The position numbers were made by a program, and so were the translations under genes. The notes beneath the pieces were generated by a model. The model did not search any database. It was not told the origin of the DNA and worked only from the letters and a program-made list of their open reading frames with translations. Below are positions 1 through 32,000 of a DNA stretch of 32,000 nt, piece by piece; the stretch's first letter is position 1, and every line of letters starts with the position of its first letter. Source of the stretch: Candidatus Heimdallarchaeota archaeon (lineage in GTDB: Archaea > Asgardarchaeota > Heimdallarchaeia > Hodarchaeales > Hodarchaeaceae); assembly GCA_048881705.1 (NCBI GenBank), contig JBHLSH010000027.1, positions 9,563-41,562 of the forward strand, read 5' to 3'.

Positions 1-370
1 CTTTAGGTACCTTGATTCTTCGCGCCAGATCCTTGTCAAGTGTATCACCCCAAATCTGGGCTTTACATTTTATATGATTTGTAATTTCATCATAAGAATA
101 AAGACGAATCGCAAAAACGTTCAAAGGAGGAGTTTCAATGACTGTCACAGGAACAAATTGCTCCTGTTTATAAAATGGGGATCTTTTGTTGGCATTTATC
201 ATCGCAATGTGAGTCATTCCAGCTTTGTAACCTGCAAAGCCTAGTAAACGAGGGGTTTCTGTAGTTCTGAACGTTGGCCATGTCCTTATCCGCGATGTAT
301 GCCTTTTTGCCCTTTTTCTTCGATAGCCCAGCGATCCACGGTGCGGAGCGTGTTTCTTACGATGACCCAT
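1..370 (-). CDS. rpl3: Ribosomal protein uL3, N-terminal part (gene continues beyond the left window edge)
   Basis: Absent from the ORF track because it is open at the window edge. The reverse complement from 370 reads ATG GGT CAT CGT AAG AAA CAC GCT CCG CAC CGT GGA TCG CTG. This gives MGHRKKHAPHRGSLGYRRKRAKRHTSRIRTWP...PRLLGFAGYKAGMTHIAMINA..., the typical archaeal uL3 N-terminus. An AGGAG lies about 10 nt upstream of the ATG. Confidence 0.9.
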   Translation of the reverse strand, partial: MGHRKKHAPHRGSLGYRRKRAKRHTSRIRTWPTFRTTETPRLLGFAGYKAGMTHIAMINANKRSPFYKQEQFVPVTVIETPPLNVFAIRLYSYDEITNHIKCKAQIWGDTLDKDLARRIKVPK

Positions 371-451
371 AGGTGATGTCTCCTACTTCTTGTGCTAGCA
401 ATGTCCTTAGCAAAATCCTAGTGGTAAAATACCTGGATTATTCCGCAAACA

Positions 452-486
452 ACTATTAGATGCTTTTTCATTTCGACTATTAGATG
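452..486. repeat. Two copies of the 11-bp direct repeat ACTATTAGATG (452-462 and 476-486) in the uL3/endA divergent intergenic region
   Basis: Exact 11-mer seen twice, 24 bp start to start, 82-116 bp upstream of the uL3 ATG on the other strand. Function unknown. Confidence 0.5.
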
Positions 487-700
487 ATTTTGTGGATTCA
501 AGTAGGGTATGAGTCCGGAGGGAGTAGGAAAAAATGCCGTCCTTCCGAGTTTATAAGATTGCTCTTCCTAGCTTAAACTAAAAGCGGGCCTAGTAAGGGC
601 CGTGAGTATCGCAGCACATATAGAGAAAATTCGCTCAACCACATATATGGAACAATCCACCCAATCACCAAAAAGGCTAGACTAGTGGAAACTGTTTGAT

Positions 701-1342
701 ATGACTCCAGACACAGAGGCACCTGACGAAAACAAATTGGTGCCAAATCTCTATTATGACAAAACAAAATTACTCTTGACTGTTAATAATCCCGAAGCCC
801 GATATCTTCATGAGAACGGATTTTTTGGTAATTGGATTTCCGAGAATACGCTCTCATTGGCTCCTGAAGAAACATTACTTCTTTTAGATCGAGGAAGGAT
901 AGAAATATTTGATGCAACTTCAGGTCAACGGATAACATCATCCGAGCTTGTTACGCATTTCTTAAGTGAAATGGTGGACTTTTGGCCACGATATCTGGTG
1001 TATAAAGATCTCCGTAGCCGAGGATATGTGGTGAAAATCGGAACACGGGTAACGGCACCATTCCGAATATATTCTCGAGGTGGAAAACCAGGTGAATCAG
1101 TAAGCAACGTTTCAGTCTTTCCTCTTGCAGAAGGGAACTTCCTAGATCTAGATTTTTTAGATCAAATTGTCTCTCAAGCAAGGATAGATCGAAAAAAGCT
1201 CTTACTGTCCGTCATAGATAGATTGGGAGACGTAACATACTATACAGCTTCCCAGCTAGAACTTGAACGAAATGAATTGGAATATGAATATAGGGATGAA
1301 GGAGTAGATATTACTCCTGATCTTCCAAAGAGACGAGAATAA
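701..1342 (+). CDS. endA: tRNA-splicing endonuclease family subunit (EndA fold), probably a non-catalytic/structural paralog
   Basis: The C-terminal domain reads YLVYKDLRSRGYVVKIGTRVTAPFRIYSRGG...ARIDRKKLLLSVID, matching the EndA catalytic-domain pattern (YxVYxDLRxRGxxVKxG..F..FRVY ... RKKLLLAV). Tyr (Y124) and Lys (K165/166) are present, but there is no His anywhere in residues 87-213. Confidence 0.8.
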   Translation: MTPDTEAPDENKLVPNLYYDKTKLLLTVNNPEARYLHENGFFGNWISENTLSLAPEETLLLLDRGRIEIFDATSGQRITSSELVTHFLSEMVDFWPRYLVYKDLRSRGYVVKIGTRVTAPFRIYSRGGKPGESVSNVSVFPLAEGNFLDLDFLDQIVSQARIDRKKLLLSVIDRLGDVTYYTASQLELERNELEYEYRDEGVDITPDLPKRRE

Positions 1343-3237
1343 TGGCAGATATATATGAATTTAATTCAGAGTCGGCTACTTATGTTCCTGATACATCTGT
1401 CATTATTTCCGGCGAATTTAGAAAGTTCTTAACCGAGAAAAAAATCGAAACTGGCTCAAAAATCATTATTCATGCTTCATTACTAGCAGAACTGGAATAT
1501 CAGGCCAACAATGGACGTAAAAGTGGGCTTGCGGGATTAAACGAAATCAGACGTTTGCGGCGGTTTTGCGATGAATATGACATTCTTTTTGAATATGCCG
1601 GCAGAAGGCCTAATGTATCAGAAATCAAACTAGCTAGGGCTGGGGAAATAGATGCACTAATACGTGATTTTGCTTGGAGAGCAACTGGTATACTAATAAC
1701 ATCAGATAAGATCCAACACTTAAGTACCGAAGCTATAGGAGGAGAAAGCATTTATCTTCAACCTTCGAAATCAGACCTTGAGAAAACTTTAGGTATAGAA
1801 CGTTACTTTGATAGTGAAACATTGTCTGTTCACCTAAAACAGGGTGCAAAGACCTATGTTAAACGTGGAAAGCCAGGCTATGTCACATTTGAGGCTTTTT
1901 CGGACGAAATATGCAGTAAAACGGATTTGAAGGAATATGCTGATGAGATCATCCAGAAAGCACAGTTATTCGAAGACGCTTTTATTGAGATAGATCGACC
2001 TGGTTCCACAATTGTGCAATACGCCAATATGCGGATTGTGATTTGTCGTCCCCCTTTTGCTGATGGGTGGGAAATCACAGCAGTGCGTCCCCTTGTCAAT
2101 CTTACAATCGAAGATTATTCTCTTTCATCAAATCTGATGGATAGATTAATAAGAAGGGCCGAGGGAATATTGATCGCAGGCAGTCCTGGAGCAGGAAAAA
2201 CAACCTTTGCACGAGCTTTAGCCTTATTCTATGAAAGTCATTCACAGGTCATCAAAACTATTGAATCTCCTCGGGATCTCGATCTGAAAACAGAGATTAC
2301 TCAATATTCAAAAAACTTCGGTAAACGTACTGAAATCCAGGACATTCTCCTCCTCTCAAGACCAGATTACACAATATTTGATGAGATACGAGATACCGAA
2401 GATTTTAAATTATATAATGACCTTCGATTAGCAGGAATCGGACTGGTTGGAGTAATCCATTCGAGTACCGCCATCGATGCTATCCAACGTTTTATCGGAC
2501 GGCTAGAATTAGGTGTAATTCCCAGTGTTCTTGATACAATAATCTATATCAAGGCCGGGATGGTTTCACAAGTTCTCGAAGTCAAAATGACGGTGAAGGT
2601 TCCTTCTGGATTGACAGAAAGTGACTTGGCTCGTCCCGTTGTGGAAGTTCGTGACTTTGAGACAAGCGAATTAGTTTATGAGCTATATACGTTCGGCGAA
2701 CAGACAGTTGTAATTCCACTGGATGATATTGCTAATAGAATTGAGGAAATTGATGTTTCCACTCTTCAAGAAATTACCGAAGCAATTGAGCAGCTCACTC
2801 AGTACCCTGTTACCATCCATCCCAAGGGCCAGCATGGAAGGCGGTTTAGGGTTGAATGTGCGATTCAAGATATTCCTGTGGTGATTGGTCGTGGAGGAGA
2901 GACTATAAAGATGCTAGAAAAGACATTCGGAGTCAAGCTGGACATCGATAGAAGTAAATCCAATCCAATTCAGGCCAATTTTGACCAGCCTTCGCTATTA
3001 CGCTCGAATATGCTAGGTCTCCATAAAAAAACTATCCAACTGCGGTTTCCAAAGAAGATGAAGAATAAAGAGATTCAATTCCTACTTGAAAGGCCAAATG
3101 GAACCTTGAAACCATTCTATATGGCCACAACTGGAAGATCAGGGAAAATTAAGCTCTCTTCAACAAGTGAGGAAGGTCAGCTTTTCAGAGATAGCGTTGA
3201 ACCCGAGGGGCAACGAATCTTCTGGAAAGTGATCTAA
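1342..3237 (+). CDS. PIN domain / PilT-like ATPase / KH domain protein (COG1855-type archaeal ATPase)
   Basis: N-terminal PIN-like start (YVPDTSVIISGEF). Walker A LIAGSPGAGKTTFARAL. Walker B-like DYTIFDEIRD. A C-terminal KH-like GxxG element (IPVVIGRGGETIKMLEKTFGVKLDI). The ATG overlaps the endA stop (TAATG at 1340-1344). Confidence 0.8.
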   Translation: MADIYEFNSESATYVPDTSVIISGEFRKFLTEKKIETGSKIIIHASLLAELEYQANNGRKSGLAGLNEIRRLRRFCDEYDILFEYAGRRPNVSEIKLARAGEIDALIRDFAWRATGILITSDKIQHLSTEAIGGESIYLQPSKSDLEKTLGIERYFDSETLSVHLKQGAKTYVKRGKPGYVTFEAFSDEICSKTDLKEYADEIIQKAQLFEDAFIEIDRPGSTIVQYANMRIVICRPPFADGWEITAVRPLVNLTIEDYSLSSNLMDRLIRRAEGILIAGSPGAGKTTFARALALFYESHSQVIKTIESPRDLDLKTEITQYSKNFGKRTEIQDILLLSRPDYTIFDEIRDTEDFKLYNDLRLAGIGLVGVIHSSTAIDAIQRFIGRLELGVIPSVLDTIIYIKAGMVSQVLEVKMTVKVPSGLTESDLARPVVEVRDFETSELVYELYTFGEQTVVIPLDDIANRIEEIDVSTLQEITEAIEQLTQYPVTIHPKGQHGRRFRVECAIQDIPVVIGRGGETIKMLEKTFGVKLDIDRSKSNPIQANFDQPSLLRSNMLGLHKKTIQLRFPKKMKNKEIQFLLERPNGTLKPFYMATTGRSGKIKLSSTSEEGQLFRDSVEPEGQRIFWKVI

Positions 3238-3320
3238 CAAAGGACGAAATTCTCAATTTCTGTTAAACTCGAATCTGAAATCCCGAAAGAAAAAAAGAGG
3301 AAGGTAAAGATCTGAAGATT

Positions 3321-5006
3321 CTATTCTTCCTTAAAAATCTCGCGTAATCGTCTTAATTCACTGAGCATTTCTCCACGTAATTCTGCAATGGAAGTGGAAC
3401 GCGCATCAGCGATTAGATCCAAGGGAGATTGATCCGATACAGGGGGAGCGGGTGTACTTGGTGCTGGAGGGGGAGTTGGAATAGAAGGTGTCGGAGCTGG
3501 TGTAGCTGGCGGAATGGAAGAGGAAGGCGTTGGAGGAGGCATCCTAGGAGTGGGTTGCGCTGCAGCTGGCCCAGGTTCATCGCTTAACACTGTTTCAATA
3601 GCGGTCGCCCGTTCTCCAAGTGCACTATCAAAAACGGCGGCCCTACTAGTTGCTTTATCTCCCAACTGCCTCCTTAGCCTTGATAGTCGGGATCGAACCA
3701 CTTCGTCTCTGGTTTGGATCTGTTTAACCAAGGCCTCATATACACGGGGGCGAAATTGATCCTTCCGTGCGGCTTCTTTGAAGTTTGCAACCAAGATTTT
3801 ATTGGATTCAGTTACCAATTCAAGATACGTCCTTATCTCGCTGGGCGTTGCCTTAACACCTGGAAGAGAATCCAACGCTGGGCCAATCGACGGAGTGGTA
3901 CCTCCAAAATGCTCAGTCTCGAAAAATATAATTGAACCCAGAAAAATTACGGCAATTAAGGTCATAACAGTTCCGTTTATGAAAAACACATCCCAGGTCA
4001 TACCTTGGATTGTGTTGTCTAGAATTGACTGGCCTCCCAGGATAGCAGAAACCTCGGGTGAACCAGGTAGCACCTGAATGGCTGCGATCACTACCTGAAT
4101 AACTCCTAGTAGAAGGATGAACAAGAATACGTACCTGAATTTTTGAATAAAACCTTGGGCCTGCGGCGAGCTGCTGATTAGAAGCATTCCTAGGAAAAGG
4201 AATACGGCTCCAAAGCCTAGGAAAGCCCAATAACCAAAGCCAGTAACGATTTCCAAAGGTAAAATCCCAAGACCTAGAAAATCATCTAAGAACCCAATAC
4301 TAGGGATGATATAGAGTATTACTCCTATAAGCGCCATGAGAAACCATAGGAATCGTAGAGTGTGCATCCTATCTCGAAATTCAGGGCTACCGCTGATAAT
4401 CATAGGAAGAAGCCCCAAAAGCATTACGATAGTTCCATAGAGGTAGAAATTCAGCCACATTGATACATCCAGATCAATAGAATCCGTTAATCCAAGGCTC
4501 ATAAAATCATCGAGTTTGGTAACCAGACTAACAATTACCAATAGGAAACCAATGAGAAAAATGAGCAGATAGACGAATTTCAGCCTCCAAATTCGCCAGC
4601 GGTCCTGGGCACTGAGCAAAAGCGTTGCAAATGCAAAAGTAGCAAAAATGGCTCCAAAATAATAATATTCCTTCCAGTCATGACGTGGATCCAAAGGAGT
4701 GAGAAAATTCGGAGTTAATAATGAATAAACCAATATCAATAATCCTAATCCAAAAAGAAGTAGTAAATGAACATAAATTTGCCTTACAGAATTTTTTCCA
4801 CCAGTATCAAGAGACACGAGAGCAGGGTAATATCCCAGTGCCAAAAAGAAGCCAAATACTACTAGATAACTGTAATCAAAGCCATAAAAAACACGAGGTG
4901 TCCCACCCATGCCGGTCCAGTATAATAGACCAAGCGCCATGAGAAAAACACCCAGGCTGGCCAGAGTAACCAAAAGCTTTTGCGATCTTATAACAATCTG
5001 TCGCAT
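3321..5006 (-). CDS. Polytopic membrane protein (about 11 TM segments) with cytoplasmic coiled segment, Pro/Thr-rich linker and C-terminal amphipathic helix; function unknown
   Basis: Long ORF with about 370 aa of hydrophobic helices. These are followed by EIRTYLELVTESNKILVANFKEAARKDQ..., then 51 aa of PxP/TP low complexity (residues 478-528, nt 3423-3575), then LDLIADARSTSIAELRGEMLSELRRLREIFKEE. Confidence 0.7.
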   Translation of the reverse strand: MRQIVIRSQKLLVTLASLGVFLMALGLLYWTGMGGTPRVFYGFDYSYLVVFGFFLALGYYPALVSLDTGGKNSVRQIYVHLLLLFGLGLLILVYSLLTPNFLTPLDPRHDWKEYYYFGAIFATFAFATLLLSAQDRWRIWRLKFVYLLIFLIGFLLVIVSLVTKLDDFMSLGLTDSIDLDVSMWLNFYLYGTIVMLLGLLPMIISGSPEFRDRMHTLRFLWFLMALIGVILYIIPSIGFLDDFLGLGILPLEIVTGFGYWAFLGFGAVFLFLGMLLISSSPQAQGFIQKFRYVFLFILLLGVIQVVIAAIQVLPGSPEVSAILGGQSILDNTIQGMTWDVFFINGTVMTLIAVIFLGSIIFFETEHFGGTTPSIGPALDSLPGVKATPSEIRTYLELVTESNKILVANFKEAARKDQFRPRVYEALVKQIQTRDEVVRSRLSRLRRQLGDKATSRAAVFDSALGERATAIETVLSDEPGPAAAQPTPRMPPPTPSSSIPPATPAPTPSIPTPPPAPSTPAPPVSDQSPLDLIADARSTSIAELRGEMLSELRRLREIFKEE

Positions 5007-5892
5007 TAGAATTCCTCACATAACATATGGCCGCATTTTATGAATATTTAAAAAACCTAAGGGGCACGTCCATAAATCAGGTTCTAGTTCAGCTATGTTA
5101 GTGAGCTCCCAATTAAAGTTTTCCCATTAATAGTGGTCTCTATGTTAACCTCAATAAGGGGCAACCGAGATAAGTGCGCTAAGTGATCACTAGATGACGG
5201 TATCTTATCAAATACCCGACAATGATAGATAAGATCCTTAACCCATCTGTTGCCTAGTTCGCCGAAGATCTTCAAGTTTAAAGATGTCGCAACGGGATTA
5301 CGGTGACCGGAGATTGTCCTGTAACGAAACTTATAAGCGTTCAAGAACTTAAACCTATTGCCTTAAACATCCAAAATCTAAAATCCAAAGGGTTGGTTTG
5401 TGCCAGCCAGTATAAAGCAAGAAAAAAAGATGCAAAATCTAGTGTTACGCCTATTGCCGAGATATTCTAGCCCGGTAGGAAGCATGCCTGGAAAGCATGT
5501 GTGCTTTGCACTCGTGGGTTCAAAAGCGGAGAAACAGTTGGTTCTGTTGCTGGATTTCCCACTCTCGGCGTTTACCACCATCCTAGATTGCATAACTAGT
5601 TTAATCTTTTATAGTTAGCATGACTGAGATGGAGGGTGTTATGTGCTTAAGGCACGGAAATATTGCCAAGATACTGCGAGCCCTCGAGATGCTCGATTAC
5701 AGAGGGAGAGAGTTTTTTGCTAGGAGGTTTTTTGCCCCCATCCTTCATGGTTTGATATTCTCCCGAAACACGCTACCCTCAAGAAATGAAAATATAAAAG
5801 AATCACATGATTCCCCTCTTGGTAAGAGGAAATTTCGCTGTCCAGCCCTATCATGGCACAATTTTAACAATTGAATAGCAGGATGAAAGAAC

Positions 5893-6345
5893 TTGGAGTA
5901 TAACCATCAACTTCGGATTGTGGGCACTGATTGCCCAGGTGATTGGTTGATTAGCCGAGCTTTAACAAAAATAAGAGGCGTTGGTTATCGATTGGCAATC
6001 CAGATCTGTGAAAAGGCCGAAATAGATCCAGATATGCGTTGCGGATTCCTCACCGATGATGAGGTTCAATTAATAGAAGATATTATGGCTTCGATTGAAC
6101 AATGGGGCGTTCCAATATGGATGCTTAATCGTCAAAAGGATCTTGTGACTGGTGAGGATCTTCATTTGGTGGGTACTGATTTAATAGATTCACTCCGAGT
6201 TGACGTCGAACGAGAAAAGAAAACACGCTCCTGGCGCGGAATACGGCATTATTTAGGGCTACCTGTGCGCGGACAACGGACGAAAACATCCGGCCGTAAA
6301 GGCGCTACTATTGGAGTCACTCGAAAGAAAAGAATGCAACCGTAA
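5893..6345 (+). CDS. rps13: Ribosomal protein uS13
   Basis: RIVGTDCPGD...ALTKIRGVGYRLAIQICEKAEIDPDMR...SWRGIRHYLGLPVRGQRTKTSGRKG is the uS13 signature. An in-frame TGA at 5884-5886 leaves TTG 5893 as the first possible start. Confidence 0.9.
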   Translation: MEYNHQLRIVGTDCPGDWLISRALTKIRGVGYRLAIQICEKAEIDPDMRCGFLTDDEVQLIEDIMASIEQWGVPIWMLNRQKDLVTGEDLHLVGTDLIDSLRVDVEREKKTRSWRGIRHYLGLPVRGQRTKTSGRKGATIGVTRKKRMQP

Positions 6346-6358
6346 CGGTGATGAGAAG

Positions 6359-6898
6359 TTGGGTGATCCTAGAAGATTACGAAAAAAATACGTTGGACCG
6401 CGTCATCCATTTAGTAAAATCAGATTTGAGGAAGAGATCAAGTATATCGGGATCTATGGTCTTCGTAACAAGAAAGAGATATGGAAGGCCCAAACAACCT
6501 TGCGTAAGTACAGATCTCGTGGTCGCAAATCTCTCGCCTTACCAGAACAACAGCGTGAAAAAGAGAGAGAAATCCTTGTTCAAAAACTGTATAAATTGGG
6601 CATCATGCCTGTAGAGGATGGATTAATAGATGAAGTTCTCTCTTTGTCCGTGGAACGCATTTTGGAACGTAGATTACAGTCCGTTGTACACGAACTGGGT
6701 CTTGCCAAAACACCTTGGATGGCTCGACAACTTATTGTACATGGCCATGTTGCCATCGGAGACAGGAAAGTTACCTCGCCGAGCTACCATGTTAAACGCG
6801 GGGAAGAAGAACTGATTGCATATTCGCCAGACTCACCTTTCAATGACCCTTCCCATCCTGCCCTTACTCTGCCGACATCAGAGGGAAGATCTGGATAA
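6359..6898 (+). CDS. rps4: Ribosomal protein uS4
   Basis: (M)GDPRRLRKKYVGPRHPF...IYGLRNKKEIWKAQTTLRKYR plus a C-terminal S4 RNA-binding domain (LQSVVHELGLAKTPWMARQLIVHGHVAIGDRKVTSPSY). I place the start at TTG 6359 because archaeal uS4 begins MGDP.K.RKKY. The track's 6311 start would overlap uS13. Confidence 0.88.
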   Translation: MGDPRRLRKKYVGPRHPFSKIRFEEEIKYIGIYGLRNKKEIWKAQTTLRKYRSRGRKSLALPEQQREKEREILVQKLYKLGIMPVEDGLIDEVLSLSVERILERRLQSVVHELGLAKTPWMARQLIVHGHVAIGDRKVTSPSYHVKRGEEELIAYSPDSPFNDPSHPALTLPTSEGRSG

Positions 6899-6926
6899 AC
6901 ACTTATGACTATGGAGACGAAAAATT

Positions 6927-7328
6927 ATGTCCAAAAATGTAAAAGGGCCAATGCAAGCCATTGCCCATATCCTGAGCTCTTATAACAACACCATAATCAC
7001 CCTTACTGATATGACTGGCGCAGAAACCATTGCCAAGTCCTCTGGAGGACAAGTAGTTCGAGCAGACAGGAATCAATCCTCACCTTATGCTGCTATGAAA
7101 GTCGGGCATACCATTGCCCGTGTTGCTAAGGAAAAGGGAATTCAACAGATTGTGGTTAAGGTACGGGCTCCAGGTGGTTCTGGTGCTCGAAATCCTGGCC
7201 CTGGAGCTCAGGCTGCCATCAGAGCCTTGGCCAGGTCAGGCCTACATATTACTCGCATCGAAGAGGTCACACCCATCCCCCACGATAGTACTCGCCAGCG
7301 GGGTGGGCGTCGGGGTCGAAGAGTTTAA
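6927..7328 (+). CDS. rps11: Ribosomal protein uS11
   Basis: [29 protein letters not shown]...[21 protein letters not shown]...VKVRAPGG...[30 protein letters not shown] matches the uS11 pattern. Confidence 0.92.
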
Positions 7329-7357
7329 TTTCATAAGTTTCCCTGAAATCATAGGAT

Positions 7358-8359
7358 CTAAAGGACTATGTTCCGAGCTCGCCCCCATAAAGATGGATAA
7401 CTATAAGGCCGCATAAAAACGGTTCGAGGGCGAGCACAAATGCCAGTTGAGCCGTTTAAGATTTCTTTGGTGCTCATCGTGCCTTGGGCAAAAGCAACTA
7501 ACTCTCCCTTCATTGTCATTATAGCAATCATAGTTTTGTCAGAAATCCCATTTGTTACACGGACCACACCAGGAAGCGTCAGCGCTGCGCCGTGACAAAT
7601 CGCATCAACCGCGGAATCACGAATAAAAAGTTTGGGAAGGCTAGAACAAAGAATCTCAGCTGGTTGTACAAATTTGCGGATTAGGGTTTCATCGCCTTCC
7701 ATCTTGTAATAATACCATGCATCTCTGAGATCATCCAATGTGACACATGTCGTCTCTGTGAACACCCCTGTTTGTGTTCTTCGAAGTTCAGCCATATGAG
7801 CTCCAGTGCCAAGAACCAGACCAACATCATAGCATAACTTGCGAATATAGGTACCTGCTTCACATTTCACACGAAGTAGCCATAACTGGTTTGAAGGATC
7901 GTTTTCGATAAAATCTAGCTCGTAAATCTGCCGGACACGCAATCTTCGTTTAACATTACTCCTTAGCGGAGGAGTTTGATATATCTTACCTCTGAAATCA
8001 TCTATGACAGTAGCTAGTTGGATCTTAGAAATCGGTTCATGAGTTTTTAAAACGCAAATGTATTCTTTACCTGAAAGTAGTAAAACCTGGAGAGCTCGCG
8101 TTGCACGTTCAAGAGCTACAGGTAGGCATCCAGTGACTGAGGGATCTAAGGTTCCCCCATGTCCCGCCTTTTTTAGACCAAGGATCTGCTTTACCCAGGC
8201 AGTTACTTCATGAGAAGTTGGATTGGCTGGCTTGTCGATATTTATAATTCCTAAATCTAAAAGTTCGGGAATCGACCTTTCCTGAGGCGTTATTCCAAAT
8301 GATGGGTCTGTTTCATATTCCTTAACCTTCTCATACAGAACCCGAGGATGAGGATCCAT
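7358..8359 (-). CDS. cbf5: H/ACA RNP pseudouridine synthase Cbf5 (TruB family with C-terminal PUA domain)
   Basis: INIDKPANPTSHEV...KKAGHGGTLDPSVTGCLPVAL (TruB catalytic Asp motif), GTYIRKLCYDVG, and a PUA-like C-terminus (KLFIRDSAVDAICHGAALTLPGV). Confidence 0.92.
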   Translation of the reverse strand: MDPHPRVLYEKVKEYETDPSFGITPQERSIPELLDLGIINIDKPANPTSHEVTAWVKQILGLKKAGHGGTLDPSVTGCLPVALERATRALQVLLLSGKEYICVLKTHEPISKIQLATVIDDFRGKIYQTPPLRSNVKRRLRVRQIYELDFIENDPSNQLWLLRVKCEAGTYIRKLCYDVGLVLGTGAHMAELRRTQTGVFTETTCVTLDDLRDAWYYYKMEGDETLIRKFVQPAEILCSSLPKLFIRDSAVDAICHGAALTLPGVVRVTNGISDKTMIAIMTMKGELVAFAQGTMSTKEILNGSTGICARPRTVFMRPYSYPSLWGRARNIVL

Positions 8360-8523
8360 TATCTATCCCGTAATTTGGGCTTATAACCAGGCGGCCGTCA
8401 ATTATAAAGCAAGACAGCATCGAGTGAGAGGAATTAAGAACGAAAGAAAACAGTTTCCGTCTTCTAGAACTAAAGCAAATGAAAAAGAGTTAAATTTTGT
8501 GTACGAGGAAATGTGCGCTTTAT

Positions 8524-8799
8524 TCAGGCCAGAGAGAGTGGTTGTTTGATTTCGTCTGCAATATTTGCTTTTTCGATCGCTGTTCCAATTTCCTCGTCTT
8601 TGGCTCCCCTTTTGATTTTCACAATGATGTCTAACGGCCGCAAATGCTTGATGTTACATCTTCGTCGTTTAACAGTCGAAACTCCACCTCCAGAGATCAA
8701 AACAAAATTCTTGTCAACCAAATCGACAATTACACCCTTCTGTAAAGCTTCACGGCCAGCAGTTTTCACTACGACTCTACCAACTTCAATTGCAGCCAT
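8524..8799 (-). CDS. rpl14e: Ribosomal protein eL14
   Basis: MAAIEVGRVVVKTAGREALQKGVIVDLVDKNFVLISGGG...VKRRRCNIKHLRPL matches archaeal L14e (M.AIEVGR.CVK..GRE.G...VIVD..D.NFVLV.G....VKRRR.N..HLEP). ATG 8799 is preferred over the upstream TTG 8814. An ATATAATTTA element lies 17-27 nt upstream. Confidence 0.88.
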   Translation of the reverse strand: MAAIEVGRVVVKTAGREALQKGVIVDLVDKNFVLISGGGVSTVKRRRCNIKHLRPLDIIVKIKRGAKDEEIGTAIEKANIADEIKQPLSLA

Positions 8800-9017
8800 T
8801 ATCTTTACCTTCAATAAATTATATTCCCAGATTGGGGTTTTTTGATGCAGAAACAGTTGAAATATACTGCATCAACGGCGGAATGTTGACTTATTCTTCA
8901 TACGTCCGGTTTTTCCCTGATTTGACCTTGGTTTTTAACTTTCACGCATTCTTAAAACAAAAAAAGTTCAGACTTTTAATACAAATTCTCGTATCAAAAA
9001 ATCCTCTGAGAGACCTC

Positions 9018-9025
9018 TTATAAAA
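9018..9025 (+). promoter_or_regulatory. TATA-box candidate (TTATAAAA) for tRNA-Thr
   Basis: AT-rich octamer centred about 30 nt upstream of tRNA position 1 (9052), the usual archaeal TATA-to-start spacing. Confidence 0.4.
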
Positions 9026-9051
9026 TCACCTACAGTTCCCGGTCATTGTAG

Positions 9052-9146
9052 GCCGCTGTGGCTTAGCTGGTAGAGCGACAGACTCGTATGGTTCTACTCG
9101 AATCCGAAAGATCTGTTGGTCGGGGGTTCAAGTCCCCCCAGCGGCT
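9052..9146 (+). tRNA. tRNA-Thr(CGU) with a 22-nt intron at the canonical 37/38 position (intron 9089-9110)
   Basis: Hand-folded. Acceptor GCCGCUG/CAGCGGC, discriminator U. D arm GCUU-AGCUGGUA-GAGC. Anticodon stem ACAGA/UCUGU with loop CU-CGU-A. T arm GGGGG-UUCAAGU-CCCCC. The intron folds into a bulge-helix-bulge: 3-nt bulges UAU (9087-9089) and AGA (9109-9111), a central helix 9084-9086/9105-9107 plus one C-A mismatch, and an inner helix GGUUC/GAAUC (9090-9094/9100-9104). No encoded CCA. Confidence 0.85.
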
Positions 9147-9172
9147 TTCCATTTCTCTCGGGCGAGGGATAC

Positions 9173-10021
9173 CTATTTCACCCAAGTTGAATTCATAAAA
9201 TCGTCGTATGTTACGATCTGGACAGGAATAAAGCTGTCAAGAATTTCGGTCATTTTCTTCACGCTAAATTGATAATCCTCCCATACACCCTGTTTTTTTT
9301 CTAGAGTTGGTAGGATAGATTCAAACTTCAAAAAATACTCTTTCAATCTTTCTTTCCATACCCCGCGACCCCTTCTATCAAGTCTATAGATGATAGGGGT
9401 TGGTATTTCGTGGATATGAAGTTTAGCATGGGATGCATAATTCCAGTAGACGAGGGGGAACGTATAGCCCTCCGCATCATCAAGACGTGCTGGAATCTTT
9501 GTAGTACGATAACCTTTAAGGCCACAAAAAGCATCTGTGACCTGAAGGTTTAAGCATCGATTTATCGCTCGTGTGAGAAACATATTGGTGAGATATCTAT
9601 CAATAGGGACTGGAGTGTTTCGATCCCAGAATCGATAGGATAAATACCGGCTAGTTGATACTACGTCTATATCAGACTGATTTTCCATAATCTGAATAAT
9701 TTCCTTAATGGTACTCGGCGCGTGTTGCAGATCTGCATCAAACGTAATCAGGATATCAGATTTGTCTCGGGCATACTCAAATAGCGTGAGAATGGTTGCA
9801 CCGTAGCCTCTGTTGATTGCAGTTCGGATGTAACTGAACGGAAATTTGCGAGCCAACCTCTCATAAACACCTTGTGATCCATCGGTGCTGGCATCGTCGA
9901 CCAAACAAATTTGAATGTCATAATCTTGGCATTCCTTTTCAAGAAATGCGTAAAGGGAACTTACACATTCTGCAAGGTATGATTCCTCGTTCCAGATAGG
10001 TATCCCTATGATTATTATCAT
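9173..10021 (-). CDS. Family 2 glycosyltransferase (dolichyl-phosphate sugar synthase-like)
   Basis: MIIIIGIPIWNEESYL...ICLVDDASTDGS...ITFDADLQH are the typical GT2 N-terminal motifs (P.YNE, DD.S.D.S, D.D). ATG 10021 is preferred; a TTG at 10033 is possible. Confidence 0.8.
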   Translation of the reverse strand: MIIIIGIPIWNEESYLAECVSSLYAFLEKECQDYDIQICLVDDASTDGSQGVYERLARKFPFSYIRTAINRGYGATILTLFEYARDKSDILITFDADLQHAPSTIKEIIQIMENQSDIDVVSTSRYLSYRFWDRNTPVPIDRYLTNMFLTRAINRCLNLQVTDAFCGLKGYRTTKIPARLDDAEGYTFPLVYWNYASHAKLHIHEIPTPIIYRLDRRGRGVWKERLKEYFLKFESILPTLEKKQGVWEDYQFSVKKMTEILDSFIPVQIVTYDDFMNSTWVK

Positions 10022-10158
10022 CTTGTTTTCCAATTTTGAAAGAAATCCCAGGGCAAGACCAGAAACCTTTTGAGATATACTACTTAAAACCCTCGGATTC
10101 TTTTTAAGAAGCTTCTTAAAGTTCTCGATTCAAGATTACAGATGAGGTCATCTTATTG

Positions 10159-10584
10159 ATGGACGAGGATCCCGTTCTTGCTAATCTTCTAAAGAAAAGG
10201 GCGTTATCTATGAAAAAAAATGCAGAGACATTTGCGAATCTTGATCTTAATAGAGTAAATGACGTCACTGACGCGGATATTGACGAATACCTACGTACTT
10301 CTCCCGTACCAGTTCTAGTAGATTTTTCAGCTGACGCCTGGTGTCGGCCTTGCCAGGTAATGAACCCTATCCTTGAAGAGTTGTCTCATGAGTTTGCTAA
10401 CCGGGTTTTATTCTTAAAATTGAACACAGATCATAATCCTGTTGCATCTAGTAAATATCGGATATTTTCGGTTCCTACGTTCATGGTTTTCAATGCCGGA
10501 AACCGAATCGCCCAACGAGTGGGGGCTTCACCAAAATCAAAATTCAAGGCCTGGATAGAGGAGGTTGTAGAGAGACTACAATAA
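10159..10584 (+). CDS. Thioredoxin-fold protein with WCRPC active site and about 45-aa N-terminal extension
   Basis: PVLVDFSADAWCRPCQVMNPILEELSHEF...LFLKLNTDHNPVASSKYRIFSVPTFMVF matches the thioredoxin pattern (V.F.A.WC.PC....P.L..L......V.....D.......Y.I...PT...F). Confidence 0.8.
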   Translation: MDEDPVLANLLKKRALSMKKNAETFANLDLNRVNDVTDADIDEYLRTSPVPVLVDFSADAWCRPCQVMNPILEELSHEFANRVLFLKLNTDHNPVASSKYRIFSVPTFMVFNAGNRIAQRVGASPKSKFKAWIEEVVERLQ

Positions 10585-10618
10585 CCTGATTGCTAATAAA
10601 ATATGAGACGGGTAGCTT

Positions 10619-10687
10619 ATGAGAGAAAAATGGAAAAAAAAGCGCTTAAGAAGACGAAAACGGAAAGAACGCAAACGAACCCGTTGA
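10619..10687 (+). CDS. rpl41e: Ribosomal protein eL41 (22 codons; below the ORF-track length cutoff)
   Basis: ATG AGA GAA AAA TGG AAA AAA AAG CGC TTA AGA AGA CGA AAA CGG AAA GAA CGC AAA CGA ACC CGT TGA translates to MREKWKKKRLRRRKRKERKRTR. Compare the eL41 consensus MRxKW(K/R)KKRxRRLKRKRRKxR. Confidence 0.7.
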   Translation: MREKWKKKRLRRRKRKERKRTR

Positions 10688-10856
10688 TTTCTTGGTGTCA
10701 AGCCCTAGGATTTGAATAAGGAATTTTCCACCTCAATGTCTTCCACAGATTATTAAGCGTCAAACGTGAATAAGAGGTTGGAGAATTGCTCATAAAACTC
10801 CATGTGTCCTCTGCAACGGTCACACACTCCAATCTTGATGATTGGATGCGAAAAAA

Positions 10857-11981
10857 ATGATTGTTGGTTTGATAGGCGCCCGCGGCACGGTACCAACAGA
10901 TGCTATGGCCACTGTATCCTTTTTGGTAGATCACAAATATCTGTTTGAATGTCCATCCGAAATCATTCCAGCGTTTGATAGGTTCCAAAAAGAATGGGCT
11001 CGAATTTCTGTCCACAAAAGCCCTCCTCAACTCGCTGCATTGGGACGTCCGACACTAGGTAAGGTTCGATATGTCATAATATCCCATCTCCATTATGATC
11101 ATTGGGGTGGACTTCCTCACATTATTCATCGAATCCTATTATTAGAACGAGAGGCGAGGGAGAGAAGGCCGCTATCGATTATTATCCCAAAGGGATCCAC
11201 AATCCCATTTCAATTACGGATGCAAGCTTTGTTTTCTCTCCAAGAATCAAACCTACCACTTTCAGATGTTGAATTCTTATACTATTGGCTTACAATCGAA
11301 GTAGGTGCTGCTATTCGAAAAGTTGTACGTATAATTAGCATTGAGGATGGTGATGTTGTTCCTCTGGATCCTGGATACTTTTTATCCTGTAAAAAGAACC
11401 CTCATCTTGAAATTGGTTCTGTCGCCTATAAACTGATCTTCCGGAAACCCAAACTGGATGTAAACAGGGCCAAATCGCTGGAAATTCCTTTCAACAGAAC
11501 CTTGAAACGGATTGAGAAAAGTCAATCTCCCGTTAAGGTAGGGGATATCTTCGTCTCCCGAAATGACATTTATTTTGATTTAACCAAGACATTATGTTAT
11601 TCCGGAGATACAAATGTTGATTCAGGTTTATTTGAGTTCTTCAGAGATGCCCAAATTCTTATTCACGAGGCAACATATCTGACCAAACAAAAAAACTTCC
11701 ATCTGGAGTCTCATTCGGATCTTGATAGTTTAATTCCTGAAATCGAGAAGTTAAAGGATCCAGCGACACTGTTGGGGTTTATCCCCATCCATTTTTCAAC
11801 CCGTTATAAAGAAGAAGAAATATCAATGCATCTAAGCCAGCTTTCGAAAGACCGAATGAATCTTTGCCAAGTCATTAATCCTATTGTGACCTTATATGTC
11901 TTAATAACGGATTACGGGCACCTAGATTTCATTGAACGTCCTCAAAAATCACTTGCAAACCACTCTGAAACTGATCGATAA
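10857..11981 (+). CDS. Metallo-beta-lactamase fold hydrolase (RNase Z/ELAC-like, divergent)
   Basis: MIVGLIGARGTVP...FLVDHKYLFECPSE... and the HxHxDH motif ISHLHYDHWGG; later IHEATY and IPIHFSTRY. ATG 10857 is preferred over TTG 10842. Confidence 0.65.
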   Translation: MIVGLIGARGTVPTDAMATVSFLVDHKYLFECPSEIIPAFDRFQKEWARISVHKSPPQLAALGRPTLGKVRYVIISHLHYDHWGGLPHIIHRILLLEREARERRPLSIIIPKGSTIPFQLRMQALFSLQESNLPLSDVEFLYYWLTIEVGAAIRKVVRIISIEDGDVVPLDPGYFLSCKKNPHLEIGSVAYKLIFRKPKLDVNRAKSLEIPFNRTLKRIEKSQSPVKVGDIFVSRNDIYFDLTKTLCYSGDTNVDSGLFEFFRDAQILIHEATYLTKQKNFHLESHSDLDSLIPEIEKLKDPATLLGFIPIHFSTRYKEEEISMHLSQLSKDRMNLCQVINPIVTLYVLITDYGHLDFIERPQKSLANHSETDR

Positions 11982-12799
11982 CCTACACTTTTGGCTAGCC
12001 TACGGAGAAGCTTGACGGTTCCCGATCCATACTGCATCGCCTTTTTAGGCTGCAAAATAGCTTTCTGAGGTATGCCAAGTTTGAATGCGCACTTACGGAG
12101 GATATTTTTGCGAATAATCACTCCTCCGGGCATCTGGTGGAGATGAGCGCTAATGGATTGAGATTGGGCATATTTAACGATTCGAGAGTCCAGATATGGA
12201 TATATGGGTTTTAGCCCGAAAAAATCGGCAATTTTGGTTTCTATCTTTGTCTGCTGGATCATAAGTTTGTTAAAATCGTGATTCATAGCTTTTTGGGTTG
12301 CCTCCATCCCTTGTTCAGTATATAGGGTGATATATTTTTTGTAACCAGCAAAAAGTTCATCTGCACCTTGACCAAGAAAAACCGTCTTTAATTTCGGGAT
12401 TTTCACCAAAGTGCGCATTCCAAGAAAGAGGGGGATAACAATCGCAAGATCTCCTGGATTGGTTATAATTCTAAGCTGGCGTAAATCAGCGATAGCCTCA
12501 ATTAAAATCCTTTCAGATAGATAACAAAGTGATAATGGAAGATTGATTGCTGCAGCCATCGTAAGAGCATTATTCAAATCATAACTACCTGGAGCTCCAA
12601 CCGAAACTGCCTGTACCCCTGATGGAGGGAACTGAGATATTAGAATGTGAGCTATAACAGTGGAATCCAGGCCACCACTGTAAAGTAATCCAACCGTATC
12701 TTCCTGTTGCAAATAAGTTCCGATTGTTTGATGAAGTGACTCAATAATTGTTTCCATTGACAGCTGATCCGTAATATAATTAAGAATCCAGGAATGCAT
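11942..12799 (-). CDS. Asparagine synthetase-like PP-loop ATP pyrophosphatase domain protein (no glutaminase domain)
   Basis: PP-loop VGLLYSGGLDSTVIA and the AsnB-type motif LGQGADELFAGYKKY. The 3' end overlaps the convergent MBL gene by 40 nt. Confidence 0.7.
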   Translation of the reverse strand: MHSWILNYITDQLSMETIIESLHQTIGTYLQQEDTVGLLYSGGLDSTVIAHILISQFPPSGVQAVSVGAPGSYDLNNALTMAAAINLPLSLCYLSERILIEAIADLRQLRIITNPGDLAIVIPLFLGMRTLVKIPKLKTVFLGQGADELFAGYKKYITLYTEQGMEATQKAMNHDFNKLMIQQTKIETKIADFFGLKPIYPYLDSRIVKYAQSQSISAHLHQMPGGVIIRKNILRKCAFKLGIPQKAILQPKKAMQYGSGTVKLLRRLAKSVGYRSVSEWFASDF

Positions 12800-12833
12800 C
12801 CATTTTAAAACAAGTGAGTCATTACCTCAGACC

Positions 12834-13529
12834 TTGACGGTGTCGGATTTGGATCAAGCATCTCCCAAAAGCGGGCTGAGAAAGAAATATGAAGCGTTTT
12901 TTGCGCCGTTTGGGAGATTCCTCGCAGATACACGGCTTTCACCCAATATGATTTCTCTTTTAAGTCTAGGTACTAGTGTCATCAGTTGCCTTGCTTATGC
13001 TTTCGGTCCAGCAATTGGAATGACTGTAGGGTTACTGGTTGGAACTCTTCTCCTTGGGTTTTCTTCCTTACTTGATATGCTGGATGGAAGTTTGGCACGG
13101 GCTAAAGGTGTAACAGGCCATTTTGGAGCTCTTTTGGATCGAACTCTTGACCGGGTATCTGAGTTTTTCTTTCTTTTGGGTATAATGTTGGGGGGATATG
13201 TTCACGCTGGATTGGTGTTTTTCGGTTTTGAAGGAATGGTGTTGGCTAGTTATGTTCGGGCCGCTGCGGAAGAACGTGGGGGCCTAAAGATGACTTCCAC
13301 AATCGGAATTTTTGAGCGAAAGGAGAAACTTACCCTCTTAGCAATGGGGTGCGTAATTGAAGCCTTTTTTTATCAAGGATTCGTCTGGATGCCCCCTTCT
13401 TGGTGGCCCTTCTCATTTGGTATTCTGCCCATAGTAATTATTGTAATTGGGCTGTTTTCGAACCTGTCTGCAATACAACGTTTACGTTACGCCCGCGCTT
13501 TTTATTCTTCTGGTAAAAAATCCCCGTAA
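12834..13529 (+). CDS. CDP-alcohol phosphatidyltransferase family protein (archaeal polar-lipid head-group synthase type)
   Basis: Signature D-x2-DG-x2-AR-x8-G-x3-D-x3-D seen as LDMLDGSLARAKGVTGHFGALLDRTLDRVSE, with multiple TM helices. TTG start. Confidence 0.8.
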   Translation: MTVSDLDQASPKSGLRKKYEAFFAPFGRFLADTRLSPNMISLLSLGTSVISCLAYAFGPAIGMTVGLLVGTLLLGFSSLLDMLDGSLARAKGVTGHFGALLDRTLDRVSEFFFLLGIMLGGYVHAGLVFFGFEGMVLASYVRAAAEERGGLKMTSTIGIFERKEKLTLLAMGCVIEAFFYQGFVWMPPSWWPFSFGILPIVIIVIGLFSNLSAIQRLRYARAFYSSGKKSP

Positions 13530-13558
13530 TGATGATGCAAAGGGGAATCCTCGGATGA

Positions 13559-14872
13559 TCATCGGGGGCGGGTAATCTTGATCCTATTCTTACAGATTGG
13601 ACATTTGGCGTTAATTTTCAACCATTCGGCAAGATGGGCATAATGGGCTGGCGATCCACACTCAGGACATCTTACTAAGGATCTATTCTCAGAAATTGGC
13701 ATCCTGCATACGGTGCAAAATTCTTCGACTTCCTCCATGAAATCGGTGTCAACGCCGTTAGATGTACCCACTTGAGAGCCTACGAGAATATTTGCTCTTC
13801 TTAAAAACGATTCTGCGGCCTGTGGAGCTAAGGAACGGGCACGATCCGCAGCACGACGATATAGTTTGGCTGCATACGTTGGATTGGTTTCTTCGTTCGC
13901 CAAACCCGCCTCTGCCAGAATAGGCGTAGGAGTGTCTGTTCCTAGGCTATCTAACAGCTCATCGTAAAGGGCTATTGCCTGATTAGTTTCTTTCTTTCGT
14001 AAAATATCTCTTGCCGAATCTAGGATTTTAAGAATCCTCTCATATTCCTTGATGGTTTTCAAATGCTTGGTAAATTGTTCTGGAATTATCTTCTTTTCCT
14101 GATCTGGCAGATTATCACTAATATTTTTGACGATAGCAAGACTCCTTCGCATTTGTTCTATCTCCCCTTTCTCTAAGTGATTAGTAACATTATTCAGATA
14201 ATACTGTAGGGCAACCCCTGATTGTCCAGCTGAGGTCACATATTGCCTAGCAACATCGTCCAAGCCTTTTTGCTTCATCTCTGTTGCTGCAGCTATTAAA
14301 ACTGCATTTGCTTCCTCTTCCGCCCCAATTGTACGAAGAAGTTCAGCTGCTTCCATAAATTTCTGGTTATTGTACGCATGCTTTGCTAAATTACGAATTG
14401 CTTGGTCACGATCATGAATGAGAGAAAGATTCTGATCTATTACCTGAATGGCTGCTGGAACGTAATCTATTCCTGAATCGGTAAAAACTTTGGCTGCAGC
14501 AAAAGGTTTTTTGGCTAATACAAATGCCTTGGCCGCAGCATGAGGATCCCGCTGTGCAAAGTTTGATCTTGCCAATCTAAGGAAAGCTCGCTCTAACTTC
14601 TGGCTAGGAAAACGGCTTTCCAGCCTCCTTAGGGCGAGTACTTGGGATCCTTCTGGGCTCCGAAGTACCAATTTCGCTGACTCTTCTAGAGAATGGCGAG
14701 CTAGGAGATCGAGTGCATCCATATATTGTCCTCGTTCTTCTAGGTTTTGAGCCTGCTGTATATACTTGGACTTATTCTTTCGGGTAGTTAACCAAATTAT
14801 AATAACGATTACAGATCCAAATACTATAAGGAGACTTGGATTATCCATGCCACCCATCAATTGATTGAACAT
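13559..14872 (-). CDS. N-terminally membrane-anchored helical-repeat (TPR/HEAT-like) protein with C-terminal cross-brace RING/PHD-like zinc finger
   Basis: TM segment SLLIVFGSVIVIIIWLTT; about 340 aa of Ala/Leu-rich helical repeats. The C-terminus is C-TV-C-x12-C-PE-C-x4-H-YA-H-LAEWLKINAK-C-PI-C (residues 386-427, nt 13592-13717). That is eight Zn ligands spaced like RING-H2/RING-CH/PHD, including the H-x2-(C/H)-L-x2-W-L...CPxC signature. Confidence 0.75.
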   Translation of the reverse strand: MFNQLMGGMDNPSLLIVFGSVIVIIIWLTTRKNKSKYIQQAQNLEERGQYMDALDLLARHSLEESAKLVLRSPEGSQVLALRRLESRFPSQKLERAFLRLARSNFAQRDPHAAAKAFVLAKKPFAAAKVFTDSGIDYVPAAIQVIDQNLSLIHDRDQAIRNLAKHAYNNQKFMEAAELLRTIGAEEEANAVLIAAATEMKQKGLDDVARQYVTSAGQSGVALQYYLNNVTNHLEKGEIEQMRRSLAIVKNISDNLPDQEKKIIPEQFTKHLKTIKEYERILKILDSARDILRKKETNQAIALYDELLDSLGTDTPTPILAEAGLANEETNPTYAAKLYRRAADRARSLAPQAAESFLRRANILVGSQVGTSNGVDTDFMEEVEEFCTVCRMPISENRSLVRCPECGSPAHYAHLAEWLKINAKCPICKNRIKITRPR

Positions 14873-15024
14873 GATTATTTTCCTAGATCCCAGCTTTTTT
14901 GCTTCTAGAACTGATGATTGAAGGTCATATCAAGGTCTTTTGAATTTACGCTTCTTGGAATATATACCTATCAAACCTTTCTACCACGGAGGATGCGGAG
15001 TACGAATCCCTTCGAAATAGAATA

Positions 15025-17283
15025 TTAGAGGTACGAATCAGCAATTTTCTTGACAGTCTTTTTTATTAGACTCTGCGCGCTTTTCCACGTCAATCCTGTT
15101 TTTCCCAGGGTCTGTCCCCAAGTCCTACCTTGAAGAATTCTAGAGACAAGCAACATTTCTTGAGCGGAACTAAGTTTGACAGAGTTTGCTATCACAAAGT
15201 GCATAACCGCCAATTCATACATCGCATCGACCGCGAGCAAGAAGTTTAAGTGCCCATTCAGATAATTGGTAAGCCTTAATCGTGCTGAAGCTGTTAACTT
15301 CGGTGTATAATTCTCAATGGGATAACAACCCTTCAAGATCTGAATAACTAATTCCGGCCGCATTTCGAATAGGGATTGTTTCAGAAGGGCTATGAACTGT
15401 AAGGTAAAATCTGCCGATGCTTGTTCAATAATTCCTTTAGCAGATGAAGAGAGTGGAAGTACAAAAACTATATTCCATTCTCCTGAAACAGACGTCCTTA
15501 TGGGACGAATATGAACCGATAAAAATCCAAATTTTCTCCAAAATTTCACCAATTTGGTTGTTGCTCCGTAACTCACGCCTATCCAGTCGTAATTACCTTT
15601 AAACTTAGTTATGTGCGCTTCGACTGTGAGTCGACCAAATCCTTTTCCTAGCAACTTGGGATGGGTTGCGATGCGCACAATGCGTAGCCCGCGTAGTTTG
15701 GCAAAACTAGATGAAAAATGTCGAACAGCAGTGGATGGAATGAGATTCCCAGGGATAAATTCCCCCATGGCAATTCGTGAGATTTTTTGTTCAGAAAGCC
15801 CCCCTTCTTTGGCTAAATGACTTGCTGCAATGAAATTAGTACCTTTCGGATCTTTATCTTCCAAAAGCCCTAGCAAGAAATGTTGAGCTGAATCTGCCAA
15901 CAATAATAAATCATTTGGCTGATTACGGTAGTGGGCGTATACAAGCAGAGCAAATAAGTTCCTGAGATGATGGATTCCTTGATTTGAGAACAAAAATCTA
16001 GGATCACTATATTCCTGAAGAGTCAGCAGGGTACGATTGATATCTTGTTCCTTAATGTCATTTTTGCTCAGTTCAACATCCAGGAGGAAGGTATCATTTA
16101 GTAATTTTTCAATCAAATCCCCCTCTAGATATCGGATGGGTGTAAACAAATTGAAGATTCGGTGGGGAATGCGTTTTTGGCGGTCTAAATATTGAACTAT
16201 TTTGTGCTGAAAACCTCTTCCAGAGCCTTCATAGCCGTGAATTGTTGAAATCAAAACCTTCTGTGCCTGAATCTGGATAATCGACCTTAATTTTTCGATA
16301 GGAAGGGCCGCTGCTTCATCAACAATAATCAAACTGGCCTTCGTTTGATTTGAAATTTCGCTCGGACTGATATAAGCAATTCTGAGCTTGTCTGAAATAC
16401 GAACATCGGTGATTAGGTTCCTTTCTTTGATAGTCTGAAAATTGACTTGTTTTTCTCGGAGTCCTTTCCCCAAGAATTCGAATAAAACTTGAACATTGGA
16501 TAAATCCGGTGCTGTCACTATCAAATGCCCGAATCGTTGATTCCTTTGATGATCATTGCCAATCAGATGAGAAAGCGTTATCCCAATAGTAGCTGATTTT
16601 CCTCGTCCTCTGTTTGCCACAACGACAGAGCAGCTATTTGGATCGGATGTATCTAACAAAATTCCCGTCAGGGCGGTAATCACTTCTTTTTGATCAGGAG
16701 TAACATCAAACCCATCAATTCTTGCCGTTAAATTTACTTTATGATGCATTGGATTGAATCGACGAAGAATTTCTTGACTAGGTAGATTCTCAACAATACA
16801 ATGGGGATTTTGTTCGATGTTTTCGAGAAACCACCTCAATAGATATGATTTCGGCCTGAACTCCTTCGTAGATGGAATTTGACTTCTGTTTACCCTTAAA
16901 ATCCACTCCTCAGTAGGTAAACCGCAGATGATAACGAGTCCTCCTCCACAAACTGTTTCAATTAACAAGCTCACTTTGTTCGGATGAAATGTCCACCTCA
17001 GATCAAGTACCAGAAAATCTAATGTTTGCCCTAAAATCGGTGTAACATCTTTTGGAGAGATAACATGAACTCGTGTTAAGTATGGTAGGACTGGAAAAGC
17101 TTCATTGAGAATTATCGATTCACTGGGATCCCCCTCAATGATGATTGCCCCCGTAATGCCTCGATTATTTTTCTCGTAAAAATGTTGGAGAAACGCTCCA
17201 ATAGAGTGAGAGAGAACATTTGCATCCTGAAACAGGACAAGACTCCTTTTATATGCTTCATGGTGATTCTGGGACAGGGTCAA
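15025..17283 (-). CDS. tmcA: tRNA(Met)/rRNA cytidine N4-acetyltransferase TmcA (NAT10/Kre33 homolog)
   Basis: Helicase-type Walker A VVANRGRGKSATIG, DEAAALP Walker B, and a GNAT domain (RIATHPKLLGKGFGRL ... FWRKFGF). The size (752 aa) and domain order fit TmcA. TTG start. Confidence 0.88.
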   Translation of the reverse strand: MTLSQNHHEAYKRSLVLFQDANVLSHSIGAFLQHFYEKNNRGITGAIIIEGDPSESIILNEAFPVLPYLTRVHVISPKDVTPILGQTLDFLVLDLRWTFHPNKVSLLIETVCGGGLVIICGLPTEEWILRVNRSQIPSTKEFRPKSYLLRWFLENIEQNPHCIVENLPSQEILRRFNPMHHKVNLTARIDGFDVTPDQKEVITALTGILLDTSDPNSCSVVVANRGRGKSATIGITLSHLIGNDHQRNQRFGHLIVTAPDLSNVQVLFEFLGKGLREKQVNFQTIKERNLITDVRISDKLRIAYISPSEISNQTKASLIIVDEAAALPIEKLRSIIQIQAQKVLISTIHGYEGSGRGFQHKIVQYLDRQKRIPHRIFNLFTPIRYLEGDLIEKLLNDTFLLDVELSKNDIKEQDINRTLLTLQEYSDPRFLFSNQGIHHLRNLFALLVYAHYRNQPNDLLLLADSAQHFLLGLLEDKDPKGTNFIAASHLAKEGGLSEQKISRIAMGEFIPGNLIPSTAVRHFSSSFAKLRGLRIVRIATHPKLLGKGFGRLTVEAHITKFKGNYDWIGVSYGATTKLVKFWRKFGFLSVHIRPIRTSVSGEWNIVFVLPLSSSAKGIIEQASADFTLQFIALLKQSLFEMRPELVIQILKGCYPIENYTPKLTASARLRLTNYLNGHLNFLLAVDAMYELAVMHFVIANSVKLSSAQEMLLVSRILQGRTWGQTLGKTGLTWKSAQSLIKKTVKKIADSYL

Positions 17284-17314
17284 CCAGGCCTCTGCCGGTC
17301 TTGTGGGTCAGAAT

Positions 17315-17884
17315 TTATTGGATTTCGATTTTAGTAACTTTCTTTTTTGTTTTCTCCAATATTTCATCGCAAACTGATATCGCAATCTCGTGTTCCTTTT
17401 TGATGCTCTTTACCTCTTTCAAGACCTTTTTTTGTTCAGAATGGGACAAGGCTTTTTCATCAAGGAGCTTTTGAAGTGTATTCAGGCGGGGAAAACTTGA
17501 ACAACGTAATCGGTACTGGGAAGTCGACTCCCCCTTTGTACGACGAATGAAAGCTGCCACATCAGGTGCAACGCTATAGTACAGTCTAGGTCGTCCTCTA
17601 CGAGATGGTCTATCTCGTCTCTCTTCACCTTTTATTAAATTATGTTTTTTAAGAACCTCTAAATGTCTGATGATCGATTGTGGGTGGTCATCCAGTCTTC
17701 TAACCAGCTCGTTGACAAACCCCTCTCCTGCTGCAAGCTCAGCTAGCATTCGGCGTCTGGTTCCATTTGCCAATAGGTGGAGAATTTCGTCAATTTCTTC
17801 TACATCTAGAAATCCTCGGTTTTCGATCTTAAAGGATAATATTTTCAGTATTAATTCTATTTCACTTAACGTGTCATCAACCAT
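17315..17884 (-). CDS. ArsR/Phr-like winged-helix transcription regulator with C-terminal coiled coil
   Basis: RRRMLAELAAGEGFVNELVRRLDDHPQSIIRHLEVLKKHNLIKGEERRD...RPRLYYSV is an ArsR-type HTH plus wing. The C-terminal K/E-rich helix is a probable dimerisation element. Confidence 0.7.
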   Translation of the reverse strand: MVDDTLSEIELILKILSFKIENRGFLDVEEIDEILHLLANGTRRRMLAELAAGEGFVNELVRRLDDHPQSIIRHLEVLKKHNLIKGEERRDRPSRRGRPRLYYSVAPDVAAFIRRTKGESTSQYRLRCSSFPRLNTLQKLLDEKALSHSEQKKVLKEVKSIKKEHEIAISVCDEILEKTKKKVTKIEIQ

Positions 17885-17895
17885 ATTATGACCTC

Positions 17896-18684
17896 CTACA
17901 CAAAAAACTGGGAATCCGGGTCGCTTGGTTTGTTTTGATCCATTTTGCCTTCTAATGTGCTTGCATAATGGGCTTTGAATTCTTGGGCTTTCTCTTCCAA
18001 TCTACTAAAATTCCCAGTAAATCCCCATTGCTCCGATAAGTGTAATAATAGCGCGTACGACGAAATCGGGTCATACTCTGGGAAAGTATCTACCACAAAC
18101 ACTTCTACTGGGATATTATTTCCCCAATAAGTTAGGAAAGAGCATGCGATCTGTCCACAGAGAGTAAACGAATCACCCGCGGTAGTCATCTCACTTGTTA
18201 CCTCTAAACGCTGTTCATTTGAAGCAATTTTATGTACACGAGGTTTTTTATCGATGGAACGATTACTGTTGTATACCCCATCCACCAACAGAATCTTTGT
18301 GACTTTATGTTGCTGGTAAAAACGAAAGAGCTCCTCTGCTATTTGATATCCAATTGCATCGGGAATGGCAAAATTGGTTGTAGCAAGGAAATAGGGGCGA
18401 TCTCGAATTTCCAAATATTGAATTGTGATTGGAAGTAGTATGTCATTTGAGGACAATTGTACCATTTCGGTCATGTGGTTCGTAAAGAATCCTGCCAATT
18501 TGTTCATTTGTGAGGTCGTGCGTCGAATTTCATGAGCCACCAAATGGCCAACTGAACCATAATACCCCAAAATTTCGATTGCCACGGCACCGACTGGCGG
18601 GACAAATTCGTTTCGAATGAGAAACCTTAGATTTTCCTCTTCTTCCATTTCTTCCAAGAGAGTTTCCACATTCGGTACTTCCAT
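17896..18684 (-). CDS. Hypothetical protein, tentatively PAC2/PbaA-family (proteasome assembly chaperone-like)
   Basis: The ORF is solid, sitting 14 nt after the cdc48 stop and 11 nt before the next gene. The family call rests only on size (262 aa) and an N-terminal pattern, VAIEILGYYGSVGHLVAHEI, resembling the PAC2 G.PG.G.VG..A motif. The C-terminus ends ...DSQFFV. Confidence 0.4.
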   Translation of the reverse strand: MEVPNVETLLEEMEEEENLRFLIRNEFVPPVGAVAIEILGYYGSVGHLVAHEIRRTTSQMNKLAGFFTNHMTEMVQLSSNDILLPITIQYLEIRDRPYFLATTNFAIPDAIGYQIAEELFRFYQQHKVTKILLVDGVYNSNRSIDKKPRVHKIASNEQRLEVTSEMTTAGDSFTLCGQIACSFLTYWGNNIPVEVFVVDTFPEYDPISSYALLLHLSEQWGFTGNFSRLEEKAQEFKAHYASTLEGKMDQNKPSDPDSQFFV

Positions 18685-18698
18685 ATTATATGCACAGT

Positions 18699-20894
18699 CT
18701 AATGGTTTTCATGAGGAGGTCGAATGAAATCAAGCGCTTGAACAACATCAGCAGGCTCTATCTCCAGTTTATACTTTTCAATCAATTTGGATATCGCGTC
18801 TGGTTGAACCCCATCAAGCATCTCCTTTCGATCTTGAAGAAATCGGTTAATAGAGACGAAAGTTGCACGACTTATCAGTCCTTTCAAATCTGCGCCGCTG
18901 AAACCTTCAGTTTTTTTTGCTAAGTCTTTCAATAACACTTGTTTTGATAATGGTTTATTTCGAGTCAGTACACGTAGAATATTCTCTCTCGCGGTTGTAT
19001 CGGGCAGAGGGAGCTCAATTATTCGTTCAAACCTTCCGGGCCTTAAAAGTGCTGGATCAAGCACGGAAGGACGGTTAGTTGCTGCAATAACAATAACATC
19101 CCGTAACTCTTCCAAGCCACTCATTTCCGTCAACAAAGTGGTTACGATACGATCTGAAGCACCCCCATTCAAGCCAGATCCAGAACGAGATGGAGTTAGG
19201 GCATCGATTTCATCAAAGAAAATGATGCAGGGAGCACCCAGACGGGCTTTTCGAAAGGTCTCTTGAATAATTTTTTCGCTCTCCCCCAACCACTTAGAGT
19301 GGACTTCTGATCCCTTTACATAGATGAAATTCCGCGAAACCTCATTTGCGATGGCACGGACAAGTAGGGTTTTCCCAGTTCCAGGTTTTCCAATCAGAAG
19401 GATCCCTCGCGGCGCTTCTGCATCCATATAGTTGAACAGATCAGGATATTTTGCTGGCCATTCGATAATCTCCTTGAGCTCATGCTTAACATCGTCTAAT
19501 CCTCCTACATCTTCCCATGTAACAGTAGGGATTTCGAGGAAAACTTCCCGGAGAGCACTGGGTTTAACCTCCGCTAAGGCATTATTGAAATCCTCTTGTA
19601 AAACAGTTATTTGTTCAATTATTTCAGCAGGAACATCTTCATCCCAAGTTATCTGGGGAAATACTCTCCGAATCGAACGCATAGCAGCTTCCTTGGTTAA
19701 GGAAGCCAAATCGGCACCGACAAATCCATGGGTACGATCAGCCAGTAATTCTAAATCCACTTCATCTGCTAATGGCATTGCTCTAGTATGAATCCCCAGA
19801 ATAACTAAACGACCATCTTTATTGGGTACTCCAATCTCGATTTCACGGTCAAAACGTCCCGGCCGACGAAGCGCGGGATCAATTGCATTGGGCCTATTCG
19901 TTGCTCCAATTACAACTAATTCTCCCCGGCCTTCCAAGCCATCCATAAGCGCCAACAATTGGGATACTACTCGACGTTCAAGTTCCCCTGAACTAGAGTC
20001 ATCCCGTTTGGTGGCTATGCTATCAATTTCGTCAATAAACAGGATACTCGGTGCCTTTTGTCTAGCCTCCTCGAATATATCTCTAATCTTCTGTTCACTC
20101 TCTCCATAAAATTTGGACATGATTTCTGGCCCAGAGACCGTTATAAAATATGCATCAGTTTCATTCGCCACAGCCTTGGCTAGAAGTGTCTTGCCAGTTC
20201 CGGGTGGGCCATGGAGGAGGACTCCTTTTGGAGGTTCTATCCCAAGTCTTTCAAATAGTTGGGGATAGCGCATTGGCAATTCAACCATTTCTCTGATCTT
20301 CTTGATTGTTTCCTCCATTCCCCCAATTTCTTCATATGAAACTTTGGGTACAACCTGCATTTTACTTAAAGTTTCAGAAAAGGAATCAGGAGTCTCTTTT
20401 ACTTCAAATACAGTAGTTTTAACGATATATACTGAGTGTTCTCTTTCTGGGACAATCTTAAGAACTTTATAGTCAATATTTTGTCCCATGTAGGGTACCC
20501 GAAGCACGTCATCAATAGAAATCGCACGGTCTTGAAGAGTCTTTTGAAAATATCCAGTTACGTTACTTATTGTGAAATTAGACAATGGAGTTAGGATGAT
20601 TTTCTCTGCTGGACTGAGGGATACCTTACTAACTGTGACAATATCGTCCAGTCGAACCCCTGCATTTGATCGGGTCGCCGCATCAATCGAAATGGTTAAT
20701 CCATATTCATCGGATTTAAATGCATGCCAAATTACCGCGGTCGTTTTCTTTTCCGTAGGTCCCTCGATCTCTATTATATCACCTGCTGATACCCCTAATT
20801 TGTTCATAATACGTTTTGAAATCCGTGCCCGACCCCGATCAACATCTTGGTAGGCGGCTTCCTTGACTTTTAGCCTAACTGAGTTTGAAGCCAA
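18699..20894 (-). CDS. cdc48: CDC48/VCP/VAT-type AAA+ ATPase (N domain plus D1 and D2)
   Basis: N domain MASNSVRLKVKEA...RGRARISKRIMNKLGVSAGDIIEIEG. Two Walker A motifs (GPPGTGKTLLAKAVA and GKPGTGKTLLVRAIA). Two Walker B motifs (ILFIDEIDS, IIFFDEIDA). SRH regions (VIGATNRPNAIDPALRRPGRFDR, VIAATNRPSVLDPALLRPGRFER). TTG start. The C-terminus ...RPPHENH has no HbYX motif. Confidence 0.93.
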   Translation of the reverse strand: MASNSVRLKVKEAAYQDVDRGRARISKRIMNKLGVSAGDIIEIEGPTEKKTTAVIWHAFKSDEYGLTISIDAATRSNAGVRLDDIVTVSKVSLSPAEKIILTPLSNFTISNVTGYFQKTLQDRAISIDDVLRVPYMGQNIDYKVLKIVPEREHSVYIVKTTVFEVKETPDSFSETLSKMQVVPKVSYEEIGGMEETIKKIREMVELPMRYPQLFERLGIEPPKGVLLHGPPGTGKTLLAKAVANETDAYFITVSGPEIMSKFYGESEQKIRDIFEEARQKAPSILFIDEIDSIATKRDDSSSGELERRVVSQLLALMDGLEGRGELVVIGATNRPNAIDPALRRPGRFDREIEIGVPNKDGRLVILGIHTRAMPLADEVDLELLADRTHGFVGADLASLTKEAAMRSIRRVFPQITWDEDVPAEIIEQITVLQEDFNNALAEVKPSALREVFLEIPTVTWEDVGGLDDVKHELKEIIEWPAKYPDLFNYMDAEAPRGILLIGKPGTGKTLLVRAIANEVSRNFIYVKGSEVHSKWLGESEKIIQETFRKARLGAPCIIFFDEIDALTPSRSGSGLNGGASDRIVTTLLTEMSGLEELRDVIVIAATNRPSVLDPALLRPGRFERIIELPLPDTTARENILRVLTRNKPLSKQVLLKDLAKKTEGFSGADLKGLISRATFVSINRFLQDRKEMLDGVQPDAISKLIEKYKLEIEPADVVQALDFIRPPHENH

Positions 20895-20950
20895 AACTAG
20901 TCTACCTTTGATTCAAATGTTTTGTTGAAATTGATGTACCAGGGTGAATT

Positions 20951-21574
20951 TTATCCCACGGGAACTTTGGTACTGTGTTCTTTGTCAGTCGATTTCTTCA
21001 ATTCGACTTCAAGGACACCATTTTTAAATTTTGCAGCGGCTGATTCAGGAACAATGAGGCAAGGGAGATCCAATTCTTTGTAATACTTTCTGCTCATATC
21101 TTCAGAGCTTGCCTGAACTAGGAGACTATTCTCGGTTGCGGATAAATCAATATTCTCTTTTTGCACCCCAGGAATTTCCGCAATCACTCTCACAACATCA
21201 GTATCCTCAATTACATCAACCAAAGGCTCTCGTTCAGCAGAAGGTTGAAATCCTGTTCTTCCTGTCACTTGACGGGGATTATTGCCAAACCGTTCGATAT
21301 GTGGTCGTCCATCGGGACCCGTGGTCATTCGAAAACCCCATACAAAGCCTGGTGGATTATTCTCAGCATCCTGTGGAGTGTTCATACTGAACCTTCTGAA
21401 CAAATCCTCTAGGAAATAATCCATCTTGTTGAAAATATCGTCAAAAGATACGCCACCGAATTGGTCAAAAAAATTCTCGAAAATATCGTCGAACGGGCTT
21501 CTCCCGCGCCTACGTCGGGGATACCGCCCGCGGCGGTCATCTTCATCATTAGGGTCAGTTGTTGGATCAGACAT
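20951..21574 (-). CDS. hsp20: Small heat-shock protein (Hsp20/alpha-crystallin domain) with long charged N-terminal extension
   Basis: PLVDVIEDTDVVRVIAEIPGVQKENIDLSATENSLLV...YYKELDLPCLIVPESAAAKFKNGVLEVELKK is a canonical ACD pattern. Confidence 0.88.
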   Translation of the reverse strand: MSDPTTDPNDEDDRRGRYPRRRRGRSPFDDIFENFFDQFGGVSFDDIFNKMDYFLEDLFRRFSMNTPQDAENNPPGFVWGFRMTTGPDGRPHIERFGNNPRQVTGRTGFQPSAEREPLVDVIEDTDVVRVIAEIPGVQKENIDLSATENSLLVQASSEDMSRKYYKELDLPCLIVPESAAAKFKNGVLEVELKKSTDKEHSTKVPVG

Positions 21575-21622
21575 GTCACAATCTCCATCTTACGTGAATA
21601 ATAAGTCAAATAAGGGCCGCTT

Positions 21623-21641
21623 ACCTATAATTAAAATAGGT
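21623..21641 (-). promoter_or_regulatory. Inverted repeat ACCTAT-AATTAAA-ATAGGT embracing a TATA-like core upstream of hsp20
   Basis: 6-bp arms and a 7-bp AT spacer, 49-67 nt upstream of the hsp20 ATG (21574). The AT core is the best TATA candidate for the hsp20-cdc48 cluster, so the arms could be an operator. Confidence 0.35.
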
Positions 21642-21811
21642 TACCATAAAGTGTGAATAAAAAGAAAAGACATGAATATTCATCGTGAAATGGAGATTTC
21701 GCTCTTTTTATGAGATTATATGCGGAGCATCAGTCTCTAGTATTTATTAACGAATGGTGAATAATAATTTAATCTAAGTCAAGAAATAAATGCCTGAGTA
21801 ATCAGCCTGAT

Positions 21812-22591
21812 ATGGGTGAATTTTTGTCAGAGCGTCCATTGATCGTTTTAATGACCGATTTTGGCAACGATGCTTATACAGGAATCATGAAAGGTCGGAT
21901 TATTCAGATCAATCCAGCGGCCAGAATTGTAGCTCTTACAAACCACATTAAAAAGCACTCGATAAGACAAGGAGCGTTTATTTTACAGAAGTCTTACAGA
22001 TACTTCCCTTATGGATCCATATTCTTGGTTGTGGTAGATCCAGGCGTGGGAAGCATAAGGAAAGCCGTAGTAGCGCAAACCGAGAACTATTTTTTCATTG
22101 CTCCTGATAATGGCATACTCTCACCCGTAATTTCGGAAAGCAGAGCTTTGGATATAATCAAGCTACATATTCCATCTGACGCATCAACGACATTTCACGG
22201 ACGCGATGTATTCGCTCCTGCCGCCGCCAAAGTTAGTCTGAACTATTCCCTTCTAAACCTTGGGCCGAAAACCAAACTGGATAAGAACATCCGCTTTTAC
22301 TGGGATCCTGGATCTTTTACTGGAGAGGTAATTTTCAAGGATGAATTTGGTAACATTATCACAAACATACCTAAGCTCACTAAATTATACAGTACTGAGA
22401 AATTCATTGTCATTACAGAATTGTTTGAAGGTGAAATGCCATTAAAGATCTCTTATTCAGAAGGTTCTACTCATGAACCCTTTCTAATCTTCTCAAGTTT
22501 CGACACATTGGAAATTGCCCTCCGAGAAGGAAGAGCTTGTGATCTTATACCTGTTAGTGCAGGAGATCGCGTGACGATAACCCCTCTCTAA
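21812..22591 (+). CDS. SAM hydrolase / SAM-dependent halogenase family protein (DUF62, S-adenosyl-L-methionine hydroxide adenosyltransferase-like)
   Basis: IVLMTDFGNDAYTGIMKGRI...FLVVVDPGVGS.R...APDNG.LS...FHGRDVFAPAAAK is the conserved DUF62 motif set. Confidence 0.8.
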   Translation: MGEFLSERPLIVLMTDFGNDAYTGIMKGRIIQINPAARIVALTNHIKKHSIRQGAFILQKSYRYFPYGSIFLVVVDPGVGSIRKAVVAQTENYFFIAPDNGILSPVISESRALDIIKLHIPSDASTTFHGRDVFAPAAAKVSLNYSLLNLGPKTKLDKNIRFYWDPGSFTGEVIFKDEFGNIITNIPKLTKLYSTEKFIVITELFEGEMPLKISYSEGSTHEPFLIFSSFDTLEIALREGRACDLIPVSAGDRVTITPL

Positions 22592-22784
22592 TAATCATCA
22601 ACAAAGAACGAAAAAACTGCGCCTCTTGGCGTTTCCAATCTTCTTAGATTGTAAGGAGCATAACCGCTAGTTTTAATTGCTCATGGGAGATCAAATAGAT
22701 AATATCAAATAATCGAAAAGCCACATCTCGCGAAACCCCTACATTTCAGAAACCGACCCCATTAATATCAATGGAAGTGAAAAA

Positions 22785-23540
22785 TTGAGTTTAGTCGAAA
22801 GAATACGTAAGATGGAACTATCACTTGATGAAATAATACCTAAGTTCCAAGGAAGGTTAGAACTAGTTCGTAAGGATCTAAAGGATTTAATAACTGGCAT
22901 AGATGATTTGAAAACGCTTATTGCAGATAATCGTCGAAAATCAAATGATTATACAAGAGAGATTTCTGATCTATCTAATGACCTTCAAGCTTTTAGAAAT
23001 GAAATCACCGAGATCGAGAAAGAGATTTCCCGATCACAAGATATGGCCAATACCGTCAATATGGAGACACAGGAATTAAATAGCGAACTGATGGCGGAGA
23101 GAAACCGGTTAGGAACTCTCGAAGGAGAGAAAAACGCGCTAGAACACAGTTTAAGTGAGCTCGAACGGGAGAAATCTGGATTACAGGAAATTCATGATCA
23201 ATTCAAGCCGAAATTTGAAAAAGAAGTCGGCTTAATCAATGAACGATACGCTTCGCTCAAGAAGAAACATGATTCGCTTGGTTATCGTTTCCAAGCTATG
23301 CGTATCCTCTGTTCTGAGGGTTATCTCGCGACCCCAGAGGTGAATATAGTAAGGTACCTCGCTATGAAGCCGTCTTCGACATCAAGCGTGACTGAAATTA
23401 AATCTACGCTTGGCGTTGATCCAACAGCGTTATCTACGGTTCTTCATGGCCTGGCCACACGGCAGGTACTTAAATTGGACGAGTCCTCAGGTAATGTTAC
23501 AATACTTGCCAAAATTGATCTATTTGACGAGGTGAAATAA
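22785..23540 (+). CDS. Coiled-coil protein with C-terminal winged-helix-like domain (paralog 1), uncharacterised
   Basis: About 170 aa of heptad-rich E/K/L/N/R sequence, then VRYLAMKPSSTSSVTEIKSTLGVDPTALSTVLHGLATRQVLKLDESSGNVTI (helix-turn-helix plus wing pattern). TTG 22785 or ATG 22812. Confidence 0.65.
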   Translation: MSLVERIRKMELSLDEIIPKFQGRLELVRKDLKDLITGIDDLKTLIADNRRKSNDYTREISDLSNDLQAFRNEITEIEKEISRSQDMANTVNMETQELNSELMAERNRLGTLEGEKNALEHSLSELEREKSGLQEIHDQFKPKFEKEVGLINERYASLKKKHDSLGYRFQAMRILCSEGYLATPEVNIVRYLAMKPSSTSSVTEIKSTLGVDPTALSTVLHGLATRQVLKLDESSGNVTILAKIDLFDEVK

Positions 23541-23542
23541 TA

Positions 23543-24277
23543 ATGGATACCGATACACTACGCGAGAAGTTCATTCGATCCGAGGAAGCGCTCAACAAAC
23601 TCGCAGATGACATCAAACAGCTGGTTTCCAGTCAGAGTCAAGAACTACGAGATTCTCGTGATTACCTTGAAACCTTGATAGGAGAAAAAGAAGCTGTTGA
23701 CTCGCAAATCAAAGAACAGGAAGCTAAAATTGCATCATATCAAGAAGATATCTCCAAACAAGGTAATTTAAAAGAAGCTTTAGTTAATAAACGATCTATG
23801 GTTTCAGAGGATAGCCAAAATAAGAAGATTAGGCTAGAGGAACTTCATCATGAATTAACCACAGTAAAAGATTCTGTTACTTCCACCAATCGTGTAATAG
23901 AACAATTAAGGATGGAAATTACACAGAAACGTGAGCATATTGGAGAGTTAATCCAGGCAAACCAAGAATTAGAAGAAAAATTAAAAATTGAGATGGATGT
24001 AAAGGTGACCGAGACGGGAAATCTAGAACAAGCTGTAGCTAATATGGAATCAGAAAATGCTGTAATCTCATATCTTCTTGAAGAGTCGGCGGAGGATATT
24101 CCTGAAGTGGATATTTTAGCCTCAGTAATGCAATTAGGTGAGGCCAGTAGAGATCAATTGAAACAATCCCTCGAAGGAATTGTGTCACCGGTCATGCTTA
24201 CACGAACGCTCGGACGGATGGCTGAAAAAGGAATCCTTAACTTCGATGAGTCTCGTGATATTATTAGATATCAGTGA
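23543..24277 (+). CDS. Coiled-coil protein with C-terminal winged-helix-like domain (paralog 2), uncharacterised
   Basis: Same architecture as the upstream gene, with C-terminus ILASVMQLGEASRDQLKQSLEGIVSPVMLTRTLGRMAEKGILNFDESRDIIRY. The ATG is 2 nt after the upstream stop (TAATAATG). Confidence 0.65.
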   Translation: MDTDTLREKFIRSEEALNKLADDIKQLVSSQSQELRDSRDYLETLIGEKEAVDSQIKEQEAKIASYQEDISKQGNLKEALVNKRSMVSEDSQNKKIRLEELHHELTTVKDSVTSTNRVIEQLRMEITQKREHIGELIQANQELEEKLKIEMDVKVTETGNLEQAVANMESENAVISYLLEESAEDIPEVDILASVMQLGEASRDQLKQSLEGIVSPVMLTRTLGRMAEKGILNFDESRDIIRYQ

Positions 24278-25349
24278 GGCGGAGATTATCACGATTTCCG
24301 AACTGAGTAATAAACCCGAAAATTTGCATGAAGATTGGGTTTTCCATCGAACTCTTTCATCAGGAAAAACCCAGTGTCTGGTATGTGCCCGCCATTGTCA
24401 CTTGATTTCGGGAGAGACTGGATGGTGTGGTGCACGGATGTGTCAGGAAGGGAAAGTTGTCCCTAGAACGTATGGTTTGGTCTCTTCCGTTGCTGTTGAC
24501 CCGATTGAGAAAAAACCCCTTTACCACTTTTTACCTGGAACGGGTATTCTTAGTATTGGTGCTACTGGGTGTAATATGGGATGCCTTCATTGTCAAAACC
24601 ATTCTATATCCCAGAGTCGCTCTATCGCTCATCTCCGAAGGGTATCTCCTCGTGAACTCGTAAATCACGCATTGGAAAGGAATTTGCCCTCAATCGCTAG
24701 TACATATAATGAACCCATGATTGCGTTTGAATATGTTAGGGATATTGGGAGGATTGCCCATCAGGACGGATTGAAAATGGTGGTTGTCGATAATGGCTAC
24801 ATTAACAGGGGGTTGGCAGAAAGACTCACAGCTTATCTAGATGGGGCTAATATTGACGTTAAAGGGTTTTCTGACGAATTCTACTGGGAAATCTGTGATG
24901 TGAAGGCATGGAAGCTCGTTTTGAAGACCTGTGAGACTTTTTTCAACCGGGGCGTGCATTTAGAGATAACTAACCTCATTATCCCCACTAAGAATGATGA
25001 TATGGAGATGATCAGGGGTATGTGTGAATGGATCGTGACCAAACTCAGCCCAAATGTACCCCTTCACTTCTCAGCGTTTCACCCAGATTATAGATTGAGG
25101 GATCTACCCTTTACTCCCATGAAAACATTGGAAGATGCCTTAACGGTTGCCAAGGACGTAGGGCTTAATTATGTATATCTTGGGAATGTTAGAGGTCGTA
25201 AAGGTAACGACACTTACTGCCATAACTGTCACAGCCATTTAATCTCTCGTACCGGGTATTATACGAGGATACTTGGAATTACTGAAGGTAGGTGTGCTAA
25301 ATGCAACACGAAAATCCCAGGAATCTTCTCTAATTCAGATCCGGCTTAA
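24246..25349 (+). CDS. AmmeMemoRadiSam-system-type radical SAM enzyme (PflA-related)
   Basis: CLVCARHCHLISGETGWCGAR...YGLVSSVAVDPIEKKPLYHFLPGTGILSIGATGCNMGCLHCQNHSISQS carries the N-terminal Cys cluster plus the CxxxCxxC radical SAM motif typical of this family. A C-terminal CHNCHS...CAKC zinc ribbon is present. The start is uncertain: ATG 24246 overlaps the previous gene by 32 nt, and the track gives 24180. Confidence 0.8.
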   Translation: MSLVILLDISEAEIITISELSNKPENLHEDWVFHRTLSSGKTQCLVCARHCHLISGETGWCGARMCQEGKVVPRTYGLVSSVAVDPIEKKPLYHFLPGTGILSIGATGCNMGCLHCQNHSISQSRSIAHLRRVSPRELVNHALERNLPSIASTYNEPMIAFEYVRDIGRIAHQDGLKMVVVDNGYINRGLAERLTAYLDGANIDVKGFSDEFYWEICDVKAWKLVLKTCETFFNRGVHLEITNLIIPTKNDDMEMIRGMCEWIVTKLSPNVPLHFSAFHPDYRLRDLPFTPMKTLEDALTVAKDVGLNYVYLGNVRGRKGNDTYCHNCHSHLISRTGYYTRILGITEGRCAKCNTKIPGIFSNSDPA

Positions 25350-25771
25350 ATAACTCTAATAGGGAGTTCTATTACCTTTCCCATACGTAGTGCGAATGCT
25401 TTGAGTTCTGGATCGGGTCCGTCTCCTCCGATTAACCAAGTGTAGGGATAAGGCCAATATTTCATGTAATGTATATCCTGCTGAGAAGGGGCGAGCTGGG
25501 CATTCTCGGGATGACTATGAAATATTCCTACCAACTCCCTTCCCTCTTTCTCGTATTTTATAATATGCTGATAGAATATTTCATAATCGATACTGAAACG
25601 AGTAGGTGATTCATCTATATTGAGCATTGGCTGGAAATCTGTTACATTAACATGATTTTGGGGTTCCCATAATCCAAAGACGAGTCCTACAACTTCAATA
25701 GGTTGATTTTCTTTTAGTAATGATATAATTTCTTGATAACAAGAACTAAAAATTGATATAGAAGGTGACAC
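25346..25771 (-). CDS. JAMM/MPN+ metalloprotease (Rpn11/JAB1-like isopeptidase)
   Basis: EVVGLVFG (catalytic Glu region) and the JAMM motif FHSHPENAQLAPSQQD (H-x-H-x7-S-x2-D). The GTG start is preceded by a strong SD (AAGGAGGTGGTTAT-GTG). The stop codon shares the tetranucleotide TTAA (25346-25349) with the convergent radical SAM gene. Confidence 0.85.
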   Translation of the reverse strand: MSPSISIFSSCYQEIISLLKENQPIEVVGLVFGLWEPQNHVNVTDFQPMLNIDESPTRFSIDYEIFYQHIIKYEKEGRELVGIFHSHPENAQLAPSQQDIHYMKYWPYPYTWLIGGDGPDPELKAFALRMGKVIELPIRVI

Positions 25772-25820
25772 ATAACCACCTCCTTTATTTTGTCATATGA
25801 AGAGCCTAGGAACGTGTTTT

Positions 25821-27209
25821 TTATGGATATTCAGGATGAACACTATGCGGGGGAATAATCTTATCAGGAGAGTTCAAGGCTTCAATATACCGCTGCTGAG
25901 CCGCAGGTTCGCCGTGAATTGGCAAAATTTTGGTTGGACTTGTATATTTCGCGACCTCGAGGAGTCCTCCCTGTGACGCATGGCCAGAGAATTGGAACCG
26001 CTTGACCTCCAATTCAAGGTTAACATTATAGAGGCCTCCAAAACCGTTGTTCAGCAAAATTTGTCTCTGCCCTGCGGCTATATCTGCTCCTACAGTCCCC
26101 TCAACTTGATAGCCCACAATATAAAGGCCATTTTTTGGATCACTACCCAAATCGAACTTTCCCAGATACTCATAAATTGGACCGCCCTCTATCATACCCG
26201 ATGTCGTCAATATGATAACTGGTTGTTCCTGATTTGCCAGGAATGCCCGTTTCTTATTTCTTCCTCCAGTTGGAAGGATCTCGTCAATTTTGTGGATACC
26301 TTCATGGTCAAACGGTGATTTGTATCCATTCTCTTTTAGAAAACTAAGTAATCGTTTGGATACCCATTTTTCGGTTAAATACCGGCCATAGATCTTGTTG
26401 ATATCAAGAATCATGCCATCTATCCAGAGCTGATATGAATCTAGAAACGTATCAAACTCCTGGATCAAGTAGGTTTGAATTTCTTGTGAACGACCCAATG
26501 CAAATGAGGGTATTATCGCTTTTCCCCCTCGGGAATAACATTGTAATAATTTCTGCGTTAACTTTGAGGTTGTCTCCTTGCGTGATGGCAAGGGTCGAGT
26601 AGCATTGGTAGTTTCTGTAATCAATATGTCGATGGGTTCATCCAAAGAATCATTAATGAAAATCGGATCATGAAAAGGCGTTTTGGCGTCATTTATGTCT
26701 CCCGTATAGAAAATGCGGGTTCCATCCCAATCAAGCAGAATGCACGCGCTACCTAGTATGTGACTAGCATCATAAAATTCAGCGGAAATGCCATCCAAAA
26801 GCCGAAAGGATTGGTTGTAATTGTGAGGAACAGAATTTCGAAGGGCGTAATTGAGATGACGAAGACTATAATGAGTTTCTCCCTCGATTTTTAAATGGTC
26901 TTTCCATAAGATTTTCACGATATCTTTTGTAGGTGCCGTTAGATGGATGTCACCACCATATCCCCAACGATATAGGGCTGGAACATATGCTGAATGGTCT
27001 ATATGAGCGTGGGAAACCAATACGACATCTATATCGGGGCTGAGGTCATCGAGCTGAGCGGGTGGAGACGATCGTTGATCTGATCTTCTCGGATGAAGTT
27101 GAATACCTGCATCCAAGATGATCCGTCTATCCCTGTCTGAAATCATAATACATGATTTCCCAACGGAGTCTGCGGCCCCAAGCACTGTAACTGTGAGCAT
27201 TTCGATCAA
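25821..27209 (-). CDS. beta-CASP family metallo-beta-lactamase ribonuclease (aCPSF2 / archaeal RNase J-like, no KH domains)
   Basis: LGAADSVGKSCIMI..., HxHxDH as VLVSHAHIDHSAYVP, beta-CASP region (ILITETTNA, IPSFALGRSQE), and C-terminal FSGHASQGGL...ILPIHGE. An ATG at 27200 is an alternative to TTG 27209. Confidence 0.85.
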   Translation of the reverse strand: MIEMLTVTVLGAADSVGKSCIMISDRDRRIILDAGIQLHPRRSDQRSSPPAQLDDLSPDIDVVLVSHAHIDHSAYVPALYRWGYGGDIHLTAPTKDIVKILWKDHLKIEGETHYSLRHLNYALRNSVPHNYNQSFRLLDGISAEFYDASHILGSACILLDWDGTRIFYTGDINDAKTPFHDPIFINDSLDEPIDILITETTNATRPLPSRKETTSKLTQKLLQCYSRGGKAIIPSFALGRSQEIQTYLIQEFDTFLDSYQLWIDGMILDINKIYGRYLTEKWVSKRLLSFLKENGYKSPFDHEGIHKIDEILPTGGRNKKRAFLANQEQPVIILTTSGMIEGGPIYEYLGKFDLGSDPKNGLYIVGYQVEGTVGADIAAGQRQILLNNGFGGLYNVNLELEVKRFQFSGHASQGGLLEVAKYTSPTKILPIHGEPAAQQRYIEALNSPDKIIPPHSVHPEYP

Positions 27210-27334
27210 GCTATAAGGCGTATGATAGAGGAACGGTGGTTAATCAGGGTGAAAACTGGAGATCCACTGTTTTCTCTGCTGAAGCGACTAGAGAATTCCC
27301 ACAATAAGAATTTTCGGTTCTACATTTCGAACCA

Positions 27335-28105
27335 ATGGTTCGTCTAAGGAAAAATCTATATAACCAAAGAATTCTCTCCCTCCTTAGGTGTGCTTTGATG
27401 CCAGTCGACCCACAACAAATACCGCTTTCAGGAATCCCCATTGGCATTTTTTTGATGTTTTTGGGTTCACTCCTGGGACTAATTCCTTTGTATGACCTTG
27501 GATTTATAATATTCCTTGGTTCATTAGCATTAGTGTTTATTCAATGGATTAGTAGCGGGGGTATTGCAGAAATGTTAAATTGGCTTCCATTGATTCTGAT
27601 TCTGGCAATTGTCTTAACGCTTTCGTCAGATTTCGTGAGTCAATCACCTGAAACTCAAATTTTTACATGGCCTTTGATACTCGTGGTTTTAGTGGTGATC
27701 CTTGGTTTCATGTTCGCCCAAGGAGGGGATCTAAGTTTTATTATGCCTTTTCTACCATTTTTATTAGGAATTGGTATAATTGGAGTGGTGGGCGGGGAAT
27801 TATTGTGGCAAGACGCATTTAGGGGTTTAGCTTATAGTATTGGCTTTCTAGGGATTGTTGTTGTGCTTATTTGGCTGCGAGTCCGTAAAACCCAACGTAT
27901 GACACCCATAGTCGGGGACAAGGAACATATGATTGGAAAAACAGGACTAACTCTTAGTTTGATATCCCCTGATGTTGAAGGTCGCGTGAGGGTTGGAGGG
28001 ACAACTTGGAAGGCCCAATCCGAGGTTAAAATCTATGAGAATGAGCCAATTCAAGTCGTTGGTATCGAGGGCTTAGTTCTCAAAGTCAAACCAAAATCAG
28101 GATAA
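27335..28105 (+). CDS. NfeD-family membrane protein (TM region plus C-terminal OB-fold)
   Basis: Several TM helices followed by MIGKTGLTLSLISPDVEGRVRVGGTTWKAQSEVKIYENEPIQVVGIEGLVLKVKP, the NfeD C-terminal pattern (G..G.....L.P.G.V...G..W.A.S......G..V.V....G..L.V). The start is uncertain. Confidence 0.7.
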   Translation: MVRLRKNLYNQRILSLLRCALMPVDPQQIPLSGIPIGIFLMFLGSLLGLIPLYDLGFIIFLGSLALVFIQWISSGGIAEMLNWLPLILILAIVLTLSSDFVSQSPETQIFTWPLILVVLVVILGFMFAQGGDLSFIMPFLPFLLGIGIIGVVGGELLWQDAFRGLAYSIGFLGIVVVLIWLRVRKTQRMTPIVGDKEHMIGKTGLTLSLISPDVEGRVRVGGTTWKAQSEVKIYENEPIQVVGIEGLVLKVKPKSG

Positions 28106-28227
28106 CCTCTACTTCCTTGTTTTTTCGCTACTGTCCGTGTCAACGATCCCCCGGAAATTATATATTAGTCAGGATAAAATAATATCTATCGGATCAGAAT
28201 CACGATTTTGGATCTGTGACGAGTCAA

Positions 28228-28301
28228 GGGCCGGTGGTCTAGCTCGGTATGACGGCTCCCTCACACGGAGCAGGTCGATGGTTCAAATCCGTCCCGGCCC
28301 A
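28228..28301 (+). tRNA. tRNA-Val(CAC), intron-less
   Basis: Hand-folded. Acceptor GGGCCGG/CCGGCCC, discriminator A. D arm with AGCUCGGUA loop. Anticodon stem GCUCC/GGAGC with loop CU-CAC-AC. Variable loop AGGUC. T arm GAUGG-UUCAAAU-CCGUC. Confidence 0.9.
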
Positions 28302-28322
28302 TTTTCTTTTTTGGATGGTGAA

Positions 28323-30560
28323 TTATGTGGAAGATTCAAATGCATCCAAAATATACGAATATATGGTTTTTTCCTCTCCTGACGATTTGGCGAACAATCG
28401 TCGAACAATTAGCTCAGGCGTACTAGCTGCATATTGATAATATACAGGGGTACGATCTACCAACAGCTCTAAATCCTCTGAAAGTCCTTGAGCTTCAATT
28501 CCATCAATCCTTAGAGGCTCTTTGCTGTATTTTGCAATTTCTTGAGCGAGATGAGTGACGAAAATCCCCACAGAATGAGGTGATCGTCCTAATAAATCAA
28601 GAAAGGCGGCGATTACACGGGCAGATGCCCCCGGTTCAGAGATACTCTCCATTTCGTCTGCTAGAACCAAACGAGAATGCGGACTCATAATCATCTGCGA
28701 GAGGGTCTGTAACGTAGTTTCAAAAGCACCAGCATCCATCTGGCCTGCTGCCTTACGATAGTAATGGAGTTCCTTGAATCCCCCCAACAACGCTTTTTCA
28801 CACGGAATTGGGAGTCCCATCTGACCAAGGATTACCATTACGGCAAGTGAAACGATTAAAGTTGTCTTGCCTCCGCTATTGGCACCAGAAAGTAAGACAA
28901 TGCGTTCTCCGCTCACAACTCCATCGATCCTTCCAACTTCCCCTACTGCATAGGATACTGGCTGAACCTTTGCTCCGCCTTGTAGCTCCTGCTGGGTGAG
29001 AAACAGGTTACGACCGTTTTTAATTAATAATCCAGTTTTCGGAGATTCCCCAAGCTGAGGTAAGATCAATTGATATTCTGAAGCGAATTTTCCGAGCATA
29101 AAGAGGTAATCAAGTTCCAACATGTAATTTAATGCTTGTTTGGCAATGTTTTCATATTGTTTGAGTGTTTTGGCCAATCTAGTCTTTAGCTCAAAGGATT
29201 TGATGGCACGTCGTTGTCGAAGGTATGTCGTTAACCGGAAAACAATATCCTCAACGGGATCTACGGGATATCGAAGTTCCCGTGGAAATATTCCTACAAG
29301 GTATTCAATTTCCTCGTCCTGGAGGTCGAGGGCCTTGATAAGACTTTCTTCCGCTTTATTTATGATCTCTTCAACTGCCATAAAGAGTTCGTCATCCAAG
29401 TATTCTCGAAGGTTCGTTCGACCACTTTCGGGAGCGTATTGGGGATCTTCGGATGACATCCCCTTAATGAGAGCTAGTATTTTTTCTCCTCCGAGCTCAA
29501 CTGTAGACTGTTGGAGCTTTTTCTCAAGAGCCTCATTAAGCCCGATAAGAACTTCATCGAGTTTAGCTTCAAATAGCGTTTCTGCCCGTAACAAACGGGA
29601 GTATTCCACATTTAAGTCTGAGGTTGGTTCACCAGATTCTTCCAGATTCCCCAGCTGTTCTCCCATTTCTCTTAACATCTCGAGATCGAGATTTTCGATA
29701 TAGACACTTAACGCGGATGACGGTAGGGTTTGAAGGAGGTGGCTAAGGCCTGCAATTGATTCAAGCGTTCGCTTGTTTCTAGCGAAAAAACCTAGGGTTT
29801 TTTCCGGAACAATCTGAACTAGATCATTCCGGGCCGACTCGGCGACCGTCACAACATTGGGAAGACTGTCATCGAGAAGGATATCAGAGCCAATCCAGAT
29901 AATCTCATCATATCCTTTTGTATAATCGCTTATGCGCTCGATGTCATCAATCAGAGTAACCTCACAATGATAACCTACATCGGATGTGGAGAGATCGTTA
30001 AATAAATCTTTGTCGGGGGTGACAATTAATCTTGATGCAGTGTCAAGGCGTGTCTTTTGTTCCTTAAGAGGAGCTAAATTCCGCAAAAGTGTGTCATATT
30101 CCTTGAAAGAGTGAGGGGATGCCCCGATTAGTGATGCCAATTGTATTCCCCTATCAGCGACATTCTGACGGTTCCTGATTTTATCGTGTGCTGAAATAGG
30201 GAGGGGAAAGTAGAGATACAATTTTGAGCGAGAATATAGTGTATTTGCAAATTTAGCGATAATTTCAATCGTTTGATTGTAGATACGAATTGCATCCTCT
30301 GTTTTCAAGAAATTCCGAATATCTTCTCCCGTTTCCTGGAAATGCAGATTGCGGCACAAGCTTAAAGCGAATTTTTCCCCGATTCCTTCAATAGCTGAGA
30401 GTTCAGCTATCCGTGATTCGCGTAATGCCAGTAACACGGCAGCCTCACTTCCAAATGCGGCTACGAGCCTATCTGCCACAGAGGGCCCAATCCCACGAAT
30501 ATCTCGAAGGTTTGTTACACTCAAAGTCTGTTCCTTTCGCTTGGCTATCTTTTTAAACAT
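28323..30560 (-). CDS. MutS-family ATPase (archaeal MutS2/MutS5-like, no Smr domain) with two N-terminal helix-hairpin-helix motifs
   Basis: HhH motifs LRDIRGIGPSVADRL and LSAIEGIGEKFALSL. MutS domain V Walker A LLSGANSGGKTTLIVSLAVMVILGQMGLPIP. Walker B LVLADEMESISEPG. THL motif FVTHLAQE. Confidence 0.8.
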   Translation of the reverse strand: MFKKIAKRKEQTLSVTNLRDIRGIGPSVADRLVAAFGSEAAVLLALRESRIAELSAIEGIGEKFALSLCRNLHFQETGEDIRNFLKTEDAIRIYNQTIEIIAKFANTLYSRSKLYLYFPLPISAHDKIRNRQNVADRGIQLASLIGASPHSFKEYDTLLRNLAPLKEQKTRLDTASRLIVTPDKDLFNDLSTSDVGYHCEVTLIDDIERISDYTKGYDEIIWIGSDILLDDSLPNVVTVAESARNDLVQIVPEKTLGFFARNKRTLESIAGLSHLLQTLPSSALSVYIENLDLEMLREMGEQLGNLEESGEPTSDLNVEYSRLLRAETLFEAKLDEVLIGLNEALEKKLQQSTVELGGEKILALIKGMSSEDPQYAPESGRTNLREYLDDELFMAVEEIINKAEESLIKALDLQDEEIEYLVGIFPRELRYPVDPVEDIVFRLTTYLRQRRAIKSFELKTRLAKTLKQYENIAKQALNYMLELDYLFMLGKFASEYQLILPQLGESPKTGLLIKNGRNLFLTQQELQGGAKVQPVSYAVGEVGRIDGVVSGERIVLLSGANSGGKTTLIVSLAVMVILGQMGLPIPCEKALLGGFKELHYYRKAAGQMDAGAFETTLQTLSQMIMSPHSRLVLADEMESISEPGASARVIAAFLDLLGRSPHSVGIFVTHLAQEIAKYSKEPLRIDGIEAQGLSEDLELLVDRTPVYYQYAASTPELIVRRLFAKSSGEEKTIYSYILDAFESST

Positions 30561-30574
30561 GAATTCTAGAATTC
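30561..30574. promoter_or_regulatory. Perfect 14-bp palindrome GAATTCTAGAATTC abutting the MutS-like start codon
   Basis: Seen directly. The palindrome starts at the nucleotide next to the ATG (complement of 30558-30560). Its role is unknown. Confidence 0.3.
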
Positions 30575-30714
30575 TTTTTTGCTTTTTTCTCCTTTAACTC
30601 CCACACGGTACTAGTAAATTCGAAATTAAAGACGGTGTTGGGTTATATTTTCTCGACTCAACAGGAAATCTTCGATTCGCAATATTGACAGTCATAATCA
30701 TTACCAATCGTTAA

Positions 30715-31629
30715 TTAAATCCCAAGCTTCGTGATTCGTTTCGGATTCACCTCGCGAATAAAAGTATGTAGCTCAGCAAACGAGCAATGATCACTATATG
30801 GGAAAAAATGAACATCAAGGCGTTTGTGGGCCAGTTTTATTGCCCATCCCGTCGGTGATATCCGTAGTGCGTCCGAAATTTTGGGATGTAAGGAATTATC
30901 AATACCCTGGAGATTTTCAACCATTCTTCTGCTTCCAACAAAGACCTGAACATCCTGGCTATCCGTGAAAATATCCCATTCTCCACCAATTTCCTTAAAA
31001 ATCTCAATTTTTTGAGTAGGGGCCCAAATTTTTTTTCCAATAGCTTTACTAATTGTTTGAAACAAAATCTCTTTACCTATCTGGTAAGCGGACAACCAGA
31101 CATTTCTTTCCGGGTAATTCCCCGGGGCATGGATTAAGGTAAGGATATCCGAAATAAGCTCTCTACGAGAAGGAAAATCATATTTGGGATCTCTTCCATA
31201 CACGTAGTCCACGTATAAATGATCAGGATTTCTTATTAATTCCATCTCTTCAATGATGACTGAACCAAGACGAAAATCGCCTGTATACACTTCCTTCGTT
31301 CCATCATTATCTTCTATAACAAACATCAAACTTCCCAAACAATGATTGGCGTCTAGACAATGAACCCTAAAATCATCAAAGTCCAAAGATTGGCTAGGTT
31401 TGACGATTAGGCACTTTTCACGGGGAATTCGATGTAAAGCTTTGATAACCGCCGCTGTTTCTCGCGTACACACAACCGTAGAATCTTGAGCGGTAATAAT
31501 ATTCTTTAATCCTCTAGTATGGTCAGAATGGGCATGTGATAAGAAAAAATACCCAGATGAAGGTCTCCTCCGATCGTGTCTACCAAAAGGAAATTCATCG
31601 AAATAACTTCTGGCGATCGAAGAATACAT
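30715..31629 (-). CDS. SNM1/PSO2/Artemis-type DNA-repair metallo-beta-lactamase (MBL plus DRMBL C-terminal region)
   Basis: HxHxDH as FFLSHAHSDHTRGL; DANHCLGS; YTGDFR; C-terminal FFPYSDHCSFAELHTFIREVNPKRI, which resembles the DRMBL motif (YS.HSS..EL..FV..L.PK.I). Confidence 0.72.
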   Translation of the reverse strand: MYSSIARSYFDEFPFGRHDRRRPSSGYFFLSHAHSDHTRGLKNIITAQDSTVVCTRETAAVIKALHRIPREKCLIVKPSQSLDFDDFRVHCLDANHCLGSLMFVIEDNDGTKEVYTGDFRLGSVIIEEMELIRNPDHLYVDYVYGRDPKYDFPSRRELISDILTLIHAPGNYPERNVWLSAYQIGKEILFQTISKAIGKKIWAPTQKIEIFKEIGGEWDIFTDSQDVQVFVGSRRMVENLQGIDNSLHPKISDALRISPTGWAIKLAHKRLDVHFFPYSDHCSFAELHTFIREVNPKRITKLGI

Positions 31630-31816
31630 GTGGATTTCCTCTTGATATCTAATCGGGAAAATCTCTTGAATGGGTAATAAATGTGTTATGATTCAGTTTG
31701 GTTTATGAGTTTTCCAATTGGTTAATTTACGGTGGTAATCCTTATTCCTTCTTGTCCAAGAACGTGGAACGAGTAAAAGGCATCATCCTAGATATTAAAC
31801 CATCCAAAAGCAGATT

Positions 31817-31831
31817 GCGAAAATTTTTAAA
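31817..31831 (+). promoter_or_regulatory. BRE/TATA candidate (GCGAAA-ATTTTTAAA) upstream of the 5S-like locus
   Basis: Purine-rich hexamer followed by TTTTTAAA. The predicted start is near 31855, which is upstream of the 5S-like sequence. Confidence 0.35.
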
Positions 31832-31900
31832 GACTCTTAGAATCGCCTTTATGTGAATCTAAAGGTACAGAATCTCACGCTGTATCATGACATCGAGATC

Positions 31901-31979
31901 CTGCCGGAAGTTAAGCCGAGCTCCGTTCTGATCTGTACTGTTATGCGCGAGCTTACGGGAACATCAGAAAACGGGTATT
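31901..31979 (+). rRNA. 5S rRNA-like segment corresponding to roughly nucleotides 45-120 of a 5S
   Basis: The segment covers the loop C 3' side, helix II 3' strand, helices V/IV and helix I 3' strand. CCGGAAGUUAAGCCGAGCUCCGUUCUGAUCUGUACUGUUAUGCGCGAGCUUACGGGAACAUCAGAAAACGGG contains the conserved GGAAGUUAAGC, GUACUG, GCGCGAGC and GGGAAC blocks. Helix V is compensated: CUGAU 31928-31932 pairs with AUCAG 31963-31967. Confidence 0.6.
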
Positions 31980-32000
31980 GCCCGTTCATAGGGCTCGAGT
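31980..32000 (+). rRNA. 5S rRNA 5'-end-like segment (helix I 5' strand GCCCGUU plus CAUAGGGCUCGAG helix II strand), cut by the window end
   Basis: GCCCGUUCAUAGGGCUCGAG resembles archaeal 5S 5' ends (GCCC....CACAG.GAGCGGG). GCCCGUU pairs with AACGGG(U) at 31970-31976. GGGCUCG (31991-31997) pairs with CGAGCUC (31917-31923). Confidence 0.45.

Follow-up and report, generated by a model that had tools for sequence, protein, structure and literature searches.

The gene examined lies on the reverse strand of the window (the whole stretch of 32,000 nucleotides that was analysed) and encodes a protein of 437 aa, in which one TM helix, an alpha-solenoid of ~335 aa, a disordered linker and a C-terminal zinc-finger domain follow each other in this order. 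The features were located as follows, with the respective basis given in brackets:

13559..14872, (-): whole gene of the TM, alpha-solenoid and RING protein, 437 aa (ORF, ATG start)
14783..14839, (-): N-terminal transmembrane helix, residues ~12-30, predicted N-out/C-in (hydropathy, charge, AlphaFold)
13775..14782, (-): predicted cytoplasmic alpha-solenoid, residues 31-366, ~19 helices, TPR-like (AlphaFold2, Foldseek)
14288..14620, (-): best-conserved helical core, residues ~85-195 (alignment columns, short-form relatives)
13730..13774, (-): flexible linker, residues 367-381 (pLDDT <50; variable in alignment)
13583..13723, (-): C-terminal RING domain, residues 384-430 (Pfam, family profile, domain model)

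The AlphaFold2 model of the full-length protein (mean pLDDT 85) contained 20 helices across residues 12-365 and, at residues 385-430, a small beta-beta-alpha domain, and the strands of this RING were the only ones in the model. The first-pass annotation had described a TM helix and TPR/HEAT-like repeats fused to a finger, an architecture borne out by hydropathy, AlphaFold2 and Foldseek, and its C-terminal segment of 52 residues corresponded exactly to C386 to R437. The mean Kyte-Doolittle hydropathy was 2.28 (19-aa window from residue 12), each of the 35 homologues possessed a TM-like segment (mean hydropathy 2.8), and in the AlphaFold model this segment opened a continuous helix (residues 12-46). 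The net charge was negative or zero before the TM segment and positive after it (RKNKSK), and the positive charge C-terminal to the segment therefore indicated an N-out, C-in orientation; by this positive-inside pattern, the solenoid and the RING of the 437-aa protein are predicted to face the cytoplasm. The pLDDT of the linker (residues 367-381) was <50, and its length and sequence differed among the aligned homologues.

The neighbours of the gene were an Asn-synthase-like gene, an archaetidylinositol-phosphate-synthase-like (AIPS-like) transferase, TmcA, an HTH protein, PAC2, Cdc48 and Hsp20, and this entire block was syntenic in CP070695.1. No Ub, E1 or E2 gene was detected in the window by Pfam searches of 20 flanking ORFs and six-frame HMM scans, as had been claimed before, and the two neighbours named earlier were recovered by Pfam as Prok-JAB at 25346-25771 and Cdc48 at 18699-20894. 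At the loci examined, Ub, E1 and E2 genes never adjoined the gene or its relatives. A dedicated ubiquitin operon was ruled out by the housekeeping neighbours, the synteny with CP070695.1 and the negative six-frame HMM scans. A specific link to Prok-JAB or Cdc48 was likewise not supported, since both lie 4-11 kb away as part of a long conserved housekeeping synteny that was also found at the locus L003. The AIPS-like gene (12834-13529) is adjacent to the gene in the window and convergent with it, and is therefore not co-transcribed with it; the same adjacency was found in L001 and in L004/L005, relatives with 30% identity, and was absent in L003, L088 and L090.

Direct reading of residues 386-427 gave C-x2-C-x12-C-x2-C-x4-H-x2-H-x10-C-x2-C, and every one of the six Cys in the whole protein was a ligand of this motif. 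The eight ligands (C386, C389, C402, C405, H410, H413, C424 and C427) were invariant in all of 35 aligned homologues (30-82% identical overall), so that the motif was not a chance pattern, and the earlier claim of eight ligands with cross-brace spacing was confirmed. E416, W417, L418, K419 and P425 were also invariant in the 35 homologues, and the spacing (2,12,2,4,2,10,2) was preserved in 34 of them. With the isolated domain as query, Pfam matched zf-RING_2 at 31.5 bits (cut-off 27.3) and Prok-RING_1 at 35.8 bits (cut-off 29.1; profile positions 4-32 of 54 only); with the full-length protein, the scores were 26.1 and 27.5 bits, just under the respective cut-offs. All 35 family members were matched by zf-RING_2 at E ~1e-5, and the family profile matched the RING-H2 domains of Arkadia, RNF24, RNF165 and RNF38 in the PDB at 1e-6 to 1e-3 (best 1.3e-6).

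The AlphaFold2 model of the domain (pLDDT 88) combined a central helix with two short hairpins, and the top 50 Foldseek matches obtained with it were all RING/U-box domains. The best crystal-structure matches gave TMq values of 0.6-0.72 and rmsd values of 1.7-2.4 A over ~50 residues, and 5ulh_C was superimposed with an rmsd of 2.0 A over 52 columns (TMt 0.80). Seven of the eight ligands aligned with RING-H2 ligands; the exception was ligand 4, contributed by a residue on the opposite side of ligand 3. As modelled, the C-terminal domain is a RING of the cross-brace type resembling RING-H2; the choice between a cross-brace and sequential zinc ribbons, for which an HMM search and a structure prediction had been set earlier, was decided for the cross-brace as a predicted fold, with RING/U-box structural matches only. 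The ligand pairing was taken from the alignment to RING-H2 structures (AlphaFold places no zinc) and points to C386, C389, H410 and H413 as Zn site 1 and to C402, C405, C424 and C427 as site 2. The putative E2-contact residues were V388 (33 V and 2 I among the 35 members), W417 and P425 (each 35/35), together with the putative linchpin K428, at which K/R was found in 32/35 (28 K and 4 R) and another residue in 3/35.

As to the subclass, the resemblance to RING-H2 noted in the first-pass annotation was retained and the closeness to PHD/RING-CH was not. The PHD profile scored 17.2 bits (cut-off 24) over its positions 1-26 of 47 only, the sixth ligand was His, and no PHD structure occurred among the top 50 Foldseek matches. 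RINGv was absent from the best 25 of 92 families for the isolated domain (E<=10) and from the best 25 families for the full-length query, and the RING-CH spacing differs. Tandem zinc ribbons were rejected on Pfam ribbon matches that were all below the cut-offs and covered single knuckles, and on the absence of any ribbon from the top 50 structural matches.

RINGs of the same subtype were found in ubiquitin operons. The stand-alone RING P0116 scored 87 bits against the family profile, was 52% identical over 52 residues without gaps (BLASTP), and lies in a RING-ubiquitin-E2-E1 operon adjoining ESCRT-I/II genes. When 82 Asgard E2 loci were scanned with an HMM of the C-terminal domain of the family alone, a small RING was detected in 46 (1e-9 to 1e-27), 38 of these 46 containing a full RING+Ub+E2+E1 set, and the ligand spacing 2-12-2-4-2-10-2 was found in 40 of the 46 small RINGs beside Ub, E2 and E1. 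Judged by these sequences, the C4H2C2 layout is the standard signature of the Asgard small RINGs encoded beside ubiquitin, E2 and E1, and the earlier suggestion of a possibly novel subclass was dropped because of this identical spacing. The srfp E3 of Caldiarchaeum has the same out-of-register C3/H4 and an extra Cys ('C3B'), is needed for in vitro ubiquitylation and is impaired by I30Q, W58A and R69A (PMC5654768). The equivalents of its I30, W58 and R69 were V388, W417 and K428, respectively, and the distance from W to the linchpin was 11 residues in both proteins. The features in common with srfp (Caldiarchaeum subterraneum and Asgard; Hennell James et al. 2017, PMC5654768) were C4H2C2 with 2-12-2-4-2-10-2, the CPxCG knuckle giving the 'extra' cysteine, [VI] after Cys1, the EW[LIV]K motif, CPxC and a linchpin that is often basic. 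Unlike the 437-aa membrane-anchored solenoid protein, whose gene sits among housekeeping genes, srfp is a soluble stand-alone protein of 70-130 aa encoded inside the ubiquitin operon. The 437-aa protein has an srfp-type RING domain but is no srfp orthologue.

The family comprised 78 homologue clusters at 90% identity, nearly all of them full length (413-528 aa), and the source names, where given, were Asgard, mainly Hodarchaeales/Heimdallarchaeota, with a few labelled Thor- or Odinarchaeota. In the 50%-identity library, the family profile matched 20 representatives at E<1e-30 and 1806 proteins at E<=0.001; the earlier remark that RING fingers are rare in archaea was thus inapplicable to this Asgard (Hodarchaeales-type) source. 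Among 147 relatives inspected (from the best 150 representatives), a RING motif of the same kind was present in 135 and a TM-like segment in 89 (~60%), and membrane anchoring is a recurring theme of the Asgard operon-type RING. The combination of TM, helical core and RING was conserved across Asgard archaea in long (~430 aa) and short (~300 aa) forms.

Ub-like, E1 and E2 genes, a search for which had been proposed earlier, were found in the orthologue-carrying genomes CP070760.1 (orthologue P0024) and B3_Heim (orthologue P0052). In each of the two genomes, ubiquitin ends in -TRTTGG and is directly followed by E1, the E2 carries an HxN...C motif and a small RING is also encoded; the E2, the small RING and Ub-E1 are contained within ~7 kb. 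At the locus L078 of CP070760.1, Ub occupies 11554-11787 and E2 occupies 6001-6456, and E1 lies downstream of 11790. Because the orthologue-carrying genomes encode them elsewhere, the missing Ub, E1 and E2 in the window present no problem. Neither an E1 search nor an E2 search with a single sequence listed the closed Hodarchaeales-type chromosomes among its matches; scanning the genomes with an alignment and inspecting the ends of the loci revealed E2, small RING, Ub and E1 in those chromosomes.

The solenoid (residues 31-366) was modelled with pLDDT values of mostly 80-97 by AlphaFold2, and its fold was TPR-like by Foldseek, with weak TPR profile matches. The top Foldseek matches of the full-length model in the PDB were IFT-A subunits at 8.4e-6 to 1e-4 (8bbg_A at 8.4e-6, then 8fgw_A, 8bbe_E and 8f5o_B), the generic TPR proteins OGT, CTPR, LGN and LapB were matched at 5.7e-5 to 1e-3 (OGT at 5.7e-5), and the TM-scores of the solenoid matches were low (0.15-0.29). 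No significant sequence match of the solenoid to Pfam or to PDB chains was obtained; the best non-RING matches of the PDB sequence search were ribosomal protein S20 (0.04) and IFT122 (0.99), and the WDR19 C-terminal finger was matched at E=0.15. Weak Pfam matches recurred among the 35 family members, namely TPR_2 in 15 (best 0.0033), ANAPC3 in 17 (best 4e-4), TPR_WDR35 in 13 (best 2.4e-5), Zf_2nd_IFT121 in 22 (best 0.044) and zf-Vps39_C in 12 (best 1.4e-3). The best 150 of 1.84 billion representatives included no recognisable eukaryotic solenoid protein, an assessment based on matched region and length for all 150 and on the sequences for 16. The AlphaFold2 model contained no beta-propeller, the N-terminus being the TM helix. 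The likeness of the solenoid to IFT-A/HOPS-type proteins is weak and statistically inseparable from a generic TPR resemblance. The best-conserved part was the helical core (~85-195), with invariant or near-invariant columns in the motifs KPFAAAKV, PAAIQ, RDQAIRNLA.HAYN and EAAELLR.IGAEEEA.AVLIAAA, and the short TM-core-RING relatives keep only this core of the solenoid (profile positions ~80-195, domain E 1e-6 to 1e-16).

The ubiquitin system of Asgard archaea comprises ubiquitin, E1, E2 and small RING E3s, and their genomes also encode ESCRT-I/II that binds ubiquitin. The 437-aa protein is probably a single-pass membrane RING-type E3 ligase of this ubiquitin system, and the earlier E3 reading remained plausible by the RING identity and the E2-contact residues, with the ligase activity as its putative element. 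The RING would bind two zinc ions in a cross-brace, with C386/C389/H410/H413 at site 1 and C402/C405/C424/C427 at site 2, and C402 of the CPxCG knuckle would take the role of ligand 4, which is a His in RING-H2. The RING would dock the cognate E2~ubiquitin thioester via V388, W417 and P425, and K428 would stabilise the closed, reactive conformation of E2~ubiquitin. The membrane-tethered solenoid, above all its core (~85-195), may bind substrates or adaptors at the membrane, which would then be ubiquitylated and directed to ESCRT-dependent sorting or to Cdc48/proteasome-dependent removal. This putative E3 activity is suggested by homology to operon-encoded RINGs and to an archaeal RING E3 type that has been validated biochemically. 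The lack of adjacency to ubiquitin genes, the full-length Pfam scores below the cut-offs and the 3/35 members without a K/R linchpin count against an E3 ligase.

RINGs fused to solenoids in eukaryotic trafficking complexes are often assembly modules, not ligases. The solenoid and the finger may accordingly form a non-catalytic scaffold for the assembly or tethering of a membrane-associated complex (cf. IFT-A, HOPS/CORVET Vps and GATOR2 tails), with the RING serving protein contacts, e.g. RING-RING pairing. Such a scaffold would agree with the IFT-A subunits as top full-length Foldseek matches, the recurrent weak Pfam matches to TPR_WDR35, Zf_2nd_IFT121 and zf-Vps39_C, the WDR19 finger match, the position of the gene outside ubiquitin operons and the recognised solenoid and RING layout of protocoatomer-derived proteins (PMC4678705). 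It is nevertheless considered unlikely, since the TM-scores were low with generic TPR proteins nearly equal, no solenoid match was significant by sequence, a beta-propeller was absent, conserved E2-contact/linchpin residues are unexpected in a purely structural finger, and the RING was 52% identical to operon-encoded E3s. In a broader reading, the family would be an ancestral E3 that resides in the membrane throughout Asgard archaea and picks out membrane cargo for the ubiquitin-ESCRT or Cdc48/proteasome pathways, and its solenoid and RING would be kin to the HOPS/CORVET, GATOR2/SEA and IFT-A tails. This reading is regarded as somewhat less likely still; if it is true, the family would be a prokaryotic forerunner of either an ERAD-type ligase or a protocoatomer-associated module.

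A LapB-like adaptor, i.e. a ubiquitin-free TM-TPR-zinc protein presenting lipid-biosynthesis enzymes or membrane proteins to an FtsH-, Lon- or Cdc48-type protease/unfoldase, would share the identical order of TM, TPR-like solenoid and zinc domain, and is in line with the YejM/LapB structure 7t6d_B among the Foldseek matches (9.4e-4), a weak NCBIfam LapB match (E=0.0031, 16.7 bits) and the adjacent AIPS-like gene in the window, L001 and L004/L005. However, the zinc domain is predicted to be a binuclear RING with an E2-binding signature and not a mononuclear rubredoxin, 16.7 bits is far under the LapB equivalog cut-off of 395, and the lipid-synthase gene is convergent and missing at three of the loci (L003, L088 and L090), which makes such an adaptor very unlikely. 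It is extremely improbable that the finger comprises two independent C4- or C2H2-type ribbons, either as a generic zinc ribbon or for nucleic-acid binding, in a membrane protein that has no connection with ubiquitin. One small relative was named 'Zn-ribbon RNA-binding protein' by JGI and weak Pfam matches to Zn_ribbon_6, DZR and Zn_ribbon_3 were obtained (E 0.0015 to 0.35), but these were sub-cut-off and limited to single CxxC knuckles, the structural matches were all RING/U-box, both the central helix and the EWLK motif, which is invariant, are typical of RINGs, and the domain model already predicts an interleaved cross-brace.

The protein, read as a membrane E3 ligase, was compared with known systems. 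With the eukaryotic RING-H2 E3s (Arkadia/RNF111, RNF165/Ark2C, RNF38 and RNF24) it shares the predicted cross-brace beta-beta-alpha fold with ligands 1-3 and 5-8 in register, the Trp at the position of Arkadia W972, a CPxC[RK] terminus and a hydrophobic residue following Cys1; ligand 4, in contrast, is a Cys located three positions before ligand 3 and not the His of C-x-H, and ligand 6 is His and not Cys. The membrane anchor and the cytosolic RING are common to ATL, the PA-TM-RING protein RNF13 and Hrd1, gp78 also being membrane-anchored, and the plant ATL-like protein P0209 was matched by the family profile at 60 bits, whereas ATL/RNF13 have nothing that corresponds to the solenoid separating the TM helix from the RING. 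The C4HC3-type prokaryotic RING Prok-RING_1 (PF14446; PMC11354881) has the N-terminal half CxxC...CPxCGxPxH in common with the domain and matched all 35 family members, but the C-terminal half (H-x2-H-LAEWLK...CPxCK) aligned end to end with zf-RING_2/RING-H2 instead. The protocoatomer-derived tails (IFT121/122/144; Vps8/11/18/39/41; GATOR2/SEA; alpha-COP) likewise consist of a TPR-like solenoid followed by a zinc finger and are membrane-associated, with the difference that the beta-propeller of the protocoatomer proteins (IFT-A, HOPS/CORVET, COPI) is absent here and a TM helix is found in its place. Bacterial LapB/YciM has the same linear architecture and predicted cytoplasmic orientation, with the weak structural and NCBIfam matches given above, but the zinc domain of LapB, which acts together with FtsH, is a rubredoxin knuckle pair holding a single zinc, whereas the finger here is a predicted binuclear RING of the ubiquitin-operon type. 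CHIP/STUB1 also combines a TPR-type peptide-binding module with a RING-fold E2-binding domain in one polypeptide; it is soluble, with a zinc-free U-box and three canonical TPRs, and no sequence relationship to it was detected.

The RING type is already known, and the uncharacterised part is the architecture of TM, helical core and RING. A TM-solenoid-RING family was not described in the literature searched, including Hatano 2022, Eme 2023 with its supplements and Liu 2020, nor in Hennell James 2017 and a 2024 review, absence there being no proof of novelty. A membrane-anchored E3 with a large protein-binding solenoid would be a candidate for substrate choice in Asgard archaea, especially of membrane proteins, and the reconstitution assays established for the Caldiarchaeum cascade could be applied directly. 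A relationship of the solenoid-RING module to the tails of HOPS, GATOR2 or IFT-A, if it exists, would have implications for how the eukaryotic endomembrane machinery arose. Diversified Asgard RING fusions were likewise not found described in the literature searched. The sequences suggest that Asgard archaea have joined the operon-type RING to a wide variety of N-terminal regions, which, if true, would represent a eukaryote-like diversification of E3 ligases.

The RING gene is read from an ATG, and the full-length structure of its product was modelled with AlphaFold2 by using the 35-sequence alignment of the family (mean pLDDT 85). The gene and the modelled segments were as follows.

RING gene and segments of its product in the AlphaFold2 model
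13559-14872, minus strand: RING gene, ATG start, 437 aa
Residues 12-46: N-terminal helix, starting as a transmembrane (TM) segment
Up to residue 365: about 19 further helices
Residues 367-381: disordered linker
Residues 385-430: small beta-beta-alpha domain

The TM segment, helical repeats and eight-ligand finger reported by the first-pass annotation were all present where it had placed them. Mean hydropathy was 2.28 over 19 residues from residue 12, after which RKNKSK follows. The motif C386-x2-C389-x12-C402-x2-C405-x4-H410-x2-H413-x10-C424-x2-C427 was read from the translation within the last 52 residues and contains all six cysteines of the protein. All eight ligands, together with E416, W417, L418, K419 and P425, were invariant across the 35 homologues (30-82% overall identity), and the ligand spacing 2-12-2-4-2-10-2 was retained in 34 of them; the motif is therefore no chance pattern. 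The annotated ATG (14858-14872) is possibly not the true start, most homologues beginning aligned to M6-M9 (MNGE...); judged from this alignment, the protein may be 5-8 residues shorter with a later start, the TM helix being unaffected.

For the identification of the finger, the isolated domain was compared with Pfam, where Prok-RING_1 scored 35.8 bits (cut-off 29.1), over profile positions 4-32 of 54 only, and zf-RING_2 scored 31.5 bits (cut-off 27.3) in an end-to-end match. On the whole protein each fell about 1 bit below its cut-off, and both matched all 35 members. The PHD reading was rejected at 17.2 bits against a cut-off of 24, and RINGv gave no match among the best 25 Pfam families. 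RING-H2 E3 ligases were found by searching PDB chains with the family profile, Arkadia being the best (1.3e-6), followed by RNF24, RNF165/Ark2C, RNF38, RLIM, RNF126, RNF13, gp78, Hrd1 and Rbx2. In the Arkadia alignment, C405, H410 and H413 fall on RING ligands 3, 5 and 6, respectively, W417 on the Arkadia Trp and CPIC-K on CPIC-R; however, ligand 6 is Cys in RING-H2 and His (H413) here, and the ligand-4 His of RING-H2 aligns with S407. From this alignment we infer a cross-brace with zinc sites C386/C389/H410/H413 and C402/C405/C424/C427, in which C402, from a CPxCG knuckle, would replace the usual ligand 4. The finger alone was also modelled with AlphaFold2 (pLDDT 88) and compared with PDB structures; the best 50 matches were all RING or U-box (TMq 0.6-0.72), with rmsd of 1.7-2.4 A over about 50 residues to RNF165, RNF12, Hrd1 and RNF125.

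The family profile was run against 1.84 billion representative proteins and gave 20 family-level matches (E<1e-30), the number rising to 193 for E<1e-10 and to 1806 for E<=0.001; many of the proteins outside the family matched in the RING part only (60-120 bits). Among 147 relatives examined from the best 150 representatives, the same C4H2C2 motif was present in 135 and the canonical RING-H2 motif in just one; a TM-like segment was found in 89, and the solenoid core was also matched in 41. One relative (P0116) is an 82-aa stand-alone RING with 87 bits to the family profile and 52% identity to the window RING over 52 residues, gap-free, and its gene lies in a RING-ubiquitin-E2-E1 operon adjoining Vps28, a UEV/Vps23-like gene, EAP30 and ESCRT-II genes. 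The C4H2C2 RING is present in two or three copies per polypeptide in some relatives, several of which have a TM segment, and others, large at 586-966 aa, end in a RING preceded by an unrelated N-terminal region (P0103, P0110, P0112, P0117, P0118, P0121, P0122, P0125, P0127 and P0132); a diversified RING-E3 repertoire is suggested.

Asgard E2 proteins were aligned and one genome per species was scanned, which yielded 80 new loci, spanning Hermod-, Thor-, Baldr-, Hel-, Jord-, Frey-, Odin-, Borr-, Sif-, Atabey-, Kari-, Heimdall- and Hodarchaeota. By using an HMM built solely from the C-terminal domain of the family, a small RING (70-130 aa, 1e-9 to 1e-27) was found in 46 of 82 E2 loci, 38 of which hold the full RING+Ub+E2+E1 set, and the ligand spacing was exactly that of the window RING in 40 of these 46 small RINGs. 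The same ligand peculiarity is seen in srfp, the small RING finger protein acting as the E3 of the Caldiarchaeum ubiquitin cascade, which on reconstitution was required for substrate ubiquitylation; its activity is lost with the I30Q mutation and impaired with W58A and R69A (PMC5654768). The equivalents in the family are V388 (V in 33, I in 2 of 35), W417 (35/35) and K428 (28 K, 4 R, 1 G, 2 Q), respectively, besides the invariant P425, and the Trp-to-linchpin distance is 11 residues in both srfp and the window RING. The finger, which had been taken as a possibly novel subclass, thus has the layout of the operon small RINGs and srfp. Both this type of RING and its function as an E3 are already known (PMC5654768), and reviews (PMC11354881) and Pfam include prokaryotic RINGs whose first half is of C4 type.

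Ub, E1 and E2 were absent from the window by Pfam on 20 flanking ORFs and by six-frame HMM scans, as had been noted from the sequence. A lack of conjugation machinery, which the first-pass annotation held would weaken an E3 reading, does not apply to the lineage, as E2, small RING, Ub and E1 occur in orthologue-bearing genomes: locus L078 is on CP070760.1, the chromosome with orthologue P0024, and L080 is in the B3_Heim MAG with orthologue P0052. In the Hod-type loci examined (L078, L080, L073 and L075-L077), the E2 has the HxN...C motif and the small RING lies on the opposite strand, about 3 kb from the E2. About 2 kb beyond the small RING comes a ubiquitin with the C-terminus -TRTTGG, and E1 starts directly downstream of this ubiquitin and extends past the locus end (1e-36 to 2e-91, Asgard operon E1 model). 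The ubiquitin genes of these six loci (about 6000-12450) are dispersed, with no tight operon. Between E2 and Ub-E1, L078, in which the ORFs were read, holds an MBL-fold gene, a coiled-coil gene and an ORF that, judged from its sequence only, resembles an Arf/Rab-like GTPase. The small RINGs of the Hod-type loci read H-x2-H-MLRWLAKK where the window RING has HLAEWLK.

The homologues formed 78 clusters at 90% identity, nearly all full length, with named sources in Asgard archaea, mostly Hodarchaeales/'Hodarchaeota' or Heimdallarchaeota; more distant full-length members were labelled Hermodarchaeota, Heimdallarchaeota, 'Asgard group' or Promethearchaeota. Some orthologues carried the automatic annotations 'E3 ubiquitin protein ligase', 'RING finger protein' or 'TPR repeat protein'. 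In 35/35 members the N-terminus contains a strongly hydrophobic segment (mean 2.8; two segments in three long members), and its flanks, neutral or acidic before and basic after, imply a cytoplasmic location of the solenoid and RING. In a shorter form, of about 270-380 aa, the TM helix is followed by a low-complexity spacer and by a helical core that aligns with family profile positions about 80-195, and a linker then leads to the same RING; from this layout, the conserved unit is TM + ~110-aa helical core + RING.

The solenoid had no significant sequence relative in Pfam or PDB, and its fold was TPR-like by Foldseek of the full-length model. The best matches were IFT-A subunits (IFT144, 8bbg_A, 8.4e-6; others to about 1e-4), closely followed by generic TPR proteins (OGT 5.7e-5, then designed CTPRs, LGN, P58IPK and LapB 9.4e-4), with TM-scores of only 0.15-0.29. 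Weak Pfam matches recurred to TPR_WDR35 (13/35 members, best 2.4e-5), Zf_2nd_IFT121 (22/35), zf-Vps39_C (12/35) and ANAPC3 (17/35). The resemblance to protocoatomer-type solenoid-plus-RING tails is an architectural parallel, homology being unproven, and unlike those proteins the window protein has no beta-propeller; 'a few homologs' of Vps11/16/18/39 were mentioned in Asgard archaea, without detail (Eme et al. 2023).

The best-supported reading, considered reasonably probable, is a membrane-tethered RING E3, whose RING would recruit and activate the Asgard E2~Ub and whose solenoid would serve at the membrane to bind substrates or adaptors; that the substrates then undergo ESCRT sorting, or extraction by Cdc48/proteasome, is speculation. 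A non-catalytic assembly module, like the zinc-finger tails of IFT-A, HOPS or GATOR2, is unlikely, since the E2-contact residues are strictly conserved. The linear architecture is identical to that of a LapB-like protease adaptor and a lipid-synthesis gene adjoins the RING gene, but the window protein has a predicted binuclear RING as its zinc domain, and its scores against LapB fall far short of the threshold, so that such an adaptor is quite improbable. A generic zinc ribbon is hardly credible; two sequential ribbons, which the first-pass annotation had opposed to a cross-brace, were rejected on the predicted domain model, with zero zinc ribbons among its best 50 structural matches. As a membrane-tethered RING E3, the protein would be a directly testable candidate for membrane substrate selection in the archaeal ubiquitin system. 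In the literature searched, neither the TM + helical core + RING architecture that Asgard archaea conserve nor the apparently high number of TM-anchored proteins with an operon-type RING was found described.

Genes in the window and at relatives' loci
12834-13529, plus strand: CDP-alcohol phosphatidyltransferase, convergent with the RING gene
25346-25771, minus strand: Prok-JAB/MPN, between genes at 24180-25349 (plus) and 25821-27209 (minus), radical SAM on one side and beta-CASP RNase on the other
L003 8127-9854; L004 8182-9915; L005 3382-5115; L090 5242-6990: tRNA-synt_1c genes

The window neighbours of the RING gene are housekeeping genes; besides the phosphatidyltransferase, they include an Asn-synthase-like protein, TmcA, an HTH protein, PAC2, Cdc48 and Hsp20, and further genes encode SAM hydroxide adenosyltransferase, a radical SAM protein, Prok-JAB, beta-CASP nuclease, NfeD and a MutS-like protein. 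This entire block has a syntenic counterpart in the closed chromosome CP070695.1 (L001), and no functional partner was indicated by the gene neighbourhoods of the window and the relatives' loci. The phosphatidyltransferase gene and the RING gene stand tail-to-tail both in the window and in L001 (11324-12004), L004 (11754-12467) and L005 (6954-7667), the L004/L005 relatives being only 30% identical to the window protein, and the phosphatidyltransferase was not beside the relatives in L003, L088 and L090. Its best NCBIfam match was archaetidylinositol phosphate synthase (129.7 bits, below the cut-off of 180), and the adjacency may reflect residual synteny or hint at a link to lipid synthesis. 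A Glu/Gln-tRNA-synthetase (tRNA-synt_1c) gene lies directly upstream of the TM + core + RING gene, co-directional with it and 10-146 bp away, in L003 (two in tandem), L004/L005 and the short-form L090, across three divergent lineages; TmcA takes this place in the window.

The Prok-JAB gene has the same neighbours in L003 (14984-17910), where the RING-locus relative is distant, and it is thus part of a conserved block and not linked to the RING gene. On the minus strand at 17896-20894, a gene of the PAC2 family (proteasome assembly chaperone 2-like) comes directly after Cdc48, and the HTH regulator and TmcA come next, an order kept in CP070695.1 (L001 3287-6302). On the plus strand, a 251-aa coiled-coil protein (22785-23540) that weakly matches ATG16 (4e-7, below cut-off) and families of ATG17 type, probably as coiled-coil noise, is followed by a 244-aa protein without a Pfam match (23543-24277). 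L001 has both genes conserved, and L003 has at the equivalent position genes of similar size (249-251 aa) that match no Pfam family.

Follow-up and report, generated by a model that had tools for sequence, protein, structure and literature searches.

Two adjacent genes of nearly equal length, with a radical SAM gene following them on the same strand, raise a question with several layers. What are the two proteins? Are they members of a family that already has a name? And do their neighbours, the radical SAM enzyme above all, make up a single system with them? The original prediction answered the last of these positively: it saw an undescribed system in which a heterodimeric filament, adaptor, or DNA-binding module is linked to a radical SAM modification step. 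The analysis presented here covers the window, i.e., the whole stretch of 32,000 nucleotides that contains the locus and that derives from a Hodarchaeales (Heimdallarchaeia, Asgard) MAG, together with related loci from other genomes. On balance, and by a small measure, we lean toward a different explanation: a two-gene module of Asgard archaea that would form a parallel heterodimeric tether, and of which the radical SAM enzyme would not be a core part.

The Gene Pair and Its Expression Signals

The upstream member of the pair, here CC1, spans positions 22785..23540 and encodes 251 aa from a TTG start; the downstream member, CC2, spans 23543..24277 and encodes 244 aa from an ATG (both are open reading frame calls; coordinates are those of the window, on the forward strand unless stated otherwise). 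The two genes, their lengths, and their junction, with the CC1 stop TAA at 23538-23540 and the CC2 ATG at 23543, are as originally described. A chance origin of these reading frames is ruled out by their orthologues at more than 30 loci, where length and position are conserved.

The signals for translation can be read directly. The Shine–Dalgarno (SD)-like sequence GGAAGTGA lies at 22773..22780, 4 nt upstream of the CC1 TTG, and in the upstream comparison the CC1 orthologues carry GGAGG or GAGGA at an equal distance from their ATG. As for CC2, its SD, GAGGTGA (23529..23535), is embedded in the final codons of CC1. The equivalent layout, AAGGAGGT within the terminal ...KEV*, recurs in nearly every one of the Hodarchaeales orthologues, where the CC1 stop and the CC2 start are separated by −1 to +4 nt and the SD sits inside the upstream gene. 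The translational coupling proposed for the pair is borne out by this arrangement and, given the spacing and the embedded SD, CC1 and CC2 are very likely made together. Upstream of the CC1 operon, alignments of the orthologues reveal a TATA-like box and no palindrome or operator conserved among them. A scan for promoters and terminators relied on a bacterial consensus and was uninformative for an archaeon.

A Long Rod with a Winged Helix at Its End

For both proteins, AlphaFold2 (AF2) predicts a continuous helix of ∼175–180 residues, ∼26 nm long, followed by a winged helix with the order H-S-H-H-S-S. In CC1, the rod is a single predicted alpha-helix with a heptad pattern and comprises residues 3-176 (22791..23312; model m40d0e81e7bd7, pLDDT 84), while the MarR-like winged helix covers residues 184-240 (23334..23504), as seen in the AF2 secondary structure (H-E-H-H-E-E), with MarR/ArsR/IclR proteins as its top Foldseek matches. 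In CC2, the one predicted helix comprises residues 3-182 (23549..24088; model m5def6b601aed, pLDDT 88), with pLDDT values above 90 along the length of the rod; the winged helix, placed by AF2, alignment, and Foldseek, covers residues 187-243 (24101..24271) and is preceded in the alignment by a near-invariant acidic junction, FLLEESAEDIPEVDIL. Both models are of monomers. Heptad analysis finds the register sustained for more than 100 residues in both rods, with one or two register shifts in each. Thus, of the ∼170 aa of uninterrupted coiled coil plus winged helix that had been proposed, the architecture is reproduced by AF2, while the heptads are not uninterrupted.

Conservation is distributed unevenly along the chains: the N-terminal ∼80 residues are kept in CC1 (alignment A2) and the N-terminal ∼62 in CC2 (alignment A1), and in both the middle of the rod is variable.

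The winged helices are of the MarR/TrmB-like type according to Pfam, PDB profile, and Foldseek searches. When the two full models were compared with the PDB by Foldseek, the best matches were MarR, ArsR, Fur, and IclR proteins (E 4e-3 to 4e-2, probability ∼1.0), that is, generic winged-helix matches with no specific family among them. The CC1 domain matches Pfam MarR_2 with E 0.0055 and 17.3 bits, below the cutoff of 27, and the CC2 of the window has no Pfam match at E 0.01. Across the family, 17 of 33 C-termini match Pfam MarR models (best E 2.3e-7), and the MarR regulators ZitR/AdcR are the best matches in the PDB profile search. A profile built from the winged-helix alignment (A5), run against a database of 5.8 billion proteins, retrieved three Hodarchaeales fragments only.

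The charge of these domains deserves attention. They are neutral to acidic across the family (mean net charge −1.1), and in the window they carry −2 to −4, with a pI of 4.5 for that of CC2; the rods of the window proteins are strongly acidic as well. In the alignments, the recognition helix H3 has a conserved Arg-Thr; the wing is acidic, and the family alignment has no conserved basic residue in it. Certain lineages have a basic CC1-like partner, with a pI of 8.9-9.4 and a winged-helix charge of up to +3.9.

Paralogy and Family Placement

The relationship between the two chains is weak by BLASTP (E 6e-4) and clear at the profile–profile level, where hhalign gives a probability of 97.2% and E 3.8e-11, and the two profiles align colinearly across 210 columns that take in the winged helix. 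By this comparison, CC1 and CC2 are clearly paralogues, as had been supposed.

Can the pair be placed in a named family? Searches of Pfam, NCBIfam, and the PDB with the full proteins, and with the rods and winged helices separately, yielded nothing beyond coiled-coil noise far below the cutoffs and MarR matches under the threshold, which agrees with the original statement that neither protein belongs to any named family; the HMM searches likewise returned no ScpB or SMC-accessory match and no full-length TrmB-type placement. In the literature on AmmeMemoRadiSam, and on Hodarchaeales or Asgard proteins combining coiled coils with winged-helix/MarR domains, no description of such a family was found. 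From the sequences, the full-length proteins are best regarded as an undescribed family assembled from known modules.

Several identities were considered and rejected. The JGI label “chromosome segregation ATPase” would imply an SMC, Rad50, or ASRP protein; the ATPase head (Walker A/B) is absent, and the best scores of this type (ASRP, 39 bits against a cutoff of 300; SMC, 35 against 567) cover the coiled coil only. Kleisin-type accessory proteins (ScpB/ScpA) have no match in Pfam or NCBIfam even at E 0.1-10, and CC1 and CC2 have one winged helix per chain. ESCRT-III/CdvB is dismissed for lack of a Snf7 match, of an alpha1-alpha2 hairpin (AF2 predicts one uninterrupted helix, pLDDT >90), and of any locus with a Vps4 neighbour. 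Finally, a PCI–MPN pairing with the nearby JAMM protein does not hold: CC1 and CC2 are not helical-repeat solenoids, and their linkage to JAMM is block synteny.

Distribution of the Pair

CC1 has 13 close homologues and CC2 has 77, nearly all of 243-245 aa. An exhaustive search added ∼45 further full-length relatives of CC2 (237-254 aa), and a metagenome scan with alignment A6 yielded at least two loci. The members carry the taxon labels Hodarchaeales/Heimdallarchaeota, Baldrarchaeia, Promethearchaeota, and “Asgard group”. Length is held closely: in a comparison of 46 family members, 45 have 242-254 aa and the remaining one has 237, at 12-26% identity to the CC2 of the window outside its own clade. 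CC2 keeps to 242-251 aa even where identity is down to about 16-25%. A CC1-like gene lies directly 5' of the CC2-like gene at all 29 loci with readable upstream DNA, at a spacing of −1 to +49 nt; the labels of these loci are Hodarchaeales, Baldrarchaeia, and Promethearchaeota. What emerges as the conserved unit across several Asgard classes is the pair of CC1 and CC2, and not the pair plus the radical SAM gene. No third gene recurs consistently beside the pair at the loci examined, and neither Vps4 nor ESCRT-III adjoins it at any of more than 30. Eukaryote-like neighbours are seen in some Asgard lineages: gelsolin at locus L007, an Arf/Ras-like GTPase at L009, and Roadblock nearby at L011.

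The Radical SAM Gene and the Other Neighbours

The third gene (24246..25349) encodes 367 aa from the ATG at 24246, with an alternative TTG start at 24324. Its reading frame, 24180..25349, overlaps the 3' end of CC2, as predicted, and the ATG gives an overlap of 32 nt; the closest relative alone shares this start codon, and in the other orthologues the open reading frame begins past the CC2 stop. The protein scores 357.2 bits against TIGR04337 (cutoff 220; model positions 3-336 of 349) and matches Pfam Radical_SAM with E 1.2e-15. It carries the CX3CX2C cluster motif CNMGCLHC (24570..24593), an N-terminal Cys cluster, CLVCARHC (24375-24398), and a C-terminal CX2C...CX2C, so that the AmmeMemoRadiSam assignment stands and the enzyme can be counted, by sequence, as a genuine TIGR04337 member. 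This family is defined by its co-occurrence with AMMECR1 and Memo at the genome level, not by adjacency. No AMMECR1 or Memo domain is present in any open reading frame of ≥110 aa in the 32-kb window, in keeping with what had been noted at the outset.

Two other neighbours entered the original picture, and both are where they were said to be. Upstream, between Hsp20 and CC1, Pfam identifies a SAM-cleaving DUF62 enzyme (SAM hydroxide adenosyltransferase; 21812..22591). Among Hodarchaeales loci, it occurs only in the window and in its 90%-identical sister (L013); it is a recent, lineage-specific insertion and so no part of anything conserved. Downstream, a JAMM/MPN (Prok-JAB) gene on the reverse strand (25346..25771) is convergent with the radical SAM gene, and the two stops overlap in the shared TTAA at 25346-25349.

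How firm is the link between the pair and the radical SAM gene? In Hodarchaeales it is constant: the enzyme comes directly after the pair in each of the 19 species-level genomes, at distances from a 32-nt overlap to a gap of ∼100 nt, and it is probably co-transcribed with CC1 and CC2 there. The same 19 species also share a collinear block of ∼12 kb (CDC48-Hsp20 ... JAB-betaCASP-NfeD-MutS), and since this whole neighbourhood is equally conserved, the adjacency carries little specific weight. In the deep lineage represented by L012, the pair is inverted, and thus divergent, with respect to the rSAM-JAB-betaCASP block. Elsewhere in Asgard archaea, the pair has no radical SAM neighbour (L005-L011, L032, and L033, from Baldrarchaeia, Promethearchaeota, and other Asgard contigs). 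The adjacency that was to be looked for in related genomes is therefore upheld within Hodarchaeales and fails as a general rule. Because the linkage holds in that order only, the radical SAM gene does not look like a core component and is better viewed as a lineage-specific neighbour in a frozen syntenic block; even so, its constant proximity to the pair, with a gap of ∼100 nt or less in all Hodarchaeales genomes covered, could stem from a genuine functional connection within the order.

Proposed Assembly and Alternative Readings

The module would supply two paralogous helices of ∼26 nm, each ending in a winged helix of MarR/TrmB derivation, and translational coupling would deliver them in equal amounts. 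They would pair as a parallel, in-register heterodimeric coiled coil, so that one end brings the two winged helices together into a pseudo-dimeric MarR-like head, and the conserved N-terminal segments of both chains adjoin at the opposite end. The rod may then act as a tether or spacer of fixed length, or as an adaptor, its winged-helix end holding a ligand (DNA or a protein partner) and its other end a second partner. The fixed-length role is suggested by the fast evolution of the rod middle combined with a tightly held length.

Support for the pairing comes from counting charges at g-e' positions, a crude measure in which the Hodarchaeales pairs are phylogenetically non-independent: for CC1–CC2 aligned in parallel, in phase, and with full overlap, 12 of 14 testable pairs reach z values of 2.0-3.8 relative to shuffles. 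For most pairs, CC1 matched with itself scores 0 or below, and antiparallel arrangements, even at their best, stay under the parallel score. The signal is missing in the distant pairs L007, L009, and L012, and L010 and L011 offer no in-phase offset. The heterodimeric filament or adaptor imagined originally is thereby retained as the most economical reading, and heterodimerization, parallel orientation, and a tether role are what we infer as most likely.

Other readings share part of this evidence. The MarR/TrmB character of the domains, with 17 of 33 members matching Pfam MarR and the profile matches to ZitR/AdcR, the Arg-Thr of the recognition helix, and the basic CC1-like partners of some lineages would all suit DNA-binding factors, either MarR-type regulators that use the long coiled coil to dimerize or proteins of DNA architecture or segregation whose paired winged helices bridge or anchor DNA, with Hop2-Mnd1, Sso10a/Sul10a, RacA, and KfrA as analogues. 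We consider this unlikely: a DNA-binding head is weakened by the neutral to acidic winged helices and by a wing that is acidic and lacks a conserved basic residue, the rods of the window proteins are strongly acidic, no operator is conserved upstream across orthologues, and a simple repressor needs no length-constrained rod of 26 nm. Acidic winged helices fit protein binding, as in ESCRT-II, CdvB, and cullins, and the pair might serve as a cytoskeletal or membrane-trafficking adaptor, for which the gelsolin, GTPase, and Roadblock neighbours and the description of ESCRT-associated coiled-coil plus winged-helix proteins (arCOG09748 and arCOG11741; PMC10936438) can be adduced. However, these neighbours do not recur across lineages, no Vps4 or ESCRT-III gene adjoins the pair at any locus examined, and there is neither a Snf7 match nor a helical hairpin in the AF2 models, which makes such an adaptor highly improbable.

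The pair and the radical SAM enzyme may instead be one functional system in Hodarchaeales, with the rod as substrate, recruiter, or scaffold. The common strand and close spacing in the window and in the 19 species-level genomes speak for it, as does locus L003, where the three genes abut exactly, and even after the inversion in L012 the pair and the enzyme remain neighbours. Yet it is in L012 that the radical SAM gene retains its convergent JAB-betaCASP partners while the pair lies on the opposite strand; moreover, conservation in these genomes extends equally to the whole ∼12-kb neighbourhood, eight loci from outside Hodarchaeales carry the pair but lack a radical SAM gene, CP070760 has an intact CC2 next to a split orthologue of the enzyme, and the rods contain no glycyl-radical-type or other recognizable target motif. 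Such a system seems to us distinctly unlikely. A bolder version of the tether is very doubtful: an ancestral, Asgard-specific molecular ruler, in which the 26-nm heterodimer would place its paired winged helices on chromatin or a specific protein lattice and its conserved N-terminal end on a cytoskeletal or membrane-remodelling machine, with control or modification by the radical SAM enzyme in Hodarchaeales. If true, it would be a prokaryotic forerunner of the rod-shaped linkers by which eukaryotes connect DNA to cellular structures.

Why the Pair Matters

Eukaryotes have their closest known archaeal relatives among Asgard archaea, Hodarchaeales in particular, and for this reason families without a function that are conserved across Asgard classes are candidates for unexplored cell biology. 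Several features of the pair argue for a structural role: the conserved, translationally coupled two-gene unit, a length constant almost to the residue over very deep divergence, and conserved ends with a free middle. Taken together, they are what marks a structural ruler or tether. Expression of the two proteins should be straightforward, both being small and soluble-looking. As for the neighbours, neither the radical SAM gene nor DUF62 nor JAMM appears to define a system with the pair, which corrects an attractive, over-extended reading of the locus.

Comparison with Known Systems

Among archaeal proteins, arCOG09748 and arCOG11741 are coiled-coil plus winged-helix building blocks of euryarchaeal ESCRT loci and, like CdvB, share with CC1 and CC2 a coiled coil followed by a C-terminal winged helix that is thought to bind proteins (PMC10936438). 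By their descriptions, they are neighbours of Vps4 and ESCRT-III and contain further domains, either globular or duplicated winged helices, whereas the pair has no such neighbour in more than 30 loci, no Snf7 match, and no hairpin.

The likeness to MarR/TrmB proteins (PF01047, PF12802, PF01978) resides in the C-terminal ∼60 residues, which adopt the predicted H1-S1-H2-H3-S2-S3 fold with the family pattern ...PV..TRT...L.EKGLI..., and many family members match these Pfam models. The differences are considerable. MarR is a homodimer of ∼140-150 aa with flanking helices, while CC1 and CC2 have no MarR dimerization helix pair, bear the winged helix at the extreme C-terminus after a coiled coil of ∼180 residues, and would supply the two domains from different chains; in the window, they fall below the Pfam cutoffs, and the domain is acidic with no conserved basic residue in the wing. 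As for the third gene, it resembles AmmeMemoRadiSam enzymes in its full-length HMM match, CX3CX2C motif, N-terminal Cys cluster, and C-terminal Cys pairs, and differs in that AMMECR1 and Memo genes are absent within the 32-kb window.

In Sso10a/Sul10a, RacA, and KfrA, winged-helix DNA-binding heads are mounted on a rigid coiled-coil rod that sets a distance or anchors DNA. No sequence relationship of CC1 and CC2 to them was detected. Each forms a homodimer in which the winged helix is N-terminal, they are not known as paralogous gene pairs, and their rods are shorter (Sso10a) or unconstrained in length.

Hop2-Mnd1, an accessory factor of eukaryotic meiotic recombination, consists of paralogous chains of ∼200-230 aa, each with one winged helix and long coiled coils, which form a parallel heterodimer whose juxtaposed winged helices bind DNA. 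There, the winged helix is N-terminal and the rod consists of three kinked zippers; in CC1 and CC2, it is C-terminal and the rod is predicted as one uninterrupted helix. None of the searches brought out sequence similarity to Hop2-Mnd1, and the families TBPIP and Mnd1 are not among the best 25 Pfam matches per query, nor among the PDB matches. Homology is neither claimed nor supported; it is in the working principle proposed here, two paralogous chains that would join their winged helices at one end of a parallel heterodimeric rod, that Hop2-Mnd1 appears to be the closest analogue.

Organization of the Gene Pair

The object of interest is a gene pair, which represents an uncharacterized family of Asgard archaea whose protein length is strikingly constrained. 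Its upstream member, CC1 (251 aa; 22785..23540, + strand), and its downstream member, CC2 (244 aa; 23543..24277, + strand), each encode a predicted coiled coil followed by a predicted winged helix, and the TAA stop of CC1 (23538-23540) stands two bases 5' of the CC2 ATG at 23543. CC1 starts with TTG, as read from the sequence, with GGAAGTGA just 5' of this codon, while the Shine-Dalgarno sequence of CC2, GAGGTGA (23529-23535), lies within the final CC1 codons. The frame of an AmmeMemoRadiSam-type radical SAM gene (rSAM; 24180..25349, + strand) matches TIGR04337 and overlaps the 3' end of CC2. Beyond it is a convergent JAMM gene, with TTAA at 25346-25349 common to both stops, and the gene directly upstream of the pair is, by Pfam, a DUF62 SAM hydroxide adenosyltransferase. 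No AMMECR1 or Memo domain occurs in any ORF of at least 110 aa within the 32-kb window. With the ORFs, their coordinates and overlaps, the rSAM motifs, the neighbors, and this absence all verified, the observation behind the original prediction is confirmed.

The translational coupling that had been read from the window is also found well beyond it. In 29/29 loci with readable upstream DNA (two more were left out because runs of N mask this region), a CC1-like ORF (∼240-286 aa) precedes the CC2-like gene, with -1 to +49 nt between its end and the CC2-like start, and within Hodarchaeales the spacing narrows to -1 to +4 nt. In this order, AAGGAGGT encodes the conserved ...KEV tail of CC1 and doubles as the ribosome-binding site of CC2: the C-terminal ...DLF-x-K/E-E-V* (23517-23540 in the window, with equivalents in loci L002-L031) is coded by ...AAGGAGGT..TAA. 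Some of what looks like protein conservation is therefore an RNA-level constraint. Judged from gene layout, this coupled arrangement is a classic signature of equimolar co-production, as expected for subunits of one complex.

In upstream alignments, one subgroup has a TATA-like box directly 5' of CC1, and the orthologues aligned share no palindrome in this region. In L002, L004, and L028-L031, the B3_Heim-like subgroup, a conserved element, TTTTCGAATATTTTTTATA, stands ∼65 nt 5' of the CC1 ATG, immediately ahead of the pair, and is a likely BRE/TATA promoter. Among the Hodarchaeales loci, DUF62 is present only in the window and in its 90%-identical sister. The pair therefore seems to be served by a promoter of its own; DUF62 is an insertion and belongs to no conserved unit.

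Architecture, Family Assignment, and Distribution

For CC1 and CC2 alike, AlphaFold2 models built on family alignments predict a single helix and then a canonical winged helix. The helix comprises residues 3-176 in CC1 (mean pLDDT 84) and 3-182 in CC2 (mean pLDDT 88, >90 along the rod), and at 0.15 nm per residue the predicted rods would measure ∼26 nm. The heptad register is kept for >100 residues with one or two shifts per chain; the coiled coil described earlier as uninterrupted is thus a single predicted helix, but not a single register. BLASTP relates CC1 and CC2 marginally (E 6e-4), and profile-profile comparison does so clearly, with a probability of 97.2% and E 3.8e-11 along 210 colinear columns that include the winged helix. 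The two proteins are therefore paralogues, as had been proposed along with their architecture. In both, conservation is found in the N-terminal 60-80 residues and in the winged helix and its junction, and the middle of the rod varies freely.

Full-length CC1 and CC2 fall, by sequence comparison, outside every named family, in agreement with the first reading. Pfam, NCBIfam, and PDB sequence searches gave no full-length family match, only coiled-coil noise far under curated cutoffs (for example, 39 bits against a cutoff of 300 for an SMC-related model, and 31 against 34 for ATG16). The JGI label "chromosome segregation ATPase" was discarded as a coiled-coil artifact in light of the same SMC-related score. 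Literature searches found no published description of the family.

The C-terminal domain alone can be assigned, as a divergent winged helix of the MarR/TrmB type; in CC1 and CC2 of the window it stays under the Pfam threshold, with a sub-threshold MarR_2 match to the CC1 C-terminus. A profile built from 33 family C-termini has the ZitR/AdcR MarR regulators as its top PDB match (E 5e-5), and 17 of these 33 match Pfam MarR individually (best E 2.3e-7). The Foldseek comparison suggested at the outset did return matches, the best being MarR, ArsR, Fur, and IclR together with Z-alpha and cullin WHB, but these are generic and lead to no named full-length family.

A Candidatus Heimdallarchaeota MAG has identical proteins in its annotation. 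Close homologues all come from MAGs labeled Heimdall, Hod, Hermod, Thor, or Promethearchaeota, and group as Hodarchaeales. When 1.84 billion cluster representatives were searched exhaustively with a CC2 profile HMM, 328 matches at E ≤1e-3 were obtained; the best 150 of these include ∼45 full-length relatives of 237-254 aa, aligned through the winged helix. The others among the best 150 are giant coiled-coil proteins that align over the rod only, and were taken as noise. Named members of the divergent groups belong to Baldrarchaeia, Promethearchaeota, the "Asgard group", and Heimdallarchaeota. Outside its own clade, identity to the window CC2 drops to 12-26%, yet of 46 members compared, 45 are 242-254 aa long and one is 237 aa.

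The Radical SAM Gene and the Genomic Neighborhood

The family identity of rSAM stands: it scores 357 bits on TIGR04337 (cutoff 220) and carries CLVCARHC, the radical SAM motif CNMGCLHC (24570-24593), and a C-terminal CX2C...CX2C. The AmmeMemoRadiSam family is defined by genome-level co-occurrence with AMMECR1 and Memo, whose homologues are usually dispersed in archaeal genomes. An rSAM start that overlaps CC2 is confined to the window and its sister of 90% identity; elsewhere among the orthologues, the ORF begins beyond the stop of CC2, and its start precedes the conserved EW.F.R.L.SGK.QC motif by a few codons.

Does rSAM belong with the pair? Scanning of GTDB species representatives recovered 19 Hodarchaeales loci, and tblastn with the window proteins found one gene order in 19/19: CDC48 and Hsp20 (-); CC1, CC2, and rSAM (+); JAB (the JAMM gene) and beta-CASP (-); NfeD (+); MutS-like (-). 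Adjacency of pair and rSAM is perfectly conserved in this order, and so is the whole ∼12-kb block. The neighborhood check proposed originally thus succeeds in Hodarchaeales but fails in Baldrarchaeia and several other Asgard contigs, where no rSAM lies beside the pair. In Baldrarchaeia (L005, L006) the pair follows SufC/SufBD and precedes a convergent P-type ATPase; elsewhere it is followed by a gelsolin-domain gene (L007, 6867-7562), an unknown gene (L008), an Arf/Ras-like small GTPase (L009, 5823-6389), unrelated genes (L010, L011), or a giant subtilase (L032, L033), in each case with no rSAM. The deep-branching L012 reads beta-CASP, JAB, an opposite-strand rSAM, and then CC1-CC2, with the pair inverted relative to the rSAM-JAB-beta-CASP block. 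Finally, the otherwise complete Heimdallarchaeota chromosome CP070760.1 has its rSAM orthologue (L001 6743-7786, also L020) broken into ORFs of 128 aa and 205 aa, through either a frameshift/pseudogene or a sequencing error; Ns cover part of the CC1 orthologue there.

The inversion, the rSAM-less loci, and the split gene argue against an obligate functional link, and no recurrent partner gene of the pair was found across the loci examined. On gene order, the coupling to rSAM, DUF62, and JAMM is lineage-specific synteny and not a conserved system, and the prediction of one system is not sustained as a general one. Overall, the original interpretation finds support in part. Pair and rSAM are possibly co-transcribed in Hodarchaeales.

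The block itself, TmcA/NAT10, HTH, PAC2, CDC48, Hsp20 ... JAB, beta-CASP, NfeD, MutS-like (window 15025-21574 and 25346-30560), is collinear in the Hodarchaeales loci examined, within reach of 5-6-kb flanks, even as protein identities drop to about 40-60%, a stability unusual for archaea. Nearby, a 437-aa protein (13559-14872, - strand) has a C-terminal RING finger (Prok-RING_1 / zf-RING_2) as its sole recognizable feature and, with JAMM, CDC48, and PAC2, gives the region a ubiquitin-like and proteostasis flavor. The window also encodes a 631-aa protein with a PIN domain, a T2SSE/PilT-type ATPase, and a KH domain (1342-3237, + strand), and a 561-aa ORF that matches nothing in Pfam at E 1e-3 (3321-5006, - strand).

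Proposed Mechanism

Of the models considered, a parallel heterodimer of CC1 and CC2 with the chains in register has the best support. Its 26-nm rod would carry the two MarR-derived winged helices next to each other at the C-terminal end and both conserved N-terminal segments at the opposite end. Conserved ends, a variable middle, and a tightly held length suggest that the rod may act as a tether or spacer of fixed length, linking two binding activities.

Pairing was assessed by a crude count of g-e' charge pairs after Viterbi heptad assignment, at the parallel, full-overlap, in-phase offset, picked by register match and not by score. CC1-CC2 hetero-pairing is net favorable (0.15-0.35 per position), with z = 2.0-3.8 against e/g-residue shuffles in 12 of 14 testable pairs, including one Baldrarchaeia pair and another distant pair. 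In most pairs CC1 homodimers score 0 or below and the best antiparallel hetero-pairings score lower. The signal is not seen in three distant pairs, and two further pairs have no in-phase offset. This count is supportive of the parallel heterodimer, not decisive.

What would the winged helices bind? DNA would fit their MarR ancestry, the conserved Arg-Thr in the recognition helix, and the basic CC1-like partner of some lineages (pI 8.9-9.4). However, strongly acidic rods, winged helices that are slightly acidic on average (mean -1.1; from -2 to -4 in the window), and a wing lacking any conserved basic residue speak against it; these same features would fit a protein ligand, by analogy with ESCRT-II, CdvB, or cullins. 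Outside Hodarchaeales, Asgard contigs place the pair next to or near genes of the eukaryote-signature type: gelsolin (L007), GTPase (L009), and Roadblock/LC7 (L011, 1649-2083). None of these neighbors recurs across lineages among the loci examined.

Comparison with Known Systems

By working principle, the closest analogue would be Hop2-Mnd1, whose paralogous chains bring two winged helices together by way of a parallel coiled coil. The proposed heterodimer would share the paralogous chains, the parallel rod, and the adjoining winged helices; however, the domain order is reversed and no sequence similarity is detectable. Sso10a, RacA, and KfrA also carry winged-helix heads on a rod, as proposed for CC1 and CC2, but in these homodimers the heads are N-terminal. 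Other coiled-coil and winged-helix proteins, which adjoin Vps4 and ESCRT-III in Euryarchaea, were described in a 2024 survey of archaeal ESCRT systems (PMC10936438). CC1 and CC2 have no Vps4 or ESCRT-III neighbor in the loci examined. Collectively, the pair represents an undescribed family spread over several Asgard classes, and the idea underneath it is a known one: winged helices tethered on a coiled coil.
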